Below, in pieces: positions 1-64,000 of a stretch of DNA of 64,000 nt (position 1 is the stretch's first letter; the number at the start of each line of letters is the position of its first letter). The notes beneath the pieces are model-generated. The model made no database searches and had not been told where the DNA came from. It saw nothing but the letters and a program-made list of their open reading frames with translations. The stretch is from an uncultured bacterium. Lineage in GTDB: Bacteria > Patescibacteriota > Dojkabacteria > SC72. The stretch covers positions 83,667 through 147,666 of the forward strand of contig CAIVJR010000005.1 in NCBI GenBank assembly GCA_903906305.1. The letters are read 5' to 3'. Position numbers and translations under genes: made by a program.

Positions 1-499
1 AAAAAATCAACGTGATAAAAGCTATTCCTATCATTCCTAGTATCTGCCAAATGTTTAATCCCAGTACAGAAGGTATCTCTTTTAATATTCTAAAATCTTC
101 CAGGAAAAGCTTTTGCATACTTCCCAACTCACCAACCGAAAAAGAGAACATCATGGAGAAGTTTGATGTCTGAATGTTAAACAAAGTAACAATTATTATT
201 GTCATATATAGGTACGTCCACAGTAAATCTAAGAGATTGAGTAGATTGATATATGGTTTCTTTTCTTCAGATATTCTGCCTAAAACTTCAAGCGTTTTCT
301 TGAACAGAAAAAGTATGACAAAAATGAACACAAAGAAAAGAAGAGCAACCGTAACATATCTTAAGCTAAAGATGTTTTCAGCAACAACTCCATATTTGCT
401 ATTGGCGAGACTTAAAGCAATAAAGCCAAAAAAATAAAGGATGGTTCCTCCCTCTATAACATACTTTGATAATTTTAGAAAACTGGGAATTTTCAACAT
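1..499 (-). CDS. hypothetical multi-pass membrane protein, 5' part only (runs off window start)
   Basis: Reverse-complement reading from ATG at 499..497 gives an uninterrupted hydrophobic ORF (MLKIPSFLKLSKYVIEGG...) to position 1. It is absent from the ORF track because no stop lies in the window. Confidence 0.4.
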   Translation of the reverse strand, partial: MLKIPSFLKLSKYVIEGGTILYFFGFIALSLANSKYGVVAENIFSLRYVTVALLFFVFIFVILFLFKKTLEVLGRISEEKKPYINLLNLLDLLWTYLYMTIIIVTLFNIQTSNFSMMFSFSVGELGSMQKLFLEDFRILKEIPSVLGLNIWQILGMIGIAFITLIF

Positions 500-564
500 T
501 GCCCCCTTAATAAAATAACTGGGGCAGTTTTATTTTTTTAATTATACACCATGAGCCAGCTTAC

Positions 565-1197
565 TCAACATATACTCTTCCAACTCTCCCTCCCTATAAC
601 CATATGATCGAGTAGTTTCATCCCTACCAAATCCAAAGCTTTCCCTACCCTCTCTGTAACAGCAAAATCCTCATCACTAGGTAAAGGGTCTCCCGAAGGA
701 TGATTATGTGCCAATATAACAGAACTAGCATTAAGTTCTAATGCAGGAATAATAACATCCCTAGGAAGTAACCCAGCCCCATCCACAGTACCAATAGCTA
801 ATGTACGTTGTTCTAATAGCTCAAATCTAGAATTAAGAAATATCCCAACAATATATTCCTGTTTCTTCTTTTGCATATCCCTAAGCAAATAGTAAGCCTC
901 TTGAGAATTATGTACGCATACCTTTTCCTTACTCCCAAGATCATACAACCTCCTACCCAATTCAATACCAGAAAGAATCTTCATAGCCGTAGCCAAACCA
1001 ATGCCAAGGATATCAACAATATCATTCACATCAACATTACCATTCTTTTTGATAGATTTACGAATACGATATACCACAGATCTAGAGACAGACATAAAAT
1101 TATGTCCCTTAATACCAGAACCAATAATAATGGCTATTAATTCCATATCACTGAGGCTATCTATACCCCTTTCTAAATATTTTTCTCTTGGAAGCAT
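565..1197 (-). CDS. radC: RadC-like JAB/MPN domain protein
   Basis: HNHPSGDPLPSDED JAMM motif and RadC-like N-terminus from MLPREKYLERG (internal Met of the 229-aa ORF, ATG at 1197..1195). Confidence 0.8.
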   Translation of the reverse strand: MLPREKYLERGIDSLSDMELIAIIIGSGIKGHNFMSVSRSVVYRIRKSIKKNGNVDVNDIVDILGIGLATAMKILSGIELGRRLYDLGSKEKVCVHNSQEAYYLLRDMQKKKQEYIVGIFLNSRFELLEQRTLAIGTVDGAGLLPRDVIIPALELNASSVILAHNHPSGDPLPSDEDFAVTERVGKALDLVGMKLLDHMVIGRESWKSIC

Positions 1198-1227
1198 ATA
1201 TATATCATAGAAGATATATATGAAATT

Positions 1228-1761
1228 ATGATGAAATCCCCTCCTCACTATCAAATTGACTTCCTAATTCACCCTATATATACTGGATATAAGATAATCT
1301 TTTATCAAAAAATTATGTCTGATACCCAAGATTTTGAAAGTTGTGCTCCAGAGGATCTTATAGAACAAGAAGGACCCAATCAAGGCAACATTAAGGATAT
1401 AGAGCTAGCAAGAATAGGCGCAGAAGCCGAGAATGAATCTAGGAGTCATAAAGTTAGAAACAAAATACTTGGTGAACTCGTACAGATTATTCCCGAACTT
1501 GAGGAAGACGGGCGTCATTTCCCAGCAGTGAGAGGAAATAACGAGGGAGAAAATGCAATGAGGAAAGAAGTTGAAAGAAGAGCAACTGAAAATGTCAAAG
1601 ATTTAGATATTGATCCAAAGACGAAAGAAGAGTTTCCAACGTGGGCAGTAGATGAATTTGATAAAAATGAAGATGACATGGAGGCAGCAAAGACCAAGGC
1701 AGATGAGATGGAAGCTAGGAAACCATTTGTCGAAGTTGCGAATATTTTGAAGAAAAAATAA
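1228..1761 (+). CDS. hypothetical highly acidic protein (probable start at MSDTQD, ~1315)
   Basis: 177-aa ORF, Glu/Asp/Lys-rich, no recognisable motif. Confidence 0.3.
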   Translation: MMKSPPHYQIDFLIHPIYTGYKIIFYQKIMSDTQDFESCAPEDLIEQEGPNQGNIKDIELARIGAEAENESRSHKVRNKILGELVQIIPELEEDGRHFPAVRGNNEGENAMRKEVERRATENVKDLDIDPKTKEEFPTWAVDEFDKNEDDMEAAKTKADEMEARKPFVEVANILKKK

Positions 1762-1784
1762 AACCCTTTCTACAATATTTAGGA

Positions 1785-3920
1785 TTACTCTGAACTCTTC
1801 TTTTTCTTCTTAGCCTTAAATGTCTTCTTTATATACTTACACTCCGGATAGTTACTACATCCAGTAAATGTTCTACCCCACTTACTCCTTCTCTCAACCA
1901 AAGGATGATTACACTCAGGACACTTCTCTTGCAAAAGAAGAGGAACCGTACCCTTACACTTAGGATAGTCCTTACAAGCCCAGAACTTACCATATTTACT
2001 ATTCTTTAACACCAATTCCCCACCACACTTAGGACACTTCTCAGGTCTAAGATATTTAGCAAAATCCAAACTCTCCTCATTCCCAGACAAATCCTTCATA
2101 CCCTTACACTCAGGGAACTTAGCACAACTAAGGAACTTACCATATCTACCAATACGTATAATCATCTCCCCACCACACTCAGGACACTTGTCCTCGGCCT
2201 TACCAAGTATTACAACATCTTCCTTTTTAACGTCTTTTTCAGCCTTAGCAATCTCTTCAACCAAAGGCTTGTATTGCTCATCCATAACTGGAGCATACTT
2301 CATCTTACCCGCAGCAATACCATCCAATTCAGCCTCAACCTTAGCAGTATATTTGTAATCTACCAACCTCTTAAAGTTATCTCTCAAGAAATTAGTAACA
2401 ATTCTACCAACATCTGTAGGAATCAAAGCCTTAGCTTCTTTAGTAATATATCCTCTCGCTTCAATAGTCGAAATGATGGTGGCATATGTAGAAGGCCTAC
2501 CAATCTCCAATGCCTCAAGTTTCTTAACCAATGATGCATCGGTATATCTAGCAGGAGGTTGAGTATATTTCTGTTCCTTAACAAACTTCTTCCATTTCAA
2601 TGAATCACCCTTCTCAATCTTGGAAATCTCTTGCAAATCATCTTCCACCTTACCAGTACCCAAAACCTTTCTAAAACCATCAAACAAAGTCATCTCACCA
2701 CCCAAAGTAAATACATATTCAGGTTTCTTCACATCCTTGTTAACAATGGAAACTGTTAAAATCTCTGCCTGTTTGTCTGTCATCTGACAAGAAACTACTC
2801 GCTTCCATATCAAGTCATACAATTTAGCCTCTGCACTACCAAACTGAGCTTCAATCTTCTCTCTAGTTACATTAATATCTGAAGGTCTGATTGCCTCGTG
2901 TGCTTCTTGTGCACCCTTGCTTCTAGTTTTGTAGTAATTAGGTGTAGCAGGTAAATATTCTTTACCATAGCTAGTACCAATTAACTCTCTAATGGAATCA
3001 ACAGCCTTACCACTAAGATTGAATGAGTCAGTTCTCATATATGTAATGTAGCCGGCTTGATACAGTATCTGAGCTATGGCCATGGTTCGCTTAGATGAAT
3101 ATCCTAAAACATTGTTAGCCGCCTGTTGAAGTGTAGATGTAGTAAATGGTGGATATGGATGCTTTTTAACCTTCTTAACAACTACATCTTTAACAATGTA
3201 ATCAGAAGATCCAAGTGTCTTTTCAATTCCCTCTACCTCATCTTTGTTTGTAGGAATATATTTCTTTCCATCCTTTTGAGCTAATTTTGCGTTTAATACG
3301 TTACCGCTTTCATCCTTAACCTCTACTCCGAAATCCCAATATTCCTCAGCTTTAAATGCTTCTCTCTCCTCTTCACGCTCAACAACCAATCTCAATGCAA
3401 CAGACTGTACTCTACCTGCAGAGAGACCATACCATATCTTCTTCCAAAGTAATTCTGAAAGCTTGTATCCTACCAATCTATCTAGTATTCTTCTTGCTTT
3501 CTGTGCTTCTACAAGGTTTTCATCAATCTCCAAAGGATGTTTAACAGCCTCTAGGATTGCATCCTTAGTGATTTCATTGAACATTACCCTCTTTGCATTC
3601 TTAGTCTTTAATACACTGTTTACATGCCATGCTATGGCCTCTCCTTCACGGTCAGGGTCCATTGCTAAGAAGACATTTCCATCTTTAGGAACTGCTCGTT
3701 TCAAGTCAGTGATTATCTTTCCCTTACCATATATTGTTTCAAACAAAGGCTCGTAGTTATGCTCAATATCTACTCCCAGTTTACTCTTAGGCAGGTCGAT
3801 AATATGGCCAACAGTGGCCATTACTTTGTAATCTGTACCTAAATACTTGTTAATGGTCTTCGCTTTTGCAGGAGACTCAACAATTAAAAGGTTTTTGTAT
3901 GATTTCTTTTTCTTTTCCAT
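1785..3920 (-). CDS. topA: DNA topoisomerase I with C-terminal Cys4 zinc ribbons
   Basis: 711 aa. TOPRIM N-terminus (LLIVESPAKAKTI), conserved type IA core, repeated C-x2-C...C-x2-C ribbons at the C-terminus. Confidence 0.9.
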   Translation of the reverse strand: MEKKKKSYKNLLIVESPAKAKTINKYLGTDYKVMATVGHIIDLPKSKLGVDIEHNYEPLFETIYGKGKIITDLKRAVPKDGNVFLAMDPDREGEAIAWHVNSVLKTKNAKRVMFNEITKDAILEAVKHPLEIDENLVEAQKARRILDRLVGYKLSELLWKKIWYGLSAGRVQSVALRLVVEREEEREAFKAEEYWDFGVEVKDESGNVLNAKLAQKDGKKYIPTNKDEVEGIEKTLGSSDYIVKDVVVKKVKKHPYPPFTTSTLQQAANNVLGYSSKRTMAIAQILYQAGYITYMRTDSFNLSGKAVDSIRELIGTSYGKEYLPATPNYYKTRSKGAQEAHEAIRPSDINVTREKIEAQFGSAEAKLYDLIWKRVVSCQMTDKQAEILTVSIVNKDVKKPEYVFTLGGEMTLFDGFRKVLGTGKVEDDLQEISKIEKGDSLKWKKFVKEQKYTQPPARYTDASLVKKLEALEIGRPSTYATIISTIEARGYITKEAKALIPTDVGRIVTNFLRDNFKRLVDYKYTAKVEAELDGIAAGKMKYAPVMDEQYKPLVEEIAKAEKDVKKEDVVILGKAEDKCPECGGEMIIRIGRYGKFLSCAKFPECKGMKDLSGNEESLDFAKYLRPEKCPKCGGELVLKNSKYGKFWACKDYPKCKGTVPLLLQEKCPECNHPLVERRSKWGRTFTGCSNYPECKYIKKTFKAKKKKKSSE

Positions 3921-4044
3921 ATGCTTGCTTCTTAAAATACATTAAATTAATTAGTATTGTCAAACATGTATACAAAACCTATACGCTATTCTACCCTTTT
4001 TAATTATGTATACATTTTCACTTCGTTGTGTAAAATATCTTTTT

Positions 4045-4713
4045 CTAGAAACATTTAATCTGATCTCCCTCTATGCCTAAAACCTGCTTAAAATCTTCTT
4101 CACCTGCAATTATTCCCGCTCCTTGTTTAATCAGTGAGTGACACCCACGAGATGTAGATTTAAATATATCGCCTGGAATTACGTACACATCTCTATTAAA
4201 TTCTAAGGCCAGATTGGCTGTAACCAATGATCCACTCTGTATATCCGCTTCTATGACTACTGTCGTCTCTGATATCCCAGCAAGTATACGATTGCGCATA
4301 GGAAACATACCTTTGTGCATCTCAACCTTTCCGCCATATTCTGCCATTACCAATCCTTTTTCTGAGATATCCTCGTAGAGTTTAGCATTGCTAAGAGGAT
4401 ATATATTCCCTATACCCCCCGCTATGACTGCAATTGTGGGAATGCCCAACTCCAAACATCTTCTATGCCCCATTGTATCTATCCCTTCCGCCAATCCACT
4501 TACAATACATATATCCAAATCAATGAGGTATGGTTGAAGCAACATATCCAATACCTCCTTGCCATATCTTGTAGCTTTCCTAGTACCAACAATGGTTAAA
4601 CACCGCTTCTTCAGTAAATCCACATTCCCCTTACAATGCAATTGTTTAGGAGGCTTGTGTATCTCCTTTAAAAACCTTGGATATCTAGAATCACCCATAC
4701 ATATATATGACAT
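4045..4713 (-). CDS. dprA: DNA processing protein DprA (Rossmann-fold core, short form)
   Basis: 222 aa with DprA-like motifs (IVSGLAEGIDTMGH, VIPGDIF). Classic dprA-topA adjacency. Confidence 0.75.
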   Translation of the reverse strand: MSYICMGDSRYPRFLKEIHKPPKQLHCKGNVDLLKKRCLTIVGTRKATRYGKEVLDMLLQPYLIDLDICIVSGLAEGIDTMGHRRCLELGIPTIAVIAGGIGNIYPLSNAKLYEDISEKGLVMAEYGGKVEMHKGMFPMRNRILAGISETTVVIEADIQSGSLVTANLALEFNRDVYVIPGDIFKSTSRGCHSLIKQGAGIIAGEEDFKQVLGIEGDQIKCF

Positions 4714-4747
4714 ATGTAGAGTATGACAAAGAAAGATGAAATATTGA

Positions 4748-6751
4748 TTAAATCTTGCCGTTTTGAACCATCCAAGCTATCATTTCCTTCATAATCTTGA
4801 CGGCGTTGAGACTCTCACCACCATCTTCAAGGAATATACTAAAGGAATATTTAGGATTGTCATATGGGAAGAAACCACCTACCCATGCATGTGTATGCTC
4901 GTAGTTACCCTTTTTGTCTAATGCACCGAACTCTGCAGTACCAGTTTTAGCAGCTACAACAGTTCCTAAATTAGCCAATGAGGATATTGACGCCCTCTCC
5001 CCATTAACCGCAGACCACATACCCTCTTTTGCGATTTTAAAAGCTTCTTTCTTAGCAATATTGCTCTGTAATATTTCCACAGGAATTTCTACTTTGTTCC
5101 CCTCTTCATCCATGAAGTACTTTGCAATATGTGGTTTGTAGAGGGTTCCCTCGTTAGCGATTGCTCCCATCCAGTTAGACATCTGGATTGGAGTAACTAA
5201 ACCAATTCCTTGACCAATGACAGAGTTACATGAATCGCCCTCAGGATACCAGATGGGATCTAACCATGGACTGGTGGAATTAGCTAACATGAGCTTGTTT
5301 GCAGGAGATGGTACCCTTCCCGCCATCTCACCAGGTATATCTATCCCTGTAATTCTTCCAATTCCAAATTTGTCTAAGTAAGGTACTAGAGAATTCATAT
5401 CCCAATGCCTAATGAGTTCACAGAAATATATATTTGAGGAAACAGTAAGTGCACCAACAACATTTACAGTACCATATGCATGATTGTGATATTCCTGAAA
5501 TGAAGCACCATTGGAGAAGGTATAGTTGGAGGTACTGGTATATTGAGTATATTTAGTAATGGCACCAGCATCTAAAGCTGCAGTAGCTACCATTGTTTTG
5601 AATGTAGAGCCTGCAGGAACCTGTGCAGCTATGGATCTATTCATCAATGGATTAGCTTTGTCATTGAGAAGTTTTGAGTAGTCAGCAACTGATATCCCAC
5701 CAATGAACAAATTGTTGTCATATGTAGGATATGTAACCATGGCTAGGATTTCACCCGTATTAACATCTTGGATGATTCCTGCGCCTCCTGTGGCTTTAGA
5801 GTTACTTACGCCCGTCTGTAATGCTTCGTACAACTTATTTTGTATCGTCATATCCAATGTAAGGTACAGGTTCTTTCCAGAGATTGGAGTTTTGATTGTT
5901 AAACCCTCTTGTGATATCTTTTTACCCAATGAATCCACCTCCCAGACCATCTGTCCATCTTCTCCCGCGAGTTGTTCATCATATTCGCGTTCAAACCCTG
6001 TACGGCCAACTACGTCAGTAGAATTAAGATAGCCTATCGATTCTAAATCCTCAGCAGTCACGTCACCTGTATATCCAAGGATTGATGAAAGGACATTCTT
6101 GTATGGATATGAACGTTTACTCCCGTCATCTATATATATACCAGGTAAATTCTCAGTAGCAGCTTTAATTTGAATTATCTCCTCGTTGTTTAGATCTGAA
6201 GCAATGAGGATATCAGTGAAGTATGGGCTTTGCGCATGTATCTTTAACACTCGCTCTATTATTGACCCATATTCAACCTCCTTGTCATCAGAAACCTTCT
6301 TCCATCGCGTACCTAGTATACCCTCCAGGGTATCTGATGTACTTTGTAATTTCGCATTATCTACCTCTCCCTCTACCAAATATCTATCTATCATTACATA
6401 TAGCCCCACAGAAGCCACATTTTCGACAAGTTTAACGCCATTACGGTCAAACATAACCCCACGATATGCGGGGATACTCTCTTTCCTAATCTGGTTGTTC
6501 TCCGACTTTGCCAGCATCTCCTCTCCTTTTACAATCTGAAGTGAACTAAGTTGGAGAAAAAGCACAGTAAACAGTACAAAAAAGAGTATGAAGACAATCA
6601 AATAGTTCCACGGAGAGCCCTCTGAGTACCCCGGAGTTGATTTCCAAAGCTTCTTAGCACTCTCCTTAAGGTTAATCTCCTTTATGCCATTGATTCCCTT
6701 GACCTTCTTCTTGTTCTTTGATTGTATGCTTTTTGAAAATTTTAAATCCAT
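4748..6751 (-). CDS. mrdA: penicillin-binding protein 2 (elongasome transpeptidase)
   Basis: 667 aa, N-terminal TM, dimerisation domain, transpeptidase motifs (STFK, SxN, KTG: AKTGTAE). Lies downstream of mreBCD. Confidence 0.85.
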   Translation of the reverse strand: MDLKFSKSIQSKNKKKVKGINGIKEINLKESAKKLWKSTPGYSEGSPWNYLIVFILFFVLFTVLFLQLSSLQIVKGEEMLAKSENNQIRKESIPAYRGVMFDRNGVKLVENVASVGLYVMIDRYLVEGEVDNAKLQSTSDTLEGILGTRWKKVSDDKEVEYGSIIERVLKIHAQSPYFTDILIASDLNNEEIIQIKAATENLPGIYIDDGSKRSYPYKNVLSSILGYTGDVTAEDLESIGYLNSTDVVGRTGFEREYDEQLAGEDGQMVWEVDSLGKKISQEGLTIKTPISGKNLYLTLDMTIQNKLYEALQTGVSNSKATGGAGIIQDVNTGEILAMVTYPTYDNNLFIGGISVADYSKLLNDKANPLMNRSIAAQVPAGSTFKTMVATAALDAGAITKYTQYTSTSNYTFSNGASFQEYHNHAYGTVNVVGALTVSSNIYFCELIRHWDMNSLVPYLDKFGIGRITGIDIPGEMAGRVPSPANKLMLANSTSPWLDPIWYPEGDSCNSVIGQGIGLVTPIQMSNWMGAIANEGTLYKPHIAKYFMDEEGNKVEIPVEILQSNIAKKEAFKIAKEGMWSAVNGERASISSLANLGTVVAAKTGTAEFGALDKKGNYEHTHAWVGGFFPYDNPKYSFSIFLEDGGESLNAVKIMKEMIAWMVQNGKI

Positions 6752-6757
6752 TACTTC

Positions 6758-7252
6758 TTACAGTGATCTTAATTTCGTTCCCTCATCACGCTTTCTAAGC
6801 CTGCTCCATACCAAATCGAATACCACACAGAAAGCTATTGATGCTAATGCCTTAAGTACCATTCCACCTACCATTAACCCCGTTATGCTTACCCAATTGC
6901 CTGTAGAGATTAATTCGGGAACAAAAGCTAGCAAGAGGTAATATATGAATATGCAAAAGAATTTTACACTGTATCCCGGCAAGTTGTAATTGAGGGGAAC
7001 TAGTAATGAGATTCCAAGCATTAGCAAAAGAGATATGCCTGTAATTAGTAAGTTAGTGCCTAGAACATAGTGATATATCACATCGAGGACTACAGAACCC
7101 AAGACTGTAAAGAACAAGAGATATTTCCAATTAATTTTGTTAAACAAGGCAATATTTAACAGAAAGAAAAATCTAAAATTACTCAATGCCACTAAAAAGC
7201 CTTCTAAGAAGATGGTAAGAAAGCAGGTTAAAAGCACGTACAGTATTGGCAT
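6758..7252 (-). CDS. mreD: rod shape-determining membrane protein MreD-like
   Basis: 164-aa polytopic membrane protein in the canonical position between mreC and PBP2. Confidence 0.55.
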   Translation of the reverse strand: MPILYVLLTCFLTIFLEGFLVALSNFRFFFLLNIALFNKINWKYLLFFTVLGSVVLDVIYHYVLGTNLLITGISLLLMLGISLLVPLNYNLPGYSVKFFCIFIYYLLLAFVPELISTGNWVSITGLMVGGMVLKALASIAFCVVFDLVWSRLRKRDEGTKLRSL

Positions 7253-7269
7253 TATATCTATTTTACAAA

Positions 7270-8091
7270 TTATTCAACACGCACAAACACTTGCATTAGG
7301 TTGTCGTAATCCAAGATTGGGGAAACAAATGCAGTTTTGTATGTACTTGCGGGGTTACTTGAAAGTGCTACCACATATCCTAAGGCATAGAATCCTCCAA
7401 CTTTTGAGTCATTAATATATACCATGTCACCATCGACTACTTCGGAGTTCATGGCTATATTTTCAATCATTATACCCTCTGCAGAGCCACTAACTACCCC
7501 GCTACTTAGAATATTGGTATTAACGTTTCCATCCTGACCAACTTTAAGTACAACCACTTCCAAATGTGAATTCCCATCTGATGGTAACCTTACAGTGCTT
7601 CCCTTCAAGTCAACACTCGACACTATCCCAACAAAGATATTTCCGACAGTAACCACATCTCCCTGCTGTAATCCAGATTCACTTCCTTGATCAATGGCCA
7701 AAGTATCTACATTGTCATCTCGTAATGTATTGGCTAGTACATACTTTGCCTCCCTATTCCCCAACGCTATCTGTTTTTTTAATGCTTCATTCTCATTTTT
7801 AAGAATGACATAGTTGGAGTACTGGGCTTCCTTGTCGTATGAAGCTATTTTCAAGTCATTGAACTCTTTTCTAAAGTTTCCGAGATTAACGAATGTTTGG
7901 AAATATTCTTTAACCTTCGAACCTGCAATATTGGCTTGAAAAGATGTTGGTTCAAATACAAAAGAGAGTGCATTTCTCACACCTTTCATTCCACTTAACC
8001 CATCCAGAAGAAGAAGTGTAATCGCTAAAAGCAAAGAGAAATATACTACAATGTTGTTGTTTTGTCCTTTGGTAGTATTGTTTTTCATCAA
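7270..8091 (-). CDS. mreC: rod shape-determining protein MreC
   Basis: 273 aa, N-terminal TM, coiled coil, beta-rich C-terminal domains. Position after mreB. Confidence 0.75.
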   Translation of the reverse strand: MMKNNTTKGQNNNIVVYFSLLLAITLLLLDGLSGMKGVRNALSFVFEPTSFQANIAGSKVKEYFQTFVNLGNFRKEFNDLKIASYDKEAQYSNYVILKNENEALKKQIALGNREAKYVLANTLRDDNVDTLAIDQGSESGLQQGDVVTVGNIFVGIVSSVDLKGSTVRLPSDGNSHLEVVVLKVGQDGNVNTNILSSGVVSGSAEGIMIENIAMNSEVVDGDMVYINDSKVGGFYALGYVVALSSNPASTYKTAFVSPILDYDNLMQVFVRVE

Positions 8092-8098
8092 AGTATTA

Positions 8099-9154
8099 TT
8101 AAACTAACTCATTCCAAGATCTTTGGACTCTTTCAAGTAGTTCGATGTGGTCTAACATCAATGCGGTTCCTCTTGCTACTGCTGAAAGCGGATCATCTAC
8201 TATTTTTACTGGAAGATTTAACTCCTCTGCCCAGAATGTATCCAATCCTTTTATCAATGCTCCACCACCTGTTAAATGTAATCCTGAGGTTAACAAATCT
8301 TTTAGTAATTCTGGTGGAGTATCTTCAATTGCATCTTTAACTGCTTCGGTAATCTGATATATGGAGGTCATGATGGCTTCTCTTACCTCTACACTACTAA
8401 GCTCGACTGTCTTTGGAAGTCCCGTTAGAAGATCCCTACCCTGTACAGACATCTTAGTTTCCTTTTTTAGTGGCATTGCTGAACCTATGGCAATTTTTAC
8501 GTCTTCAGCGCTTCGCTCACCTATGAGGACATTGTATTTTTCTCTTACATAGTTAACGATATCTTGATCCATTTCATCTCCCGCAATTCTCAAGGTATTA
8601 TCTACAACAATATCTCCAAGTGAGAATACTGCAATGTCAGAAGTACCTCCTCCAACATCTACAATCATACTTCCAGAGGCATCTTCTACCGGTAACCCTG
8701 CTCCAATGGCTGCTGCCATTGATTCTTCAACTATGAATACTTCTCTCGCTCCAGCTGTTTTTACCGCATCGATAACGGCTTGTCTTTCTACTTCAGTTAC
8801 CGAAGATGGGACGCCAACGATTACTCTTGGTCTTGGAAGTTTAAATGAATTTCCAAAGTAGGAATGTGCTCGGTGTATGAAGTGATGGATCATGGCTTGG
8901 GTAGTATCAAAGTCTGAGATAACTCCATCTTTGAGTGGTCTCACTGCTGCAATGTTTGCAGGGGTTCTACCAATCATTTGTCTAGCTTCTTTACCCACAG
9001 CGAGTACTGTTTTAGTTCTTTTGTCTATTGCCACAACTGAAGGTTCGGAGACTACGATGCCGTGGTTACGCATATATACCAAGGTATTTGCAGTACCCAA
9101 GTCAATTCCCAAATCATATGTTAGTAGTTCCCAGATTGAATCAAAAATTTTCAT
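8099..9154 (-). CDS. mreB: actin-like rod shape protein MreB
   Basis: 351 aa with MreB phosphate-binding motifs (GIDLGTANTLVY, DVGGGTSDIAV). Confidence 0.9.
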   Translation of the reverse strand: MKIFDSIWELLTYDLGIDLGTANTLVYMRNHGIVVSEPSVVAIDKRTKTVLAVGKEARQMIGRTPANIAAVRPLKDGVISDFDTTQAMIHHFIHRAHSYFGNSFKLPRPRVIVGVPSSVTEVERQAVIDAVKTAGAREVFIVEESMAAAIGAGLPVEDASGSMIVDVGGGTSDIAVFSLGDIVVDNTLRIAGDEMDQDIVNYVREKYNVLIGERSAEDVKIAIGSAMPLKKETKMSVQGRDLLTGLPKTVELSSVEVREAIMTSIYQITEAVKDAIEDTPPELLKDLLTSGLHLTGGGALIKGLDTFWAEELNLPVKIVDDPLSAVARGTALMLDHIELLERVQRSWNELV

Positions 9155-9254
9155 AGACTGATAGTATACAACTAGATATCCTTGATTCTAACATGTAAAA
9201 AAAAAGAACACGAGTGTTCTTTTATATATTTTCACCTAATTTGAATTGAGGGAA

Positions 9255-9479
9255 TTATGCTTCTTTTTCTTCTACTCCCTTTTGTAATCTCTTGTAGCAT
9301 TTCATACATATAGTGACGTTTTTAACAACTCCGTCAACTTCTAAGTCTATACTTCTAAGATTTGGTTTAAACTGTCTAACAGTGTGTGGTGCCTTATATC
9401 TCCAACCCACTGAGTGCTTGTGTTGGATACTTCGACCTGCTATCGTAGATTTTGTACAAATAAAACATTCTTTTGACAT
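9255..9479 (-). CDS. rpmB: 50S ribosomal protein L28
   Basis: From internal Met MSKECFICTKSTIAGRSIQHKHSVGWRYKAPHTVRQFKPNL, the L28 pattern including the PNL motif and a Cys pair. Confidence 0.75.
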   Translation of the reverse strand: MSKECFICTKSTIAGRSIQHKHSVGWRYKAPHTVRQFKPNLRSIDLEVDGVVKNVTICMKCYKRLQKGVEEKEA

Positions 9480-9549
9480 AACGGAGGTATTATAAACTAA
9501 AATCTGTTTTATTGTCAAAGATTTTGTGACATATATTATATAATAGATT

Positions 9550-10176
9550 ATGGAAGGTTTAAACGCAGAGACAATTTATTGGATTATACTTGCAGTTCCA
9601 ACTATACTTATTGCTTCTACAGTACACGAATATGCACATGGTTGGGCAGCTTACAAGCTTGGAGATCCTACTGCAAAAGCTGCTGGTAGACTTACATTAA
9701 ATCCACTTAAACATATCGACCCTATTGGTGCGTTATGTATGATTTTGTTTAGATTTGGGTGGAGTAAGCCGGTTCCAATTAATGAGTATAATTTTGAAAG
9801 ACGAGAAGTGGATACTGCACTCACTGCATTAGCTGGACCTGTATCTAATATATTGCTTGCACTATTAACCGCACTTGTTAATTTAATATTTAAGCCTGAT
9901 CCTAGTTCTATATTTGCAATCATATTAATGGTTTTTGCATCTATTAATATTTCATTGGCTGTATTCAATCTCCTCCCTATCCCACCTTTAGATGGACATA
10001 AGATAGTGAGAGCGTTGCTTCCAAAGAAGCTTAGGTATTACTGGGAGAAGCTAGAAAAGTTCTCTATCATTATAATTTTGATATTTATTTTGCCTATCTC
10101 TCCACTATCGGCCTGGACTTCTACCTTTTTAAGCGGCACCATAACGAAACTATTATCACTACTAGGTTTCTTATAG
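9550..10176 (+). CDS. site-2 protease family (peptidase M50) membrane metalloprotease
   Basis: HEYAHGW (HExxH) in TM1 and a NLLPIPPLDGHKI (LDG) motif. 208 aa, polytopic. Confidence 0.75.
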   Translation: MEGLNAETIYWIILAVPTILIASTVHEYAHGWAAYKLGDPTAKAAGRLTLNPLKHIDPIGALCMILFRFGWSKPVPINEYNFERREVDTALTALAGPVSNILLALLTALVNLIFKPDPSSIFAIILMVFASINISLAVFNLLPIPPLDGHKIVRALLPKKLRYYWEKLEKFSIIIILIFILPISPLSAWTSTFLSGTITKLLSLLGFL

Positions 10177-10358
10177 AATTTTGCTTACAGGCTCGTTCTT
10201 ATTTGCATACTATATATTTCAGTCATAAAATGTAGATGCTCTAGTGGGATGTAATAGAGGAATCATAGCTCTATATCCATAAAACGGGATTCCACACATC
10301 ATTTAACTCTGCGGAGTTGAATTGAGGAAACCCACTTGTATTACAGGGCTCTATGGCC

Positions 10359-11138
10359 TTACCCTGCTGGAGCATTCTCTAAGTCTATAGACGACTCTTG
10401 AGATTCTTTTCTCATGATATAGTCCACACAACCATATCCCCCATCTACAATGATGTTTGAACCCGTTATAAATGATGCCTTGGGACTAATTAGGAATGAA
10501 ACGACATTCGCTATCTCTGAGGGCTTCCCATTCCTTCCTAGAGGCGATAGATCCGCAGCTTCAAGTGATGATTCCGTAGCCATTTCAGTATTAATCCATC
10601 CTGGGGAAATGCTATTCACTCGAATTTTGTATTTGCCATAATTCAAAGCCAAACTCTGCGTTAGATTTATCAATGCCGCTTTGCTTGCAGAATATGACAT
10701 ACTTGAATACGATCCAGTCATTCCATCTGTACTTGCTATATTAACAATGCTCCCACCCTCTTCCATCTGATTGATCAACCTTACAGACGTTAACAAGATA
10801 GCATTAAGGTTAATATTTAATGTCTTGGCCCATATTTTGTAGTCAAATTTCTTGAAGTTTTCCATTTCAATAACTCCTGCGTTATTCACTACTACATTGA
10901 ATTTCACCTTTTTCAATTTCTCCAGCATCAATTCGACTTCTTTTTTCTTTTCCAAATCAAAGTACAATCCAGTGATATTAGGTTTAAGTTTTTGTACTAA
11001 TGCCTTGCTACTTTCACTTTCACTTCTGGATACACCATACACATAGTAGCCTTCTTTTACTAACTGCGTAGTAATAGCTGCCCCTATCCCTCGGGAAAAT
11101 CCAGTTATTAATGCTGTTTTTTGTGTTTGTTTTTTCAT
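10359..11138 (-). CDS. short-chain dehydrogenase/reductase (FabG-like)
   Basis: TGFSRGIGAAI Rossmann motif, NNAG, YSASKAA catalytic Tyr-Lys. Confidence 0.8.
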   Translation of the reverse strand: MKKQTQKTALITGFSRGIGAAITTQLVKEGYYVYGVSRSESESSKALVQKLKPNITGLYFDLEKKKEVELMLEKLKKVKFNVVVNNAGVIEMENFKKFDYKIWAKTLNINLNAILLTSVRLINQMEEGGSIVNIASTDGMTGSYSSMSYSASKAALINLTQSLALNYGKYKIRVNSISPGWINTEMATESSLEAADLSPLGRNGKPSEIANVVSFLISPKASFITGSNIIVDGGYGCVDYIMRKESQESSIDLENAPAG

Positions 11139-11200
11139 TGTATATACAAATGGACGCTCAATATGGTATATAATACAGTATAAATTGAGATATCATAAAC

Positions 11201-12013
11201 ATGTCGTCCACTGAAACGGACAGATTACATACAATTCTTTTTAACTTCGGATTAGAAGAGGAAGAAGTAAAGATATTTGAGTTCTTACTCCAAAATGGTC
11301 CATCCACTGCTTCCCAGATTAGTAAAGGTACCTCTATCCCTAGAACAACCGTCTACAGACTCATCGAGAAATTAGTTCTTACACAGTTAGTTAAAGAGCT
11401 AGTTACCTCCCAAGGGAAAGCCTTTGAAGCAGGAAATGTTCAAGAGTTAAAAATAATTCTTCAACAAAGAGAAGATGAGTTAAGTAATCTGAAGAATTCT
11501 TTTAAAGAATTAGAAAAGATTACGCGAACAATGGCTACTCCAGAAATTGCGAAAACAAAGATCCTTTCGTACAAAGGATTGGATGGGTTAAAACAGATGA
11601 CATGGAATAGTAAGAATGCTAAGAACGAGCTTAGAATTATAGAGAAATCTACAATGAGTCAGTTTCTAGACTATGGTTTTAGCGAAAGAGCAAGAACCGA
11701 ATTTTTACTTAACAAAATACAAGTTAAAGAAATTACAAACGAGAAGGAGATACCTGCTTGGACAGAGATAAAGCAATTTGTTACAGACTACTGGAAGTGT
11801 AAATACATTCCTTCTTCCCTCTTTGAGGTTAAGTTTGAGATATTAATCTACAATGATGTATATGCGATGTATAACTACGAGAATAACGATATTGTAGGTG
11901 TAGAGATATATAACAAGCAATTGGCAGATATGCAGAGGCAACTCTTTGACTTCCTTTGGAGCAATGGACAAGAATTAAAGAAGTTAAATGATAATGGTAA
12001 AAGCTCCTTGTAA
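11201..12013 (+). CDS. TrmB-like HTH transcriptional regulator
   Basis: N-terminal winged helix resembling TrmB (EEEVKIFEFLLQNGPSTASQISKGTSIPRTTVYRLIEKL) and a coiled coil. Confidence 0.6.
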   Translation: MSSTETDRLHTILFNFGLEEEEVKIFEFLLQNGPSTASQISKGTSIPRTTVYRLIEKLVLTQLVKELVTSQGKAFEAGNVQELKIILQQREDELSNLKNSFKELEKITRTMATPEIAKTKILSYKGLDGLKQMTWNSKNAKNELRIIEKSTMSQFLDYGFSERARTEFLLNKIQVKEITNEKEIPAWTEIKQFVTDYWKCKYIPSSLFEVKFEILIYNDVYAMYNYENNDIVGVEIYNKQLADMQRQLFDFLWSNGQELKKLNDNGKSSL

Positions 12014-12067
12014 TGGCAATATACAGTTGTATATATTTTTCAAGTATAATATACTTACTGTCGTTAA

Positions 12068-12144
12068 GCCTAAGTAGCTCAGTTGGTCAGAGCAACTGTT
12101 TTGTAAACAGTAGGTCGAGAGTCCGAATCTCTCCTTGGGCTCCA
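12068..12144 (+). tRNA. tRNA-Thr (anticodon TGT), CCA encoded
   Basis: Cloverleaf folded by hand: acceptor gcctaag/cttgggc, anticodon loop ttTGTaa, T-loop tccgaat. Confidence 0.8.
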
Positions 12145-12148
12145 TTAC

Positions 12149-12231
12149 GCAGAGGTGGCGGAGCGGTCAATCGCATTGGACTGTAAATCCAACGTCTTCG
12201 GACTACACAGGTTCAAATCCTGTCCTCTGCA
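12149..12231 (+). tRNA. tRNA-Tyr (anticodon GTA), class II long variable arm, no encoded CCA
   Basis: Acceptor gcagagg/cctctgc, anticodon loop ctGTAaa, 14-nt variable arm, T-arm acagg-ttcaaat-cctgt. Confidence 0.8.
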
Positions 12232-12294
12232 TATGGATATATATCCTTTTATGTTCTAGAATAAACAAAGGATATAACTTTAGCCCAATTACAT

Positions 12295-13017
12295 ATGGAT
12301 TCTATCTTCCCTATCATCATCATGCTTCTCTTTGCTACTGCAGCTGTATTAGTAGTTGGAGGAGTAATATATCTAGTTACCCAGTTAGTTAAGAACAAGG
12401 ATTCAAAGGATACTAAACCATTGAATATAACTGTAAAGATGCTTTTTAAGATATACCTCTATGTTATCTCTTTCATATCTCTTGCTGTTTCCGTTATAGG
12501 TGGTACCATGCTCCTTAAAGCTGGTGCTTCATATGCATTTGGTATTTCATTTTCATATACCCTCTACTCTGCAAGTGATGCTTCTACGGATGTCGTAAAA
12601 GATCCAGATGTAGTCATTCCAGATTGCTACGAAGGTAACACCATGACATTTGGAGACAAGGTTGTGTGTTTTGATGAGGATACTAGAAAACAAGAATTAA
12701 TAACTGGTGCTACATTCTTTGTATCTATGATGATGATCTTTGGATTACACCAGTTTGCATTGAATAGGTTAGAAAAGAAATCTAAAACCCCATGGTTAAA
12801 GAAGATATATACCTTTGTATCATTGATTCTTTACAGTATTGTAGGTGTAATCATAATTCCTACAGCAATATATCAATTAGCTACTCACCTACTCTACAGA
12901 GTAAATGATGTAACACTGTATGATGCGCCTGGGACAACCATTGGGATATTAATAATGACATTACCACTTTGGATATTCTTCTTAGTAAAAACTACTAAGA
13001 TGAAAGATGAGGATTAA
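12295..13017 (+). CDS. hypothetical integral membrane protein
   Basis: 240 aa with four to five hydrophobic helices. Confidence 0.45.
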   Translation: MDSIFPIIIMLLFATAAVLVVGGVIYLVTQLVKNKDSKDTKPLNITVKMLFKIYLYVISFISLAVSVIGGTMLLKAGASYAFGISFSYTLYSASDASTDVVKDPDVVIPDCYEGNTMTFGDKVVCFDEDTRKQELITGATFFVSMMMIFGLHQFALNRLEKKSKTPWLKKIYTFVSLILYSIVGVIIIPTAIYQLATHLLYRVNDVTLYDAPGTTIGILIMTLPLWIFFLVKTTKMKDED

Positions 13018-13038
13018 TGTAGTATAATTTTCGCCAAT

Positions 13039-13115
13039 GCTGAATTAGCTCAGACGGTTAGAGCACATTCTTGGTAAGAATGAGGTCCTGAGTTCGACTC
13101 TCAGATTCAGCTCCA
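13039..13115 (+). tRNA. tRNA-Thr (anticodon GGT), CCA encoded
   Basis: Acceptor gctgaat/attcagc, anticodon loop ttGGTaa, T-loop ttcgact. Confidence 0.8.
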
Positions 13116-13116
13116 T

Positions 13117-13956
13117 TTATACCACTCTCACATTTGGTATATCTGGGGAATCACTGTCTAAATATATCCCAGAGCTACTCGTATTTTTTACAACTCCCAT
13201 CATCTGTGCTCCCCATGTCCCATCATCATTCTGTTCTTTGCTAACCTGTAGCAATGCCCAAGAAAGATATCCCCTATCCGTACCTAATAAATTGTTTGAA
13301 CCTATCTCAAAGCTTTGAGCTGGAGTATTCCCATTATCAACAATATCAGAGCTTGTACCTGCAATAATTATTGGAATAACACAGTACATAGTATCTTTCT
13401 GCAATGGTATCTCCCTAGATTTAGACCCCTGTAAAGGCATTGCAAGATTGTCCAAAGTAATTCTATGCAGTATTTCCTCTCCTGTTTCAGTCTTTTCCTC
13501 TTTTTGTGTAAAAATAAAGGTATAAGGAAGAATATCTCCAACATTCTGCTTTCCACTTTCTTCAGACCAACTCATAAAAGTAACATCATCATCCGCAAAC
13601 ACTCCACCCTTGTAAGTTATTCGTACATTTGCTCCGCCAACATTCATAATTCCCCCTTCTCGTATAGCACGAGGATATTGCACATTTGGATCCTTTGAAT
13701 CTACTGCTCCCAGATAATCCCTAGAAACTGATACTGGATGACATTGTGCATCTCTTAAAGACTTCTTCTTTTCTACCAAAAATTTTTCAGCAGCATCTGT
13801 TCCAGCAGAATCAGTTTTAACGCCACAGGAGGATAATGCCACAGCACCTGCAATCACAGCCGTTGTTCTTAGTACACCCCTCAGGAACCTTCTTCTTTCT
13901 GGATTAAATGGTATACGCCCCTCCCCAGAATTACCTTCTTTTCCTTCTCCTCCCAT
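13117..13956 (-). CDS. hypothetical secreted lipoprotein with twin-arginine-like signal
   Basis: ERRRFLRGVLRTTAVIAGAVALSSCG: RR motif, hydrophobic core, lipobox Cys. GC slightly above window average. Confidence 0.5.
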   Translation of the reverse strand: MGGEGKEGNSGEGRIPFNPERRRFLRGVLRTTAVIAGAVALSSCGVKTDSAGTDAAEKFLVEKKKSLRDAQCHPVSVSRDYLGAVDSKDPNVQYPRAIREGGIMNVGGANVRITYKGGVFADDDVTFMSWSEESGKQNVGDILPYTFIFTQKEEKTETGEEILHRITLDNLAMPLQGSKSREIPLQKDTMYCVIPIIIAGTSSDIVDNGNTPAQSFEIGSNNLLGTDRGYLSWALLQVSKEQNDDGTWGAQMMGVVKNTSSSGIYLDSDSPDIPNVRVV

Positions 13957-14084
13957 ATGTATATATTTCTACTCAATTTACTTGCATAAGTATATCACAA
14001 ACCATTTGACCTCTTACATATTTTCCCATATAATACGCGTATATTTCCCAATATATACATTTTTAAATTGAATCCCTGAAGAAT

Positions 14085-14249
14085 ATGGCAAAAGTTAAAA
14101 GAGATCTCATCGCTTTGAAATGTACAGAATGTGATAGCAAGAACTACACTGATTACAAAACAAAGAATATAAAGGAGAAGATGGAAATGAAGAAGTATTG
14201 TCAGGTATGTCAAAAGCATACAGTGCATAAGGAGACCAAAATAAAATAG
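14085..14249 (+). CDS. rpmG: 50S ribosomal protein L33
   Basis: 54-aa ORF MAKVKRDLIALKCTECDSKNYTDYKTKNIKEKMEMKKYCQVCQKHTVHKETKIK with two CxxC pairs, not in the ORF track because under 60 aa. Lies upstream of tRNA-Trp-secE-nusG. Confidence 0.8.
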   Translation: MAKVKRDLIALKCTECDSKNYTDYKTKNIKEKMEMKKYCQVCQKHTVHKETKIK

Positions 14250-14269
14250 TCGCTCTTTGAATTAATTAC

Positions 14270-14346
14270 GGGCCCATAGTTTCAATTGGTTCAAACAGCG
14301 GTCTCCAAAACCGTTATTCCCTGTTCGAATCAGGGTGGGCCTGCCA
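14270..14346 (+). tRNA. tRNA-Trp (anticodon CCA), CCA encoded
   Basis: Acceptor gggccca/tgggcct, anticodon loop ctCCAaa, T-arm ccctg-ttcgaat-caggg. Canonical position before secE. Confidence 0.85.
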
Positions 14347-14357
14347 GAAATACAAAA

Positions 14358-14537
14358 ATGAAAAACAACATATTTAAAAATATAATAAGTGAATTAAAGA
14401 AAACCAAGTGGCCTACATGGAAACAGGTAGGAATATTAACCATATATACCCTAGTTATATGTGGTATAATCACCCTGTTAATTCTTGGTTTAGACCTAGG
14501 ACTCTACAAAATTAGAGACTGGTTTCTTAATGTTTAA
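14358..14537 (+). CDS. secE: preprotein translocase subunit SecE
   Basis: 59-aa single-TM protein from an internal Met (MKNNIFKNIISELKKTKWPTWKQVGILTIYTLVICGIITLLILGL). The upstream part of the track ORF overlaps tRNA-Trp. Confidence 0.7.
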   Translation: MKNNIFKNIISELKKTKWPTWKQVGILTIYTLVICGIITLLILGLDLGLYKIRDWFLNV

Positions 14538-14547
14538 CTAAATAATA

Positions 14548-15153
14548 ATGACAAAAGAAGTAGAAGTAAAAAAAGAAGTTAAAGAAAAAGCAGTAAAAGT
14601 TCCTAAAGAAGTTGTGAAGAAAGAAAATCCAAATGCAAAGTGGTATGTTTTAAATATTAGAACTGGATACGAGAACAGTATTCAAAAGGAATTAAAGCAA
14701 AGAATTGAAGCTACAGGTATGGAAAATCAAATAGTTGATATCCTAGTCCCTACTCAAAAGAAAATCTTTGTTAAAAAAGGTAAACAAGAAGTTAAAGAAG
14801 AAAAGATATTCCCTGGATATGTATTAGTAAAGATGGAATTAGATACAAGAACATGGGATTTGGTTAAGAATACAGAAGGTGTAAGAGGTTTTGTTAAAAC
14901 AGAAAAATATCCTAAACCACTACCAGAATCAGAAGTAAGAGCAATTACCAAATTCATGGAAGTCGAAACTCCTTCATTCCAAACATCATTCAGTGTTGGA
15001 GAGGCAGTTAAGATTACAGAAGGTGCATTTGCAGACTTCATCGGAAGTGTACAGGATATTGATACTACAAAAGGAAAGATCACAGTCCTCATTTCTTTCC
15101 TTGGTAGAGAAGCACCTGTTGAATTAGATCTTACACAGGTAAGTAAACTTTAG
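14548..15153 (+). CDS. nusG: transcription termination/antitermination factor NusG (Lys-rich N-terminal extension)
   Basis: NGN domain (KWYVLNIRTGYENSIQKEL) and a C-terminal KOW (GEAVKITEGAFADFIGSVQDID). Confidence 0.85.
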   Translation: MTKEVEVKKEVKEKAVKVPKEVVKKENPNAKWYVLNIRTGYENSIQKELKQRIEATGMENQIVDILVPTQKKIFVKKGKQEVKEEKIFPGYVLVKMELDTRTWDLVKNTEGVRGFVKTEKYPKPLPESEVRAITKFMEVETPSFQTSFSVGEAVKITEGAFADFIGSVQDIDTTKGKITVLISFLGREAPVELDLTQVSKL

Positions 15154-15169
15154 TTAAATATATATTGAT

Positions 15170-15595
15170 ATGGCAAAAATAGTAAAAAAAATAATTAAGA
15201 TAACTATACCCGCAGGCAAGGCAACAATGGCACCTCCAATAGGTCCAACTCTTGCTCCTTACGGTATCAATGCACAGGATTTCTGTGCACAGTTCAATGA
15301 AAAGACTAGAGAGAATGATGGTATATTAACACCAGTAATCTTAACAATCTATGAGGACAGAACATTTGGATTTGAATTAAAAACTCCTCCTACATCAGAA
15401 TTGATTAGAAGAGAATTACATATCAAGGCTGGATCTGCAAAACCAAACCTTGAGAAGGTTGGAAAACTTACCAAAGAACAGGTTTTGAAGATTGTTGAAG
15501 TAAAGATGCCAGATTTAAATACATCAGACCCAGAGCAAGCAGCAAAAATTATTGCTGGTACTGCAAAACAAATGGGTGTGGAAGTAGAACTTTAA
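15170..15595 (+). CDS. rplK: 50S ribosomal protein L11
   Basis: 141 aa, KATMAPPIGPTLAPYGIN... conserved L11 N-terminal domain. Confidence 0.9.
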   Translation: MAKIVKKIIKITIPAGKATMAPPIGPTLAPYGINAQDFCAQFNEKTRENDGILTPVILTIYEDRTFGFELKTPPTSELIRRELHIKAGSAKPNLEKVGKLTKEQVLKIVEVKMPDLNTSDPEQAAKIIAGTAKQMGVEVEL

Positions 15596-15614
15596 TTACA
15601 AGAGATATACAAAT

Positions 15615-16301
15615 ATGAAAAGAGGAAAAAAATATATTAAGACAACAAAAGGATTAGACAGAGAACAGTCATATACTGTTGCAGAAGGTATTAAGAAAGT
15701 TAAGACCCTCTCCTACTCTAACTTTGTAGGTACATTAGAATTACATGTTGATGTTAAATTACCTAAGGACAGAGATCCTAAGTCAATCAAGGGAGCAATC
15801 TCTCTTCCTAATGCTAGTGGTAACAAGGTTGTTAGAGTTGCAGTATTTGCTACTCCTGACAAAGATGAGGCAGCAAAAGCAGCTGGTGCAGATTTAGTAG
15901 GTATGGAGCAATTGATGAAGGATATTAAGGCTGGAAAGATTGAATTTGATGTAGCTATTGCTACTCCTGCAGTTATGCCTAAGCTTGCAGTACTTGGTAA
16001 AGAGTTAGGCCCTAAAGGATTAATGCCAAGTCCTAAGAATGGTACAGTTACTGATGATATTGCAAAGGCTGTTTCTGAATACAAAAAAGGTAAACAGACA
16101 TTTGCATGTGATGACTCTGGAGTTATACATTTAAATGTAGGTAAATTAGATATGGATGATGCTAAATTGGTAGAAAATGTACACGCTGGCGTTACCTCTA
16201 TTGAAGAAGTATTAGGTAAACCTGTAGATCAGATTCTACAGAAGATGCATCTTGCTCCTACAATGGGTGCAAGTGTTAAGATATCCTACTCTAAAGCATA
16301 G
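15615..16301 (+). CDS. rplA: 50S ribosomal protein L1
   Basis: 228 aa with the L1 signature (VDVAIATPAVMPKLAVLGKELGPKGLMPSPKNGTVT). Confidence 0.9.
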   Translation: MKRGKKYIKTTKGLDREQSYTVAEGIKKVKTLSYSNFVGTLELHVDVKLPKDRDPKSIKGAISLPNASGNKVVRVAVFATPDKDEAAKAAGADLVGMEQLMKDIKAGKIEFDVAIATPAVMPKLAVLGKELGPKGLMPSPKNGTVTDDIAKAVSEYKKGKQTFACDDSGVIHLNVGKLDMDDAKLVENVHAGVTSIEEVLGKPVDQILQKMHLAPTMGASVKISYSKA

Positions 16302-16325
16302 TAGATATTACATATTGTAAATGAA

Positions 16326-16351
16326 AGACCTCCGTAAGGGGGTCTTTTTGT
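16326..16351 (+). terminator. rho-independent terminator after rplA
   Basis: agacctcc-gtaa-gggggtct hairpin followed by a TTTTTG run. Confidence 0.5.
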
Positions 16352-16450
16352 TTATATATCTTCACAAGATGTATTCTATAGGATATAATGTGAATGTCTT
16401 GTTGCTCTTAAGAAGTCTGAAAATCATTATAAAAAGGCGGAGAATACATC

Positions 16451-16807
16451 ATGTGTTATAAAGTAGGACAAGAATTAGTACTAAAGCTAATCGTTGCAAG
16501 AGAGTATGGCAATTGTGCACACTACACACAAGTGGGTGGACACGGTCCAGATTTTCTGGTCCTCCCAGACAAAACGATGAAAGCCTGCAATTCAGATCCC
16601 AACCTCTTTTATCATGAAAGAGAAGAATATGTTTTAATCCATGGAATTAAAATTCCGTTGGAATCGGGATTTGAAAAAGTAACTGATAACTCTCGAAAGG
16701 TTGTTTCAAAAGGTGCAAAGTTCTCTATCACCTTGATTCTTTACAAACAAACAGCCCCAGAAAAAGAATCTGCTACTTTCAGAATTAAGTCGGTTAGTCT
16801 GGCTTAA
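16451..16807 (+). CDS. orphan hypothetical protein (118 aa) inserted between rplA and rplJ
   Basis: Intact ORF preceded by aaaggcggag RBS-like sequence. No recognisable motif. GC above neighbours. Confidence 0.4.
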   Translation: MCYKVGQELVLKLIVAREYGNCAHYTQVGGHGPDFLVLPDKTMKACNSDPNLFYHEREEYVLIHGIKIPLESGFEKVTDNSRKVVSKGAKFSITLILYKQTAPEKESATFRIKSVSLA

Positions 16808-16857
16808 CGTTACTCATTATTGAATTAGACTTTCTTAGGAACAAAATAGACAGAGGG

Positions 16858-16936
16858 TGCGCTAATAGTCGGATTACCTGAAGGTAACTCGAGAACCATT
16901 CAGGTTCACTATTATTAACAATATCTATTAGCGCGC
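16858..16936 (+). ncRNA. candidate structured RNA / nested hairpin element in the intergenic region
   Basis: Perfect 10-bp outer stem gcgctaatag / ctattagcgc (16859-16868 / 16925-16934) enclosing an inner 7-bp stem acctgaa / ttcaggt (16876-16882 / 16899-16905). It sits in a 255-nt non-coding gap. Confidence 0.3.
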
Positions 16937-17062
16937 TCTCAGCACCATCCTATTTATCACAATATATCTTTACAATTCCATTTCTATAGGATAGAATATC
17001 TAGGCAACAAGTATACCGTTGCACCTTTCAAACCAAAAGAATATCTGTAGTTAGGGAGAAAC

Positions 17063-17563
17063 TTGATGGACACAACAATTCTTGACGTTGAAAAATCCGT
17101 AGAACTAGAAACACAGCAAGAAATAGATTACTCTGGAAGTGACGGAGATCCGTTAATTCCATGGGAATGTCTATGTGAAGAACATCAAAGAAACAAAAAA
17201 TCCCACAGGTGGCACAAATCCTCCATGACCATAATCTCCGTAAGTGAGATTGATAAAAAGCATGTGAGAGTACATACTCCCAAGGGAGTATATATTTGCC
17301 GAATCACAAAATTCGACCAATATAAGGTTATAAGGGTTGTACGAACCAAAAAATCCTTTAAACCAAAAGATCCTCCCATTGAACTAGAAGATGAATTCCT
17401 CCCTGTCGTTATCGCCGAATGTGAGTTCTTGGAAGACAATTGGAAGGAGGTCCTTGCAGAGCAGAATCGGGAACAAAATCCCCAAGGAGAACAGCAAACA
17501 CTTAGAGTTATCTCTCCTGAAGCATTCAAAGCTGCAATGGACAAACGACAACCCAAAGCTTAA
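17063..17563 (+). CDS. orphan hypothetical protein (166 aa) inserted between rplA and rplJ
   Basis: Intact ORF with charged, Cys/His-containing N-terminal segment (WECLCEEHQRNKKSHRWH). No recognisable family. Confidence 0.4.
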   Translation: MMDTTILDVEKSVELETQQEIDYSGSDGDPLIPWECLCEEHQRNKKSHRWHKSSMTIISVSEIDKKHVRVHTPKGVYICRITKFDQYKVIRVVRTKKSFKPKDPPIELEDEFLPVVIAECEFLEDNWKEVLAEQNREQNPQGEQQTLRVISPEAFKAAMDKRQPKA

Positions 17564-17614
17564 GCCAAGGGTATTGTCTTCGTTTCGCAACCGTTATACT
17601 TGTTGAAAAAAGGA

Positions 17615-17701
17615 AGGTGGACCTAGTAATAGAATGTGATCTATAAAAGAAGCTGAGCTCTGCGCAGAGTTTCTTTTAAAAATCATTTCTTAGGTCCACC
17701 T
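17615..17701 (+). promoter_or_regulatory. long inverted repeat (12-bp arms) enclosing a weak terminator-like hairpin and T-run, upstream of rplJ (possible attenuator / L10-leader-like region)
   Basis: aggtggacctag (17615-17626) pairs with cttaggtccacct (17689-17701). Inside are the palindrome ctctgcgcagag and tttcttttaaaaa. Confidence 0.35.
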
Positions 17702-17830
17702 GCACGTCCCCATCTATTGACCCTACCCCATTCTACTGATATAATCCAAGCCATATATTAACCTAAGAAACAAGGTATAGAATAAATCCTTGTGAGGTAA
17801 ATAGTGAATTCAATTAAATAAATAATAAAT

Positions 17831-18352
17831 ATGTCAAAAACACGTTCCCAAAAAACGGAGTTATTAGATGGATATAAAGAAATCCTTAAGAACAAGGTTG
17901 GATATCTTTTAATCAACTCTGAAAAGACAGATACTAAGACTGTAACAGGCCTTAAGATCCAGTTAAAAGGTGTAGGTGCTAACTACGAAGTAGTAAAGAA
18001 CAGTATCTTTAAAATAGCTCTACAAGAAACAGAGCAACCATTAAAAACACAAGAATTTGATGGACCTACAGCAATCATATTTTTTGATGAAGATCCTACA
18101 GCTCCTGCAAAATTAGTAAAAGAAGCACAAAAAGTTACCAAACTTTTTGAAGCAAGAGGTGGTGTATATGAAGGTGAATTTTTAACAGCAGAAAAGGTAA
18201 TGCAATTAGCAGATATTCCTTCAAGAGAAGTATTACTTGGTAAGTTACTGGGCACAATGGTCGCCCCACTCTCTGGCTTTATGAATGCCGTTACTGGCAA
18301 TGTCAGAGGTTTAACAATGGTTCTAAAGGGCATTTCTGAAAAGGATGCTTAA
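17831..18352 (+). CDS. rplJ: 50S ribosomal protein L10
   Basis: 173 aa, L10 family, position upstream of rplL. Confidence 0.9.
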   Translation: MSKTRSQKTELLDGYKEILKNKVGYLLINSEKTDTKTVTGLKIQLKGVGANYEVVKNSIFKIALQETEQPLKTQEFDGPTAIIFFDEDPTAPAKLVKEAQKVTKLFEARGGVYEGEFLTAEKVMQLADIPSREVLLGKLLGTMVAPLSGFMNAVTGNVRGLTMVLKGISEKDA

Positions 18353-18392
18353 GGACATAATTTAGTTATTTAATTTATACATATCTACAAAA

Positions 18393-18797
18393 ATGGCAGA
18401 CGAAGCAAAAACATTACCAGAGCTTTCAGAGAACGCAAAGAAAGTTATGGATATTGTAGAGAAGATGACAGTGCTTGAACTTGCAGACTTGGTCAAGGTT
18501 ATGGAAGACAAGTTTGGAGTAAGTGCAGCAGCACCAGTTGCAGTAGCAGCTGTAGCAGCAGCACCAGCAGAAGCAGCAGAAGAGAAAACAATGTTTAACA
18601 TTGTTCTCAAAGCAGCAGGTGCAAACAAGATCTCTGTTATCAAAGTTGTAAGAGAAATCACAGAACTTGGTCTCAAAGAAGCTAAGGATATGGTTGATGC
18701 AGCTCCTCAGACAGTCAAAGAAGGTGTCAAAAAGGAAGATGCAGAAGCTATCAAAGCAAAATTTGAAGAAGCAGGTGCAACTGTTGAATTACAATAA
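18393..18797 (+). CDS. rplL: 50S ribosomal protein L7/L12
   Basis: 134 aa, Ala-rich hinge ([20 protein letters not shown]) and conserved C-terminal domain ([24 protein letters not shown]). Confidence 0.9.
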
Positions 18798-18826
18798 TAG
18801 TTCTACAGAATTAGATCGTATGAAAA

Positions 18827-18856
18827 GGAGCCATAGCAATATGGCTCTTTTTTTAT
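18827..18856 (+). terminator. rho-independent terminator after rplL
   Basis: gagccata-gcaa-tatggctc hairpin followed by TTTTTTT. Confidence 0.6.
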
Positions 18857-18867
18857 TCATAGACTAC

Positions 18868-19078
18868 CAAGGTCAGACCTAGGACAGTCCTCAATAATAT
18901 GTGATGCGCTTTTTTGTTGGATTGACGGACTTATCAGCCACTTTTTGTAGTTTGGTGCCATGCTAATTGGGCCTGTTTTTCTAATTATCTACACAGTACC
19001 CAATGTGCATTTGTCCTTACCTTCCATAGGTTTGTTGGGTTAATCGGTTGGGGAGGACTGACCTAGGTCAGTCCTTCG
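18868..19078. repeat. pair of related 20-nt palindromic motifs (centre CCTAGG) about 185 bp apart flanking a non-coding segment (REP/MITE-like)
   Basis: aggtcagacctaggacagtcct at ~18869-18890 and the perfect palindrome ggactgacctaggtcagtcc at ~19056-19075 followed by ttcgggg. Confidence 0.35.
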
Positions 19079-19174
19079 GGGTGTTAGATATTTATTAACT
19101 CCCATCGACAAATACACCCCAAATTAAGTATAATCTAACCAGAATCTGCCTTAATTTAATACACATATATTTCA

Positions 19175-19849
19175 ATGACCTATACACCTTTTACTCAATG
19201 GATGATTACGACTGGAGTACCACAACAAGTATTGGAATTGCTACTAGCTGTAATGATTGTAGCAACAATTGTAAGCATAGCTAGATATATAATTGGATCT
19301 AAAACATATGGAATATATGCACCAATAATATTGGCAATCGCATACTCATATACAGGTTTAAGATATGGATTAGCAATAACCTTGATAGTGATTTTGACTA
19401 CCCTACTCTCATACACCATACTACGAAGAGTACGTATGCATTACATAGCTAGAATAGCAGTAAATTACTGTCTGTTAGCTATAATGTTAGTAGTCTTCTT
19501 CATAGTCATAGGACAATTTGGTTTTGGTTTAGACAATATGGCAAATATCTCTGGACTTGCAGCAATATCAATTGCAGCACTTTCAGACTTCTTCATAAAA
19601 CAATATGTAAAGAAATCATTTAAATCTTCTGTCTTGATCCTCTTTAGCACTGTTTTCATTGCCACACTCGGATGGTTTGTCATAACCCGAGATGTCATAA
19701 CAACATATTTCTTAAACAACCTTTGGATTGTTCCAATCTTAATCATATTGAATATCCTCATTGGGCAGTTTACTGGCCTTAGAATCAAAGATCTCTTTAG
19801 ATTTAAATCAGTTATTCAGAATAAGGATAAAGATAATGTTCAGAAATAG
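19175..19849 (+). CDS. 7-TM membrane protein (7TM_transglut-like, no transglutaminase domain) that is the first gene of the ATP-grasp operon
   Basis: 224 aa with seven predicted hydrophobic helices. Its 3' end overlaps the start of the next gene by 14 nt. Confidence 0.6.
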   Translation: MTYTPFTQWMITTGVPQQVLELLLAVMIVATIVSIARYIIGSKTYGIYAPIILAIAYSYTGLRYGLAITLIVILTTLLSYTILRRVRMHYIARIAVNYCLLAIMLVVFFIVIGQFGFGLDNMANISGLAAISIAALSDFFIKQYVKKSFKSSVLILFSTVFIATLGWFVITRDVITTYFLNNLWIVPILIILNILIGQFTGLRIKDLFRFKSVIQNKDKDNVQK

Positions 19850-21293
19850 GATAAAAGATGTATTAGGACTAAACAGACGTAATCAAGAATACGTTCGTCC
19901 ATACAACCACCCAAAATCTAAAGCGTTAGCAGATAATAAGATTGCTACAAAAAAGCTTCTTGCAAAGGAAGGTATCAACACATCTGAGGTATACAAACTC
20001 ATTAAAAATCGTAAACAACTAGCCTTCTTAGATTGGGAATCATTACCAAAAAGTTTTGTAATCAAACCTAATCAAGGTACTGGTGGAAATGGAATTCTAG
20101 TAATCTATGGTAGAAAGAGGGGCGAATTAGCATGGATAAGGCCAGGCGGAGAAGTATTAAGTAAAAAAGATCTCTCCTTACACATTGAGAATATCCTCGA
20201 AGGAAGATTTTCAATGGGTGAAAGAAGCGATATCGCAATAATTGAAGAAAGAGTTAGAACTGATTCATTCCTAAAACAATACTCATACAAAGGTGTACCC
20301 GATATTAGAATCATATGTTTCAATCTCGTCCCCATTATGGCAATGATGCGAATACCTACCAAACGATCCAACGGTACTGCAAATCTACATTCTGGAGCTA
20401 TATGTACCGGTATAGACATAGCAACAGGCATAACCACCTACTCTATGCATATGAATAGCAAATCATTGTTGAGCGATACATATGAGATGATAGATAATAC
20501 TCAAGATTTGAAGATTAACAAAAAGCTTTCAGGTGTTCAGATACCTGATTGGGACAAGATCTTGGATATTGCAGTAAGATGCCAAAGAGCAAGTAAGCTT
20601 GGCTATACAGGTGTCGATATAGCATTAGACGCAGACAAAGGCCCTATCGTTTTTGAATTAAATGCTAGACCTGGCCTTGGAATCCAAGTCGCAAATCAAG
20701 CGGGTTTAAGATGGAGATTAGAAAAAGTAAAAGGATTGGAAGTGAAGAGTATTAAACACGGTATAAGGGTAGCGAAGAATCTGTTTGGTGGAGAAGTAGA
20801 AGACAGTATTGAAGCTATTAGTGGAAGAAAGGTTGTTAACATCAACGAGAAAATAACCCTGTATTACAAATCATACAAAGAAGGTAGCAAAAATGAGAAT
20901 AAAGACAGAGAGATTACTACCGCATTTGTAGATACAGGAGCTATAACCTCCCGTATCTCTCGAAGCTATGTATCCAGAATGGGATATTTCGAAACCATGA
21001 GACAGTTTGACTATCTAAAATGCCCTAAGAACTTCCTCGCTTTTAAGGATGCACAAGAATACATAGACGAATATAGTAAAAACATGACAGAGGATGCATA
21101 CATCATACGTTTAGCTAAAATCTTTGAGGATGGGCAAATAGTTGTCCGACCTGTTATCATTGTTAAAGTAAGAATATCAGGCGAAATACGTGATCTTGAA
21201 ATGATCGTAACTGAAGATAGTACACACTCTGTCACATTAGGAAGAAACGACCTCAGAGACTATTTAATTGATACAAGTAAAACATTTAAATAA
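19836..21293 (+). CDS. alpha-L-glutamate-ligase-related ATP-grasp protein (TIGR02291/RimK-related N-terminus) with a C-terminal DTGA retropepsin-like domain
   Basis: Start at MFRNRIKDVLGLNRRNQEYVRPYNHPKS...ADNKIATKKLLAKEGI, the characteristic G-x-N-R-R-N...Y-N N-terminus of the RimK-related family. ATP-grasp core (FVIKPNQGTGGNGILV ... DIALDADKGPIVFELNARPGL). C-terminal ~150 aa contain FVDTGAITS (20922-20948). Confidence 0.8.
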   Translation: MFRNRIKDVLGLNRRNQEYVRPYNHPKSKALADNKIATKKLLAKEGINTSEVYKLIKNRKQLAFLDWESLPKSFVIKPNQGTGGNGILVIYGRKRGELAWIRPGGEVLSKKDLSLHIENILEGRFSMGERSDIAIIEERVRTDSFLKQYSYKGVPDIRIICFNLVPIMAMMRIPTKRSNGTANLHSGAICTGIDIATGITTYSMHMNSKSLLSDTYEMIDNTQDLKINKKLSGVQIPDWDKILDIAVRCQRASKLGYTGVDIALDADKGPIVFELNARPGLGIQVANQAGLRWRLEKVKGLEVKSIKHGIRVAKNLFGGEVEDSIEAISGRKVVNINEKITLYYKSYKEGSKNENKDREITTAFVDTGAITSRISRSYVSRMGYFETMRQFDYLKCPKNFLAFKDAQEYIDEYSKNMTEDAYIIRLAKIFEDGQIVVRPVIIVKVRISGEIRDLEMIVTEDSTHSVTLGRNDLRDYLIDTSKTFK

Positions 21294-22282
21294 TGAAAAC
21301 ATACGAAGAATATCTAAAAGAAGCAGGAAATGTCCATTTAGCATACTATGTCGAAGCTGCTGACATCTTAGGAATCAAATATTCCATCGTTGTTAGAAGC
21401 CTAATTGCAAAGTTCGAAGTTGAAGACAAGCATTGGTTCATTATAAATACTGTTACACCCCTAACCTCCTCCCCAAGTGCTACCATTTCAAAACGAAAGA
21501 ACCTTACCAATATGGTATTAAGCTCATATGGTGTAGATGTCCCAAAGCAAGAGGGATTAACAAGCCCCATTGATGCTATAAAATTCTTTAATAAGTATAA
21601 AAACATAGTCATAAAGCCTGCTCAACAGCTTGGTGGAAAAGGTATTACCCTACTTCCAGAGACAGAAGACCAGGTTATATCTGCTTTCAACGAAGCATTC
21701 GAGAAAGATAGATCAAAAGGAGAAATTAAGGTATTGGGAGAAGAATTCATCAAAGGAGAAAACTATCGATTCTTAGTAGTTGGCGAAAACGTTGTTGGAA
21801 TAGTATGGAGAAAGGCCCCAATAGTTATCGGCAATAGCAAAAATACTATAAGAGAACTAATTGATACATCAAACAAAGAGCGTAGCCTCCTCGTTCTCAA
21901 ATCTATTCCCATAGATTCAGAAGTACAAACTAGATTAAAAAATGCTGACCTCACATTAGATTCAATTCCAGACGAAGGCCAAGTTATAACCCTTAGATAC
22001 AATTGTAATCTGACTACTGGTGGTACTACAGAAGAGTGTGCTTCCATTGTAGATCCATACTACAAGGAGCTCGCTGTAAAGGCCGTTAAGGCTCTTGATT
22101 TAGAATTCGGGGGTGTAGATATCATTGCAGAGGATATAACTAAACCAGGGAAGTGTGGAATTAATGAAATCAACTACAATCCTGGATTAAGATTACATTA
22201 CAAAGCTGACAAGGGTGAGAAGGTTAAGGTCGCTGTCCCTATTATGGAATATATTAGAGATAAGTATACAAATAAATTATAA
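21293..22282 (+). CDS. stand-alone cyanophycin-synthetase G-domain-like ATP-grasp ligase
   Basis: GENYRFLVVGENVVGIVWRKAPIVIGNSKNTIRELID ... NCNLTTGGTTEECASIVDP ... GVDIIAEDI matches CphA ATP-grasp motifs. TAATG start/stop overlap with the upstream gene. Confidence 0.75.
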   Translation: MKTYEEYLKEAGNVHLAYYVEAADILGIKYSIVVRSLIAKFEVEDKHWFIINTVTPLTSSPSATISKRKNLTNMVLSSYGVDVPKQEGLTSPIDAIKFFNKYKNIVIKPAQQLGGKGITLLPETEDQVISAFNEAFEKDRSKGEIKVLGEEFIKGENYRFLVVGENVVGIVWRKAPIVIGNSKNTIRELIDTSNKERSLLVLKSIPIDSEVQTRLKNADLTLDSIPDEGQVITLRYNCNLTTGGTTEECASIVDPYYKELAVKAVKALDLEFGGVDIIAEDITKPGKCGINEINYNPGLRLHYKADKGEKVKVAVPIMEYIRDKYTNKL

Positions 22283-22292
22283 GATAAACATT

Positions 22293-23984
22293 ATGAGTAA
22301 CGTGCAAGTATTACAAGGCCTAAATCTAGATTCAGAGATATCTGTCATAAAAATTAATGTACATAAGACCGATACTATCGTTAGATATCTTGAACTTCTT
22401 AAAAATTTTCACCCAATATTCATGCGTGAATACAAATTTGAAAATGACATCTTAAGCATTCACACAATGATAACCTCGTTGTGGAGAGAACTTGGAGAAA
22501 TAATAATCAAACTTTCAGAAGGAAAGATCGATTACGAAGAAGCAAGAAAACACACTCTTGAAGAAGTCCTTAAACAACGAGTAGCCTCTATGTCTACTAT
22601 TCCTCTAATCTTTTTTGCAAACAAAATGAAATATGAGGTAACACCAACGCTATTAGAAGACGAAAGGATAAAATACAATACAGGGCCCAATAGAATATAT
22701 ACTTTAGGCGTAGGTCGTAATTCCCAAATTATATATTCTATATCCTCTAGTAAAGATTCTAAAGAAGCAAAAGAAATTCAAAGAGATAAATATCTTACAA
22801 ACCTTATGATTCAGCGATTAGGTCTCCCTATTCCAAAATGGCAAGTCCTAGACAATATATCACAGATTGAAGAAGTCTGGAGTAGCTATGAAAAACCTGT
22901 CGTCATAAAACCAACAGGTCTTACAGGTGGGCATGGTGTTGTAGTTGGTATAGAAACGCTAGAGAAAGCAAAGGAGGCATTTAAATTTGCAAAAGAAGCA
23001 ACTCAGGATAGAATCAGAGAAGAATGGCAGCAAAAGATCATGATACAAGAACAAATCTCAGGTGAAGATTACAGGCTTCTCGTTATAAATGGCCATCTAG
23101 AAATCGCAACCAAGCGTATTCCAGCCTTCATCATAGGAGATGGCAAGCATACAATTGAAGAATTGATCGATATAACCAATACAGATCCTCGAAGAGATGT
23201 TACTAACCCTACTCATACATTAAAACCTATTAAGATTGATGATCCTCTAAAGTCATATATCAAAGATCAGAAATTAACCCTTACCTCTATTCCTAAGAAA
23301 GAGCAGAAAGTTAATGTGAGAAAGGTTGCAAGCATGAGCCAAGGCGGCATAACCGAAGATTTTACGGATAAGGTAAGCCCAGAAATTAAAGCAATTGTAG
23401 AGAGCATCGCATCATCGATTCATGCATTTACTCTAGGGGTCGATGTCATGTGTAAAGATCTTTCCAAACCATTAACAAAAGACAACGGTGCAATACTAGA
23501 AGTGAACACAATGCCTGAAGCATATCTTAATACCTATCCTGTCATTGGTGAATCCCGAGAATACGTATTCGACAAATATATAAAAGCTCTTTTAGAAGGC
23601 AATAACACAAAGCAGATAGTAATTGTAGGTAATAGCACAGAAGATGTACCTACTCTACTAAGAAAGAAATCGATCTTTGGATCATACCTCAAACAAGATG
23701 CCGTTATCGGAGAATACAAAGATGGAGAGATTAGAATTAATGGGTTGGATATAAATAAGGGCCTAGAGAAATGGAAAGCAATAGAAGGCCTTAAAGTAAA
23801 TGCATCTTTAGATGCAATGATCATACATCATAGAAATGTAGAAGAGGTTAGAGAAACAGGCTTAGGATTTAATAAAATTGACCTTTTAATGGTAGAATCT
23901 AAATATTTTGAAGATAGAGAATTTAAAAAAGCTATCCGAAGATACCAAATGAAAGGATTAATATCTAAAATAAAGAAATTCTAA
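22293..23984 (+). CDS. CphA-like ATP-grasp ligase with an N-terminal ~200-aa domain and a C-terminal ~120-aa extension, no Mur-ligase (M) domain
   Basis: Internal Met MSNVQVL at 22293. GEDYRLLVINGHLEIATKRIPAFIIGDGKHTIEELID ... MSQGGITEDFTDKV ... GVDVMCKDL is close to the CphA G-domain. Confidence 0.75.
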   Translation: MSNVQVLQGLNLDSEISVIKINVHKTDTIVRYLELLKNFHPIFMREYKFENDILSIHTMITSLWRELGEIIIKLSEGKIDYEEARKHTLEEVLKQRVASMSTIPLIFFANKMKYEVTPTLLEDERIKYNTGPNRIYTLGVGRNSQIIYSISSSKDSKEAKEIQRDKYLTNLMIQRLGLPIPKWQVLDNISQIEEVWSSYEKPVVIKPTGLTGGHGVVVGIETLEKAKEAFKFAKEATQDRIREEWQQKIMIQEQISGEDYRLLVINGHLEIATKRIPAFIIGDGKHTIEELIDITNTDPRRDVTNPTHTLKPIKIDDPLKSYIKDQKLTLTSIPKKEQKVNVRKVASMSQGGITEDFTDKVSPEIKAIVESIASSIHAFTLGVDVMCKDLSKPLTKDNGAILEVNTMPEAYLNTYPVIGESREYVFDKYIKALLEGNNTKQIVIVGNSTEDVPTLLRKKSIFGSYLKQDAVIGEYKDGEIRINGLDINKGLEKWKAIEGLKVNASLDAMIIHHRNVEEVRETGLGFNKIDLLMVESKYFEDREFKKAIRRYQMKGLISKIKKF

Positions 23985-23985
23985 T

Positions 23986-24933
23986 ATGAAATACCTCATC
24001 ATAGACAAAAGACAGCGTGTAGAAGTAGCTACAATGGGTGAAATACCTACAGGATCAGCAAGATTAGTAGAAGAATTAGATAAAAAAAATATTCCTCATG
24101 ATTTTGCATATAACGATGAAATAGAGTTCTTGTTTCATAATGGTTCCACGGTTATAAAAGTGGCAGGACATGACGTAACAGAGTACAGCAACATCATTCT
24201 TAGAGGTCATTCCTTAGGTGACGAACGTGAGTATCAATACAAGAGATTCATCATAGACTACGTTGATCAATATAATAGAGACAACCCAGAAAAAAAAGTG
24301 ATCATTCAGAATTCTAAGGCAATCAAGAATCTTCCATATTACAATAAGATAGCCTTTGCAATGCTATGTTCAAAAAATAACCTCCCCTACTTTAATACAT
24401 ATTTCCATACCAATGGGGAATATTTAAAAGATAGAGATATGTTAAAGGAATATCCATTGATTATCAAAGAATACTCGGGAATGAATAGAACTGAAATGAT
24501 TGAGGGTAAAGAGAAGATCAAGAAGAATGTGTTTAAATTAGAGAAAGATGAGGATTACAAGCAAGAAAATCTTGATGGACAAGATCTTTCCCATTTCTTC
24601 ATACAGGAATTTTCTGATGCTGGTGAAGATTACAGAATATTTGTTAAGTTAGGGAAAGTAATAGCCGGATGGAAAAGAAAGGCTGTTAATGGCTTTATGA
24701 CTGTAAGCAAGGGTGAGTACGAGATGTACAATACTCCTAACGAGGAGATAACTGAGATTGCTGAGAAGATGGCATCCGTATTAGAAGCTGACTTTATGGC
24801 CGTAGACTTTATGTATATGAATGGGAAGGCATGTATACAAGAGATAAGCTTCCATCCTGGATATAAGGCATATGAGACTAAGATTGAGGGAGAGCCAGTG
24901 AATATAGCTGAAGCTATAGTTACTGCTTTTTAA
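23986..24933 (+). CDS. RimK-like ATP-grasp ligase
   Basis: PLIIKEYSG ... FIQEFSDAGEDYRIFVKLGKVIAGWKRKA ... DFMAVDFMYMNGKACIQEISFHPG follows the RimK/glutathione-synthetase pattern. Start is 1 nt after the upstream stop. Confidence 0.7.
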   Translation: MKYLIIDKRQRVEVATMGEIPTGSARLVEELDKKNIPHDFAYNDEIEFLFHNGSTVIKVAGHDVTEYSNIILRGHSLGDEREYQYKRFIIDYVDQYNRDNPEKKVIIQNSKAIKNLPYYNKIAFAMLCSKNNLPYFNTYFHTNGEYLKDRDMLKEYPLIIKEYSGMNRTEMIEGKEKIKKNVFKLEKDEDYKQENLDGQDLSHFFIQEFSDAGEDYRIFVKLGKVIAGWKRKAVNGFMTVSKGEYEMYNTPNEEITEIAEKMASVLEADFMAVDFMYMNGKACIQEISFHPGYKAYETKIEGEPVNIAEAIVTAF

Positions 24934-27211
24934 GTCCTAGCTTCTCAAACATATTATTACTATCACCATTGTGATCATGTATTGCTTGGGCTTTGTATCT
25001 AGGTAGGACGAATATAAACTTACTTCCCTTACCTATTTCACTCTCTACTCGAATATCACCACCCATCTTACGTATAAGGTTGAAGGTTACGAATAATCCC
25101 AAACCAGTACCACCAGGTCTTACAATCTCTAGCTTCTCACCAACCTCTATGCTGGAGTTAATGTGATTCCCTGCCCTAAAGAATTTCTGTCCCAACTTAG
25201 GTAGCTCCTCTGCACTAATACCATAACCAGTATCAATAATGGATACTTCTACCCAGTTATCATCAAATCTATTCTCTATGGTCACACTACCTCTCTCTGT
25301 ATACTTAACAGCATTACTTATTAGGTTGTTCAATATCTCTACCACTCTAGCCCTATCTGCATATACATGAGGAGTATCTAATTGCATATTATTAATAATT
25401 GGAAGATCTTTTTCCATAGCATCTCTCTCATTCCCATGTATAGCCATATCTACCTCATTCTTAATATCTACCTCTTCAGGATCTATGACTATCTTATCCC
25501 CCTCTAATTTAGCACTACTCAGTAATGTATTAATTAGTTTTATTTCATTCTCTACAGCCATCTTAATCCTATCTACATACCTCTTGTATGCTTCAGGATC
25601 ACTCTGTATATCCCCTGTGAACTTCTCTAAGAGCTGTGCATTGAGTTTAACTATGGTAGCAGGTGTTCTTAACTCATGTCCCATTATATCAATCATATCG
25701 TTCTCTTTCTTACGAGCTTCCTGTAGTTCTTGAATCTTAACCTGAAGTTCTGCCGTCTGCGCATCAACCTTATATTGAAGGGTCTGATTGAAGGATTGAA
25801 GCTGCTTGTAAAGAAGGGCCTTATTAACAGAAATATGGAACTGGCTATATATACGATCCCAAAGATCTAATTCATCAATCTTGTACATCTGATTATTAGG
25901 TAGGTCTTGTATGAAAAGAACCCCTATTAGCTCACTCCCAGATACAATTGGATAGACTATTTGAATTTTAGATAACTCTAACAGATACAACAAATTAGAA
26001 TACTCTCGATATTCTAATGCATCTTTGTTACTCAAATACTCTAGCTCAGATCTGGAAAGAGATTTTAATCTTCCTACTGTAGTCGTTTCTTTATTCCAAT
26101 ACACTGGAATCTCTACAAAAATTTTATTAAGGTTTTCTATCTTCCAATCTCCATGAGTAAAACGATATGATTTTGTATTAACAGAGTCGTAAAGATATAT
26201 TTGAGCTTTGTTTGCAGAAGTATTTTGGCATATATAGCTCAAAGTCTTGTTACATATATCAGAAAGTTCTTGCTCAAAGTTAAGAAGTTTAATAAAGCCT
26301 TCACCCTTGTTTCTAAGGATCTGTTTTTCTGACAGGAAAATGTTGGCAACAGCATCTATAACTATTTTAAAAATAAGTGCTAACAAAAACGCAATTATGT
26401 AAAACAATATTTTAGGAATTTCCAACTGCTCAATTAGTGGGAAAACAACTACCAAAGAAACTACAAATACGATAGATGGAATAATGTAGAGAGATAAACT
26501 TCGCAAAATACCCCGTATCACAATCCCAAATCGTTGGAACCGTGTCTGTGTTAGACCATACGAAATAATAAGGTTTGCGATTGAGAATACCACAGGCCCA
26601 AACCAAATATATTCATAAACACCAAAGTATGGAGCTATGATATTAGCAGGGAAAGAACCCACTACTGTTAAAACATTTCCTATAATTAGATATTTTTGCT
26701 GTTCTTTCTCTATAAATGATAATGCTTTATACCCTCTTAAAGTTTTGTAAACATTAACTGCAAATACGATTGTTAACCATGCCATCCAGACCAGATATGC
26801 TTTACCAACTATTATATAGTTATTCCCTTCTAAGACAATTCTTTCTATAAAATTGTTTGTAAAGAATATTTCGTAAAGGAGAAAAAGAAATCCCCCTACT
26901 ACAAACAGAGCAAATAATAAATTGATCTTCTTTCTACGAAGATAATACGTAGAGAAAATATAATGGAACAGACCAATTGATATTGATGATAAATAGATAA
27001 TATCCGCCCAAAGTTTAGCGGTACTTAATGTATCTGTTAATAGAAAAGATACTGTTGAGAAAGCCCAAACCGGTCCAGCTATTATTCCCAAAATTCCTAA
27101 GAAAAAATATGCCTTGTTCTTTGGTTCTTTGAGAAAGGTAACTAAAGGCCCTATTAAGGAGGTAAACCCTAGTATTACAACAAACATATATAAAGTGTTA
27201 TCCCATATCAT
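24920..27211 (-). CDS. sensor histidine kinase with an N-terminal ~9-TM sensor domain
   Basis: 763 aa: nine hydrophobic helices, a cytoplasmic linker, H-box DIMGHELRTPATI and HATPase_c (GGTGLGLFVTFNLIRKMGGDIRVESEIGKGSKF). No response regulator adjacent. Confidence 0.8.
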   Translation of the reverse strand: MIWDNTLYMFVVILGFTSLIGPLVTFLKEPKNKAYFFLGILGIIAGPVWAFSTVSFLLTDTLSTAKLWADIIYLSSISIGLFHYIFSTYYLRRKKINLLFALFVVGGFLFLLYEIFFTNNFIERIVLEGNNYIIVGKAYLVWMAWLTIVFAVNVYKTLRGYKALSFIEKEQQKYLIIGNVLTVVGSFPANIIAPYFGVYEYIWFGPVVFSIANLIISYGLTQTRFQRFGIVIRGILRSLSLYIIPSIVFVVSLVVVFPLIEQLEIPKILFYIIAFLLALIFKIVIDAVANIFLSEKQILRNKGEGFIKLLNFEQELSDICNKTLSYICQNTSANKAQIYLYDSVNTKSYRFTHGDWKIENLNKIFVEIPVYWNKETTTVGRLKSLSRSELEYLSNKDALEYREYSNLLYLLELSKIQIVYPIVSGSELIGVLFIQDLPNNQMYKIDELDLWDRIYSQFHISVNKALLYKQLQSFNQTLQYKVDAQTAELQVKIQELQEARKKENDMIDIMGHELRTPATIVKLNAQLLEKFTGDIQSDPEAYKRYVDRIKMAVENEIKLINTLLSSAKLEGDKIVIDPEEVDIKNEVDMAIHGNERDAMEKDLPIINNMQLDTPHVYADRARVVEILNNLISNAVKYTERGSVTIENRFDDNWVEVSIIDTGYGISAEELPKLGQKFFRAGNHINSSIEVGEKLEIVRPGGTGLGLFVTFNLIRKMGGDIRVESEIGKGSKFIFVLPRYKAQAIHDHNGDSNNMFEKLGLKKQ

Positions 27212-28700
27212 TGTTCTTTGGCAGTTTTAATTCAAAAAATCTTGTTAAACTCATTTTCCTCTCTTCGTATGGTGGGTAATAAGAGCCTTCAATTCCTGTT
27301 AGCTCCAAGGTTTTCATTCCTGTCTTCCTTAGATCTTGAGCGATCTTTGGTGCTAGCTTCTTAGTTATTGCCCCAGCCTTCTTTGCCCCCATTAGATATC
27401 CCCAGAAACTGTTAAAACCTAATTTTTTTCTAACTTCAGCTAGAAGTTCATACTGCATAGTCGAAGATGGCGAAAAGAGTTGATTGATAAACGAAATCCC
27501 ATTTTTTTCTTTAATACTATATTCTGTATCTCCCAACTTAACATTTTTCTCAAAATTTTCTTTCTTTGTGAAGAAAATTGTCTTCAACATGCTCCCTGTA
27601 GAAAGATCAACTTGCATTCCAGGATCCAATGTACAATCTTGAAAAAGTCCTCCTGGTTTAACTCTTTTAACCATCTCGTCTACGACCTCAAAGTGAGTCT
27701 TCTCATCAAAATAGTTTATCCCGTTATCCGAAAATACAAAATGGTATGTATCATCACCCTTCTGCATAGATTCCAGAGCTGTTTCAAAATATATCGTTAC
27801 CCCCTCAAAATTCTTTTCTTTTTGCCCACTATCCAAAACAATTCGTGTAGGGATACCTCGCAAGGTTAACAACGTAGCTGCACAAATAACAGATTGAAGA
27901 GAGTTATCGGCAGAATGAAACTCAATTTTCTTTCCAGTCTCTTTAAGAGCCTCGTACATTAATGCTGTTGTGATGCCCGCACCGGTACATAATTCCTTAA
28001 CTTTGATTACTTCTTCTCCAGGAAAAGCCTCTTTCATATGATCTCTTGCCTTGGGAGCCATAATCCTTTCTAAACGATATGATTCATAGGCCAAAAGTTT
28101 GTTTAATATCCCTTCAATATTTGATTCCTCCCAATGCATAGATCTTTCCGTACTTTCATCTACGCCATTAGAAAAAAGTTTAGTTGTTTCTTTAAGTAAT
28201 TTTGGTATTAATTGATTAGACATTATTCGAATAGTTGCAGGAGCAAAAACAAATGGATTTTTTGGGTTCATGTATTCCCATTCAGCATAATTGGCATACT
28301 TTTTATGCACATCCATAAAAACAGGGACAAACTCATTTTGAGCATCTCGGACTTCAGCACTTATCTCTGTTGGAATCTTAATATACAAACCGTATTCGTC
28401 TGATCCTAACATCTTTAAATCAAGATCTTTTGGATCCTGAAGGTTAGAAATTTGGGCGTTTTCTTCATTTGTAGCTATTTGTGTCAAATAATTTGTTAAT
28501 GAAGGTAATTGCGAGATATTCTCTTCTGACTGTATTGGCTCATCTGCTGGGACTACAACTTCAGTAGTTACTGGAACGTTTGAAATTTCTTCCTGGGGTG
28601 GTTGCAAAGGAGAATTGGTTTCAACTTGCAAAGACATACCTTCACTCTCTAGTGGTGGTTTGTTATCCATTCTTATTTGGGCAATATTATGTATATACAT
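27198..28700 (-). CDS. class I SAM-dependent methyltransferase-fold protein with N- and C-terminal extensions
   Basis: 500 aa. VKELCTGAGITTAL (motif I-like G-x-G-x-G), VKPGGLF (post-I), FVFSDNGINY. Function unknown. Confidence 0.5.
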   Translation of the reverse strand: MYIHNIAQIRMDNKPPLESEGMSLQVETNSPLQPPQEEISNVPVTTEVVVPADEPIQSEENISQLPSLTNYLTQIATNEENAQISNLQDPKDLDLKMLGSDEYGLYIKIPTEISAEVRDAQNEFVPVFMDVHKKYANYAEWEYMNPKNPFVFAPATIRIMSNQLIPKLLKETTKLFSNGVDESTERSMHWEESNIEGILNKLLAYESYRLERIMAPKARDHMKEAFPGEEVIKVKELCTGAGITTALMYEALKETGKKIEFHSADNSLQSVICAATLLTLRGIPTRIVLDSGQKEKNFEGVTIYFETALESMQKGDDTYHFVFSDNGINYFDEKTHFEVVDEMVKRVKPGGLFQDCTLDPGMQVDLSTGSMLKTIFFTKKENFEKNVKLGDTEYSIKEKNGISFINQLFSPSSTMQYELLAEVRKKLGFNSFWGYLMGAKKAGAITKKLAPKIAQDLRKTGMKTLELTGIEGSYYPPYEERKMSLTRFFELKLPKNNDMG

Positions 28701-28723
28701 GATAGCACAAAAACTTGATCTGA

Positions 28724-29893
28724 CTATATCCCCGCCTTCTCAAATATTTCTAACCATTTATCTTTGTTTGGTACGTTATTTGGCATAGGTAATAACCCAT
28801 CCTCTACCCATTCACACTGTTTAAATGTAATCTTTCCCGCATACAATTGGTTATACAATCTAGGATTCTCTTCCAATTTCTTCTTAACTTTTCTAAATCC
28901 TCTAAAATATGCAATATCTTTACAATATATTCCTCGATCATGTGTATCCCCCAATCCTCTTTTAACACTATATGTAACATCAAATGCAGAATACTTAGGT
29001 AAAACAGCCAAAAGAACATTGTAAAGCTCTCTAAAGGAAAGATCTTCACCTAGATATACAGCCCATGTTAATGCTGCTTTGTTCTTCAACCATTTCTCTG
29101 TAAGAAGACCCATATTACTCTCATTCCATGTAGCCAAACCCTCCTCAACATCCAAATATTCAGGAAGATTAGCATTACTCAAAGCATTGAACCCACATTT
29201 CATACCATTTTCCGCTCTTAAAGCATGGGTCCCAACCTCGTGTACTAAAGTTTTTCGTAATTTGAAATTACTTCTTTCAATATTGGAATCCACCAAAATC
29301 TCTTTTCGTTTAATACCAAGCTTAATTCCATTTTTTGAAATATTTGCAGATTCATTTACAGTCCAACCATCTAACCCTAGCTCTCTGAAAGTAATGTCAA
29401 ATACTTTTTCAATATCATCATGATACAAAATCTTCCTCCTATTTATATCATCCTCCTTTACCACGTTGTAGTTATCTAACTTTCCTCTCAGTACCCTAGC
29501 CGCATTCCTAAATAGCTTGTCACTAGGTTTACCATACCTATGTACAGAAATATCAGTAACCTCTTCGTTATTACCAACCGCATACATAAGGTCGCTGGCT
29601 TCCTTTTTTGAATCAATTAACTGAAGGTAGAAATCAGAAATGCGAGGATCCACATCAACAATCTCTTTAACATTAGAAAGTTTCTTCAATATCTCTTTGT
29701 TATTATTCTTTACAATCCTGTATTCAAATACCGGATTGTATATCTCGCTATTAAAGAATTTCTTCTTCTCTGCTTCTAAGTTTGTAGGTGTAAATACTAA
29801 TGCAGTCGGTATCCTCAAATCACCAAGTAGCTTAGTAACTTCATCAAGCCTTAATGTCTTCTTTTTTCTAGCAAATATTTCCATGGGATACAT
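28724..29893 (-). CDS. DUF1704 / QEGLA-motif family protein (MATCAP-like HExxH metallopeptidase)
   Basis: 389 aa with HEVGTHALR (HExxH, 29223-29243) and a downstream EEGLA (29131-29151), the family-defining Q/EEGLA motif. Confidence 0.7.
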   Translation of the reverse strand: MYPMEIFARKKKTLRLDEVTKLLGDLRIPTALVFTPTNLEAEKKKFFNSEIYNPVFEYRIVKNNNKEILKKLSNVKEIVDVDPRISDFYLQLIDSKKEASDLMYAVGNNEEVTDISVHRYGKPSDKLFRNAARVLRGKLDNYNVVKEDDINRRKILYHDDIEKVFDITFRELGLDGWTVNESANISKNGIKLGIKRKEILVDSNIERSNFKLRKTLVHEVGTHALRAENGMKCGFNALSNANLPEYLDVEEGLATWNESNMGLLTEKWLKNKAALTWAVYLGEDLSFRELYNVLLAVLPKYSAFDVTYSVKRGLGDTHDRGIYCKDIAYFRGFRKVKKKLEENPRLYNQLYAGKITFKQCEWVEDGLLPMPNNVPNKDKWLEIFEKAGI

Positions 29894-29917
29894 TATATAT
29901 GTTAGAGAAGATTAAAA

Positions 29918-30937
29918 CTATCTCCTAAAATCTCTGTTAAATGAGAACTTCCTTGAGCCCTCTTCTATGAGGTCTAAAGCAATACCAGTACCTTTTACTA
30001 CACAAAAAAGAGGATCATCTGCGACATGAGCAGGCACACCTGTAGCACGAGAGAAAAGTTTGTCTAAATTTCTTAGCAAGGATGTACCACCACTCATGAC
30101 CATACCACGATCCATAATGTCAGCAGATAGCTCTGGAGGAGTCTTTTCTAATACTGCTTGTATACTCTTAATTATACTCCTCAATGGCCACTCTACAGCT
30201 TTAGCAATATCATTGGAATTAACAATTACTGATTTAGGCATACCAGCTCCAACATCTCTTCCCCTTACTTCCATCTCCCTTGGATCTTTTACCTCTAATG
30301 CACTCCCTATCTTTATCTTTATCTTCTCAGCTGTCTGTTCACCAATTAAAAGGCCTTTCTTTTTACGCATGTATGAGATTATGGCCTCATTAATAGCGTC
30401 ACCTGCTACTCTTAGAGATTCATATTCTACTACTCCGTCAAGGGATATAACCGCGACTTCGGTGGTACCACCACCCATATTTATAATCATATTTCCAGAT
30501 GATGTATTTATTGGCATCTCCGCACCCAATGCAGCTAACAGAGGTTCTGGGAGTAATGTAACATTCCTTGCACCAACCGCATTTGCAGCTTTAAGTACAG
30601 CTCTTTCTTCTACAGAAGTAATACCTGCAGGTACACTAATTACAACATCAGGTTTGAAAAATCTTCCTTTTCCCAATGCTTTGTCAAAGAAGTATCTAAG
30701 TAAAGCTTCAGTTACTCGAGAATCAGCTATGACACCATTACGAAGAGGTCTTTTGGCAACGATATTATCTGGAGTCTTACCAATCATTTCTTTAGCTTCC
30801 ATACCTACAGCTATGACAGTGAAGTTGTTTACATCTATGGCCACAACGGTAGGTTCAGTTAAGACAATCCCTTCCCCTTGGACAAATACAACTGAGTTAG
30901 CTGTTCCTAGGTCTATACCTAATTTCTTTACAAACAT
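29918..30937 (-). CDS. second MreB/Mbl-family actin-like protein (paralog)
   Basis: 339 aa (GIDLGTANSVVFV ... NMGGGTTEVAVIS). Clearly distinct from the mreB at 8.1-9.2 kb. Confidence 0.85.
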   Translation of the reverse strand: MFVKKLGIDLGTANSVVFVQGEGIVLTEPTVVAIDVNNFTVIAVGMEAKEMIGKTPDNIVAKRPLRNGVIADSRVTEALLRYFFDKALGKGRFFKPDVVISVPAGITSVEERAVLKAANAVGARNVTLLPEPLLAALGAEMPINTSSGNMIINMGGGTTEVAVISLDGVVEYESLRVAGDAINEAIISYMRKKKGLLIGEQTAEKIKIKIGSALEVKDPREMEVRGRDVGAGMPKSVIVNSNDIAKAVEWPLRSIIKSIQAVLEKTPPELSADIMDRGMVMSGGTSLLRNLDKLFSRATGVPAHVADDPLFCVVKGTGIALDLIEEGSRKFSFNRDFRR

Positions 30938-30975
30938 ATGAATTAGCTTCCAATACTACAAGTTATCTACTATCC

Positions 30976-31977
30976 TTAAAATTTCAACTTCATTGCCTCT
31001 TTCATCTGACCAGCAACACCAGTTGCTATACCGGCTACCTTAACACTTCCCTCTAATGCTTTCTTCATCAATTCTTCTTTCATACCTTCAGCTTCTCTTC
31101 TTCTCTCTCTAATTGGAGTTAAGAACTCATTCATAACTTCAAACAATCTTTCTTTAACTTCTACATCCTTTATAGTTCCATTCCTGTATCTCTCTTTCAT
31201 AGCCTCAACTTCTTCAATATCCTTGTCGAACAGATCTAGGTATGTAAATGCAACATTGCCTTCAATCTTACCAGGGTCTGTAGCATGAATTCTTGCAGGA
31301 TCGGTATATACCTTAAATACTTTCTTTCTTAATTCCTCTTCTGTATCAGCAAGATATATTCCATTGTTTAAACTCTTCCCCATCTTTGCATTGCCATCAA
31401 TCCCTGGTACATTAGCCTCAACACCAAACAGAGCCTGAGGTTGGTGTAATATATCTGTCTTGTATGTACTGTTAAACTTTCTTGCCAATACTCTAGTATC
31501 TTCAATCATTGGAGCCTGATCCTTACCCACTGGAACTAAGTCTGCATTAACACAAAGAATATCTGCAGCCTGATGTATTGGATATATGAAGAAGCCCAAA
31601 GGAGTAGAAACTTCCATCCCCTTTTGAGCCATTTCTGTTTTAATTGTTGGATTATGCTGAATCTGTTGTACGGTTGCAAAATTGGCAAGATATATGAATA
31701 TCTCATGGATAGCAGGAACTTCGCTCTGTATAAATATGGTAGCTTTGTTGAAATCAATCCCAGCAGCATAGTAGTCACAAAGGAGTTCTTCAATATTTTC
31801 TCTAACCTTACCCGGATTATCAAAGTTATCTGTCAATGCCTGCACATTCGCTATCTCAATATACTCCTCATATTCATCCTGTAATTTCGCCCTACTTTGT
31901 AAAGACCCAAAATAGTGGCCTATGTGCAACTGACCTGTAGGTCTGTCCCCCGTTAGAATTCTTTTCTTTACTTCCAT
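30976..31977 (-). CDS. trpS: tryptophanyl-tRNA synthetase
   Basis: 333 aa, HIGH motif (TGQLHIGHYFG) and KMGKS (AKMGKSLNNGIYL). Confidence 0.9.
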   Translation of the reverse strand: MEVKKRILTGDRPTGQLHIGHYFGSLQSRAKLQDEYEEYIEIANVQALTDNFDNPGKVRENIEELLCDYYAAGIDFNKATIFIQSEVPAIHEIFIYLANFATVQQIQHNPTIKTEMAQKGMEVSTPLGFFIYPIHQAADILCVNADLVPVGKDQAPMIEDTRVLARKFNSTYKTDILHQPQALFGVEANVPGIDGNAKMGKSLNNGIYLADTEEELRKKVFKVYTDPARIHATDPGKIEGNVAFTYLDLFDKDIEEVEAMKERYRNGTIKDVEVKERLFEVMNEFLTPIRERRREAEGMKEELMKKALEGSVKVAGIATGVAGQMKEAMKLKF

Positions 31978-32024
31978 AGTTTACATTCTAACAAACTTCG
32001 TACCCATTATGCTATACTCTTGGC

Positions 32025-33563
32025 ATGAAAACGTCTCCCAAGACCAAAGTTAAATCACATATTGGCTCAGTCCTCTACCCAATATTGTACACCTTAATAC
32101 TCTTTTTAGTTGCCTCAAGCATATATTTCTATGCTAATGGGTATAGATTGGATATTTTTAAGCAAGAAATAACTCAGAATGGTGTAATAACCGTTGAAAG
32201 TTCCCCATTTGGAGCAGATGTATATGTAAATGAAAAGTTAGTTGGAAAAACACCCAAAAGCACAAGCGTAAAGATTGGTACATACCATATTACTGTAAAA
32301 AAAGATGGATATTTTAACTGGGAAAAAGATATTGATATATTAGAAGGCAAATCTACTCCCATATTTCCTTGGTTAATTAAACAAAATCCTAAATATACTA
32401 CCCTATGGACATCCACAGGTTCAATTGAAAAATATTGGATTAATGAAGGAAACAACCACGTAGTATTCCTAACTAAAGAGATAGACGGATATATACTTTG
32501 GGAATATACATTAAACCCTGCGCTATGGGATTTCACTACAAATCCATCAGAAATATTGAAATTGGATAACAATGATGTTGATATAACTATGTCCCCTAGT
32601 GGTTTGCAAGTCATATTAAAAACATCAACAGATTCTACAAGCCAATACTATATCCTTAATACGCAAGTACTTTCCCAACTCTCAAACCTCAGGGCTCTAA
32701 ATATCGACGCATCAAAAGCATACGAAATCACGTGGTCAAATGACAACAGCTATTTGATCATCGAGTCGACTGACGGGATCTATTCATATGATATAAGAAT
32801 TAACCAATTGACCACATTAGTGGAAAAGTTGGAATCAAAAGAATATATATGGACCACCGATGAACAAGGATTCTTCTACATTGTAGAGCCTTCAAAAACC
32901 CAACTCACAGACCTCCACTCATACAATTTAAAACAAACAAACCTCAATGGATCCAATCCCAAATATATCATTGAAAACTTCTACTTCTACAAAACAGATA
33001 AATACCTCGAACAATACAGGACCAGTGGGTTTACATATACAGAATTTGCATCGTCCCCCGAAGGAACATTCTCTGCAGGAGAAATCACTAATGTTAATGT
33101 AAATCAACAAGCTCAAGGAGTATATATCAAAACTACTTTGGCTACATATTGGTTCAATATTCAAACCCAGAAATTCATGATGATTTCTGCCTACCCGGCA
33201 CAGTTCATAGCCTTTAACCATGACCATGAGCGCTTAATATTCACAGATGATAATCAGCTTGGAATATTTACCTTTGCTAAAACAGAAGGAGACCACACTG
33301 TAGACATAGGCTCTCAGAAAGTTAAGAATATCGCGGATATATCTCAATCCTCTAGTTACAAATGGCTTACAGACTCCCTAAACATCACCTATTTGCATGA
33401 AGGAATAATATATATTTCGGATGTAGATGGAGATAACAAAACCTATATTACAAAGCCTTCTAATTTGCTAGATTTCTTAATTAGAAATTCAAACAACACC
33501 CTACTCACATTCACCAAGGATGAGGAGAACAAACTTTCAATCACAGAGTTAGAAATTCACTAG
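32025..33563 (+). CDS. PEGA-domain membrane-anchored protein with large beta-rich extracytoplasmic region
   Basis: N-terminal TM, PEGA-like segment (GADVYVNEKLVGKTPKSTSVKIGTYHITVKKDGY), then ~400 aa of Trp/Tyr-rich repeats. Confidence 0.6.
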   Translation: MKTSPKTKVKSHIGSVLYPILYTLILFLVASSIYFYANGYRLDIFKQEITQNGVITVESSPFGADVYVNEKLVGKTPKSTSVKIGTYHITVKKDGYFNWEKDIDILEGKSTPIFPWLIKQNPKYTTLWTSTGSIEKYWINEGNNHVVFLTKEIDGYILWEYTLNPALWDFTTNPSEILKLDNNDVDITMSPSGLQVILKTSTDSTSQYYILNTQVLSQLSNLRALNIDASKAYEITWSNDNSYLIIESTDGIYSYDIRINQLTTLVEKLESKEYIWTTDEQGFFYIVEPSKTQLTDLHSYNLKQTNLNGSNPKYIIENFYFYKTDKYLEQYRTSGFTYTEFASSPEGTFSAGEITNVNVNQQAQGVYIKTTLATYWFNIQTQKFMMISAYPAQFIAFNHDHERLIFTDDNQLGIFTFAKTEGDHTVDIGSQKVKNIADISQSSSYKWLTDSLNITYLHEGIIYISDVDGDNKTYITKPSNLLDFLIRNSNNTLLTFTKDEENKLSITELEIH

Positions 33564-33565
33564 AA

Positions 33566-33640
33566 CGCACCTGGCCGGAGTCGGACCGACAACCTACACG
33601 TTAGGAGTGTGTTGCTCTATCCAGATTGAGCTACAGGTGC
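33566..33640 (-). tRNA. tRNA-Arg (anticodon CCT), no encoded CCA
   Basis: Reverse complement folds as acceptor gcacctg/caggtgc, anticodon loop ctCCTaa. Starts 3 nt after the PEGA gene stop. Confidence 0.7.
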
Positions 33641-33733
33641 TTATTTACAAACTAAGCTTAACACAAATATATCACATTTCCAATGGAATTTCATTTTTCT
33701 ATAGGATTATATATATAGCTTTTCCATGGTATA

Positions 33734-36595
33734 ATGTACGTTGCAATGAAACAAGAATATATAAAAATAAGGGGTGCAAGAGAGAATAACCTTCAGAATA
33801 TATCGCTTGATATCCCTAAGAACAAATTAGTAGTCATAACTGGAGTCTCCGGTAGTGGTAAATCCTCCTTAGCCTTTGATACATTGTACGCAGAAGGTCA
33901 AAGAAGATATGTAGAATCTCTCTCGTCCTATGCAAGGCAGTTTCTAGGCGTTATGAAGAAGCCTGATGTAGATTCCATAGAAGGACTCTCCCCTGCCATC
34001 TCAATCGATCAGAAGACCGCAGGATCCAATCCTAGATCTACCGTAGGAACTATCACAGAGATATATAGTTACCTTCGATTACTGTATGGAAATATTGGCA
34101 TCGCCCATTGTCCAAACTGTCATACACCAGTTGAAGCTCAGACTATACAAGAAATAACACAAAAAGTACTCGATCATATCAAAGGTTCTACCAAGAAGTT
34201 CCAAGTGGTTTCACCATTGATAAAGAACCGTAAGGGAGAGTTTTCTTCACTCTTTGAGAAGTTGCTAGCACGAGGGTTTCTCAGAATAATCGTTGATGGT
34301 AATACATATATGCTTGATGATATCGAAAATATCAAGCTTGATGAGAACAAAAAACACGATTTAGACCTCGTAATAGACCGATTAGATGGCAAAAGTGTAG
34401 AACAAAAACGTTTAACAGACGCCATAGAGCTTGCGGTAGCGCAATCTAAGGGTGAAGTTAAAGTATTAGTAGAAGGTGAAGAGCCCCTATTCTTCTCAGA
34501 AAACAACACTTGTCCAACTTGTGGTATATCATACCCTAAAATAGCTCCAGCCAGCTTCTCATTTAACGCTCCAGAAGGCGCATGCCCAAAGTGTGCAGGA
34601 TTAGGAATACTAAAAGAATTAGATATAAATCTACTCTACAACCCGAATTTGACCATATCAGAGGGTGGAATCTTCCCATGGAGTAATAGAACAAGCAAAG
34701 ACTCATGGACATTAAAGATCCTACAAAGTGTAGCAGTAGAACATCATTTTGATCTAAAGACACCAATTAAGAAATATCCTCAAGAGATATTTGACCTCAT
34801 CTTCTACGGAAAAGGCGCAAAAGAAACATATACCATACAGTACACCAATAGATTTGGTAGAACCAAAATCTATGATGCTGAATATGAAGGCGTAATCAAT
34901 GAATTAAACCGAAGATACAAAGAAACCTCTTCGGACTATTCAAGGCTCGAGACCGAGAAGTACATGGTAGAAAGAGTTTGTGATGCATGTAATGGTAAAA
35001 GACTAAAGCCATATACATTAGCAGTAACTATCAATGAAAAGAATATAGATGAGATAACCAATACACCAATTAACGAGTTGATCGAGTTCTTTGGTTCAAT
35101 TGAGCTAAAAGGCAACAAAGCAGAGATAGCAAAGCCAATTATTAAGGAAGTCCTCTCCAGATTAAACTTCCTAACTAATGTTGGTTTGGACTATTTAACC
35201 CTTTCTAGAAAAGCTACCACTCTTTCAGGTGGTGAATCACAAAGAATACGATTAGCATCACAAATTGGTACTGGACTCACAGGAGTCCTTTACGTACTTG
35301 ACGAACCTTCAATTGGATTACATCAAAGAGATGTATCAAAGTTGATAAAATCACTCGAGAACCTGCGCGATACCGGCAATTCTGTCATAGTGGTTGAACA
35401 CGACGAAGAAACTATAAGATGTGCAGATTGGGTAGTCGATATAGGCCCTAATGCAGGTAAGCATGGAGGTAAGGTAGTAGCAGAAGGTACTATAGATGAT
35501 ATCAAGCATAGTGGTTCTCTCACTGCTAAGTATATCAAGAAAGAGCTCTCCGTCGGGAAGAGTCTCAAGAAAAGTACAAGATCAGACACAAAGAACATGT
35601 TAAAACTCACAGGACTCACCACTCACAATCTTAAGGATGTAAATCTAGAAATCCCGTTAAACCAATTCATCTGTATAACTGGTGTTTCTGGCAGTGGGAA
35701 GTCTTCATTGATAAACGACACACTCTATCCAGTACTGATGAATAAAGTTATGCATTCAAAACAACAGGAAGGATCATACAAATCAATCGAGGGAGTGGAG
35801 AAAATTAATCAGATTATTGATATCGACCAATCGCCTATAGGCCGAACCCCGAGGTCAAATCCAGCTACTTACACAGGAGTATTTACTGCAATTAGAGATA
35901 TATTTGCTAATACCAAGGAGGCTAAAGCCAGAGGATATGGAACCAATAGATTTAGCTTCAATGTTAAGGGTGGAAGATGTGAGAAATGCCAAGGAGATGG
36001 TCAGATCAAAGTTGAAATGCAATTCTTACCTGATATGTATGTAACTTGCGATGCATGTAATGGGAAAAGATATAACGATGAGGCATTGCAGGTTGATTAT
36101 AAGGGAAAGAATATATCCGATGTCTTAAATATGACAGTTGAAGACGCATTGGAGTTCTTCAAGAACATTCCTTCTATATATAGAAAGCTTGCAGTATTGA
36201 ATGAAGTAGGCCTTGGATACATACAATTAGGTCAATCTGCACTCACTCTATCTGGTGGAGAATCTCAAAGAATCAAGTTAGCAAAAGAATTATCCAAAAT
36301 GTCTCGTGGCCATACCATGTACATATTGGATGAACCTACAACTGGGTTGCATTATCATGATATTGATAAGCTACTTACCCTACTTAAGGGATTAGTTGAT
36401 AAAGGCCATACTGTAATGTGCGTGGAACATAACTTAGATATCATAAAGTTCGCAGATTGGATCGTGGATCTTGGTCCTGAGGGTGGAGACAAGGGTGGTT
36501 ACATTGTAGCCGAAGGTACTGTCGAGGATGTGATGAAAAATCCTAAGAGTTGGACAGGAAAGTATCTTAAGAAATATCTAGAAAATTTAGAATAG
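33734..36595 (+). CDS. uvrA: excinuclease ABC subunit A (probable start at MKQEY, 33746)
   Basis: 953 aa, two ABC ATPase modules (GVSGSGKSSL twice; LSGGESQRI twice) and zinc fingers (CPTCGISY, CEKCQGDG). Confidence 0.9.
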   Translation: MYVAMKQEYIKIRGARENNLQNISLDIPKNKLVVITGVSGSGKSSLAFDTLYAEGQRRYVESLSSYARQFLGVMKKPDVDSIEGLSPAISIDQKTAGSNPRSTVGTITEIYSYLRLLYGNIGIAHCPNCHTPVEAQTIQEITQKVLDHIKGSTKKFQVVSPLIKNRKGEFSSLFEKLLARGFLRIIVDGNTYMLDDIENIKLDENKKHDLDLVIDRLDGKSVEQKRLTDAIELAVAQSKGEVKVLVEGEEPLFFSENNTCPTCGISYPKIAPASFSFNAPEGACPKCAGLGILKELDINLLYNPNLTISEGGIFPWSNRTSKDSWTLKILQSVAVEHHFDLKTPIKKYPQEIFDLIFYGKGAKETYTIQYTNRFGRTKIYDAEYEGVINELNRRYKETSSDYSRLETEKYMVERVCDACNGKRLKPYTLAVTINEKNIDEITNTPINELIEFFGSIELKGNKAEIAKPIIKEVLSRLNFLTNVGLDYLTLSRKATTLSGGESQRIRLASQIGTGLTGVLYVLDEPSIGLHQRDVSKLIKSLENLRDTGNSVIVVEHDEETIRCADWVVDIGPNAGKHGGKVVAEGTIDDIKHSGSLTAKYIKKELSVGKSLKKSTRSDTKNMLKLTGLTTHNLKDVNLEIPLNQFICITGVSGSGKSSLINDTLYPVLMNKVMHSKQQEGSYKSIEGVEKINQIIDIDQSPIGRTPRSNPATYTGVFTAIRDIFANTKEAKARGYGTNRFSFNVKGGRCEKCQGDGQIKVEMQFLPDMYVTCDACNGKRYNDEALQVDYKGKNISDVLNMTVEDALEFFKNIPSIYRKLAVLNEVGLGYIQLGQSALTLSGGESQRIKLAKELSKMSRGHTMYILDEPTTGLHYHDIDKLLTLLKGLVDKGHTVMCVEHNLDIIKFADWIVDLGPEGGDKGGYIVAEGTVEDVMKNPKSWTGKYLKKYLENLE

Positions 36596-36806
36596 TGAAA
36601 CCTTAGGGCCCGTTTTGGGTCAGAAATACTACGGGTCTGAAAAAGTAGACAGGGGTAAATAATAGGTACATCAGAAGTAAACCCATATCCCAAAACAGAA
36701 ATCTTACTAGAATCTCGCGTTATGGAAATTCGATAGCACCTCATCAGCATGGTCAATTTGAACAGTTTGAGGGTTTGAGAAAATAGTGAATTTCGCTTAG
36801 TTTCAC

Positions 36807-38291
<1,485 letters not shown>

Positions 38292-38307
38292 CTATTTATT
38301 CATTAAT

Positions 38308-39684
38308 TTAAACAATCTTAGGCCCAAATCCCCAATGATGGGCTGCTTTGGCCAATGCGGTATCTGGATGTTCAATAATCCACTGCTCCATATTTCCTCT
38401 GCCTAACGCTACATCCTTTGCCTGTATTACGGCTTCTACACCTGCTTCAATGCCCCATGGATGTCCTAAGACTCCACCACCTACTTGGATTACAATATCT
38501 TCACCTAATTGATACAGCGCTTCAGGAATAGTACCTGGATGTAATCCACCTGAAGCTACATGCCATACGGGTTTCATTCCATACCAGTTCTGTCCTAATG
38601 TCATACTCGTCTCTGGAGTAATATCCAACTGCAAAGTATCTCTAATGAGTTTTGGCTCACCATAATTTTCCATTTTCCCTACAGGAGCTCCACCATGAAG
38701 CGAGTCTACACCTAACATTCTCATGATTTTAGCAGTTACTACCATGGACATAGAAAAGTCTTTGATTTCGCCTCTGTCATACACCCCAGGACCAGACTCT
38801 CTGTCAAAAAGGCTGTGCATCGCCCTATGTGCATGTATTGCCAACCCTGGATTGTGCATCCTCATTGTCTGGATTGCACTAAATCCAGTAGTAACAATAT
38901 CCATCATCATCCATCTCCCTCCCTGTGCCTTTATCTTATCTGCCCTCTGTATCATCACATCTAGATTGGAATGCGTCACATTACATAGGTAGAATTTCTT
39001 TTTCCCCGTCTTCCTTTCTACCTCTCTTTGCACCTTATGTATCAGCTCACATCGATCATCAAAGGTATTGAATGGTAGACTAGTTAGATTTTCATCGTCC
39101 TTAATACCATGATATTCTGCATTTGCAGCAGTAAAAAGTATCTCTGCTAATTTTGCCTGTTCTTTGGCTGTACGTCCTACTTTTGGTTTTGGAACAGTAC
39201 AGAGCAATGGTCCTTCTTCGACTTGTAATAGCTCTCGCATACCCCAAATACCAAACTGTGGACCTTGGAATGCTTGAATAATGCACTTTGGGAAACGAAT
39301 ATCTAAACATCGAAATGCCTTGAGCATCTTCATTCCATCGATATTTCCTACTACTCCTGCCAATATTCCAGACATATTGTCATATTCAAATAGCTCTTTT
39401 TTGTAAGCAATCTTAAACGTCTTGGTATTGTGATCTAAATCAAATGCTATGGCCTTAAGCTTCTCTGCCATCCTTACGCCTGAATCTCGACCAGAATATA
39501 TCTCTGTCCATGTACCAGTAGAGCTTTCTGCAGCACATGCTGCTACTACATCTTCAAATTTCTCCATACCAATACCATCTGCAAGCTCAATATCGAGATA
39601 TGTAATGATGTAATTCTCATCAGGATTCTTAGGTTTCCACCCCTTTGGGGCGATGTAACCGTTGTGTGTAGCTCCAATAACCAT
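38308..39684 (-). CDS. rbcL: ribulose-1,5-bisphosphate carboxylase large subunit, form II/III
   Basis: 458 aa with AAESSTGTWTE, GIKDDENLTSLPF (KDDE loop), IHAHRAMH and GGGVLGHPWG active-site motifs. Confidence 0.85.
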   Translation of the reverse strand: MVIGATHNGYIAPKGWKPKNPDENYIITYLDIELADGIGMEKFEDVVAACAAESSTGTWTEIYSGRDSGVRMAEKLKAIAFDLDHNTKTFKIAYKKELFEYDNMSGILAGVVGNIDGMKMLKAFRCLDIRFPKCIIQAFQGPQFGIWGMRELLQVEEGPLLCTVPKPKVGRTAKEQAKLAEILFTAANAEYHGIKDDENLTSLPFNTFDDRCELIHKVQREVERKTGKKKFYLCNVTHSNLDVMIQRADKIKAQGGRWMMMDIVTTGFSAIQTMRMHNPGLAIHAHRAMHSLFDRESGPGVYDRGEIKDFSMSMVVTAKIMRMLGVDSLHGGAPVGKMENYGEPKLIRDTLQLDITPETSMTLGQNWYGMKPVWHVASGGLHPGTIPEALYQLGEDIVIQVGGGVLGHPWGIEAGVEAVIQAKDVALGRGNMEQWIIEHPDTALAKAAHHWGFGPKIV

Positions 39685-39770
39685 AGGGGCAATATGTTTA
39701 ATTAGATATATACATATTAGAGGAGAACGATTAGTTTGTAAATCACACGAAAGAACAATATAATGGGCAT

Positions 39771-40772
39771 ATGTTTAAAAGATTCCTTAAGAACAACAAT
39801 GTGCAGGGTTACAGAATTCAACAGCTGTATGACCAGTACTTCAAACAGGTGATTTCCTCATGGGATGAGCTTACTAATTGGCCTAAAGATCTAAGAGAAA
39901 AGCTTAAGGCAGAGGTTCCTTTTACTGAATTAGAGAATTTTACTGAATTCCCCTCTTCTGATCACAAGACTATAAAGGTATTGGCAAATACCAAGGAAGG
40001 TTTTCCTGTTGAGAGTGTGTTAATGCGCAACAAAGACCGTATTACCGTGTGTATTAGCTGTATGAGTGGTTGTCCTGTGGGTTGTAAATTTTGTGCTACT
40101 GGGAGAATGGGTTTAAACAAGAGCCTCTCTACTCACGAAATTATGGACCAGATTATGTATTTCCAAAGGAAGTTGAAAGCTACCGGTGAGAAGATTACCA
40201 ATATCGTGTATATGGGCATGGGCGAGCCTCTACTCAATTTAAAACATGTTTCTGAGTCTATCAATTTGCTAACAGATAGCAATGTTATGGCAATGAGTGC
40301 TAGAAGGATTACAGTATCTACTTCTGGATATATTCCTCAATTGGAAGAGTTTTTGAAGAAGGATATGGGTGTTAATCTTGCTATTAGTCTTCATGCTCCC
40401 AATCAAAAGCTTCGTGAGAAGCTTATGCCTACCGTTGCGAAGTTAAATCCTTTAGACAAGCTAATGGAGGTATTGATTAAGGATCAGAAGAAAAGAAACA
40501 AGAAGATTACATATGAGTATTTAATGCTTAAAGATATTACTGATACTCCCGAGTGTGCTAAGGAATTAGCTAAGTTACTCAAGAATCAGATTGTACTTGT
40601 TAACCTTATTAACTTTAACAAGGTTAATGGTATTGCCTACGAACCTAGTACTAGAAAAAGGATTGAGGGATTCCAAGCGGTATTGGATAGTAGAGGGATT
40701 ACTAATACATTAAGATATTCGTATGGAAGTGATATAAAGGGAGCTTGTGGGCAGTTATCAAGTCTCTCGTAG
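39771..40772 (+). CDS. rlmN: 23S rRNA (adenine2503-C2)-methyltransferase RlmN (radical SAM)
   Basis: CISCMSGCPVGCKFCATG radical-SAM cluster and conserved downstream GMGEPLLN. Confidence 0.85.
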   Translation: MFKRFLKNNNVQGYRIQQLYDQYFKQVISSWDELTNWPKDLREKLKAEVPFTELENFTEFPSSDHKTIKVLANTKEGFPVESVLMRNKDRITVCISCMSGCPVGCKFCATGRMGLNKSLSTHEIMDQIMYFQRKLKATGEKITNIVYMGMGEPLLNLKHVSESINLLTDSNVMAMSARRITVSTSGYIPQLEEFLKKDMGVNLAISLHAPNQKLREKLMPTVAKLNPLDKLMEVLIKDQKKRNKKITYEYLMLKDITDTPECAKELAKLLKNQIVLVNLINFNKVNGIAYEPSTRKRIEGFQAVLDSRGITNTLRYSYGSDIKGACGQLSSLS

Positions 40773-40779
40773 GGTCCGA

Positions 40780-41424
40780 CTAATTTTCAACGACCTGGAT
40801 TACAACTCCATTTACATAATAATCGTCATCAGGATGTATTAAAATAGGAGGATATTTTTCTGCTTCCGTAGATTCGCTAAGAAGTGTTATCCTATCCGTC
40901 TCTTTTCTAAAACGTTTAATGTTAGCCGCACCATCAATAATGGACAATACAATATTGTTATCCTCTGGAACCTTTGATGAATCGATAATTACGTAATCCC
41001 CATTTTTAATACCTTCAGAATCGCCTATTTGTGCAATATTCATAGAATCACCCACGGCTCTTAATGAAAAGTAATTTTCTTGGTTTCTTTCATTTCCATT
41101 AAATAATTTTTTTGAAACCTTTAAATACCCCTCAAGGTTTTCTTCTGCAATTAAAGTCGCCATACCACAATTAGCAGCGCCATAGATTGGTATATTTAGG
41201 AATATATCATTCTCAACATTTACAGGAAGAATCGATCTTATCCCACTTTCATCCCCTTTAAAGGTAATATAACCTTGCAAAACTAAAGCATCCAGATGAT
41301 ATTTAACACTTTGCCTATGATTTAACCCAATTTTTTCCCCTATTTCAGACAGCGTAGTTTCAAATAGGCCATTAGGATAAATAAGTCCTAATAGCATTTT
41401 CTGATATTTGTTCATATCTAACAT
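40780..41424 (-). CDS. lexA: LexA repressor (HTH + S24 peptidase)
   Basis: 214 aa. C-terminal LRAVGDSMNIAQI (Ser nucleophile), GDYVIIDS, IKRFRK (Lys general base). Confidence 0.8.
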   Translation of the reverse strand: MLDMNKYQKMLLGLIYPNGLFETTLSEIGEKIGLNHRQSVKYHLDALVLQGYITFKGDESGIRSILPVNVENDIFLNIPIYGAANCGMATLIAEENLEGYLKVSKKLFNGNERNQENYFSLRAVGDSMNIAQIGDSEGIKNGDYVIIDSSKVPEDNNIVLSIIDGAANIKRFRKETDRITLLSESTEAEKYPPILIHPDDDYYVNGVVIQVVEN

Positions 41425-41438
41425 TCTACCTGAAAGAT

Positions 41439-41474
41439 TACATTCTGTAAATAGGCGTCATAAAGTACTTTACA
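41439..41474. promoter_or_regulatory. candidate operator palindromes in the lexA / small-ORF divergent promoter region
   Basis: TTACA-ttc-TGTAA (41439-41451) and TGTAAA-N17-TTTACA (41446-41474), 15-50 nt upstream of the lexA ATG. Does not match a known LexA-box consensus. Confidence 0.25.
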
Positions 41475-41636
41475 CCTCTTGGAAATTGATATACAATATC
41501 CTTATAGTTAAATTATAAAAGAAAGGCAAATGGTTAATGAGAGCGAAAAATAAAGGCCCCCACCAAAGTGAGAGCCATTACACCAAATAATAGTATATAA
41601 GCAATTAAAAATTTTGCAACTTAATTTCAGTTATTT

Positions 41637-41936
41637 ATGGCTATGGGAACAATTAGGAACATAACAAAAACAAAAAAAGAATCTTCGGCTAGAAATGAGT
41701 CTGAGATAAAAGGCTATCTTTATTATTTAAATAACGATAGTAATACTTTTTATTATGCTGATAAACCAGGAATGGCAAGACAGCATAAAGAAGGAGACAG
41801 ATACTTTTCTGTCGGAAAGAAAACAAAACCAGAAGCTTTTTGGAAGCAATCAGTTAACAATGAATGGTTTTTGCAAACGGAACCAAACGCAAGCGAAGAA
41901 GATAACTTATTAAATCTCGACGATTATGAAAACTAA
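41637..41936 (+). CDS. hypothetical small protein (99 aa)
   Basis: Intact ORF that overlaps the next ORF by 11 nt. Confidence 0.4.
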   Translation: MAMGTIRNITKTKKESSARNESEIKGYLYYLNNDSNTFYYADKPGMARQHKEGDRYFSVGKKTKPEAFWKQSVNNEWFLQTEPNASEEDNLLNLDDYEN

Positions 41937-42168
41937 CGCTCACTTAATGAAACACCCTGGCGGTGGATGGGAAGGAAAGAAAGAGGGATCTCAAAGAGCT
42001 TCAGTTGTAAGAGAAACAAAATACGAAGCTGAAAAAGCAATGAAAGAGATTCTTAAAAACCAAGGTGGGGGTGAATTAAGAATTCACAACCTAAAAAATG
42101 TAATAATTGATAGTGATACAGTAGCTCCTGCAAAGGATCCTAATCCTCCTAAGGATACTGTCTATTAA
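41926..42168 (+). CDS. DUF2188-like small protein
   Basis: HPGGGWEGKKEGSQRASVVRETKYEAEKAMKEILKNQGGGELRIHNLKNVIIDSDTVAPAKDPNPPKD resembles the DUF2188 pattern (HPDGGW..K.EG..RAS.......A...A.ELAKNQ..EL.IH...G.I...DS...DP.PPKD). Confidence 0.55.
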   Translation: MKTNAHLMKHPGGGWEGKKEGSQRASVVRETKYEAEKAMKEILKNQGGGELRIHNLKNVIIDSDTVAPAKDPNPPKDTVY

Positions 42169-42211
42169 TTGATATACGTAGTTACGCAACGGGACTTGAT
42201 GTCATTTACTA

Positions 42212-42288
42212 TGGTCGGGGTGACTCGACTTGAACGAGCGACCTCTACGTCCCGAACGTAGCGTTCTAGCCAACTGAACTACACCCCG
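42212..42288 (-). tRNA. tRNA-Pro (anticodon CGG), CCA encoded
   Basis: Reverse complement: acceptor cggggtg/caccccg, anticodon loop ttCGGga, T-loop ttcaagt. Confidence 0.8.
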
Positions 42289-42295
42289 TACTCAT

Positions 42296-44083
42296 TTACA
42301 TCTCATCCACCACCCCTATACCAAGTAGTTCTAGCCCATTCTTCATCGTTAGCATTGTAGCCTGTACGATTGCTAGTAGGGATGCTCTATCCTTTTCTGG
42401 AGCTTCTAATACAGAAACCTGCTGATAGAAATTGTTAAAAGATTGTGCAAGATCAAAGATATACTGGGATAATATTGAAGGTGAGTAGTTTATACCTGAG
42501 CTAAGCAATACATACTTAGATTTGCTAAGCATCTCACCCAAGCTCTTCACTGCGGCGTTATCGAGGATATCTTCACCAATGTCTCCACCATTTTCCAATT
42601 CCGTATTGTTTTTTAGCAAAGATTTACACCTTGCATACACATACAAAAGATATGGACCCGTATCCCCATCAAAACTCAAAGCCTTAGTAGAATCAAACAC
42701 AATATCGCTGCCTACTCCAACCTTAAGAAATGCATATTTAATAGCTGCAATAGCTATTTTAAGGCTCTTTTCCTCAATACCCTCAGTAACCCTACCATTC
42801 TCCTTCATCATCTCCATAGCCTGCTGTGCAGTAGTATCAATTAGGGTTTCTGCACCTGCTGTACCCTTACGACTGGACATCTTCTTACCATCAACAGACT
42901 TGATTAAGCCATGAGGAATATGTGTAGTCTTCTCTGCCAAATCTTTATCTATCTTACTCAACGCATCCAATACCACCTTGAAATATCCCGCTTGCTCTTT
43001 ACCCGTGATGATAATGGACTCCTCGTAGTCAATAAGTTCATGCTTCTTAAATGCCAATCCCAAATCCTTAGCCTCATATGTTGGAATACCAAATTTGTTT
43101 ACAAAAACCCTTGTATGAAGACCTTTTGATTCATCACCTTCATATATGACAGCACCCGCATCCTTCTTAAATACTGTCTCCATATTCTTCATAACCATAT
43201 CCAAGCCAATGCTACTAGTCTCGCTTTCTAAGAAGTAATAGTCGAACTTAGTACCTAATTTCTTGTATATGGTTTCAAAATATTCCATACACCACTCCTT
43301 ACCCTTGAGGTACTTCTCCTTGATCTCTTCTTTTTCGTATAACCCAAAGTCCTTTTCAGGTAATTCTGGTACACACAATGAGAATATGTAGTAATTTAGG
43401 TTATCAATCTCTTCCTGTGCTTGCGCATCTTCCTTCCCATCGTAATACTCGCTACCTAATACATATGCCTCACCTAAATACTTAACCCTGCTGGGTAATT
43501 CCAACGATTCTAAGCTATTAAACTCCTTACCTTCTTCTCCCATTTTCTTCTCCAAACCCCACAATGTTTTAGCAACATGTAATCCAACATCTCCCTGATA
43601 TATGGCTCGCTTTACATCGGCTCCTAGCGCCTCCTGTAGGCGCGCATAGGACTCTCCAACTATGTTGGTATATAGATGACCCACATGGAGTATTTTGAAT
43701 GGATTAGGATCGGTATATTCAATTACAATCTTCTTTCCTTTTTTAACATCTAGCTTGAAGTAATCATCCTTCTGTTTAAGAATTTCTTTAACCTCATTCA
43801 TGAGATATGTATTTGAAAGGTAGAAGTTGATGAATCCTGGACCTGCTATTTCTACTTTCTCAATCTCTGTACCCTTTTCAAAGCTATCTACAATAGTTTG
43901 GGCTACCTCTCTTGGAGATTTCTTTAATTCTCCTGCAAGCTGCATCGCAATATTTGAAGTATATTCACCATGTGTTGGATTGTCTGTACCTGATACCTGG
44001 ATTCTTTCTCTGCCAAAACTACTGTTTAAGCTTAGAACTCCTTTCTCTAACCTCTCTTGTATGGTTTGAACTATATCCATCAT
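42296..44083 (-). CDS. argS: arginyl-tRNA synthetase
   Basis: 595 aa, class I HIGH (DPNPFKILHVGHLYTNIVGESYAR), anticodon-binding C-terminal domain. Confidence 0.9.
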   Translation of the reverse strand: MMDIVQTIQERLEKGVLSLNSSFGRERIQVSGTDNPTHGEYTSNIAMQLAGELKKSPREVAQTIVDSFEKGTEIEKVEIAGPGFINFYLSNTYLMNEVKEILKQKDDYFKLDVKKGKKIVIEYTDPNPFKILHVGHLYTNIVGESYARLQEALGADVKRAIYQGDVGLHVAKTLWGLEKKMGEEGKEFNSLESLELPSRVKYLGEAYVLGSEYYDGKEDAQAQEEIDNLNYYIFSLCVPELPEKDFGLYEKEEIKEKYLKGKEWCMEYFETIYKKLGTKFDYYFLESETSSIGLDMVMKNMETVFKKDAGAVIYEGDESKGLHTRVFVNKFGIPTYEAKDLGLAFKKHELIDYEESIIITGKEQAGYFKVVLDALSKIDKDLAEKTTHIPHGLIKSVDGKKMSSRKGTAGAETLIDTTAQQAMEMMKENGRVTEGIEEKSLKIAIAAIKYAFLKVGVGSDIVFDSTKALSFDGDTGPYLLYVYARCKSLLKNNTELENGGDIGEDILDNAAVKSLGEMLSKSKYVLLSSGINYSPSILSQYIFDLAQSFNNFYQQVSVLEAPEKDRASLLAIVQATMLTMKNGLELLGIGVVDEM

Positions 44084-44103
44084 ATTGTAAATATATTTTA
44101 AAA

Positions 44104-44177
44104 CGCACTCGGGGGGAGTCGAACCCGCAACCGTCGGTTCCGAAGACCGATGCTCTATCCAGTTGAGCTACGAGTGC
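44104..44177 (-). tRNA. tRNA-Arg (anticodon TCG), no encoded CCA
   Basis: Reverse complement: acceptor gcactcg/cgagtgc, anticodon stem tcggt/accga, loop ctTCGga. One C-C mismatch in the T-stem. Confidence 0.7.
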
Positions 44178-44185
44178 ATATTAGT

Positions 44186-44262
44186 TGGCGTACCTGGCCG
44201 GATTCGAACCGACAACCGTTGATTCCGCAAACCAATGCTCTATCCAATTGAGCTACAGGTAC
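44186..44262 (-). tRNA. tRNA-Arg (anticodon GCG), CCA encoded
   Basis: Reverse complement: acceptor gtacctg/caggtac, anticodon loop ttGCGga, T-arm gtcgg-ttcgaat-ccggc. Confidence 0.7.
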
Positions 44263-44308
44263 AAAAGAGCTATTTATACAGCCATTCTATCATATATTCT
44301 TACTCTTT

Positions 44309-45127
44309 TTAAAATGTAAATACAATATTACCTTCTTGGTACGTTACCAAATGTTGTACGTTGTGCTTTTCGAAAATATTGATTGTTTCACTGTGTGGAT
44401 GTCCGAAAGTATTGTCTGTACCACAGCTACAAATTGCAATCGATGGGAAAATCTCGCTGAGAAACATATCACTCGTAGCCGATCTTGAACAGTGATGCCC
44501 TGCTTTCAAAATATCAACCTGGTTTACTAAATTATTCTCAAGTAAATATTCTTCCGCCTCATATCCAGCGTCCCCCATTAACAAAATCTTCGAATCCTTT
44601 ATCTTAACATCTAAAACAATTGAGTCTTCATTTACATTTTGATGGCAATTAACGTCAAGAGGATATATCGCAGAAGCTGAGATATCACTATATGTGAGCT
44701 TCCAGTCATCATTTAGGTCATACAGAATGTTTTCGTAGTTAGTTTCAATATATTCCCAGTCTTTAGATTCAAAACATTGAGAGGCGTACACGATTGTACC
44801 TACTTTGTAATTATTCAGGATACTAAACAAACCTTGAATATGGTCATCATGGGAATGGGATAATACAACCACCTCTATAGTTCGATCATTGGCTGGCATG
44901 TATTTAGGCAATTCAAACAATATGGATGTATCTGCTCCAGTATCTACCAACATTTGAAAACTACCATGCTGAATTAGGGTTGCATCTCCTTGTCCAATGT
45001 TAAGAAAAACAAGAGAAGGTGTTGCTGAGGCTTGCATAGTACAAAGCCTGTAGATGGCGATAGCTAGTGAAAGAGTTAAGATGAAATTCTTAACTAGAAA
45101 TTTTAAGATAGAAATTATGACTTTCAT
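44309..45127 (-). CDS. comEC: ComEC C-terminal metallo-beta-lactamase domain protein with its own N-terminal signal/TM
   Basis: HSHDDHIQG (HxHxDH) and GHH motifs. 38-nt overlap in a different frame with the upstream ComEC membrane-domain ORF. Confidence 0.7.
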   Translation of the reverse strand: MKVIISILKFLVKNFILTLSLAIAIYRLCTMQASATPSLVFLNIGQGDATLIQHGSFQMLVDTGADTSILFELPKYMPANDRTIEVVVLSHSHDDHIQGLFSILNNYKVGTIVYASQCFESKDWEYIETNYENILYDLNDDWKLTYSDISASAIYPLDVNCHQNVNEDSIVLDVKIKDSKILLMGDAGYEAEEYLLENNLVNQVDILKAGHHCSRSATSDMFLSEIFPSIAICSCGTDNTFGHPHSETINIFEKHNVQHLVTYQEGNIVFTF

Positions 45128-46745
45128 CTTCTACAGGATAGAAATATATAGAAAGGAATATTAAAAGTACGCACATCACTATGGGAATAATAATTCCAAC
45201 TTTTTCTAATTCCCAATATCCCCACCCAACCTTACCTATCAAATTTACTACAAGTTCGAAATATTTGAGTTGAATGTTGGAGGCTTCGAATAATAGAACT
45301 GATAGTAAGGGGAAAAGTTTTAAAGATATTAATCCAAATATTCCTAAGAACATGGTGCTCTCTACGACTGGTAATATGAGGCAATTAGCTACCACTGCCC
45401 ATATTGATACCGTTCCGAATGTATATATCGTTATGGGCAATGTAGTAAGCGTACAACTCAATGTAGTAAGCAATGTATCTTCAACAAAACCATTACTTTT
45501 CTTGAATACCTTCTTCCATATATTGCTTAATGCAGGTTGGAGATATACCAAGCCTAATGTTGCCACTACAGAGAGTCGAAAGCCTACATTAAAGACAATC
45601 TTTGGATCAATGAGAACAAATATGAACGCGGCTAACGGCAAGGATATATGTATCGTATTCTTCTTCCCCAAGATCATAGCTACAAGAGCTATACTGGTCA
45701 TTATGCAGGCTCTCACTATGGATGGAGACAGTCCTGAAAGAATACAGAAGCCCCAAATCAAAAACAGGAGTAAGAACAACCGTATCTTTAATGGAAGAAA
45801 CTTTAGAAGCTTACTTCCTGCCAATATTAATATCGTTATATTGTACCCTGAAGCTGCTACGATATGGCTTACCCCAGCCATCCGCACGTTGCTATCGAAT
45901 TTTTCACTGAATAGCCTATCCTGTCCAAAGATTATTCCCATCATTAAAGATGATTGTGGCTCCTTAAGGTTTTGAGAAATAATATTGTTAAGTTTTTGTT
46001 TAAAATCTACCAATATATTTTGCAAAACAAAGCCTTCTCTTTTTCCGCTACAATCAATTTCAGGAAACTCCATCAAAAGGTAAATGTTATTGTTTTTTAG
46101 ATAGTCTTTGTAGTTAAAATCTTCGAAACTTTCAGGTATTTTAAACAAACCCTTTATGTTACACACTTCCCTTACCCTTGGATTTTGATATTTTTTAATC
46201 TTTATCAAGAACTTTTGGCTTTCCTTTTTAATCACACTCTCTCCTATCGATATATCTGAAGCGGGTTTTACTTCGATTGTATTGTAATTTGCCTTCTCTG
46301 TAATTTCAGATGTTACAATTGCGTCAAAAGTAGCCCATTGGTCTGTGAAACTTGCCGACACAGCATCATTTCTCTTTTCTTGCTTAATCATAGGAGCCAA
46401 TCTGATTGCAGAGAATACTGTTATCAGGACTAACAGATTAATTAGGTTCAAAAAGTGCAACAATTTTCTACATGTACTTTTTCTCTTTTTTGACTGATTT
46501 GAATTGGCAGATATGTTTCTCAGATGTTTTGATATCAAAAACAGAATAATTACTACCCCAAAAGTTAGTAAAATATGTCTCATGGAGATATGGATGTTTA
46601 TGTTTCTCAGAAGAGTGATGACCAAAATATTCAAAACGATATATGAGATGGAAATGAAAATAATTTTGAAATCGATCACATAGTGGATGAATCCACCTAC
46701 CCTTTTTCCCACATGGACGATTTTAGTCTTAAAAGAGTGAAACAT
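45090..46745 (-). CDS. comEC: ComEC/Rec2 competence channel, N-terminal and membrane (DUF4131 + Competence) part
   Basis: Polytopic membrane protein with an OB-like N-terminal domain. Probable start at internal Met (MFHSFK, 46745), immediately after the comEA stop. Confidence 0.7.
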   Translation of the reverse strand: MFHSFKTKIVHVGKRVGGFIHYVIDFKIIFISISYIVLNILVITLLRNINIHISMRHILLTFGVVIILFLISKHLRNISANSNQSKKRKSTCRKLLHFLNLINLLVLITVFSAIRLAPMIKQEKRNDAVSASFTDQWATFDAIVTSEITEKANYNTIEVKPASDISIGESVIKKESQKFLIKIKKYQNPRVREVCNIKGLFKIPESFEDFNYKDYLKNNNIYLLMEFPEIDCSGKREGFVLQNILVDFKQKLNNIISQNLKEPQSSLMMGIIFGQDRLFSEKFDSNVRMAGVSHIVAASGYNITILILAGSKLLKFLPLKIRLFLLLFLIWGFCILSGLSPSIVRACIMTSIALVAMILGKKNTIHISLPLAAFIFVLIDPKIVFNVGFRLSVVATLGLVYLQPALSNIWKKVFKKSNGFVEDTLLTTLSCTLTTLPITIYTFGTVSIWAVVANCLILPVVESTMFLGIFGLISLKLFPLLSVLLFEASNIQLKYFELVVNLIGKVGWGYWELEKVGIIIPIVMCVLLIFLSIYFYPVEDESHNFYLKISS

Positions 46746-46746
46746 A

Positions 46747-47421
46747 CTATATACAGATATTATCTTTAAATTTGTCATATGTTGCTTGACCAATTCCACT
46801 AACTTTGAGTAGATCCGAGACTAAGTTATAGGGTCGACTATCTATTATCTTTTGAGCCGTTGATGGTCCTATTCCATCAAGACTATCTAACTCTGTTATT
46901 GATGCTGTGTTGATATTAACGCAACTGTTTTCTACAGGGTTGTTCGTTATATCCTCTTCTGGCGTGACATTTTCTTCAGGGTTTTGAGGAGCAATCTCCT
47001 CCTCCTTTAAAGTGAACGGTTTTAATTCACACAGAAGTTCCTCTTTAGAAGGTATATATATCTTCTGATTATTTACTAAAACCTTAGATAGATTTATGCT
47101 CCTTGCTACATATTCTAACGAGGTATTTGTATTAAAACCCCCAGCCTTTTTTACAGCATCAATCACTCGGTCCCCTGGGTTAAAACAATACACTCCTGGA
47201 GTCCTGAGAGCCCCACTAATATCTATGAAGATACTACATTGTGTATTTACAACTTCGGGTTCTGGGCATACGTTATGCTCAACTTGGTAGAATTTCTCTT
47301 CCTTTAAACTTTGTTCTACTGTACTTAGGTTTGGAAAGATATATTTAAGTAAAAAGAAGCCTCCTAAAAGACCTATTACAAGACTACCTATACATAGAAA
47401 GATGATTTTTCTTGATGACAT
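46747..47421 (-). CDS. comEA: competence protein ComEA (TM + SLBB + tandem helix-hairpin-helix)
   Basis: C-terminal INTASITELDSLDGIGPSTAQKIIDSRPYNLVSDLLKVSGIGQATYDKF (HhH pair). Confidence 0.8.
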   Translation of the reverse strand: MSSRKIIFLCIGSLVIGLLGGFFLLKYIFPNLSTVEQSLKEEKFYQVEHNVCPEPEVVNTQCSIFIDISGALRTPGVYCFNPGDRVIDAVKKAGGFNTNTSLEYVARSINLSKVLVNNQKIYIPSKEELLCELKPFTLKEEEIAPQNPEENVTPEEDITNNPVENSCVNINTASITELDSLDGIGPSTAQKIIDSRPYNLVSDLLKVSGIGQATYDKFKDNICI

Positions 47422-47455
47422 ATATCAAATATATCAACAAGATATGAATCTTCGG

Positions 47456-48118
47456 TTAATTTTCCAATATCTGAACAGATACTAGTTTTACATCATTTAC
47501 TGGTTTATCATTTTTGTCTGTTTCAACCTTCTCTATGGAGTCAACAACTGCGAATCCTTTAGTTACGATACCGAAGATTGTGTATTTACCATCCATATAT
47601 TCCGAGTTCTCTGCAGGTATATTGCCAGATGTGATGAAGAACTGAGAACCGTTGGTATCTGCTCCAGAGTTTGCCATGCCTACTACATATGGGCCATATT
47701 TTCTCTCTGTGATTTCATTTTTAACATAGTAGCCTGGTCCACCAGTACCTGTTCCAGTAGGATCTCCGGTTTGTATGACGAAGTTCTTAATTACTCTATG
47801 GAAGATCATATCTTCGTAGAAGTTTTTACCCGTTAAGAACAAGAAGCTATTTACTGTTAATGGGGTTTCTTTCTCTAAGAGATCAATGGTTATATCTCCT
47901 ACTGATGTTTTTAATACTGCTTTGTAATCTATGTTTTTCTCCATGACTTGTTCTGATTGCGTGTATGATGCTTTGGTAAGATCAGATAGTCCTGAATCCA
48001 TACTTAGAAGCCCACCACTCTTAGTTAAATACAGGCCTAATACACATGCAAGAAGTAATCCTACCACTAGGAATAGTATTTTCTTGTTGTCTTTTAATAC
48101 GTCTTTTACTCCGCTCAT
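47456..48118 (-). CDS. membrane-anchored cyclophilin-type peptidyl-prolyl isomerase
   Basis: FHRVIKNFVIQTGDPTGTGTGG and MANSGADTNGSQFFIT cyclophilin signatures. N-terminal TM. Confidence 0.85.
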   Translation of the reverse strand: MSGVKDVLKDNKKILFLVVGLLLACVLGLYLTKSGGLLSMDSGLSDLTKASYTQSEQVMEKNIDYKAVLKTSVGDITIDLLEKETPLTVNSFLFLTGKNFYEDMIFHRVIKNFVIQTGDPTGTGTGGPGYYVKNEITERKYGPYVVGMANSGADTNGSQFFITSGNIPAENSEYMDGKYTIFGIVTKGFAVVDSIEKVETDKNDKPVNDVKLVSVQILEN

Positions 48119-48163
48119 ATGTATATATACTATACAGTACCGATATTAAATTGCCAAGATTAC

Positions 48164-51100
48164 TTATATTGGAGCCGGTGGTGGTGGTGGTGGTGGTTCT
48201 GGTCCCTCGGGAGTACCACTACCTACCCACCAGAACCCTTTCTTTGCACCACCGCTATCAAACCATTGCCCATGTCTCATTAATTGATCAATTGTTGGGC
48301 CACTGGATACATAGTCTACTTGTACCTGGCTTAAATATGGCGTTACATTACTATCCCAGCTTGTAAATATCGTTTTGTATTGTACATACTGGGCGCTACT
48401 CGCGAATGATATATTTTCATTTGATGAATTTTTTAGATATCCCGTAGATGATCTTAGGTCATCTATCCACATATTTCTTCCTTCATTTCCATCATTTAAT
48501 CTAAATGTTAAGAGATTGGTTGCGTCTACCTGATTAGATATGGTTCTGTTTTTTACTGGTATATATTCTTTTTGCCATTTAAATACGTCTGCATTTACGG
48601 TATATCCCCCTGATGGGAATGTTGATCCACTATCCCATGAGGATACTGCTACTGCACCTGTACTTAGGTTTACTGTAGAGACTGTTCCTTGAGCTATGTA
48701 TTCAGTTCCATCATAGTTTTCTTTGATTATGACTTTGTCTCCTGCATAGAGTTCGCTTCCGAGTGATGGTAAACCATACTTGGTTGCATCGATATTGAAT
48801 GCATAGTCTCCGGAACCTGTGATGAGGTTACCACTGGCTAGTGATGCTCCAAATGTTACTGTTATATTGTGTGTTCGAAGACCTACCTCATATGCTTGGC
48901 GGATTTCGTCAGCAGTACGTGGTGTATTGTCAATTCGAATTTCATCCATTGATCCATTAAAAAATCTTCCCGCCACAGTTGGGTCATTGCCAATAATAAC
49001 CGCCGTAGCAGTAGTATTGGGAGCCCCAATAGAAGAATCTACTCCCGCTAATTGTCCATCTATATACATCCTAGCATCTGTTGTTCCATTCACCAAAACA
49101 GCGAAGTGATGCCATTGGCCATCGGTAACTGACTGTGGAGACAGAATATCTATTACATTCATAGTACCTCCTGAACTGGTTCTGAAGGATAACTGCCCTG
49201 TGGTTATCCAAGTAGCCAACCACCAGTTTCTGGCTGTTGTAGATGTATTCTTGGTAATAATTCCTTTGTAATCAGAGGTTGTTGTTGTTTTTAGCCAACC
49301 GGAGATTGTAAAGGTTGTTAAATCGAATGAAGTTGATGTCCCTAAGTTAATAATGTCACTTGTCCCGTTAAAGGTCCTTGCTCCACCTAATTTTCCACTA
49401 CTAGTATATGTCGTTCCTGTAGGAGTTCCGTTATTACTTCCTGTAACATTCTGTATATATGCTCCACTTCCCCCTATCTCATCCATATGCCAAAGGCCTA
49501 CGGTATTGATATCTGATTGAGAGTTTGCAAATGCTGATTCCCCCCATGTAGCAGATAGGTATGTACCTGGCCTATCACTTGCTACATTTATAGCCATAGT
49601 ATTCTTAGTAGAGAGGTTTATAGTATTAAGTGTTTGATTAATATATGAATCTCTACCTAATTTATATGATTCTGCTATTTCATTTGCAGTACGAGCAATG
49701 TTTGAGATACGAACTTCGTCCAATGAGCCTTGGTAATATTCCGCTGTCCCAAAATTTCCCAAAGATAGTTCACTTGGAACTCCTGCTCCATAGGTATATC
49801 CCGTAAGTGATTGAACCAAAATTCCATTTGCATATAACTTATAATTCCCTGAAGTATCTACTGTTGCCGCTATATGAGTCCAAGTATTAAGTGGTGGAAT
49901 GTAGGATGATTTATTTTGGGCCGAACCATGAAGTTGAAGAGATCCATCAGTAGCATGCATATATAACATCCAGTTGTAGACAGTTGCAGATCGATTAACA
50001 ACAAGATCTTGATAACCCGTATATCTTGAAGGATTTATCCAAGTTTCTACTGTTAATTCTTGTCCATTTGTCCTATTAAATGCACTAGTGGAGGCACGTA
50101 TATAGTCACTTGAGCCATTAAAACTCCTTGCCCCTCCCACCTTTCCTGCATTAGTATATGTAGTACCAGTTGGAGTTGCATTGTTTGATACAGTTCCACC
50201 AGTATATGTAGAAGGATAGCGTATGATGACAATACCAGATCCTCCAGAGGCACCCGCAGCACCATTCCAACCACCACCACCTCCTCCTCCAGTGTTTGCC
50301 GTACCTGCAGTAGCTGCGGTAGGTGTACTGTTCCCTCCTGAACCACCACCACCTGTTCCACCATTTGGAGTATCAGGATTTCCGAATTGTCCAAAACTAC
50401 CACCACCACCTCCTCCGTATGTAACTGCAGTTCCTGAAATTGAATTGGATACTCCATTACCACCATTACTTCCACCACCAGTAAGTCCATCTGATCCTTG
50501 ACCACTTGCCCCACCACCACCACCAGCGCCATAGTTAATAGAGGCGTTTCCTATTCCACCAGCAGAACCTTGCCCCGCAGTACCAGAAGAACGAGATGTT
50601 GTTCCAGATCTGGATCCACCACCAGAACCTCCGTTAGCTCCAGTAGCATTAGTTGCATTTCCACCATAACCACCACCAACAGCTGTCACAGTAAGGAATG
50701 AGCTATTTCCACCACTAGTATTAGCAGCTCCGCCATTTCCTACAACAACAGTATTATTACCTGCACTAACAGATACGGAAGATGAATATAGTACGCCACC
50801 AGCACCACCACCTCCACCTCCACCAGTAGCAGCTGCAGTTCCACCGCCACCACCACCGGCAACGGCTAACACTTCAACATTACCTGCCCCATTAGCTACA
50901 AATGTACCACCCGAGGTAAAGGTGTGAGTTATATATCCTACGGAATACGATACTGTACCTCCTGTTGCAAATGGAATTGGCGTTATCGTGGAATCCTTTA
51001 AATAGGCTCCAGTACCACTTCGTTCATCTAGATGCCATAATCCAACAGTATTTGAATCAACGGAATATGCGCCATTAGATAATCTCGTAGCTCCAGTACC

Positions 51101-54100
51101 TTCTGTCTTGAAACTACTTAATTTTTGAGATATTGTGCTACTTTTATTCATAATCCCTTTAGTATAGTCAGAAGCAATAGTTGAAGCTGACAAAGCAGTA
51201 TTAAAAATACGAACCTCATCTATAACACCATTGAAGAAATATGAAGCAGTTCCACCATACGCCCCTATTCTTTCCCCAGTTTGTCCAACTCTTAATGTTT
51301 GAGTATATGCCTTACTCGCAGCTAATATCCCATTAACATAAACTCTTTTATTACTTCCATCGTATGTGCAGGCTATATGGTTCCAAGCGTTATTCTTTAC
51401 ATACGTGCTGGTTATGAATGTTAGATCATCCATTGCTGCAGCAGTATTAAATGTTCTAAAATAGAATGTATCTGCAGCTGTAAAGAAACAAGAGTATTGA
51501 GTATTTACAGACCCTTTTTCAAATATAAAACCATTTTGATTAAAATTCGCAGAATATACCCATGATTCAATTGTTAAATTTGTAACATCAAAAACCCCTG
51601 AGCTTGGAATTTCAATATAGTTATTACTTCCATTAAAACCTCTGGCACTTTCAGATTTCCCATTTACGTATGATGCTCCTACTGGTGTAGCATCTTCAGA
51701 TGTAACACCACCTATATTTACAGTAGGATATCGTATAACAACAATACCAGATCCTCCAGAAGCTCCTGCTGCACCATTCCAACCACCACCACCTCCTCCA
51801 CCTGTATTTGCAGCACCCGCAGTAGCCGCGGTAGGTGTACTATTTCCTCCAGAGCCACCACCACCTGTTCCACCGTTTGGAGTTGTAGGATTTCCATACT
51901 GACCAAAACTACCCCCACCACCTCCACCGTATGTAACTGCAGTTCCAGTAATTGAATTAGATACTCCATTGCCACCATTACTTCCTCCACCAGTAAGTCC
52001 ATCTGATCCTTGAGCACTTGCACCACCCCCACCACCGGCGCCATAGTTAATAGAGGCATTTCCAATTCCTCCAGCATAACCTTGTCCCGAAGTTCCCGAA
52101 GAACGAGATACATTTCCAGATGCAGAGCCACCACCGCTTCCACCATTGGCCCCTAATGTGTTACTCGCATTACCACCATAGCCACCACCAACCGCATTTA
52201 AAGAGAGGAATGAACTATTCCCTCCACTTGCATTTGCACTTCCGCCAGATCCAACAACTACAGCATTATTACCTGCACTAATAGCTGTAGAAGCTGAGTA
52301 AAGGACACCACCCGCACCACCACCACCTCCTCCGCCAGTCGCAGCTGCCGTTCCACCACCACCACCACCGGCAACAACAAGGACTTCTACTGTGCCTGGT
52401 TGGCTAGCTGTGAAGGTTCCACCCGATGTAAATGTATGTATCGTATATCCTCCAGAATATGTTACTGTCCCTCCGGTACCAAATGGAACTGGTGTTGTCG
52501 CAACATCCTTAAGATATGCCCCAGATCCATTGGCTTCATCCATTGGCCAATAGGCTACTAATCCAGGATCAGTAGTACTATACAAATATGGATTATCAAA
52601 ACTATACTCAGGATAGTCACTCCCTAATTTAGTCTTAGCTGTCCACCCACTTGTAGTAGAAGAATCCCTTCCTGTTGTACTTGCAAAATTCGTTAGAGTA
52701 CCATTGCAAGCTATACCACAAGTACCAGCAGATATTGCTGTAGTTCCACTCAATTCATTGAACTTCCAATGCGCTAATAGTCCTGTAGAGCTATATGGTG
52801 TTTCAAAATCAGATACAGTGTAATTTGAAGCTATCTCTGACCCTGATAGTACCCTGTTATATATCTGTATGTTGTCTATGCTTCCATCAACGTAACTTGT
52901 ACCGTTATTATATTTACCGATAGTCAAAAGATTTGTACCTGCATCTAATCCAGTTATTCCTACTGTACTAACCGGACTATTAGCATCTTCCACACCGTTA
53001 ATATATAGTCTGAGTCCTGTAGCACTATTGGCTGTAAATGTAGCACATACATGTTGCCATGCACCTGTGGTAGCACTATTGGTAGCACCCTCTATAAAGG
53101 CAGCTGCACTATTTTGTCCTACCCATATCTTGTACATATTGGTACGTCCACTTACCTGGCCTACAATATCCTTAACCAACATTATTCCACTCCATGTACT
53201 ATTATCTACCTTTGACCAGATCATACTGTCTCCAGTCATTGTATCGTTGTTTACCCATGCACATGTAGAGAATGAGGTTAGGGCATCTACAGTTGCAATA
53301 TCTCCTACATTTACATAATCATCATTTCCATCAAACATTAATGCACCATCATTGTATGAGGTCCAGTTACTCCATGTACTGTTGTCTGTACTTGTTCTGT
53401 ATTGGAATTCTATATTTCCAGATTGGTAGTTAGAGAGAATTTCATTAGCAGAAAGGGCACGGGAATATATACGGGTAGAATCAATCATACCTTGGAAATA
53501 ATATTCGTAACTGGCCAGTCCTAATCTTCCGATTTGCAAGACTCCAGCGTTTGCAGTAATAGGACTTGCAAGAGATCCTGTGGTACCTTGTAATACACCA
53601 TTTACATAAAGTAGCATTGTTGTACCATCCCAAGTGCCAACTAAATGATACCAATTTCCAGCAGAGATTACAGCTGAGCCTGTTGCCTGTTTAAAAGATC
53701 CACCTTGATAAATTCTGAAATATACTCTGTTATTATAAACTAATAAGTCATAATGTCCCTCTGCCTGATCTGTTGTTCCTTTCGAAACTATAACACTCGT
53801 TTGTGCACCGGAAAAAGAAGGAAACCCTGTCGGTTCAATCCAAGCTTCAATAGATAAAGCCGTCGTTGGATCAAGCCTACTATCACTACCAGCAGTAACA
53901 TAATCATTACTCCCATCAAACATTACTGCCCCACTTCCCCATCTTCGGTTATTCGCTGTCCATCCTGTCCCTACAGCAGCATCTTGTCCAGTAGTAGTCA
54001 TATTGGTTAAAGTACCATTACATGATGTACCACATGTACCACCACTTACAGCTGTAATACCACTTGTTTCATTGAAATTCCATTGAGCTACCATACCAGT

Positions 54101-56038
54101 AGTACTGTATGGTGTTTCTCCATTACCAGTATTAACACCAGAAGCTAACCAAGACATAGTCATACCTGAGGCAGCCGAACCAAAATCTATGGAAGAGGAA
54201 ATATATTCTGCATATGGAGAAACATTACCACCCGGAGTGTTAGGAGTTGTTAGATATCTCACTATAACACCCCCATTCCCTCCTAATCCCAACGATGCGC
54301 CAGTAGCCATTCCACCACCACCACCACCTGAGAAACTGGCACCACTACCACCACCAGTTTGACCAAAACCAGCACCCCCTGGACCACCAGTGGCAAAAAA
54401 TGAGTTTCCACCACCACCGCCACCATAGTAAGTTGCTGTGCCACTAATCGAAGAAAGATAGCCTGCTCCACCTGCTCCACCTGCTCCCGAGTTTCCAGCC
54501 GCACCCGCAGCACTTGCACCACCACCGCCACCTGCGGAATATGGACTAGCACAACCATATCCAGATCCGCCAGCATTACCTTGTCCAGCTGTACCACTAG
54601 CGCCACCTCCTACTTGTGGCGCACCACCACCAGATCCACCCGTTTTAGGAGCAACCGTTACAGAACAGCTGTTACTACTACCACCACCACCTCCACCATA
54701 CCCAGTTATTGTTCCAAAAACAGAATTTCCTCCATTTGTTTCCGCAGCTCCACCAGCACCACCGGTAACTGTAACAGGAGATGTGGTAACTGCGTATGAG
54801 GCATTGTACACAACACCACCACCACCGCCACCACCACCGTAGGTTCCACCACCACCACCTCCTCCTCCAACAACAAGAGCTTCAACATTCCTACTAGAAG
54901 GACACGACAATGTTGTTGTACCTGTTGAAAATGTATGAATAGTATATCCACCAGAATATGTTATGGTTCCACCCGTACAGTCAGTTAAAACTTCAGCGCT
55001 TTGTTTAATTTGTACTTTAGGTCCCGCTACACTCTCAGTTTTATTAAACACCCCACCACTAAAATCAGTAGTATCATCATGTACAATACTCGGGTCTATT
55101 CTTATGGGATATACCCTATTTGGATCCAACAGCCACTCAGAACTGACTGTAACTTTAGCCTCATAGTTCTCGGCCTTGATTTCATTTATTGTTAAACCAA
55201 CCTCGTATGTCTTGTTACCAGCATCATCTACTGCATAACTAGGTAGGAAATGTGCTAGATACTTACCATTACCATTAACAAAATAGTAAACTTCCGAGCT
55301 CTTTCCATCTACTGTAAACCAACCTTTCTTTAATACCACACCATCATCCACCTTCAAATCAAATACAAACTCATTTAATGGCAACTTACATCCCTCATCA
55401 CAACTATTTCTGTATGCTTCCAAGTCATTTATGACTATCTCTTCCTTCAAACCCAATCCCTTCAATACCTGATATTCCAAATCTACACCATCTGCAACAC
55501 CTTGATTGACTATAGTTTGCTTGGAAATAATTTGATCACCCTCATTTTCCCCTATTTCTCGACCCATTTCAGTAAGTACTGTGGAGGTCTTAATTTCCTC
55601 TGTTCCTAAAATGTCTGCAACTTTCTGTACCTCTTCATCTTGTTGAGCTTTCCCATCTGCCTTAGTTTCACTGAAATCTATGCCTTGCAAAGACATCTCG
55701 ATGCCTGACTTCTTCTTCGGTGTGAATATGCTAGCTATTTTTGTGAAAATGTTTTTCTTTTCTTCTGATGAAAATGGATTATCATTTGAAGTTTTTGCTT
55801 CAAACCTAATCCATTGCCCCTCAGGATTTTCTTTATCTCCAAACTGTACTTCGAAAGTAGGATTTTCATTTGCAAACAGTGCCACACCTTCAGAATTGGT
55901 AAGAATCTTGTCATTGGGTCTTACTCTAACCGCAAGAAAGTAGAAAAGAAGAGTGCCAATTAAAAGCACTATTAAAGGTACTAAATAGTAGAGATCTTTC
56001 TTTTGTTGGGCAGTCAATCGCATGATAAATACTAACAT
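48164..56038 (-). CDS. giant (2,624 aa) membrane-anchored surface protein with multiple LamG/concanavalin-A-like domains and three Gly-rich modules; ends PPPPPPPAPI
   Basis: N-terminal TM. LamG-like blocks (DGSNDYVTAGSDSRLDP...NWYHLVGTWDG...LYVNG, and FDGNDDYVNVGD...LRLYINGV). Recurring ~230-aa modules TGGTVTYSGGYTIHTFTSGGTF...VVAGGGGGG...GSGIVVIRY. Confidence 0.75.
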   Translation of the reverse strand: MLVFIMRLTAQQKKDLYYLVPLIVLLIGTLLFYFLAVRVRPNDKILTNSEGVALFANENPTFEVQFGDKENPEGQWIRFEAKTSNDNPFSSEEKKNIFTKIASIFTPKKKSGIEMSLQGIDFSETKADGKAQQDEEVQKVADILGTEEIKTSTVLTEMGREIGENEGDQIISKQTIVNQGVADGVDLEYQVLKGLGLKEEIVINDLEAYRNSCDEGCKLPLNEFVFDLKVDDGVVLKKGWFTVDGKSSEVYYFVNGNGKYLAHFLPSYAVDDAGNKTYEVGLTINEIKAENYEAKVTVSSEWLLDPNRVYPIRIDPSIVHDDTTDFSGGVFNKTESVAGPKVQIKQSAEVLTDCTGGTITYSGGYTIHTFSTGTTTLSCPSSRNVEALVVGGGGGGGGTYGGGGGGGGVVYNASYAVTTSPVTVTGGAGGAAETNGGNSVFGTITGYGGGGGGSSNSCSVTVAPKTGGSGGGAPQVGGGASGTAGQGNAGGSGYGCASPYSAGGGGGASAAGAAGNSGAGGAGGAGYLSSISGTATYYGGGGGGNSFFATGGPGGAGFGQTGGGSGASFSGGGGGGMATGASLGLGGNGGVIVRYLTTPNTPGGNVSPYAEYISSSIDFGSAASGMTMSWLASGVNTGNGETPYSTTGMVAQWNFNETSGITAVSGGTCGTSCNGTLTNMTTTGQDAAVGTGWTANNRRWGSGAVMFDGSNDYVTAGSDSRLDPTTALSIEAWIEPTGFPSFSGAQTSVIVSKGTTDQAEGHYDLLVYNNRVYFRIYQGGSFKQATGSAVISAGNWYHLVGTWDGTTMLLYVNGVLQGTTGSLASPITANAGVLQIGRLGLASYEYYFQGMIDSTRIYSRALSANEILSNYQSGNIEFQYRTSTDNSTWSNWTSYNDGALMFDGNDDYVNVGDIATVDALTSFSTCAWVNNDTMTGDSMIWSKVDNSTWSGIMLVKDIVGQVSGRTNMYKIWVGQNSAAAFIEGATNSATTGAWQHVCATFTANSATGLRLYINGVEDANSPVSTVGITGLDAGTNLLTIGKYNNGTSYVDGSIDNIQIYNRVLSGSEIASNYTVSDFETPYSSTGLLAHWKFNELSGTTAISAGTCGIACNGTLTNFASTTGRDSSTTSGWTAKTKLGSDYPEYSFDNPYLYSTTDPGLVAYWPMDEANGSGAYLKDVATTPVPFGTGGTVTYSGGYTIHTFTSGGTFTASQPGTVEVLVVAGGGGGGTAAATGGGGGGGAGGVLYSASTAISAGNNAVVVGSGGSANASGGNSSFLSLNAVGGGYGGNASNTLGANGGSGGGSASGNVSRSSGTSGQGYAGGIGNASINYGAGGGGGASAQGSDGLTGGGSNGGNGVSNSITGTAVTYGGGGGGSFGQYGNPTTPNGGTGGGGSGGNSTPTAATAGAANTGGGGGGGWNGAAGASGGSGIVVIRYPTVNIGGVTSEDATPVGASYVNGKSESARGFNGSNNYIEIPSSGVFDVTNLTIESWVYSANFNQNGFIFEKGSVNTQYSCFFTAADTFYFRTFNTAAAMDDLTFITSTYVKNNAWNHIACTYDGSNKRVYVNGILAASKAYTQTLRVGQTGERIGAYGGTASYFFNGVIDEVRIFNTALSASTIASDYTKGIMNKSSTISQKLSSFKTEGTGATRLSNGAYSVDSNTVGLWHLDERSGTGAYLKDSTITPIPFATGGTVSYSVGYITHTFTSGGTFVANGAGNVEVLAVAGGGGGGTAAATGGGGGGGAGGVLYSSSVSVSAGNNTVVVGNGGAANTSGGNSSFLTVTAVGGGYGGNATNATGANGGSGGGSRSGTTSRSSGTAGQGSAGGIGNASINYGAGGGGGASGQGSDGLTGGGSNGGNGVSNSISGTAVTYGGGGGGSFGQFGNPDTPNGGTGGGGSGGNSTPTAATAGTANTGGGGGGGWNGAAGASGGSGIVIIRYPSTYTGGTVSNNATPTGTTYTNAGKVGGARSFNGSSDYIRASTSAFNRTNGQELTVETWINPSRYTGYQDLVVNRSATVYNWMLYMHATDGSLQLHGSAQNKSSYIPPLNTWTHIAATVDTSGNYKLYANGILVQSLTGYTYGAGVPSELSLGNFGTAEYYQGSLDEVRISNIARTANEIAESYKLGRDSYINQTLNTINLSTKNTMAINVASDRPGTYLSATWGESAFANSQSDINTVGLWHMDEIGGSGAYIQNVTGSNNGTPTGTTYTSSGKLGGARTFNGTSDIINLGTSTSFDLTTFTISGWLKTTTTSDYKGIITKNTSTTARNWWLATWITTGQLSFRTSSGGTMNVIDILSPQSVTDGQWHHFAVLVNGTTDARMYIDGQLAGVDSSIGAPNTTATAVIIGNDPTVAGRFFNGSMDEIRIDNTPRTADEIRQAYEVGLRTHNITVTFGASLASGNLITGSGDYAFNIDATKYGLPSLGSELYAGDKVIIKENYDGTEYIAQGTVSTVNLSTGAVAVSSWDSGSTFPSGGYTVNADVFKWQKEYIPVKNRTISNQVDATNLLTFRLNDGNEGRNMWIDDLRSSTGYLKNSSNENISFASSAQYVQYKTIFTSWDSNVTPYLSQVQVDYVSSGPTIDQLMRHGQWFDSGGAKKGFWWVGSGTPEGPEPPPPPPPAPI
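50230..50960. repeat. intragenic direct repeat copy A (Gly-rich module 3 of the giant gene), ~90% identical at DNA level to copy B
   Basis: By-eye alignment of 50223-50560 with 51720-52100 shows long near-identical stretches (accaccaccacctcctcc...ccgcggtaggtgtact...gtaactgcagttcc...). Confidence 0.6.
51730..52460. repeat. intragenic direct repeat copy B (Gly-rich module 2)
   Basis: Same as copy A. Encodes PFGTGGTVTYSGGYTIHTF...GSGIVVIRYPT versus PFATGGTVSYSVGYITHTF...GSGIVIIRYPS. Confidence 0.6.
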
Positions 56039-57131
56039 ATACCAGAGGGTATTTGTAGGTTATTTTGCTATTGATTTGCGACCAGAATACGACTATAATA
56101 TGACTATGTTTAATCCCCAATATACAATTACAAACAAGCTCGCTACCAACATGCGAAAGGTTGGGGAGATTATTGGATTTCTTAATTCTCAAGCACTTTC
56201 TGATACCGTCCTTATGACCATGACCTCTGAAGCAAGAGCTTTGTCCTCATTCTCCTCAACTCAGATAGAGGGGAACCCCCTACCACTTACCGATGTAAAA
56301 AGAATTATTAAGTCTCAACCAGCAATAATTAAAGATACAGAGAGAGAGGTTCTGAACTACAATAAAGCGATATTAGTTCTAGATAAACAGATCAAAGATG
56401 GTGGTATTGGAAAACTTTCAAATCCATTCATATGTAATATCCAAAAAATAGTCATAGATGGACTTCTAAGTAATTCATACAAAGGTAAGTACAGGAATGA
56501 ACCTGTTTTTGTAAATGATCCAGTGAAGAGGGAGACTGTATATCTGCCTCCCGATGCAAATGATGTAGAACCTCTCATGACTGATCTAATTAACTTTGTT
56601 AATTCTCAAGAGAAAGAGATCGATCCTTTAATTATAGCTGGGATATTTCATAGGCAAGCGGTGATTATCCACCCATTCATGGATGGAAATGGTAGAACTA
56701 CAAGATTAATTACAAAGACTTTACTAGCTAAACTAGGCATAAATACATTTCCTCTTTTTAGTTTTGAAAACTATTACAACAGTAATGTAACCCGGTATTT
56801 TGAAAAGGTTGGGGTATTAGGAAACTATTACGATATAGTGGATCAAATTGATTTTACAGAATGGTTAGAATATTTTACAGAAGGTATCCTAGATGAATTG
56901 AACCGAGTAATATCAAAATTCCCACAGTACATGGAGAGGTTAGAACCACATCATAAAAAAATTCTTGAATATATTCATGAACACGGGTCAATCACAACTA
57001 GAGAATACGCTCAGATTACATCAAGAGCCAAAGCAACAAGAATTCAAGATTTTAAAAAGCTTACTGATATGGGGTTGATTAAGTCTGTAGGTATAGGCAA
57101 AGCTACCTACTACATTCTTAAAACTGAATAG
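56022..57131 (+). CDS. class II Fic-family AMPylase (FIC + C-terminal winged HTH); probable true start at MTMFNPQ (~56100)
   Basis: Canonical FIC motif HPFMDGNGRTTRL (56670-56702) and N-terminal inhibitory helix motif STQIEGN ([ST]xxxE[GN]). Confidence 0.85.
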   Translation: MINTNIYQRVFVGYFAIDLRPEYDYNMTMFNPQYTITNKLATNMRKVGEIIGFLNSQALSDTVLMTMTSEARALSSFSSTQIEGNPLPLTDVKRIIKSQPAIIKDTEREVLNYNKAILVLDKQIKDGGIGKLSNPFICNIQKIVIDGLLSNSYKGKYRNEPVFVNDPVKRETVYLPPDANDVEPLMTDLINFVNSQEKEIDPLIIAGIFHRQAVIIHPFMDGNGRTTRLITKTLLAKLGINTFPLFSFENYYNSNVTRYFEKVGVLGNYYDIVDQIDFTEWLEYFTEGILDELNRVISKFPQYMERLEPHHKKILEYIHEHGSITTREYAQITSRAKATRIQDFKKLTDMGLIKSVGIGKATYYILKTE

Positions 57132-57137
57132 TTATTT

Positions 57138-60100
57138 CTATAACGACCTGTTATATGTAATCGCAATATCACCTATCCTCACATAGTTATCACTCAATGA
57201 CGACATCCTCATTATGAATACGCATGTATCTCCTGCCACTGCACATTCATTTAGATCTGTTCCTGCAATAGTACTTGATGTCCAAACTCCTGCGGAGGAT
57301 GATACTCCTGCTGCAAATGTTCCATCAACTGTTACAGAATCTTCCTTGTAGATATACATATCAACCTTATTGTTGGTATCACTTGTTGATTCTGTAGTAT
57401 AGTTAAGTTTTACTCCTCCAGTGCTACCCCATCCATTGAAATCGGATGGTAATGTAAATCTTACACGTAAGTCATAGTCGTTTAAGGAAAGAGCTGCACT
57501 ACTCCATTCATAATAGTTCATGGAGTTAGATGATGATCCTGTATTGTCAGAGGTCATTGCCCCTACGTTATCTGTCCCATCTCCTGAGAGTACGGCACCT
57601 GCATATTCTGCAGAGAGTGTAACCTTTCTTGCAATATCACCTAATGGCATCCATTCTATACCATCGTTTGAGAATTCTATCGTATTATCGGTTGCATTAT
57701 ATCTTATACTCCCCTGGTCTCCTGTTGTTCCTAGGGTTATGCTTCCTCCTGCAATAGCGACATCCCCTGCTAAGGTCATATCTCCTTCTGAACTTACTAC
57801 CATCATATCTACACTATTGGTTTGTAGTTTGAGGAGATTTCCTCCTGTCCCCATCTTGTTTACCCATATACTATTCGTATTGTTTCCCCCATCTATCTGA
57901 GCTGCATTAGGTGCAATGTTTACTGAATATTCACTGGTTCTTAAATCAATTGCTGCACTTCCTAATATCACATCTAATTTAAGTTTCTGTGCTTTTCCAC
58001 TGTTGTTGTACAGTCTTACGGTATTTGCATCTGTTATCTGGATCTTGAATCCGGATGAATATGTAAAGGTAATATTCTCTAACTGTGGTTGGTAACTTAG
58101 GTTTGTGGTTGTAAAGATTACTCTGTACTGCATATATGCATTTGGTGTACTTGCTACTGGACTTCCTGTATTTGTAGAAAGTAGTTTCTCTGCTTCTACA
58201 TTGTCTAAGTAGATGGTATTACTGCTTGTAGAGAAGTTGGTTAATCGTATCTTGGTTATGGCATCTCTACTACCTACTGCTATATCTGATATATCCCAAT
58301 ATATCTTCTGCCATACATTGGCTGTATCGATTGTAATATCTTCGTACTGATCTGCTCCTGTGCTTTCTCCCATCCCTATTCTTATGGTATTACCTGCTTG
58401 GGAGGCTCTTACCCAAAGGGTTACATAGTCGTAGTTGGTTAGGTTAGCTGCAGCTATGGTTGATTCCATATATCCTCCATTGGTACTGCTAGTTACCTTA
58501 GTTAGGTTAGTACCTAGTGGTTCTACCTCATCTTCAAAACCATATATTGATGGCCGTGTTATATCTCCTTCCGCTACTGTTGCATTGGTTCCTGTCCAAT
58601 CTGTATGGGTATCGGCTCCTTGCAGTGTTGTGTAGTTAGTACCTGAAGTACTTGGTTTCCACGATTCCCATGTTCCATCGGTTGGATCATTGGTTGCTCC
58701 ACTTCTGGTTTGTACAGATATTTTTCCATATGTATTTAATGATGCATCCCACTTTAGGTTGTCATATGATTGGGCATTGGTTGTAGATACTACAGGACTA
58801 TTATATATTCCATATGGGGTTTGGTTTCTATATCGAACTATAACAACACCCGAACCGCCAGCTCCTGCACCACCATATCCATTGCTTCCACCTCCTCCAC
58901 CACCAGTATTTGCAGTTCCTGGATAGCCAACATACATACCTCCATCTCCACCTCCTCCTACGCCACCAGCTCCTCCACTACCTGTTGTATCTGCACCACC
59001 ACCACCTCCTCCTGCATAATAGGTTGAAATTCCCGAAATACTGTATGCTGATCCTGCACCACCAGCACCACTATGTGTAGTACTTGCAGGCAAGTATCCT
59101 CCACCGGCTGCACCACCTCCACCAGAGCTAGGATATGGAGCAGCGATAACATTTGTATTTCCTCCTGCATATCCCTGACCTGCCGTACCAGTTCCACCAT
59201 TGGCAGGATTAACTGTTGATGTTCTACCACCACCACCACCGGAGCCACCATTTTGAGCAGCCTCTGGACCCGTCGTGTCATTAGTACCACCTCTACCACC
59301 ACCTATGGCAGTTAGAGAACCAAAAACAGAATTACCACCTTGAGTTGGTGAAGCTCCACCCGCACCTCCAGCTCCTACAGTTACTGTTATTGGAGATGCC
59401 GTCGTTGCTGCATATGAAGCATTGTATAACAAACCACCAGCACCACCACCTCCAGCTTTTCCACCACCACCACCTGCTACTACCAATACTTCTACATTAG
59501 CTGTAGTTGTTGGTGTAAATGTTCCAGAAGATGTAAATGTATGAACTGTATATCCACCTGGATATGGCATAGTAGTTCTAGGATTTAATCCATTGGTATC
59601 TGTATATGTTATTGTTCCCCCTATTCCGATCACTGCAGGATTTAGATTACTTGCGTTTATGCTTGTCCTAATAACTCCACCTGCAGCCGCATCACTCCAT
59701 TGATTAGAAAGATTCTGTGTTACATTGTTATCTGCCCCCGTTACTTCTACCCATTTGTTTAATGTTGTATCAAATACCCATCCATTAGCTACTAGATTGT
59801 ATGTATTTTGACCATGTACTACCTCTAAGTAACTACCATTAGCTATAACATCGTTTGAGTTAGTAAATAGTCCATTTACTGAAGCATCATCTAATTCCAT
59901 CTGCGACAGTCCCCATTTAGATATATATATTGCTGTTTTGTTAGATGATCCTCTAGCTATCTCAAATTTTACCTTGTAGTTCTTGTCTGATGTTGGGAAT
60001 ATGAATGAATATTCATATTCTGGTAATGATCCCAACGTATTCGTTTGTATGAGTGTTCCTGTTACATAGTTAGCACCGTTATCATTTGATGCAGAGACTG

Positions 60101-63100
60101 TGATACTACTTGATGGATCACTTCCATCTATACTTGCAGTCATCCATAGGAAGGCTCGGTTGGTACTTTCTGCGAAGGTTGTTACATTAGAATAGTATGT
60201 TCCTGTACTGTTATTTCCATTAGAATCTACTCCCATTAAGGCTCCACTACTTCCAATATCTCCTGCGAATACAGGATAGTATCTACCCGATAGTGTTTCG
60301 ATGTTGTTTGTACTTGTACTTGGATCTGTTGCTGTAGTATATGCATTTAATCTTGTACTTGATGTTAGATCTATTTTAGATATTCCTCCTCCTTCTGTTC
60401 CTACATACATGTATTTACTATCTGGGGTTACTAGTATGTCTCTAATATCATTGCTTGTTCCACTTAATTGGTTGTATGTATCTGCAGATGTATGTGAGCC
60501 TTTGAGAGCTCTAAGACCATCTTCATATTGTGATTTGATTTGAGCAGAAGTTAATACAGTGCCAGTTACCATTGGTTCATCTATTATTCCTGCAAAGTAT
60601 ACGCTTGGAGTTCCAAGGGAGATACGACTTCCAATGGTAAAACGTTCCGTATTATCTATAAATGCAGCAGCGGGGACACCAGTTTGAGATGCTACTTCTA
60701 CTCCATTTACATACAATCTCATTACCGACCCATCATAGCTACCAACAACATTGTACCAAGTATTTGCGGTTGGAATAGCACCCGTAGCAGTTACAGTATA
60801 GCTGGTCCCATTGTATGTTGTGAATGCTAAATTCTGGCCGGAAGTATAGAACTGGTATGTATAATATGGAGCAGTTCCTCCATCACCCTTCCCAAGGATC
60901 TGCTTCGTACCCGCAACATTTGCGGGGTTTATCCAAGCAGAAACAGTAACATTTCCAGTGATATCTGTCTTTGTTACTCCTCCGCATGTGGCATCAGTAC
61001 AGTATAGATATTCATCTGTTCCATTGAAGTCTACTGCCTTACCTCTTACTCCAGAGACTGCGTCATTGCTATCTATATTTACTGCTGTTAATGCATTTGC
61101 CTTTGTGGATACATCTTCATTATCTGCACTTGTATTATCATAATTTAATGGCCACATTCCTCTAATATCCCCTACCATTTGTTCAGAGATATAGTCTTTG
61201 GTATAGTATTTTACAGAGCCCGTAGCTTCAACTGAACCATCTGCTAGATTACCTTTTCCCTGTACCTCTTGAATTACAGAAACACCTGCGGCAGTACCAA
61301 CATAAAGAGTATTTGATTTCCCGTCTACTATAGAGGTTCCTTCTGTAACCCTTAAGTTCTTAATTTGGTTGACGCTTGTAACTCCTAATATCGCCAACTT
61401 CCAAGCACTAGCTCCTTGGAAATAGTAACCGTTATTTTGTACAGTCCAAGTAGCGTCAGAGGATATAGATGCAGGATTATAGTAGGAATATAAAGCACTG
61501 TTATTTCCTGTATCGTCATTTCCAGCAATATATAAAACATTATTACTTGTCAAAACAGCCTTGCTTGTCCAGAGGACATTGGCATGCTGAGTCCCATTCC
61601 AAACATCTGCCTTTGTACCTTGTGTCTTATTTATAACCGTAACCGCCCCATCCACTCCCGTATCCCCTGTAGCCACAGCTACAAATTGTTTTGGAGATAC
61701 AGTACCTGTAGCGGTCCACGTATAACAATAATTATAAGAAGACGAGTAAAGATAAGTAGCATTAGCACTCCCCATATCTGCTTCAAAATTAGTGTTTGTC
61801 CTACCAACTCTAGGTTGCGCAGAAGACGCTTCAAAAAACCAATCAACACAATCGGCTTGGCTACTTGGGACACCACTAGAAGTAGCTCTCCTACCAACAT
61901 GACTCATGGTAACAATAGGCGTATTGTCAAATTTATATGGGAAGTTTACGAATTCTGCTATATCTTGCGAGTTATCTCCTTGTATATATCCCCACCCACT
62001 CACAGTCATCTCTTGTGTAGGTTGATTTGGTATAACAGCAGCAGAAACATCATTAACCTCATTGCTAATAATAGATACAGACGTATTAACAAGTGTATAG
62101 CCACTTCCAATATCTCTTCCACCAATACCTGTGCTTCCGCTAAACCTATATGTTCCACCATTAGAAATATCTATAGCAGAATCATTAACAAAGCTAATCT
62201 CTTGATATCCATTATCAGCAGCACTTGTATTACTTACAACATATAATTGCCCATTTAGTACATCCATTGCATTTATAGTTCTACCCGTATTTGCACTTAA
62301 CATCTTACCTCCAGCATAAGCAGCATTATTTGAAGCAAACTTCATCCATACTCTTTGAGTATCTACATCAACAATAGTTACATAGATATATGAAGCATCA
62401 GTACTACCAATGATTACAGATCTCTCTGGGAACTCCCTCTTACTACCCCTGTCATTAGCAGTAGTAGGCTCTATAATCCAGCTTGCAATTCTAAACTTGT
62501 CCCCATTCTTGTAATCACTTCTTACAGGCTTAACGGTTATACTGCTCCCGGAGCAGCTTCCTGATACAAATGCATACGAAGAACCAAATGCAAGATTAGC
62601 ACCAGAAGCCGTACAAGTACCATCTGAAGAAACAATATTAGCAGTAATACCCGTTGTAGTAGTACCAGTAATAGTCAAATCAATATATCCATGTTCAGAA
62701 CCAGTACCATATACACCGGATACACCAATTAAACTACCATTGTAGGAAGTAGTAAGATTAGAGGTTGTTTGAAGTGATACACCCTTGTACCAATTAGGAT
62801 CTACACCAACATCTACTAATGTCTCTGGAGTAGAATCTTGATCCTGTAGTCCAGATTGAGTTCTGTCATAGTACTTACTAGTTAGGAGTGTAGCTGTAGC
62901 AGAACCTAGATATCTGTTACCTGCAATATCCAACATACTGCTATCTATGGTTATTCCACCCCACACACCAGCCTTTTTAGCATCAGAGTCCACACCAATG
63001 GTTGAGTTAGTACTATCAATCTTCAGTGAATCTACAAAGTTATCAAACATTACTGTCTGAGATTGATTACTCTCTAAGTATCCTCTTCTCTCAGCATCTG

Positions 63101-64000
63101 ACATTGCTGTGTAATCATTTGCTAACTGATTGTAGATATCTCTGTATACGTTTTCATCATAGCTGACATTGAGATACATATCTGCGGTTACTTTGTTCTG
63201 TGCATCAAATACCATCTTTACATATCCAGAACCTGCATCAGCTATTGATGTAACAACACCTAACAATCCATTGGTTTGGGTTGTCCCAGAAGATGAATGA
63301 CCTTGTCCTGCTACTGTAGAGGAGTAAATATAGTCGCCACGAGAACTAGAGGCTGCATTATCTAGATTTACATCTACTACACCTTCAAATGCTACTAAGC
63401 ACGCATCTCCGTTGTCACATACTCCATCTTTATCTACATCTCCATTTAGTTCCACTCCTTGTACAACTCCTAGCGCTCCTTGGAGGCCTGGCACTGTGGT
63501 TGTAGTGAATGCTCCATTAGTAGATGAGTCTACAGTGACTAACGATCTTTCAGTTACTATACCTCCTGAGTTATTTATCAATACTGCTCCTAGACCCTTT
63601 CCTGAGGTTATGGTTCCTGATACATACAGGTTTCCATCTGCATCTAGGTACATCTTTTCTACACTGTTATTCATCACAGAGAGTAGCTTTGATGATGGGT
63701 TAGTAAATGCTGTAGAAGTATTGAATTGGAATGCGATTGCATCTTCACCATCTGCTACATGCGATACTGCTAAGCCATTTACAAAACCACCACCACTACT
63801 TCCAGCTCCTGTAGATGCTACTACTTCTAGTCTTAAATATTCATTCCCTCCAGAGTAGTTATACAGCCTTACGTTATTGGCGTCATACATAACTATTCTG
63901 TATCCACTGTTGTATGCAAGAGAAATACTTTCTAACTGTGGTTGATATGACAGATTTGTTGTTGTAAAGATTACTCTGTACTGTAAGTATTGATTTGGGG
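57138..64000 (-). CDS. second giant (>2,250 aa) surface protein, 3' portion (N-terminus beyond window end), LamG-like and Gly-rich modules
   Basis: Uninterrupted minus-strand ORF to the window edge. The last 60 nt of the window repeat an internal segment (58078-58140), showing the modular array continues upstream. Contains GGYTVHTFTSSGTF...VVAGGGGG...GSGVVIVRY and a LamG-like block (FNGTDEYLYC...MRLYVNGVEV). Confidence 0.75.
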   Translation of the reverse strand, partial: PNQYLQYRVIFTTTNLSYQPQLESISLAYNSGYRIVMYDANNVRLYNYSGGNEYLRLEVVASTGAGSSGGGFVNGLAVSHVADGEDAIAFQFNTSTAFTNPSSKLLSVMNNSVEKMYLDADGNLYVSGTITSGKGLGAVLINNSGGIVTERSLVTVDSSTNGAFTTTTVPGLQGALGVVQGVELNGDVDKDGVCDNGDACLVAFEGVVDVNLDNAASSSRGDYIYSSTVAGQGHSSSGTTQTNGLLGVVTSIADAGSGYVKMVFDAQNKVTADMYLNVSYDENVYRDIYNQLANDYTAMSDAERRGYLESNQSQTVMFDNFVDSLKIDSTNSTIGVDSDAKKAGVWGGITIDSSMLDIAGNRYLGSATATLLTSKYYDRTQSGLQDQDSTPETLVDVGVDPNWYKGVSLQTTSNLTTSYNGSLIGVSGVYGTGSEHGYIDLTITGTTTTGITANIVSSDGTCTASGANLAFGSSYAFVSGSCSGSSITVKPVRSDYKNGDKFRIASWIIEPTTANDRGSKREFPERSVIIGSTDASYIYVTIVDVDTQRVWMKFASNNAAYAGGKMLSANTGRTINAMDVLNGQLYVVSNTSAADNGYQEISFVNDSAIDISNGGTYRFSGSTGIGGRDIGSGYTLVNTSVSIISNEVNDVSAAVIPNQPTQEMTVSGWGYIQGDNSQDIAEFVNFPYKFDNTPIVTMSHVGRRATSSGVPSSQADCVDWFFEASSAQPRVGRTNTNFEADMGSANATYLYSSSYNYCYTWTATGTVSPKQFVAVATGDTGVDGAVTVINKTQGTKADVWNGTQHANVLWTSKAVLTSNNVLYIAGNDDTGNNSALYSYYNPASISSDATWTVQNNGYYFQGASAWKLAILGVTSVNQIKNLRVTEGTSIVDGKSNTLYVGTAAGVSVIQEVQGKGNLADGSVEATGSVKYYTKDYISEQMVGDIRGMWPLNYDNTSADNEDVSTKANALTAVNIDSNDAVSGVRGKAVDFNGTDEYLYCTDATCGGVTKTDITGNVTVSAWINPANVAGTKQILGKGDGGTAPYYTYQFYTSGQNLAFTTYNGTSYTVTATGAIPTANTWYNVVGSYDGSVMRLYVNGVEVASQTGVPAAAFIDNTERFTIGSRISLGTPSVYFAGIIDEPMVTGTVLTSAQIKSQYEDGLRALKGSHTSADTYNQLSGTSNDIRDILVTPDSKYMYVGTEGGGISKIDLTSSTRLNAYTTATDPSTSTNNIETLSGRYYPVFAGDIGSSGALMGVDSNGNNSTGTYYSNVTTFAESTNRAFLWMTASIDGSDPSSSITVSASNDNGANYVTGTLIQTNTLGSLPEYEYSFIFPTSDKNYKVKFEIARGSSNKTAIYISKWGLSQMELDDASVNGLFTNSNDVIANGSYLEVVHGQNTYNLVANGWVFDTTLNKWVEVTGADNNVTQNLSNQWSDAAAGGVIRTSINASNLNPAVIGIGGTITYTDTNGLNPRTTMPYPGGYTVHTFTSSGTFTPTTTANVEVLVVAGGGGGKAGGGGAGGLLYNASYAATTASPITVTVGAGGAGGASPTQGGNSVFGSLTAIGGGRGGTNDTTGPEAAQNGGSGGGGGRTSTVNPANGGTGTAGQGYAGGNTNVIAAPYPSSGGGGAAGGGYLPASTTHSGAGGAGSAYSISGISTYYAGGGGGGADTTGSGGAGGVGGGGDGGMYVGYPGTANTGGGGGGSNGYGGAGAGGSGVVIVRYRNQTPYGIYNSPVVSTTNAQSYDNLKWDASLNTYGKISVQTRSGATNDPTDGTWESWKPSTSGTNYTTLQGADTHTDWTGTNATVAEGDITRPSIYGFEDEVEPLGTNLTKVTSSTNGGYMESTIAAANLTNYDYVTLWVRASQAGNTIRIGMGESTGADQYEDITIDTANVWQKIYWDISDIAVGSRDAITKIRLTNFSTSSNTIYLDNVEAEKLLSTNTGSPVASTPNAYMQYRVIFTTTNLSYQPQLENITFTYSSGFKIQITDANTVRLYNNSGKAQKLKLDVILGSAAIDLRTSEYSVNIAPNAAQIDGGNNTNSIWVNKMGTGGNLLKLQTNSVDMMVVSSEGDMTLAGDVAIAGGSITLGTTGDQGSIRYNATDNTIEFSNDGIEWMPLGDIARKVTLSAEYAGAVLSGDGTDNVGAMTSDNTGSSSNSMNYYEWSSAALSLNDYDLRVRFTLPSDFNGWGSTGGVKLNYTTESTSDTNNKVDMYIYKEDSVTVDGTFAAGVSSSAGVWTSSTIAGTDLNECAVAGDTCVFIMRMSSLSDNYVRIGDIAITYNRSL

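What the first reader, a model, noticed from the sequence alone, without database searches (positions are those of the whole stretch)
16302..17830. Two orphan ORFs and a structured non-coding region inserted inside the rplKA-rplJL ribosomal protein cluster
**Seen:**
- rplA ends with its own terminator at ~16326-16351 and rplJ starts at 17831.
- The 1.5 kb between them is normally ~150-250 nt of L10 leader. Here it holds two intact ORFs of unknown family (118 and 166 aa, the second with a WECLCEEH...HRWH Cys/His cluster) and slightly higher GC.
- Between the ORFs lies a 255-nt gap containing a nested hairpin (10-bp perfect outer stem, 7-bp inner stem).
- A 12-bp-arm inverted repeat with an internal T-rich terminator-like hairpin sits at 17615-17701.

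**Inference:** either a small inserted cassette or a lineage-specific addition to the L10/L12 autoregulatory leader. Its position immediately upstream of rplJL, and 0.4 kb upstream of the ATP-grasp operon, makes a functional link to ribosome modification conceivable but unsupported.
Basis: seen in the sequence. Interest (0 to 1): 0.5.

Follow-up and report, generated by a model that had tools for sequence, protein, structure and literature searches.

The report
Swappable small-gene slots between rplA and rplJ
Between two ribosomal-protein operons of a Candidatus Dojkabacteria (CPR) genome lie two real, separately expressed small genes of unknown families, in a site where close relatives carry quite different small genes behind the same promoters and hairpins.

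Summary
The 1.5 kb between rplA and rplJ holds two intact ORFs and two long hairpins. Both ORFs are real genes: dN/dS is 0.08-0.14 and changes are mostly at third codon positions. Neither matches any Pfam, NCBIfam, PHROG, PADLOC or PDB family.

They are not part of the L10 leader. rplJ keeps its own promoter (TTGACC-17-TATAAT, found in 45 of 46 related loci). It also keeps a short, covarying kink-turn leader hairpin (17757-17802).

Each ORF is its own unit: promoter, 5' stem-loop, Shine-Dalgarno sequence, ORF, then a terminator inside a ~90-nt hairpin.

Across 47 relatives the rplA-rplJ gap ranges from 122 to 2776 nt. Genomes whose flanking ribosomal proteins are 94-98% identical carry unrelated or 17-30% identical genes in the same slots, and synonymous divergence disagrees with the flanks. 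This points to allele replacement by recombination.

In 23 of 47 loci a gap ORF, in most of them the one just upstream of rplJ, starts with an invariant four-cysteine motif. ORF2 has a Cys/His variant of it.

Protein function is unknown. A link to the ATP-grasp operon is not supported.

The parts
15615..16301 (+). rplA (L1), the conserved left flank
   Evidence: Pfam Ribosomal_L1 in syntenic loci. 83-95% aa identity to relatives.
16323..16353 (+). Intrinsic terminator of the rplKA unit
   Evidence: 11-bp stem with 5 G-C pairs, then a T-run. Conserved in all close relatives.
16354..16412 (+). P1 island: promoter-like TTCACA-17-TATAAT (16361-16389) plus the conserved start of the 5' UTR
   Evidence: 11 of 12 consensus matches. 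Left copy of a 36-nt direct repeat. Conserved across the close clade. Homology to L001 ends at 16412.
16451..16807 (+). ORF1, slot-1 gene: 118-aa all-beta soluble protein of a novel family
   Evidence: dN/dS 0.084 and codon-position changes 17/9/47 against L004. Only 6 hits among 1.84 billion representative proteins. AlphaFold2 pLDDT 86, pTM 0.73. No convincing fold match.
16849..16943 (+). Slot-1 3' element: long outer stem enclosing a terminator-like inner hairpin (16893-16907)
   Evidence: -39.5 kcal/mol, z = -6.0. Homologous elements with compensatory arm changes, and an inner GGC-type stem followed by TTTTATTTCTAT, occur in relatives.
16949..17022 (+). P2 island: promoter-like TTTACA-17-TAGAAT (16969-16997), predicted 5' end of the transcript, and 5' stem-loop GCAAC...GTTGC (17004-17022)
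   Evidence: 91-95% identical over 57-64 nt in relatives that carry different downstream genes. Its 25-mer retrieves metagenome contigs with at least four different ORF types behind it.
17066..17563 (+). ORF2, slot-2 gene: 165-aa soluble protein with a conserved C-x-C...H-x2-H cluster
   Evidence: dN/dS 0.13-0.14. Homologues P0001, P0002 and P0005-P0008; all four looked up (P0001, P0002, P0006, P0007) lie upstream of rplJ, and where the contig reaches far enough also downstream of rplA. AlphaFold2 model unreliable, pLDDT 48.
17612..17704 (+). Slot-2 3' element: long hairpin with an inner palindrome CTCTGCGCAGAG flanked by A- and T-runs (shaped like a bidirectional terminator)
   Evidence: -40.1 kcal/mol, z = -7.0. 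In about 30 of 41 related loci the best long inverted repeat upstream of rplJ ends 109-130 nt before the rplJ ATG. Compensatory changes between relatives.
17717..17745 (+). P3, the rplJ promoter: TTGACC-17-(TG)ATATAAT
   Evidence: 11 of 12 matches plus an extended -10. Present in 45 of 46 loci, with the -10 box 75-93 nt from the ATG.
17757..17802 (+). rplJ leader hairpin with a kink-turn-like internal loop (UAA 17764-17766; G17767/A17768 opposite G17794/A17795) and a UAAAU loop; putative L10(L12)4 binding site
   Evidence: 9 of 12 pairs change on both sides. 92.8% of cells are paired, against 29-48% when the partner columns are slid. The covariance model gives a single hit in the window and finds an outgroup not used to build it. 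Known target features are taken from PMC4538822.
17831..18352 (+). rplJ (L10), the conserved right flank

Best explanation
The 1.5 kb is not leader RNA. It is an accessory-gene hotspot between two separate transcription units: rplKA, which ends in its own terminator, and rplJL, which has its own promoter and kink-turn leader.

The hotspot is built from two stand-alone expression slots. Each slot runs: sigma-70-type promoter, short 5' stem-loop, Shine-Dalgarno sequence, small ORF, then an intrinsic-terminator-like hairpin enclosed in a long outer stem.

The scaffolds (promoters, the start of the 5' UTR, the hairpins, the rplJ promoter and leader) and the ribosomal genes on either side are conserved. 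The coding inserts are drawn from a pool of old, mutually unrecognisable small-protein genes. These are exchanged between lineages by homologous recombination, probably anchored in the conserved flanks and scaffolds.

ORF1 is a soluble all-beta protein of a new family. ORF2 belongs to a class-wide series of small proteins encoded just upstream of rplJ. These usually start with an invariant four-Cys metal-binding motif; ORF2 has a Cys2His2 variant.

Shown here: the genes are real. The slots are modular. The locus is hypervariable and disagrees with the phylogeny of its flanks. rplJ has an independent promoter and leader. The Cys motif is enriched.

Inferred: promoter and terminator activity, and recombination as the exchange mechanism. 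Also inferred is that the hairpins insulate the autoregulated rplJL unit from read-through.

My guess at protein function (about 30%) is that these proteins take part in a fast co-evolving interaction, such as immunity against a toxin or phage factor, rather than in core ribosome function.
For: Real genes: dN/dS 0.084 for ORF1 and 0.13-0.14 for ORF2, with third-position changes dominant.

Modularity: promoter-like sites at 16361-16389, 16969-16997 and 17717-17745, two of them a 36-nt direct repeat. Each ORF is followed by a very stable hairpin, z = -6 and -7. In relatives the inner stem is followed by a T-run.

Sharp homology breaks: the window against L001 loses similarity at 16412 and regains it at 16949. 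The window against L004 loses it at 17010 and regains it at 17717. The breaks fall just after one -10 box and just before the next -35 box.

Hypervariability: genome pairs with flanks 94-98% identical (dS 0.23-0.42) have slot genes of different families or only 17-30% identity.

Incongruence: ORF1 dS is 1.19 against 0.32 for the flanks (window vs L009). ORF2 dS is 0.64 against 1.22 for the flanks (window vs L001). Between the window and L094 the hairpins, promoters and leader are 95-100% identical. ORF2 is only 53% identical in protein and rplJ is about 80% identical in DNA.

One promoter, many genes: the P2 25-mer retrieves contigs with at least four ORF types behind it.

Class-wide variation: the gap is 122-2776 nt in 47 loci. 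It includes empty sites and unrelated cargo such as an NAD-dependent epimerase.

Independent rplJ unit: promoter in 45 of 46 loci, and a covarying kink-turn hairpin.

Cys motif: found in 23 of 47 loci, against about 1% of other ORFs once L33 is excluded. The four Cys are among the few invariant columns in families A, B and C.

Locus-bound: every homologue with readable context lies here. There are no extra copies in the window and no phage relatives.
Against: There are no expression data. Promoters and terminators are consensus matches supported only by conservation; in the 5.5-kb scan promoter-like matches were no more frequent than in shuffled sequence (17 found, 18.9 expected).

The long hairpins show no bias towards folding on the + strand. 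An RNA role cannot therefore be told apart from a DNA-level palindrome.

Profile comparisons do not show that the slot families are related to each other. 'One series of Cys proteins' therefore rests on position and motif only. ORF2 itself lacks the canonical four-Cys motif.

All comparison genomes are metagenome assemblies. Recombination is inferred from mosaic patterns and from dS values that are saturated in several comparisons.

Confidence: 0.68

Rival explanations
1. The small proteins are lineage-specific factors for the ribosomal stalk or for translation or transcription control. For example, a small zinc-finger protein might act on L10/L12, on the GTPase-associated centre, or on the rplJL promoter. 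It would be kept next to rplJ for co-regulation.
For: A small Cys-motif gene occupies the position directly upstream of rplJ in about half of 47 class-wide loci. Its metal ligands are invariant. The long hairpin often overlaps the -35 box of the rplJ promoter.
Against: The gene is absent from five loci and reduced to a 22-aa remnant in L022. Its sequence turns over completely between genomes whose L10 is 95-98% identical. pI ranges from 4.1 to 10.0. The hairpin arm type does not follow the protein family, and L050 has the hairpin without any ORF. The same gap can hold unrelated cargo such as an epimerase.
Confidence: 0.15
2. An integron-like cassette array, or the remnant of another mobile element: ORF plus imperfect hairpin units inserted by site-specific recombination.
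For: Each unit is an ORF followed by an imperfect inverted repeat about 90 nt long. ORFs are exchanged as units.
Against: Each unit has its own promoter. No GTTRRRY-type core site lies at the hairpin ends (sequence). No integrase or transposase is called within +/-10 kb in the syntenic, Pfam-annotated locus L004. The hairpins and ORFs are single-copy in the 64-kb window and in all loci fetched. The breakpoints lie in the promoters and UTRs, not at the hairpins.
Confidence: 0.05
3. ORF1 and ORF2 form a two-gene toxin-antitoxin or defence module.
For: Two adjacent small genes of unknown families in a variable region. The weak best fold match of ORF1 is an immunity protein.
Against: The genes have separate promoters with a terminator hairpin between them. 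The slot types assort independently: G+F, G+S9, D+F, D+A, D+H. Neither ORF nor eight other gap proteins tested hit PADLOC; neither ORF hit Pfam or PHROGs significantly, and the small gap proteins tested against Pfam had no significant hit.
Confidence: 0.05
4. The region is an extended L10/L12 autoregulatory leader and the ORFs are incidental or spurious.
For: The position is directly upstream of rplJ, and the RNA is highly structured.
Against: Both ORFs are under purifying selection. A conserved promoter lies downstream of them in 45 of 46 loci. A compact covarying leader follows that promoter. Rfam finds no L10_leader here even at E <= 10, while it does find one in a Firmicute control locus.
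Confidence: 0.02

Closest known systems
Horizontal-transfer hotspots flanked by core genes, and allelic-replacement loci under balancing selection (general concept, from my own knowledge)
   Same: Highly conserved flanking genes. Discrete, deeply diverged alternative contents at one chromosomal position. Content phylogeny that disagrees with the flanks. Occasional empty sites.
   Different: The site lies inside the secE-nusG-rplKAJL cluster. The units are tiny: one small ORF each. Each unit is framed by a conserved promoter, 5' stem-loop and terminator-hairpin scaffold that stays in place while the coding part changes.
Integron gene cassettes and integrase-less attC clusters (CALINs)
   Same: Serial units of one small ORF followed by an imperfect hairpin about 90 nt long. 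The ORFs have diverse, mostly unknown functions.
   Different: There is no integrase and no R'/R'' core sites. Every unit has its own promoter. The hairpins look like terminators. Exchange appears to use flanking homology rather than site-specific recombination.
Ribosomal protein L10 leader (Rfam RF00557; the rplJL leaders of B. subtilis and E. coli)
   Same: The 17757-17802 hairpin lies in the rplJ 5' UTR. It contains a kink-turn-like tandem G-A / A-G loop and unpaired UAA. PMC4538822 reports these features as the L10(L12)4 recognition elements.
   Different: It is much shorter: an ~85-nt leader against 213 nt in B. subtilis. There is no obvious terminator/antiterminator pair. The RF00557 model does not detect it. 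It applies only to the last 115 nt of the finding, not to the ORFs.
Orphan immunity-gene arrays against interbacterial toxins (for example Tni2-type immunity proteins)
Small zinc-ribbon ribosomal proteins such as L33 (rpmG, 14085-14249 in this window)
   Same: Small proteins with four Cys in CxxC pairs, encoded in the same ribosomal gene cluster.
   Different: L33 is conserved and basic, and its CxxC pairs are about 22 residues apart. The gap proteins have pairs 4-8 residues apart at the extreme N-terminus. They vary from acidic to basic, turn over rapidly and can be lost.

Membership tests
Rfam L10_leader (RF00557) | Match to the covariance model at or above the gathering score | tested here: not met
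   No hit at the gathering score or at E <= 10 over 16250-17900. Positive control: 53.2 bits in the Oscillospiraceae locus L084.
L10(L12)4-binding leader (functional class) | A hairpin in the rplJ 5' UTR with a kink-turn motif and unpaired UAA, conserved by covariation | tested here: met
   G30/A31 and A61 are invariant and G60 nearly so. UAA sits at the bulge and in the loop. 9 of 12 pairs covary. Feature definition from PMC4538822. Protein binding itself was not tested.
Integron gene cassette / attC | attC with R''/R' core sites (RYYYAAC ... GTTRRRY) at the cassette boundary | tested here: not met
   No such cores flank either hairpin (sequence). Homology breakpoints lie next to the promoters, not at the hairpin ends.
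Integron gene cassette / attC | An integron integrase nearby, or repeated attC copies elsewhere in the genome | tested here: not met
   No recombinase among the Pfam-annotated genes within +/-10 kb in the syntenic locus L004. The hairpins are single-copy in the window and in all loci. The rest of the genome was not available.
Rho-independent terminator | G+C-rich stem-loop followed directly by a U-run | tested here: met
   This holds for the rplA terminator at 16323-16353.
Rho-independent terminator | The same feature in the two long hairpins | tested here: inconclusive
   The inner stems are followed by T-rich runs (16893-16907; CTCTGCGCAGAG followed by TTTCTTTT). Relatives show clearer GGC...TTTTATTTCTAT. 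The outer stems are not followed by a U-run.
Type II toxin-antitoxin pair | A co-transcribed, co-inherited gene pair with recognisable toxin or antitoxin domains | tested here: not met
   Separate promoters and an intervening terminator hairpin. The two slots assort independently. No domain hits.
Diversity-generating retroelement target | Template/variable repeat pair and a reverse transcriptase | tested here: not met
   No direct repeats of that kind in 16250-17900. Divergence is spread over the whole ORF rather than confined to a variable region. The reverse transcriptase was checked only through the neighbouring genes.
Core-gene-flanked recombination hotspot / hypervariable locus | Conserved flanks, alternative unrelated contents in close relatives, and incongruent divergence | tested here: met
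Four-Cys small metal-binding protein (series upstream of rplJ) | N-terminal CxxC-x(4-8)-CxxC or CP motif with invariant Cys | tested here: inconclusive
   Met in families A, B and C, in the L009 slot-2 protein and in L097. ORF2 has C-x-C-x9-H-x2-H instead, and its sister subgroup has CDLCxDxKC...C. Metal binding was not tested.

The most novel reading that the evidence does not exclude
The conserved promoter / 5' stem-loop and terminator-hairpin scaffolds form a dedicated cassette-exchange platform that needs no integrase. It would be embedded in some of the most conserved DNA of the genome. Dojkabacteria lineages would use it to keep swapping a pool of ancient, mutually unrelated small metal-binding proteins under frequency-dependent selection. 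One possible role is immunity against toxins or phage factors aimed at the translation machinery. The four-Cys gene upstream of rplJ would then be a new class-wide family of conflict or regulatory proteins.
Probability: 0.18. Interest if true: 0.8.

Novelty: new variant of a known kind. Interest (0 to 1): 0.55.

Why it matters
CPR/Patescibacteria have tiny genomes, and most of their lineage-specific small proteins are unexplained. This locus has a fixed address, which is easy to find in any Dojkabacteria assembly. At that address a diverse pool of small genes, many of them four-Cys proteins, is presented behind constant expression signals and turns over far faster than the surrounding genome.

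That makes it a tractable entry point for three questions. How does recombination shape reduced genomes? What are CPR small proteins for? Do such organisms carry compact immunity or regulatory modules?

As a by-product, the work defines a compact kink-turn L10 leader that Rfam does not cover.

If the plain reading holds, this is a neat but not surprising example of an accessory-gene hotspot.

Tried and rejected
- **Family searches.** Neither ORF has a significant hit in Pfam, NCBIfam, PHROGs or PADLOC. Representatives of most other gap families also have no significant Pfam or PADLOC hit.
- **PDB profile searches.** Families A, B, C and F give nothing below E = 0.6.
- **Rfam.** No hit at the gathering score or in E-value mode.
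- **ORF2 structure.** The AlphaFold2 model was too poor to use (pLDDT 48).
- **Homology between slot families.** hhalign linked only D with L016 (87%), the Cys motif of C with L009 slot 2 (69%), and weakly G with L016 (37%). The expanded G family against D gave 6.8%. I therefore do not claim that all slot genes are one superfamily.
- **Strand of the long hairpins.** The test for + strand RNA showed no + strand advantage.
- **Alignment of slot-2 hairpins.** MAFFT put the arms out of register. I report compensatory changes from direct sequence comparison instead.
- **Phage or mobile origin.** There are no relatives in INPHARED or IMG/VR.
- **10-nt complementarity** between the 3' arm of hairpin 2 and the kink-turn 5' strand. 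It is not conserved in relatives with other hairpin classes, so I treat it as unproven.
- **GC content** as a sign of foreign origin. It is within the local range.
Full report
**Check of the observation.**
ORF listing and sequence reading confirm the gene order rpmG, tRNA, secE, nusG, rplK, rplA (15615-16301), then a 1.5-kb gap, then rplJ (17831-18352) and rplL. A canonical terminator follows rplA: an 11-bp stem at 16323-16348 and a T-run.

The gap holds ORF1 (16451-16807, 118 aa; GGAG 8 nt upstream) and ORF2 (165 aa from the ATG at 17066; GGGAG 7 nt upstream). The TTG at 17063 is the mechanical start, but homologues begin MD(T)TIL.

Both long hairpins exist and are far more stable than shuffled sequence. 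Region 16845-16948 folds at -39.5 kcal/mol (z = -6.0). Region 17605-17712 folds at -40.1 kcal/mol (z = -7.0). The GC rise in ORF2 is within local variation.

These lie in a 36-nt direct repeat that is 78% identical. rplJ has its own TTGACC-17-TGATATAAT at 17717-17745.

**The ORFs are real genes of unknown families.**
Neither protein hits Pfam, NCBIfam, PHROGs or PADLOC significantly.

Searches of 5.8 billion proteins found only a handful of relatives. For ORF2 these are P0001 (91%), P0002 (80%) and, with a profile, P0005-P0008. For ORF1 they are P0003 (82%) and P0004. An exhaustive HMMER search of 1.84 billion representatives with the ORF1 profile gave only six hits.

Nei-Gojobori estimates give dN/dS of 0.084 for ORF1 (window vs L004) and 0.13-0.14 for ORF2 (window vs L001 and L002). 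Substitutions by codon position are 17/9/47 and 18/11/48. These values are similar to those of the neighbouring ribosomal genes.

The ORF2 model is unreliable (pLDDT 48). In its closest subgroup the cluster C-x-C-x9-H-x2-H is conserved. A sister subgroup (L011, P0005, P0006) instead starts with CDLCxDxKC...C.

**Organism and synteny.**
A scan of one genome per species with the rplA protein identifies the source as Candidatus Dojkabacteria (WS6, CPR/Patescibacteria). It returned about 47 related loci.

Every homologue of ORF1 or ORF2 whose context could be read lies in this locus. Where the contig reaches both flanking genes, the homologue sits between rplA and rplJ: L001, L004-L006 and L089. 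Shorter contigs show only part of the context. L002, L007, L008, L090-L092 and L094 carry rplJ downstream, and L093 carries only the P1 promoter upstream.

The window holds no second copy of either ORF or hairpin. There are no relatives in phage or IMG/VR collections.

**The gap is a class-wide variable site.**
In 47 loci the rplA-rplJ distance is 122-2776 nt. Five are under 300 nt, 23 are 300-900 nt and 19 are over 1 kb.

Empty sites show rplA followed by a terminator and then directly by the rplJ promoter and leader (L049, L051, L054). L050 has a long hairpin but no ORF. L022 keeps only a 22-aa remnant.

The cargo falls into many BLAST-unrelated families: A, B, C, D, F (ORF2), G (ORF1), H and singletons. 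It occasionally includes ordinary genes such as an NAD-dependent epimerase.

Profile-profile comparison links only a few of the families. I therefore do not claim common ancestry for them.

**Modular slots and sharp breakpoints.**
BLASTN of the window against L001 (flanking ribosomal proteins about 85% identical) loses homology at 16412 and regains it at 16949. ORF1, its UTR and its hairpin are replaced by another 105-aa gene.

Against L004 (flanks 95% identical) homology is lost at 17010 and regained at 17717. ORF2 and its hairpin are replaced by an unrelated 130-aa Cys-rich gene.

The breaks fall just downstream of one -10 box and just upstream of the next -35 box.

The P1 and P2 islands, including the first ~25 nt of each transcript, are conserved across the close clade. 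The P2 island is 91-95% identical over 57-64 nt whatever gene follows it. The conserved GGCAACA at the start of the slot-2 UTR pairs with a cassette-specific partner to form a 5' stem-loop.

A metagenome scan with the 25-mer spanning the P2 -10 box and UTR start found 11 contigs. The six with a readable ORF downstream carry four types. One is an ORF2-type gene. Two are divergent family-A genes, and one is a new 129-aa four-Cys gene. Two are 88-89-aa genes with no BLAST match to the known families, which by eye resemble family H.

**Hypervariability and incongruence.**
Among nine close genomes, pairs with flanking rplK+rplA+rplJ 94-98% identical (dS 0.23-0.42) have slot genes of different families or only 17-30% identity. 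Examples are L001-L013, L010-L011 and the window against L010, L011 and L089.

Conversely, ORF2 of the window and of L001 is less diverged (dS 0.64) than their flanks (dS 1.22). ORF1 of the window and of L009 is more diverged (dS 1.19) than their flanks (dS 0.32).

Between the window and L094 the two hairpins, P2, P3 and the leader are 95-100% identical. ORF2 is about 55-65% identical in DNA (53% in protein) and rplJ is about 80% identical in DNA.

Slot-1 and slot-2 types occur in many combinations (G+F, G+S9, D+F, D+A, D+H). This argues against a two-component system.

Gradual in-place divergence cannot produce these patterns. Replacement of old alleles by homologous recombination, with a fine-scale mosaic, is the simplest reading. 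It remains an inference.

Many contigs break at this locus, with lengths of only 0.6-1.6 kb. That is what population heterogeneity would cause in assemblies.

**The hairpins.**
Every slot in the relatives examined ends in a comparable long hairpin.

The slot-1 element is homologous across the clade regardless of the ORF family, and its arms show compensatory changes. Examples are GCGCTAATAG/CTATTAGCGC, GAGCTGATAG/CTATCAGCTC and GAGACTAATAG/CTATTAGTCTC. Its inner stem is followed by TTTTATTTCTAT in several relatives, which marks an embedded intrinsic terminator.

The slot-2 element falls into four sequence classes that follow ORF type only partly. Its inner stem also shows compensatory changes: CTACGCGTAG against CTTCGCGAAG, and CTGCGCGCGCAG against CTACGCGCGTAG.

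Across the class, in about 30 of 41 loci the best long inverted repeat upstream of rplJ ends 109-130 nt before the rplJ ATG. In about a dozen loci the right arm ends in TCTCTTG, running into the -35 TTGAC (CAAGAGAGG...CCTCTCTTGAC).

Folding energies show no + strand advantage. RNA-level and DNA-level roles therefore cannot be separated. My reading is terminator-insulators that end the small-gene transcripts before the rplJ promoter.

**The true L10 leader.**
TTGACC-17/18-TATAAT lies 75-93 nt upstream of the rplJ ATG in 45 of 46 loci.

The following ~85 nt are the most conserved non-coding sequence of the region. They contain a hairpin (window 17757-17802) in which 9 of 12 pairs change on both sides. 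In it 92.8% of cells are paired, against 29-48% for slid controls, and 0 of 500 shuffles reach the observed covariation.

Its internal loop has an unpaired UAA. This is followed by invariant G-A on the 5' strand, opposite G-A on the 3' strand (invariant A, G in over 90% of sequences). This is a kink-turn signature, and the apical loop carries UAAAU.

PMC4538822 reports that a kink-turn and an unpaired UAA are the recognition elements of L10(L12)4 in the rplJL leader and in 23S rRNA.

Rfam's RF00557 does not detect this element, although it detects a Firmicute control locus. A covariance model built here gives one hit in the 64-kb window. It also finds the element upstream of rplJ in an outgroup (L056) that was not used to build it. 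It finds nothing in other phyla.

The autoregulatory leader is therefore intact, short and separate from the two ORFs.

**A recurring four-Cys protein upstream of rplJ.**
In 23 of 47 loci a gap ORF begins with CxxC-x(2-25)-Cx(1-5)C. In most of them it is the ORF that ends about 180-255 nt before the rplJ ATG.

Outside the gaps the motif occurs in 58 of 1828 ORFs. Of these, 40 are the genuine zinc-ribbon protein L33, which leaves about 1% background.

In families A, B and C the four Cys are among the few invariant columns. Family B also ends in a conserved EGLxPI, and some family-C members end in EEEE or EEED.

No family has a relative in PDB. pI ranges from 4.1 to 10.0.

The gene is dispensable, turns over quickly and varies widely in charge. 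These points argue against a stoichiometric ribosomal protein, but a regulatory or stalk-associated role cannot be excluded.

**ATP-grasp link.**
The 7TM_transglut plus ATP-grasp operon follows rplL in almost all relatives, including those with empty gaps. Its presence does not depend on ORF1 or ORF2.

**Verdict.**
It is not an expansion of the L10 leader. It is a two-slot, hypervariable small-gene site with conserved expression scaffolds, lying between two ribosomal operons of a CPR bacterium.

The evolutionary and architectural description is well supported. The biochemical function of ORF1 and ORF2 remains unknown. My preferred guess, involvement in a fast co-evolving interaction such as immunity, is weakly supported.

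Noticed in passing
window 18861-19101 (compare L004 12268-13653): The rplL to 7TM_transglut spacer is a second variable site. It is 241 nt here, with a perfect 22-nt palindrome at 19054-19075. L004 has 1386 nt there with two extra ORFs (121 aa on +, 286 aa on -), and L089-L091 carry other ORFs.
   Followed up: partly
window 19175-24000 and loci L009-L056: A 7TM_transglut membrane protein plus three or four ATP-grasp (RimK-like) genes directly follow rplJL in almost all Dojkabacteria loci and in the outgroup L056. This is a class-wide linkage of a peptide-ligase operon to the stalk operon, and its target is unknown.
   Followed up: partly
window 17803-17830: rplJ has no recognisable Shine-Dalgarno sequence. 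Instead an A/T-rich ATTAATTAAATA block before the ATG is conserved across the class, whereas ORF1 and ORF2 have clear GGAG sites.
   Followed up: no
window 17686-17695 versus 17761-17770: The 3' arm of the slot-2 hairpin (TTTCTTAGGT) is exactly complementary to the 5' strand of the kink-turn hairpin (ACCTAAGAAA). In a read-through transcript this could compete with leader folding. It is not conserved in relatives with other hairpin classes.
   Followed up: partly
L022 2342-2692; L050 663-947: L022 keeps only a 22-aa ORF (MSEEERILFFESVLEAEGLNPL), equal to the C-terminal motif of family B without the Cys part. L050 has the long hairpin in front of the rplJ promoter but no ORF.
   Followed up: partly
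family B and C proteins (e.g. L036 6842-7018, L043 6839-6988): Family B proteins end in a conserved EGLxPI. Some family C proteins end in EEEE or EEED, which recalls the Glu tail of S6 that RimK extends, and an ATP-grasp operon lies just downstream of rplJL.
   Followed up: no
L031 (rplA 6001-6678): No rplJ and no leader-model hit lies within 5.5 kb downstream of rplA in this Dojkabacteria contig. The gap may be much larger there, or rplJL may have moved.
   Followed up: no
window 17185-17556 (- strand): A 123-aa antisense ORF lies inside ORF2. It is shorter in L001 (98 aa) and is most likely a shadow ORF rather than a gene.
   Followed up: partly
P0013 (547 aa, from the representative search): A large repetitive beta-rich protein matches the ORF1 profile weakly in four stretches (E = 9e-4). 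The ORF1 fold may occur as a repeat unit in larger proteins.
   Followed up: no

Follow-up and report, generated by a model that had tools for sequence, protein, structure and literature searches.

In the RimK and CphA families of ATP-grasp ligases, the C-terminal carboxylate of a chain is activated as an acyl-phosphate before an amino acid is added, and MATCAP, the human tubulin-trimming enzyme, is a carboxypeptidase that acts on protein C-termini. We know of no demonstrated reaction for the RloC-type ligases, nor of any member of the Rlo-type family of systems with a known product. The system nearest to the locus analysed here is rloABC of Pseudomonas, its closest characterised relative, which the original prediction had overlooked. 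Deletion of the ligase or the 7TM gene of rloABC suppresses loss of the proteases, RloA is specific for poly-Glu, and rlo mutants display cell-shape, β-lactam and hypo-osmotic phenotypes (PMC12239564). RimK-family ligases add a tail to S6, which RimB trims (PMC12239564). Canonical Rlo comprises a secreted protease and a 7TM protein with a periplasmic domain, whereas in the Dojkabacteria locus all components apart from the 7TM protein are cytoplasmic, and the same product and compartment may therefore not apply to both; in having cytoplasmic peptidases the locus is instead reminiscent of RimK/RimB.

Within the window, a 64,000-nucleotide stretch from an uncultured Dojkabacteria bacterium, a 7TM_transglut gene is followed on the forward strand by four non-identical ATP-grasp ligase genes (19175-24933), with the gene set and strands that had been claimed. 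Direct reading of the sequence also bears out all four stated operon junctions: a 14-nt overlap between the 7TM gene (stop TAG, 19847-19849) and ligase 1 (ATG at 19836), a TAATG common to ligases 1 and 2 (21291-21295), a 10-nt gap from the ligase 2 stop (22280-22282) to the ligase 3 ATG (22293), and a 1-nt gap from the ligase 3 stop (23982-23984) to the ligase 4 ATG (23986). The starts are identical in public gene calls, with products of 224, 485, 329 and 563 aa. A promoter-like site (19105..19134, forward strand; TCGACA-18-TATAAT, 11/12 by consensus scan only) lies about 40 nt 5' of the 7TM gene, and a hairpin terminator (18828-18847) follows rplL; rplJ-rplL precede the ligase operon in every locus with flanking sequence.

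The first product, a 224-aa RloB-like membrane protein (19175..19849, forward strand), matches PF14402 7TM_transglut (1.8e-16; 60.8 bits, cut-off 25) and its match to the RloB model NF052267 is confined to the C-terminal part, 311-507. Its sole domain is 7TM_transglut, with no transglutaminase or other extracellular domain in its 224 aa. It is 45-97% identical across all loci with enough flank, and its homologues adjoin ligase 1-type genes in distant lineages. It would tether or regulate the machinery at the membrane.

Ligase 1 combines two parts in one polypeptide. Its ATP-grasp part (aa 1-316; 19836..20783, forward strand) is RloC-like and falls where the original prediction had placed it, in the RimK-related family: it matches PF14397 ATPgrasp_ST (1.3e-64; 218.5 bits, cut-off 31.4) and TIGR02291 (2.3e-86), the latter at 289.7 bits and thus below the cut-off of 314.2, and it carries the expected N-terminal signature, GLNRRNQEYVRPYN...ADNK. 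Residues K77, R158, R172, D261 and E274-x-N276 are invariant among 55 orthologues. The remainder (aa 317-485; 20784..21293, forward strand) consists of a linker and a retropepsin-like aspartic peptidase domain, an RloA/RimB-like extension of about 165 aa with DTG at 366-368 and GRNDL at 469-473. This domain, and with it a second peptidase of the system, had escaped the earlier reading. The catalytic Asp is conserved among the orthologues, about 10% of which carry DTS, DTT, DTA or DTV in place of DTG.

The other peptidase (28724..29893, reverse strand; 389 aa) is a MATCAP-like gluzincin metallopeptidase, and its predicted membership of DUF1704 is well founded, given a PF08014 match (1.4e-26) of 93.8 bits against a cut-off of 27; its TIGR02421 QEGLA match (8.9e-33) is under the cut-off. 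Of the motifs proposed for it, EEGLA aligns with EEGLA of human MATCAP, whereas the supposed HExxH is in fact HEVGTH, an HExxxH motif aligned with HEIGTH of the human enzyme. Direct alignment to human MATCAP (7Z5G, 5.5e-9) runs through the catalytic motifs, and H218, E219, H223 and E250-E-G-L-A254 do not vary among 74 orthologues. MATCAP domains fused to ligases (88-117 bits) are nearer to the protein than are the QEGLA proteins of proteobacteria (53-82 bits). Neither it nor ligase 1 with its retropepsin domain has a signal peptide that could be read from the sequence.

The ligase operon and the MATCAP-like gene belong together as had been proposed, but the span 19175-29893 is not one uninterrupted system, as two genes within it (24920-28700) are not part of it. 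One (24920-27211) encodes a HisKA_7TM histidine kinase and the other (27198-28700) a methyltransferase-like protein of 500 aa; both were identified by Pfam matches and both lie on the reverse strand. They are limited to loci in which the MATCAP-like protein shares 84-98% identity with that of the window, and are missing even from a few of these, such as L108; in all loci outside this group the MATCAP-like gene directly abuts ligase 4 in convergent orientation. The pair is an insertion in the closest relatives of the window, outside the system core.

The linkage of ligase operon and peptidase gene is kept across the class. The order 7TM-ligases 1-4/MATCAP-MreB2 does not change across about 100 Dojkabacteria loci, 21 from genomes and 80 from metagenomes, down to 45-55% identity; all relatives sampled of this tiny, uncultured bacterium retain the cluster. 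Gene fusions occur in other lineages. Among the 150 nearest cluster representatives of ligase 1, 44 fuse an ATP-grasp to a MATCAP domain, at least 24 fuse it to a retropepsin and eight to a 7TM protein. One 916-aa protein unites ATPgrasp_ST, RimB-like and MATCAP domains beside a 7TM-only gene, another relative joins ATPgrasp_ST, retropepsin and a second ATP-grasp in a single chain, and ATPgrasp_ST-MATCAP fusion genes adjoin PKD-7TM_transglut genes. Independently, MATCAP is paired with a ligase in FGase-MATCAP-GshB-like operons of three alphaproteobacterial genera. The fusion of ligase 1-type enzymes to MATCAP, retropepsin, both or 7TM partners indicates that these parts work together and, with the invariant order, upholds the proposal that the ligases make up a single functional unit with the 7TM protein and the MATCAP-like peptidase. 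Ligases 2-4 are tied to ligase 1 solely by operon structure within one class, which counts against the model proposed below, and were not found in the four distant systems (six loci) examined. Compared with six related loci, the cluster is, as claimed, more elaborate than a typical system with a single ligase: there is one ligase in Legionella rloABC, L111, L114 and L115/L116, and there are two in L112/L113.

Ligase 2 (21293..22282, forward strand; 329 aa) is a stand-alone ATP-grasp resembling the cyanophycin-synthetase G domain (CphA profile 3.7e-60; PDB 7LGN, 3.9e-30). When mapped onto the functional residues of TeCphA1 (PMC9427784), it keeps the equivalents of K220, K261, R309, R323, N394, G456 and R458, while that of E215 is Thr; the catalytic and substrate-site residues checked are invariant in 58 orthologues. 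Because the complete Asp-binding set of the CphA G domain is kept, the residue that ligase 2 adds is probably Asp or a similar acidic one. Ligase 3 (22293..23984, forward strand; 563 aa) has three domains, N (about aa 1-133), ATP-grasp G (about 134-432; CphA G-domain profile 3.4e-73) and a vestigial M (about 433-563), in whose degenerate P-loop GNSTEDVPT aligns with GTNGKTT of CphA. Its AF2 model (pLDDT 89.2) identifies it as a structural homologue, along its whole length, of cyanophycin synthetase 2: the best Foldseek match is CphA2 7TA5 (E 2.4e-36, TMq 0.70/TMt 0.68, 591 columns), in keeping with PDB sequence matches to CphA1 (2.6e-41) and CphA2 (8e-40). CphA2 itself has N and G domains with a truncated, inactive M domain, and polymerises at the G domain (PMC10273328). 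In the same TeCphA1 mapping, ligase 3 has Ser, Glu and Tyr in place of N394, G456 and R458, respectively; its orthologues share an invariant PEAYLN. This CphA2 layout, combined with a remodelled site for the incoming substrate, suggests that ligase 3 probably elongates or polymerises a larger unit, although the loss of the N394, G456 and R458 equivalents and a P-loop His that is not conserved mean that it could instead serve as a scaffold without polymerising. Ligase 4 (23986..24933, forward strand; 315 aa) is a divergent RimK/MptN/LysX-clade ATP-grasp (MptN 2.5e-13 over its full length, RimK family 1.5e-12, PF08443 6.4e-8; weak PDB matches to RimK and LysX) that would act as a member of the α-L-glutamate-ligase clade. 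K161, R217, R231, D274 and E286 are invariant; its Mg site is ExS instead of the canonical ExN, with S288 in 67/69 orthologues. Overall, conservation across 55-74 unique orthologues extends to the catalytic and Mg/ATP residues of all four ligases, to the metal site of the MATCAP-like enzyme and to the Asp of the retropepsin.

These relationships bear on whether the ligases might serve to produce a metabolite or osmolyte of two to four residues (of glutathione, NAGGN or γ-Glu type), or to glutamylate a cofactor, with the peptidase a mere neighbour. Ligases 2 and 3 do match GshAB (2.9e-49 and 6.3e-46) and N-acetylglutaminylglutamine synthetase, and ligase 4 matches MptN and CofF, but all of these scores are far under the family cut-offs; indeed none of the four ligases reached a housekeeping-family cut-off in profile searches, in agreement with the view that they are not ordinary metabolic enzymes. 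For ligase 3 the CphA2 match is full-length, while that to GshAB is confined to the ATP-grasp part (TM 0.45-0.50). As the fusions make the peptidases integral to the system, and an endopeptidase requires a chain rather than a dipeptide, we consider such metabolism very improbable.

A short, defined tail on a protein C-terminus was the picture originally preferred. On this reading, by analogy with RimK/RimB on S6 and with TTL/TTLL and MATCAP on tubulin, the ligases would tail a specific protein such as S6, L7/L12 or the MreB paralogue, and the MATCAP-like and retropepsin peptidases would erase the tail. The S6 precedent, the cytoplasmic peptidases and the alignment to a MATCAP that acts at protein C-termini all speak for it, as does the position of the genes, since the ligase operon always follows rplJ-rplL and the MATCAP-like gene always lies directly 3' of mreB2 (29918..30937, reverse strand; PF06723 1.6e-130), with a co-directional 24-nt gap in the window. 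This adjacency weighs little, because the whole neighbourhood, rplJL ... mreB2, uvrA, is syntenic throughout the class, and MreB2 is a conserved neighbour and only a candidate member. Moreover, the extreme C-termini of MreB2 vary (..FRR, ..KSIT, ..TVSY) and those of L7/L12 read VEL followed by a variable residue, so that neither protein offers an acidic acceptor tail; no conserved acidic C-terminus was found among the products of neighbouring genes, nor a conserved small ORF in the operon. Ligase 3 is a polymerase-type homologue with an N domain, the family of the protease fused to ligase 1 needs at least eight consecutive Glu (PMC12239564), and it is not obvious what a 7TM partner in the membrane would do in ribosomal protein modification. 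The idea of a build-and-trim module thus survives as a functional unit, while its short protein tail is not supported as stated: we regard tailing as unlikely, and a longer chain or a poly(amino acid), which need not be attached to a protein, as at least as likely.

The company of mreB2, itself distinct from a second mreB that lies with mreC and pbp2 (4748-9154), could also point to the envelope. The ligases would then assemble or lengthen a peptide on a precursor of the wall or surface (peptidoglycan stem, cross-bridge or other glycopolymer); the 7TM protein would serve as its scaffold or flippase, and the MATCAP-like enzyme would be a wall-precursor carboxypeptidase. The rlo phenotypes fit. 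In L112/L113 a class A PBP gene directly follows the 7TM-ligase 1-like-ATP-grasp operon, and L111 has a PBP at a distance of three genes. Pfam labels PF14397 'sugar-transfer associated', and one relative carries a fused YdjC-like carbohydrate deacetylase. With only about 700 genes per genome, however, chance proximity to some wall or shape gene is often to be expected; the operon itself contains no Mur-type or glycosyltransferase gene, the peptidases are cytoplasmic, and the fused protease family cuts long poly-Glu stretches, which are not a feature of wall peptides. Such a pathway seems distinctly improbable.

We tentatively propose, with a little better than even confidence, that the locus is an expanded, largely cytoplasmic Rlo/Rim-type ligase and peptidase system in which an acidic chain is extended C-terminally and trimmed. 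By analogy with the RimK and CphA families, the four ligases, each with a different active site and ligase 1 in an RloC-like role, would each activate the C-terminal carboxylate of the growing chain as an acyl-phosphate and add an amino-acid unit. The product would most likely be an acidic (Glu/Asp) oligo- or poly(amino acid) chain, which may be free, primer-borne or protein-carried. Two dedicated hydrolases would control its length: the retropepsin endopeptidase fused to ligase 1, whose characterised relatives cut runs of eight or more Glu, and the MATCAP-like metallocarboxypeptidase, which would strip residues from the end that the ligases extend. The ExS site of ligase 4 and the replaced DTG motifs count against this model. 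Its physiological role is probably envelope or osmotic homeostasis, by analogy with rlo, and the Dojkabacteria cluster is probably an unusually elaborate form of a bacterial system for stress tolerance that is itself poorly understood.

The seven-helix (7TM) membrane protein, the first of the four ATP-grasp ligases encoded behind it (Lig1–Lig4), the retropepsin domain carried by Lig1 and the MATCAP-like metallopeptidase belong together, a grouping that rests on gene fusions, on gene contexts in distant lineages and on similarity among the MATCAP domains. The 7TM and four ligase genes (19175-24933, + strand) and the peptidase gene (28724-29893, - strand) are present as the original prediction had it, and the junctions that it described are borne out by the sequence: the 7TM gene overlaps Lig1 by 14 nt, Lig1 and Lig2 have TAATG in common, and gaps of 10 nt and 1 nt precede Lig3 and Lig4, respectively. 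The gene starts agree with public gene calls of identical proteins, the 7TM gene is preceded at about 40 nt by a promoter-like site, and rplL is followed by a hairpin terminator. Near-identical proteins and contigs carry names that assign the window to Candidatus Dojkabacteria (candidate division WS6, Patescibacteria/CPR). The spacer between rplL and the 7TM gene is 377 nt long in the window and only 117-200 nt in many relatives. In the window this spacer contains a 24-nt near-palindromic element (AGGACTGACCTAGGTCAGTCCT-like) twice, at 18869-18892 and 19053-19076 with 160 nt in between; possible explanations are an operator pair, a miniature mobile element and a small structured RNA. Two ORFs without a Pfam match (16451-16807 and 17063-17563, + strand) interrupt the rplK-rplA / rplJ-rplL ribosomal cluster, the former being present in just one of the related loci mapped.

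In the 7TM protein, PF14402 (7TM_transglut) spans amino acids 17-213, while the RloB model NF052267 is matched at positions 311-507 only, its C-terminal 7TM part, with 36 bits against a cut-off of 900. Lig1 matches PF14397 (ATPgrasp_ST) at 1.3e-64 (218.5 bits, cut-off 31.4) and TIGR02291 at an E-value of 2.3e-86 over 288 of 317 model positions; its 289.7 bits lie below the equivalog cut-off of 314.2, and by these scores Lig1 is a relative rather than a strict equivalog. Lig1 and Lig4 reach 48.1 and 47.5 bits against the RimK family TIGR00768 (cut-off 143.4); both are related to the RimK clade and neither is a member by cut-off. At 485 aa, Lig1 extends about 170 aa beyond RloC-type ligases. This C-terminal extension contains VDTGA and LGRNDL and gives sub-threshold matches to aspartyl-protease families, and the top PDB sequence matches of its profile are the RloA-family structures 9G59 and 9G58. 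The Asp-Thr pair is found in all 55 unique orthologues and the following Gly in 50 of the 55. In its fold, its D-T/S-G motif and its G-R-x-x-L motif the domain is a retropepsin (PF05618, RimB-like, clan AA), located on a cytoplasmic ligase and without a signal peptide. The predicted inventory of ligases and a peptidase stands, with corrections, in what it listed; it overlooked this second peptidase.

The MATCAP-like protein scores 93.8 bits against PF08014 (1.4e-26, cut-off 27) and 114 bits against the QEGLA family TIGR02421 (8.9e-33), the latter below the equivalog cut-off of 338.65. It aligns with human MATCAP (PDB 7Z5G, E 5.5e-9) such that HEVGTH faces HEIGTH and EEGLA faces EEGLA; the metal motif is for this reason HExxxH, and not HExxH as had been claimed. 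The HExxxH and (Q/E)EGLA residues are invariant in 74 orthologues and in the proteobacterial homologues. Judged from its sequence, the protein is a member of the MATCAP/PF08014 gluzincin family with predicted carboxypeptidase activity, and it is more similar to MATCAP domains fused to ligases, with which it scores 88-117 bits, than to the QEGLA proteins of proteobacteria, with which it scores 53-82 bits.

Linkage within Dojkabacteria was followed by mapping all window proteins onto 21 loci from a scan of species-representative genomes and 80 from a metagenome scan. The latter, made with a broad MATCAP alignment, returned Dojkabacteria-like loci only (50-98% identity) and serves linkage counts only, and word-indexed homologue searches reached only relatives of at least 57% identity. 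Every locus with enough flank has the order rplJ-rplL-7TM-Lig1-Lig2-Lig3-Lig4 followed by a convergent MATCAP-mreB2(-trpS), where mreB2 encodes an MreB paralogue; the order is kept down to L110, a locus of 45-55% identity, and in most loci the MATCAP-like gene abuts Lig4. Since the whole neighbourhood is syntenic, identical gene order alone is no proof of functional coupling. In the window, two genes lie between Lig4 and the MATCAP-like gene (24920-28700, - strand), one for a sensor histidine kinase (HisKA_7TM) and the other for a 500-aa protein that weakly matches class I methyltransferases. The 3' ends of the kinase gene and Lig4 share 14 nt, and no response regulator that could partner the kinase turned up in a single-sequence search of the window. 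Both genes are confined to loci in which the MATCAP-like protein shares 84-98% identity with that of the window, and they are a lineage-specific insertion outside the core. Also outside the core is a 1.5-kb insert between Lig3 and Lig4 in one Dojkabacteria genome (locus L019, 14152-15674), which holds only two small ORFs for hydrophobic membrane proteins of 82 and 99 aa, both running opposite to the otherwise intact operon. The trpS position (30976-31977, - strand; compared in L005, L006, L017, L018, L038-L044 and others) is occupied by a close orthologue (63-97%) or by a version of about 40% identity, or is without the gene, and this variability at a conserved position suggests gene displacement within Dojkabacteria. 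Elsewhere in the window, two giant proteins of 2624 aa (48164-56038, - strand) and 2250 aa (57138-63890, - strand) with Laminin_G_3 and Gly_rich_2 domains are presumably surface proteins, and a Fic/DOC-domain gene (56022-57131, + strand) lies between their genes on the opposite strand.

An exhaustive HMMER search with Lig1 over 1.84 billion cluster representatives returned 1416 relatives, of which the best 150 were domain-mapped. Among these 150, 44 join a Lig1-type ATP-grasp to a C-terminal MATCAP domain in proteins of about 780-820 aa, at least 24 are ATP-grasp-retropepsin fusions resembling Lig1 (36-50% identity), eight are 7TM-ATP-grasp fusions, one of them transglutaminase-7TM-ATP-grasp, and one is an ATP-grasp-retropepsin-second ATP-grasp fusion; other Lig1-type fusions in this set carry a receiver domain (protein P0476), YdjC or TPR repeats. 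Gene contexts in distant genomes and contigs were also mapped. Two lineages (L111 and L115/L116) place a PKD-PKD-7TM_transglut gene before an ATPgrasp_ST-MATCAP fusion gene (in L111 a penicillin-binding protein, PBP, is encoded three genes away), and one lineage (L114) places a 7TM-only gene before a 916-aa triple fusion of ATPgrasp_ST, RimB-like and MATCAP domains. On plasmids of the alphaproteobacterial genera Pararhizobium, Sinorhizobium and Aminobacter (L023-L025), an N-formylglutamate-amidohydrolase-like protein (FGase), a MATCAP/QEGLA protein of about 630 aa and a GshB-like ATP-grasp are encoded in one uncharacterised operon; on a plasmid of Vibrio sp. HDW18 (L022), a single protein combines FGase and MATCAP domains, without an adjacent ligase. 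In view of the ligase-MATCAP fusions in other lineages, the reading that synteny alone makes the MATCAP gene a neighbour was rejected. Together with the contexts outside Dojkabacteria, the fusions support the proposal of one ligase-plus-peptidase module, and the accompanying reading of the locus as a C-terminal tailing system finds support at this module level but not at that of chemistry or target.

Two metagenomic contigs (L112, 8409-14103, and L113) carry co-directional genes for a 7TM-only protein, a Lig1-like ATP-grasp-retropepsin, a 473-aa ATP-grasp unrelated to Lig2-Lig4 and a class A PBP. Peptide synthesis on an envelope precursor, a rival reading that such a PBP gene would fit, is improbable for the system of the window. 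Counterparts of Lig2-Lig4 were sought in the distant loci L111-L116 and none was found; at present sampling, these three ligases appear to be a Dojkabacteria addition.

The top matches of Lig2 and Lig3 are cyanophycin synthetase profiles (3.7e-60 and 3.4e-73), followed by GshAB and N-acetylglutaminylglutamine synthetase, and both score 204-247 bits against NCBIfam CphA cut-offs of 850-877. In the reference cyanophycin synthetase TeCphA1, residues E215, H267, R309, R323, N394, G456 and R458 of the G domain bind the cyanophycin primer or incoming substrate. Lig2 and Lig3 were mapped onto the functionally important residues of this enzyme, among which all seven have been found to matter (PMC9427784). 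Lig2 consists of a G domain only, without N or M domains, and has a full Asp-binding residue set: K220, K261, R309, R323, N394, G456 and R458 are kept, with Thr at E215. Lig3 keeps K220, K261, R309 and R323, while N394 is replaced by Ser, G456 by Glu and R458 by a Tyr that it has in common with CphA2; the E215 and P-loop His (H267) positions vary among orthologues, and a PEAYLN signature is invariant. The alignment of Lig3 with CphA1/CphA2 does not end with the G domain but reaches the beginning of the M domain, which is Mur-ligase-like; there, GNSTEDVPT faces the CphA P-loop GTNGKTT as a degenerate P-loop. The AlphaFold model of Lig3 (pLDDT 89.2) aligns full-length with CphA2 of Gloeothece citriformis (7TA5; Foldseek E 2.4e-36, TMq 0.70/TMt 0.68, 591 columns), GshAB covering the ATP-grasp part only in structure comparison. 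Lig3 thus has the architecture of CphA2, a polymerase with N and G domains and a truncated, inactive M domain that works via its G domain only (PMC10273328). From the residue mapping, Lig3 is an active-looking ligase with polymerase architecture and not a cyanophycin synthetase. A bona fide cyanophycin synthetase is excluded by binding residues that are not all kept and by scores below cut-off.

Lig4 matches α-L-glutamate ligases of the MptN, RimK, LysX and CofF type (about 1e-13 to 1e-8), and at its Mg site ExS replaces ExN (S288 in 67 of 69 orthologues). ATP/Mg and catalytic Arg residues are kept in all four ligases across 55-69 orthologues. Identity with the housekeeping enzymes purK, ddl, gshB, carB or purD was rejected, the matches being weak (about 1e-12 to 1e-3) or confined to the ATP-binding half. 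Small-molecule synthesis, a rival reading that matches of the kind seen for Lig4 would fit, is highly unlikely.

Among known systems, rloABC of Pseudomonas aeruginosa comes closest (Lormand et al. 2025, mBio; PMC12239564), and the operon also occurs in canonical form on a Legionella adelaidensis plasmid. In P. aeruginosa, secreted retropepsins, the RloA proteases, cleave stretches of 8 or more Glu, RloB combines an inactive transglutaminase with a 7TM part and RloC is a TIGR02291-type ATP-grasp. Mutants show osmotic and morphology phenotypes; the hypo-osmotic lethality of a triple protease mutant is suppressed by deletion of rloB or rloC, and genetics thereby places ligase, 7TM protein and protease in one pathway (PMC12239564). 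The window shares with rloABC a 7TM_transglut protein, an ATPgrasp_ST/TIGR02291-type ligase and a PF05618 retropepsin. However, its 7TM protein is without the periplasmic inactive transglutaminase domain, its retropepsin forms part of the ligase polypeptide and lacks a signal peptide instead of being separate and secreted, the system further includes three more ATP-grasp ligases as well as a MATCAP-like metallopeptidase, its proteins fall below the NCBIfam cut-offs for RloB and TIGR02291, and the host is a CPR bacterium and not a proteobacterium.

RimK and RimB, which add and trim poly-Glu on S6, are the cytoplasmic analogue of Rlo (PMC12239564), and the system of the window combines the Rlo families with the RimK/RimB topology of cytoplasmic peptidases. 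As in RimK-RimB(-RimA), a cytoplasmic ATP-grasp accompanies a cytoplasmic retropepsin, and Lig1 and Lig4 match RimK-family profiles; unlike the window, RimK/RimB has a single ligase, no membrane partner and no MATCAP-like enzyme, and an S6-like acidic acceptor is not evident in the window. Two CphA-type ligases, one ligase of RimK-clade kinship and one predicted carboxypeptidase go beyond both systems. The likeness to CphA1/CphA2 (7LG5, 7WAC, 7TA5, 8FXH) lies in the N, G and truncated M domains of Lig3 and the G domain of Lig2, and C-terminal chain extension via an acyl-phosphate, as in the CphA families, would extend to both. Nevertheless, equivalents of E215, H267, N394, G456 and R458 are not conserved in Lig3, whose M domain has a dead P-loop. 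Annotation of the searched part of the window revealed no cyanophycinase, and, because the CphA-type enzymes are embedded in an Rlo-type system, the product is not expected to be cyanophycin. The alphaproteobacterial FGase-MATCAP-GshB-like operons resemble the window in that a MATCAP-domain peptidase gene adjoins an ATP-grasp gene, but their ligase belongs to PF02955, an FGase is added and both 7TM protein and retropepsin are missing. Literature searches found no publication describing the 7TM/four-ligase/MATCAP-like arrangement; the core of the system is of a known, partly characterised kind, and the arrangement is new as a variant.

The RimK and CphA families extend C-termini through an acyl-phosphate, and we infer the same for the ligases of the window. 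Each ATP-grasp would convert the C-terminal carboxylate of a growing chain into an acyl-phosphate, to which the next unit would be added. Since the ligase active sites differ, the units added would differ as well: Lig2 would probably add Asp or a similar residue, Lig4 and perhaps Lig1 would probably add Glu, and Lig3 would probably add a larger unit or elongate processively. The retropepsin, presumably dimerising via Lig1, would cut long acidic stretches, while the MATCAP-like enzyme would reverse ligation stepwise from the C-terminus, one residue at a time, and the 7TM protein may tether or regulate the machinery at the membrane.

As the product of this machinery, a free or primer-borne acidic chain is slightly favoured over a tail that sits on one particular protein, because Lig3 has a polymerase architecture and the protease family needs long substrates. 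Two negative results also favour it: among the ORFs between rplL and the 7TM gene, none that could encode a precursor peptide is conserved across related loci, and a search of the neighbours MreB2, L7/L12, Lig4 and MATCAP for conserved acidic acceptor C-termini found none. Of the two MreB paralogues in the window, one (8099-9154, - strand) is encoded with mreC and pbp2 (4748-9154) and the other, MreB2 (29918-30937, - strand), always just upstream of the MATCAP-like gene. MreB2 is 74-98% conserved, and its last residues differ by lineage (..FRR, ..KSIT, ..TVSY). Protein tailing with MreB2 among the targets, for which the RimK/RimB topology provides a model, is with such C-termini possible but unlikely.

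In the tubulin tail cycle, TTL/TTLL ligases act against MATCAP, vasohibin and CCP carboxypeptidases. The window resembles this cycle in that ATP-grasp C-terminal ligases are opposed by a MATCAP-family HExxxH...EEGLA metallocarboxypeptidase, but the likeness is one of logic only, as the ligases are not of the TTL family and the MreB2 C-terminus is not conserved. It is a long shot that a cellular protein, most provocatively MreB2, bears a C-terminal amino-acid "tail code" written by the ligases and erased by the MATCAP-like enzyme. If true, the tubulin tyrosination/glutamylation cycle would have in this system a prokaryotic counterpart and perhaps even its evolutionary origin, and the bacterial ATP-grasp-MATCAP fusions would represent the ancestral ligase/eraser pair.

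Whatever the product, the MATCAP family, known so far as tubulin detyrosinases, is repeatedly fused to or paired with ATP-grasp peptide ligases in bacteria, and this offers a concrete bacterial setting in which a tubulin-code eraser could have originated. With all catalytic parts cytoplasmic and ligase and protease fused, the Dojkabacteria version is a self-contained soluble enzyme set that is tractable in vitro and offers a route to making and identifying the product of Rlo-type ligases. All Dojkabacteria genomes sampled have the operon, the conservation of its ligases is about that of ribosomal protein L10 and it takes up about 7 kb of a sub-megabase genome, all of which suggests an important cellular function in these CPR bacteria.

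Follow-up and report, generated by a model that had tools for sequence, protein, structure and literature searches.

The Rim system of Pseudomonas fluorescens, which also includes RimA, pairs RimK, a ligase that adds poly-alpha-L-glutamate to ribosomal protein S6, with RimB, a cytoplasmic retropepsin-like protease that cleaves the poly-Glu tails made by RimK and stimulates the RimK ATPase (PMC7343187, PMC11957791). The rlo operon of Pseudomonas aeruginosa/fluorescens encodes RloA, a secreted retropepsin-like peptidase, and RloC, an ATP-grasp protein (mBio 2025, PMC12239564), together with RloB, an inactive transglutaminase fused to a 7TM module (PMC12239564). Osmotic tolerance, cell shape, biofilm formation, and antibiotic sensitivity are under the control of the Rlo system in Pseudomonas, and the defects of an rloA triple deletion are suppressed by mutations in rloB or rloC. 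RloA cleaves stretches of at least 8 Glu, interruptions of which abolish cleavage, and binds polyglutamate through K46, R114, and R137. It has been proposed that rlo arose from rim within the Gammaproteobacteria. The corresponding protease family, PF05618, was formerly called Zn_protease ("ATP-dependent Zn protease") and is now described as "RimB-like".

The DNA analyzed here, referred to as the window, is a stretch of 64,000 nucleotides from an uncultured bacterium of the Dojkabacteria, which belong to the candidate phyla radiation (CPR, Patescibacteria). An initial sequence-only reading had noted in it a ligase gene with a protease-like extension, and had given as background that stand-alone homologs of the extension are frequent neighbors of rimK; this agrees with the literature on RimB/RimK and RloA/RloC.

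RESULTS

Layout and spread of the fusion protein

The features of the fusion gene are as follows.

19836 to 21293, + strand: fusion gene, an open reading frame with ATG start and TAA stop, 485 aa
19875 to 20732, + strand: ATP-grasp ligase domain of the RloC/TIGR02291 type, residues 14-299 (PF14397, TIGR02291)
20736 to 20825, + strand: inter-domain linker, residues 301-330, with two predicted helices
20826 to 21290, + strand: retropepsin-like (RimB/RloA-like, PF05618-related) domain, residues 331-485
20931 to 20942, + strand: D366-T367-G368-A369, putative catalytic motif, in a loop between strands 358-365 and 372-375 (AF2 model)
20961 to 21077, + strand: helical insertion, residues 376-414, between the post-DTG strand and the second barrel half

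From N to C terminus, the product comprises the ATP-grasp ligase, the helical linker, and the retropepsin-like domain. A hydropathy scan revealed neither a signal peptide nor a transmembrane segment (the maximum 19-residue hydropathy is 1.47, and the N terminus is hydrophilic), and the protein is therefore predicted to be cytoplasmic. The full-length AF2 model has a pLDDT of 89.2 and a pTM of 0.70, a value at which the mutual placement of the ligase and protease domains is not defined by the model, which is of a monomer. An identical protein in public collections is labeled "alpha-L-glutamate ligase-like protein"; Dojkabacteria proteins of this kind are named ligases or hypothetical proteins only, and their protease domain goes undetected.

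The sequence-only proposal that ligase and protease-like domain share one polypeptide is borne out by an in-frame fusion that is conserved in relatives: in 79 of 82 related loci from independent assemblies (80 species genomes, those named being Dojkabacteria/WS6), one alignment runs across the boundary between the two domains. All 21 members listed for the 90% cluster of the protein are 480-485 aa long, and 110 of the best 120 full-length relatives, among which those named come from other CPR lineages, carry both PF14397 and PF05618. Several other CPR lineages have the fusion as well, and automatic Pfam annotation has already picked it up there; it is neither an artifact nor unique to this genome. 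A split gene in the relatives was considered when a first homolog search returned N-terminally truncated proteins only, and it was rejected because the fusion is intact in the listed 90%-cluster members and in 79 of the 82 loci. The truncations trace to gene calls that are frameshifted or lie at contig edges, many of the contigs being short; loci L001 and L002 contain frameshifts, and the ribosomal L1 gene of L001 is also split. A literature search found no publication on fusion proteins of ATPgrasp_ST and PF05618. The amidoligase survey of Iyer et al. in 2009 reportedly treats neighborhoods of ATP-grasp, COG4067, and 7TM-transglutaminase genes, and may already mention such fusions.

The ligase domain

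PF14397 (ATPgrasp_ST) matches residues 14-299 strongly (E=1.3e-64, 218.5 bits, cut-off 31.4). Among the NCBIfam models, the protein scores 289.7 bits with TIGR02291 (rimK_rel_E_lig), below the cut-off of 314.2, and falls far lower with the RimK family model TIGR00768 (48.1 bits, cut-off 143.4) and with PRK10446, ribosomal protein S6 glutamate ligase (22.4 bits, cut-off 331). A Foldseek search with the ligase domain placed RimK structures 5zct, 4iwx, and 7qys at the top (E~3e-10), and the best structural matches are RimK, ArgX, and CphA1 (E~1e-10). The ligase is of the RloC/TIGR02291/PF14397 type and not RimK proper, with RimK as its closest solved fold; the earlier label "RimK-related" holds for the fold but not for the family (48 bits with TIGR00768, against 143). 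Residues K77, D261, E274, and N276 and the loop containing G81, G84, and G86 are invariant in 51 relatives, and by analogy with the ATP-grasp family they would bind nucleotide and Mg. Since these motif residues are invariant and RimK is the best structural match, the ligase domain is likely to be enzymatically active.

The retropepsin-like domain and the linker

The last ~155 residues form a genuine though divergent retropepsin-like domain, homologous to PF05618 (RimB/RloA); the reading from the sequence is supported by structural and profile evidence. With the window protein alone, all protease matches in Pfam, NCBIfam, and PDB sequences are sub-threshold; PF05618 gives 13.7 bits (E=0.059), below its gathering cut-off of 27 bits, and is restricted to the second half of the domain. 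The assignment therefore called for family profiles and structure prediction. The predicted structure and a fold search identify a retropepsin fold, with the crystal structures of RloA and RloA2 among the best fold and profile matches; of the checks that had been suggested for the C terminus, structure prediction thus upheld the domain, while the Pfam profile search remained sub-threshold for the single sequence. A profile of the Dojkabacteria clade has RloA2 (E=0.013) and RloA (E=0.028) as its first matches. A broader fused-family profile, which includes the window sequence, matches RloA (9g58) over the whole domain (E=1.2e-10), as well as RloA2 (E=6e-10), Lpg0085 (E=2.5e-6), and Ddi1 (E=2e-4). 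When 1.84 billion representative proteins were searched with the clade profile, PF05618 was present in 45 of 48 short hits and in 16 of the 22 long-hit sequences scanned.

The insertion that follows the post-DTG strand is modeled as three helices (376-381, 385-393, and 403-414 in the AF2 model) and is found in every fused CPR relative aligned; in the alignment to RloA 9g58, this region is shorter and poorly matched. The linker forms helices at 306-317 and 320-329 in the AF2 model, the second being Glu-rich (GGEVEDSIEAISG), and the pLDDT drops to 61 within residues 321-330. With a mean identity of 83% to the window protein (ligase domain 71%, protease domain 49%), the linker is the best-conserved segment within the Dojkabacteria clade. 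Its acidic consensus is GGE(V/I)E(E/D)xIE(E/A)ISG; across the broad CPR family, conservation of E320, E322, E324, and E326 is 90% or higher.

The DTGA motif and the substrate pocket

The motif FVDTGAITS, present as the sequence-only reading had stated, occupies residues 364-372 (DNA 20925-20951); the coordinates given there, 20922-20948, are one codon off and cover AFVDTGAIT. DTGA is the sole D[TS]G of the fusion protein and aligns with the DTG of RloA and RloA2 and the D[ST]G of Ddi1. Shuffling the 185-residue tail 200,000 times produced two hydrophobic residues followed by DTGA in 0.03% of cases and any D[TS]G in 9.6%. By itself, the motif is a suggestive hint of protease identity, and it is the fold and profile evidence that makes the C-terminal domain more than a chance match.

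Among the Dojkabacteria orthologs, D is kept in 79 of 80, T in all 80, and G in 77. The Ala of the signature as first described is not conserved in this clade: it is present in the window protein but in just 4 of the 80, V, I, or L being usual. The arginine of an RPV motif is invariant in the clade alignment. The retention of D, T, and this arginine in a domain averaging 49% identity fits selection on catalysis. In a few relatives, DTG is replaced by NTG, and catalysis therefore appears to be dispensable in some lineages.

The broad CPR family retains DTGA in 49 of 51 sequences and each of the three basic polyglutamate-site positions in 50 or 51 of 51. In the window protein, by a mapping inferred from offsets to the catalytic Asp, the equivalent of RloA R114 is kept as R438, F364 takes the place of K46, and the site of R137 is lost to a two-residue deletion; Ser373 is replaced by an invariant Arg in the Dojkabacteria clade. 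The loss of two of the three RloA basic residues in the Dojkabacteria branch leaves the substrate uncertain. Judged from these sequence changes, polyglutamate may not be the substrate of the Dojkabacteria fusion, and because of the pocket substitutions we did not adopt it as the substrate for this clade.

Gene neighborhood

Five further genes of the window belong with the fusion gene.

19175 to 19849, + strand: upstream partner gene, 224-aa multi-pass membrane protein (PF14402 7TM_transglut, E=1.8e-16)
21293 to 22282, + strand: downstream ATP-grasp ligase 1, 329 aa (NF010623, E=3.7e-60, part of the profile only)
22290 to 23984, + strand: downstream ATP-grasp ligase 2, 564 aa, cyanophycin-synthetase-like (NF010623, E=3.3e-73)
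23986 to 24933, + strand: downstream RimK-family ATP-grasp ligase, 315 aa (PF08443, E=6.4e-8; MptN/RimK-family NCBIfam matches)
28724 to 29893, - strand: MATCAP/QEGLA-motif putative metallopeptidase, 389 aa (PF08014, E=1.4e-26; TIGR02421, E=8.8e-33)

The start of the fusion gene overlaps the end of the upstream 7TM gene by 14 nt, an AAGGA lies 8 nt 5' of its ATG, and its stop codon overlaps the ATG of the next gene (TAATG). The upstream protein, which has five strong hydrophobic peaks, matches the RloB model NF052267 at positions 311-507 only (36 bits, cut-off 900) and corresponds to the 7TM module of RloB alone, lacking the transglutaminase domain. In the Dojkabacteria loci extending that far, as in the other CPR lineages examined, the fusion gene is immediately preceded by a 7TM_transglut gene, and we therefore regard the module as a cytoplasmic, fused counterpart of Pseudomonas rloABC and rimBK.

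All three downstream ATP-grasp ligases, the first of which is related to the ATP-grasp module of cyanophycin synthetase and GshAB, are conserved in position in the Dojkabacteria loci. The conserved cluster ends with the MATCAP/QEGLA gene, which in most Dojkabacteria loci directly follows the RimK-like gene on the opposite strand; here a histidine-kinase gene and a 500-aa open reading frame are inserted before it. Linkage to rplJ-rplL is absent from the other CPR loci examined and was judged to be lineage-specific synteny.

DISCUSSION

Proposed function and alternatives

We think it rather probable, by analogy with the Pseudomonas systems, that the fusion protein is a bifunctional cytoplasmic enzyme in which a tethered, dimerizing protease trims what the ligase makes. 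The N-terminal RloC/RimK-type domain would carry out ATP-dependent amino acid ligation to build a peptide tail or a free oligopeptide, by analogy an alpha-linked acidic chain. The C-terminal domain would be a divergent RimB/RloA-type aspartic endopeptidase, active when two fusion proteins bring their Asp366 residues together, and would cut the ligase product and so set its length or recycle it. Stimulation of the ligase, as described for RimB and RimK, may be a further role of this domain. The enzyme would work with the translationally coupled upstream 7TM membrane protein, the two genes forming a CPR counterpart of rloB-rloC plus rloA in which the protease is tethered inside the cell and not secreted. 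In Dojkabacteria, this module sits within a fixed cluster that also contains a MATCAP-type peptidase and three further ATP-grasp ligases.

A possibility that we rate as distinctly less probable is that the retropepsin-like domain no longer works as a protease and persists as a module for peptide binding, dimerization, or allostery, retaining the growing chain or activating the ligase. The missing basic residues of the polyglutamate site, the unconserved Ala in the Dojkabacteria clade, and the NTG of some relatives would all fit such a role, as would the stimulation of the RimK ATPase by RimB binding, and inactive peptidase-like binders are a known theme, the transglutaminase domain of RloB being itself inactive. 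The near-complete retention of D (79/80) and T (80/80) and the invariant RPV arginine in a domain averaging 49% identity speak for a working protease, however, and the broad CPR family keeps both DTGA (49/51) and the basic positions (50 or 51/51). It seems unlikely that the protease mainly acts on its own polypeptide, cutting the Glu-rich linker to free ligase and protease in the manner of a retroviral polyprotein protease. That acidic segment is the most conserved of the protein (83% in the clade, with Glu positions at least 90% conserved across CPR), its second helix has a pLDDT as low as 61, and RimB and RloA are endopeptidases for Glu-rich sequences; yet RloA needs at least 8 consecutive Glu, the linker never has more than 3 in a row, and its I-x3-I-x2-I spacing suggests an amphipathic helix with a structural role.

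We consider it highly improbable that the DTGA is a chance tetrapeptide in an unrelated extension, or that the fusion reflects a missed stop codon or assembly error. The sub-threshold matches of the window sequence alone, the frequency of D[TS]G in shuffled tails (9.6%), and the database relatives that seemed truncated or split pointed that way, but both versions are refuted by the fold and profile evidence and by the junction spanned in 79 of 82 independently assembled loci; the uniform 480-485 aa of the listed 90%-cluster members and the tracing of truncated relatives to frameshifts and contig edges agree with this.

The fixed seven-gene set of Dojkabacteria comprises the 7TM gene, four ATP-grasp ligases (one with the retropepsin domain), the MATCAP-type metallopeptidase, and a neighboring mreB. 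As a speculation to which we give little weight, it might constitute a bacterial "tail code" in which the ligases write amino acid tails and the two peptidases erase them. The tails would then sit on a cytoskeletal, ribosomal, or envelope protein, in parallel to the eukaryotic tubulin TTL/TTLL ligases and the MATCAP detyrosinase, and the remodeled pocket (K to F, "DR" deleted, new Arg) would reflect a tail chemistry other than polyglutamate.

Fusion of two domains is classically taken to mean that they share a product. The conserved covalent joining of an RloC-type ligase to an RloA/RimB-type protease accordingly argues that both activities act on the same product, and the single-polypeptide version is a convenient object for learning what RloC-type ligases make. 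The occurrence of a cytoplasmic-protease form with a 7TM partner outside the Proteobacteria also bears on the proposal that rlo arose from rim in the Gammaproteobacteria.

Comparison with known systems

The HIV-1, EIAV, and FIV proteases, the Ddi1 RVP domain, and Rickettsia APRc share just 14-20% identity with the window domain. Retroviral and Ddi1-type retropepsins reside in a polyprotein or in a ubiquitin-like shuttle protein and lack the large helical insertion, whereas the window domain has the insertion and is attached to a ligase.

The fusion proteins of other CPR lineages, variously named "alpha-L-glutamate ligase-like protein", [quoted passage not shown], and "ATP-dependent zinc protease", are 38-51% identical to the window protein and have the same architecture (464-565 aa), the Glu-rich linker, the helical insert, and the upstream 7TM gene. 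They differ in retaining AK/R-x-DTGA as well as the "DR" arginine and in being recognized by Pfam. The Dojkabacteria branch, in contrast, has F, Y, or M at position -2, DTG followed by V, I, or L, a deleted "DR" site, a new invariant Arg373, and a YLIDT[ST]xTF tail, and lies below the PF05618 threshold.

With RloABC, the module shares the combination of a PF14402 7TM protein, an ATP-grasp protein of the PF14397/TIGR02291 type, and a PF05618-type domain. The protease is, however, fused to the ligase C terminus and predicted to be cytoplasmic, whereas RloA is separate and secreted with a signal peptide; the 7TM protein lacks the transglutaminase domain, the ligase falls short of the TIGR02291 cut-off, and the protease domain is missing the equivalents of K46 and R137 and has 39 residues of helical insertion after the DTG strand. 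The window module comes from a CPR bacterium, while RloB is reported to be 96% proteobacterial (PMC12239564).

RimK and RimB resemble the window protein in pairing a cytoplasmic ATP-grasp ligase with a cytoplasmic PF05618 protease. Nothing was found that ties the window module to ribosomal protein S6, its ligase is not of the RimK family by NCBIfam (48 versus 143 bits with TIGR00768), and it has a 7TM partner. RimK and RimB are separate polypeptides, and the two activities reside in one polypeptide here; by analogy, such a covalent fusion would be the expected fixed form of a RimK-RimB-like partnership.

Gene organization and the ligase domain

The fusion gene stands in a series of genes, which read as follows in the window.

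19175-19849, + strand: membrane protein, 224 aa (PF14402, 7TM_transglut; positions 311-507 of NF052267)
19836-21293, + strand: fusion ORF, 485 residues (ATG start at 19836, TAA stop ending at 21293)
21293-22282, + strand: ATP-grasp protein, related to the cyanophycin synthetase/GshAB ATP-grasp module
22290-23984, + strand: second ATP-grasp protein, related to the same module
23986-24933, + strand: RimK-family ligase
24920-27211, - strand: histidine kinase, 763 aa, with an N-terminal 7TM region (HisKA_7TM)
27198-28700, - strand: 500-aa ORF, no family match
28724-29893, - strand: MATCAP/QEGLA putative metallopeptidase
29918-30937, - strand: mreB, next after the MATCAP gene

An AAGGA lies 8 nt 5' of the fusion-gene ATG. 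The gene's start shares 14 nt with the end of the upstream gene, and its stop codon runs into the start codon of the following gene (TAATG); these overlaps at both ends point to an operon with translational coupling. PF14397 (ATPgrasp_ST) matches residues 14-299 from end to end (E=1.3e-64). The NCBIfam model TIGR02291 ("alpha-L-glutamate ligase-like protein," the RloC family) falls just under its cut-off (289.7 bits versus 314.2), and RimK-family models match weakly, scoring under the TIGR00768 cut-off. Among solved structures, RimK matches the ATP-grasp domain of the full-length model best, with ArgX/LysX, CphA1, and Ddl behind it. The NCBI, JGI, and ENA collections already include the exact protein, under the TIGR02291 name.

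The 224-aa upstream protein matches only the 7TM part of RloB, and Pfam and NCBIfam revealed no transglutaminase domain in it. Its gene is found directly 5' of the fusion gene, mostly overlapping it, in Dojkabacteria loci that reach that far, and a 7TM gene also precedes the fusion gene in three other lineages: Jacksonbacteria (whose 7TM protein has PKD domains fused to it), Pacebacteria, and one more, derived from metagenome data. The conserved core is therefore a two-gene module, 7TM plus fusion gene. A variant architecture in the candidate phyla radiation (CPR) has N-terminal PKD domains on the upstream 7TM protein (L083/L084, 5339-6991). Farther upstream, a 166-aa ORF 5' of rplJ (17063-17563, + strand) has no Pfam match, and the spacing from rplL to the 7TM gene varies among relatives from about 0.1 to over 3 kb.

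Dojkabacteria have a fixed cluster comprising the 7TM protein, the fusion plus three further ATP-grasp ligases (two of them cyanophycin-synthetase-like and the third RimK-like), and, on the opposite strand, a MATCAP/QEGLA-type metallopeptidase followed by mreB. Nearly all of 80 species genomes preserve this order of genes. The histidine kinase and the 500-aa ORF are found between the RimK-like and MATCAP genes only in the window and its closest relatives (L003-L006), and these two genes abut in other Dojkabacteria; the kinase and the ORF are an insertion before the MATCAP gene. Seven loci (L074, L077-L079, L082, L030, and L032) carry 1 to 4 kb of extra sequence inside the cluster, either between the two cyanophycin-synthetase-like genes or between the second of these and the RimK-like gene. 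In Pacebacteria, a MATCAP gene and two RimK-like genes also lie 3' of the fusion gene.

The retropepsin-like domain

The principal features of the C-terminal part, from the sequence (FVDTGAITS, DTGA) and the full-length model (pLDDT 89.2, pTM 0.70), are as follows.

Residues 306-317 and 320-329: two linker helices
Residues 364-372 (DNA 20925-20951, + strand): FVDTGAITS
DNA 20931-20942, + strand: DTGA
Residues 376-414: helical insertion inside the protease domain
Residues 476-479: final strand, from the clade-invariant YLID

The sequence-only reading had recognized FVDTGAITS, though with coordinates one codon off, and had taken the tail for a retropepsin-like domain, an assignment with which profile and structural evidence agree. 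The protein has no D[TS]G other than DTGA, and when the 185-residue tail is shuffled, hydrophobic-hydrophobic-DTGA turns up in 0.03% of cases. For the window sequence alone, protease matches were below threshold yet mutually consistent: gag-asp_proteas and Asp_protease_2 at DTGA (E~1e-3), PF05618 (RimB-like) over the second half of the domain (E=0.059, 13.7 bits versus a threshold of 27), and TIGR03698 clan AA at the C-terminal end. A profile of 19 close relatives (A2), run against PDB sequences, placed RloA2 and RloA at the top (E=0.013 and 0.028), with Ddi1 and Lpg0085 next in rank. When this profile was searched against 1.84 billion representative proteins, 88 matched; PF05618 was present in 45 of 48 short ones, and among 22 long sequences scanned, 16 had PF05618 and 19 had PF14397. 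With a profile of the broader fused family, window sequence included (A5), RloA (9g58) matched over the whole domain at E=1.2e-10, RloA2 at 6e-10, Lpg0085 at 2.5e-6, and Ddi1 at 2e-4. For an AlphaFold2 model of residues 325-485 (pLDDT 82, pTM 0.77), Foldseek's top 50 PDB matches were all retropepsins, including Lpg0085, RloA, RloA2, HIV-1 protease, Ddi1, and Rickettsia APRc. Both AlphaFold2 models place Asp366 at the end of a beta-strand, with the T-G-A loop and a further strand after it, a predicted layout that is canonical at the level of strands and loop.

Reality and spread of the fusion

All 15 listed members of the window protein's 90% cluster (21 members) are 480 to 485 aa long. When one genome of each GTDB species was scanned for the clade motif YLIDT[ST][KND]TF, 80 loci were obtained. 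Labels at taxon level read Candidatus Dojkabacteria or candidate division WS6; many further records of the scan (L003-L080) were deposited as "uncultured Candidatus Saccharibacteria" though they have the Dojkabacteria-specific motif and full cluster, and a few are labeled Microgenomates (one), Patescibacteria, or simply "bacterium"; the Saccharibacteria and Microgenomates labels seem to be placeholders or wrong assignments. In 79 of 82 loci the ligase-protease junction lies within one continuous tblastn alignment, bearing out the earlier suggestion that both domains lie in one polypeptide.

A split gene in relatives was considered and rejected, the truncated relatives being frameshifted or contig-edge gene calls. 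Frameshifts break the orthologous gene in two metagenome contigs (L001, 9490-10948; L002, 9708-11206), and the ribosomal protein L1 gene of L001 is also split; the frameshifts most probably reflect errors in sequencing, not pseudogenes, and account for the truncated database proteins.

With a full-length profile, 4633 of 8000 scored candidates reached E<=1e-10. The best 120 of these are all 464 to 565 aa long, have source names that include Jacksonbacteria, Paceibacterota, Moranbacteria, Kuenenbacteria, and Pacebacteria, and in 110 cases have precomputed PF05618 and PF14397; the fusion is therefore present in several CPR lineages and already seen by automatic annotation. Some full-length relatives are named "ATP-dependent zinc protease" by NCBI. 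The Dojkabacteria branch is a divergent offshoot of this family, under the Pfam threshold. A literature search, outside whose reach lay the 2009 amidoligase survey of Iyer et al., found no published description of the fusion. Two longer proteins of other CPR lineages, P0069 (688 aa) and P0098 (703 aa), comprise one fusion with an extra C-terminal YdjC-like domain and another long protein that also matches 7TM_transglut.

Conservation and the protease pocket

Mean identity within the clade is highest in the linker (83%), followed by the ligase (71%) and the protease domain (49%). Dojkabacteria orthologues keep D in 79, T in 80, and G in 77 of 80 sequences, but Ala comes next in only 4 of them. 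The polyglutamate-binding residues of Pseudomonas aeruginosa RloA (K46, R114, and R137) were mapped onto the fused family by their offsets from the catalytic Asp in the alignment to RloA; each position is kept in 50 or 51 of 51 sequences of the broad CPR family. In the window protein R114 is kept as R438, K46 is replaced by F364, and R137 falls in a two-residue deletion; at the position of Ser373 an Arg is invariant in the clade. With F364, the deletion, and the new Arg, the pocket appears remodeled in the Dojkabacteria clade. NTG replaces DTG in a few fused relatives (P0042, P0243, and one Dojkabacteria locus, YMNTG), which suggests that some lineages have lost protease activity while retaining the domain.

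Proposed mechanism and alternatives

RimK builds chains of alpha-glutamate; RimB binds to it, stimulates its ATPase, and cleaves the polyglutamate tails (PMC7343187, PMC11957791). RloA acts on runs of eight or more Glu residues, and in Pseudomonas the defects caused by lack of all three RloA proteins are relieved when RloB or RloC is lost as well, implying that the protease disposes of the product of the ligase and membrane protein. On these facts, the window protein may be read as a ligase that carries a protease of its own to trim what it makes. The enzyme would act at the membrane with its 7TM partner, and the protease domain would become active once two chains pair. Since the protease lacks an export signal, trimming would be cytoplasmic, like that of the Rim system, and not outside the cell as in Pseudomonas Rlo. 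Two of the three polyglutamate contacts are lost in the Dojkabacteria clade, where the substrate may therefore be something other than polyglutamate. Domain identities, fusion, synteny, and cytoplasmic location are established for the window protein; the further steps would hold by analogy with RimK-RimB and RloABC.

A non-catalytic binding or activating role for the retropepsin-like domain, for which RimB's stimulation of RimK and the NTG relatives offer some precedent, seems unlikely. Self-excision at the acidic linker, whose second helix is Glu-rich and has the lowest model confidence, is more doubtful still. A chance DTGA or an artefactual fusion is effectively excluded.

Comparison with known systems

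The fusion supports the view that ligase and protease are directly coupled in the Rlo system, itself poorly understood, represents an evolutionary form absent from the published rlo scenario, and offers a handy single-chain model for experiments. It will hardly surprise a specialist, as fusions of interacting partners are expected. The window protein, which lies under the cut-offs of TIGR02291, TIGR00768, and PF05618, is clearly a divergent branch of unpublished, database-visible CPR ATPgrasp_ST::RimB-like fusions. The CPR module would share its mode of working with RimK-RimB and has the same parts as RloABC, but it lacks defining features of both: RloA is secreted, whereas the protease domain of the window protein is not, RloB has a transglutaminase domain, whereas the 7TM partner has none, and the window protein reaches none of the three family cut-offs just named.
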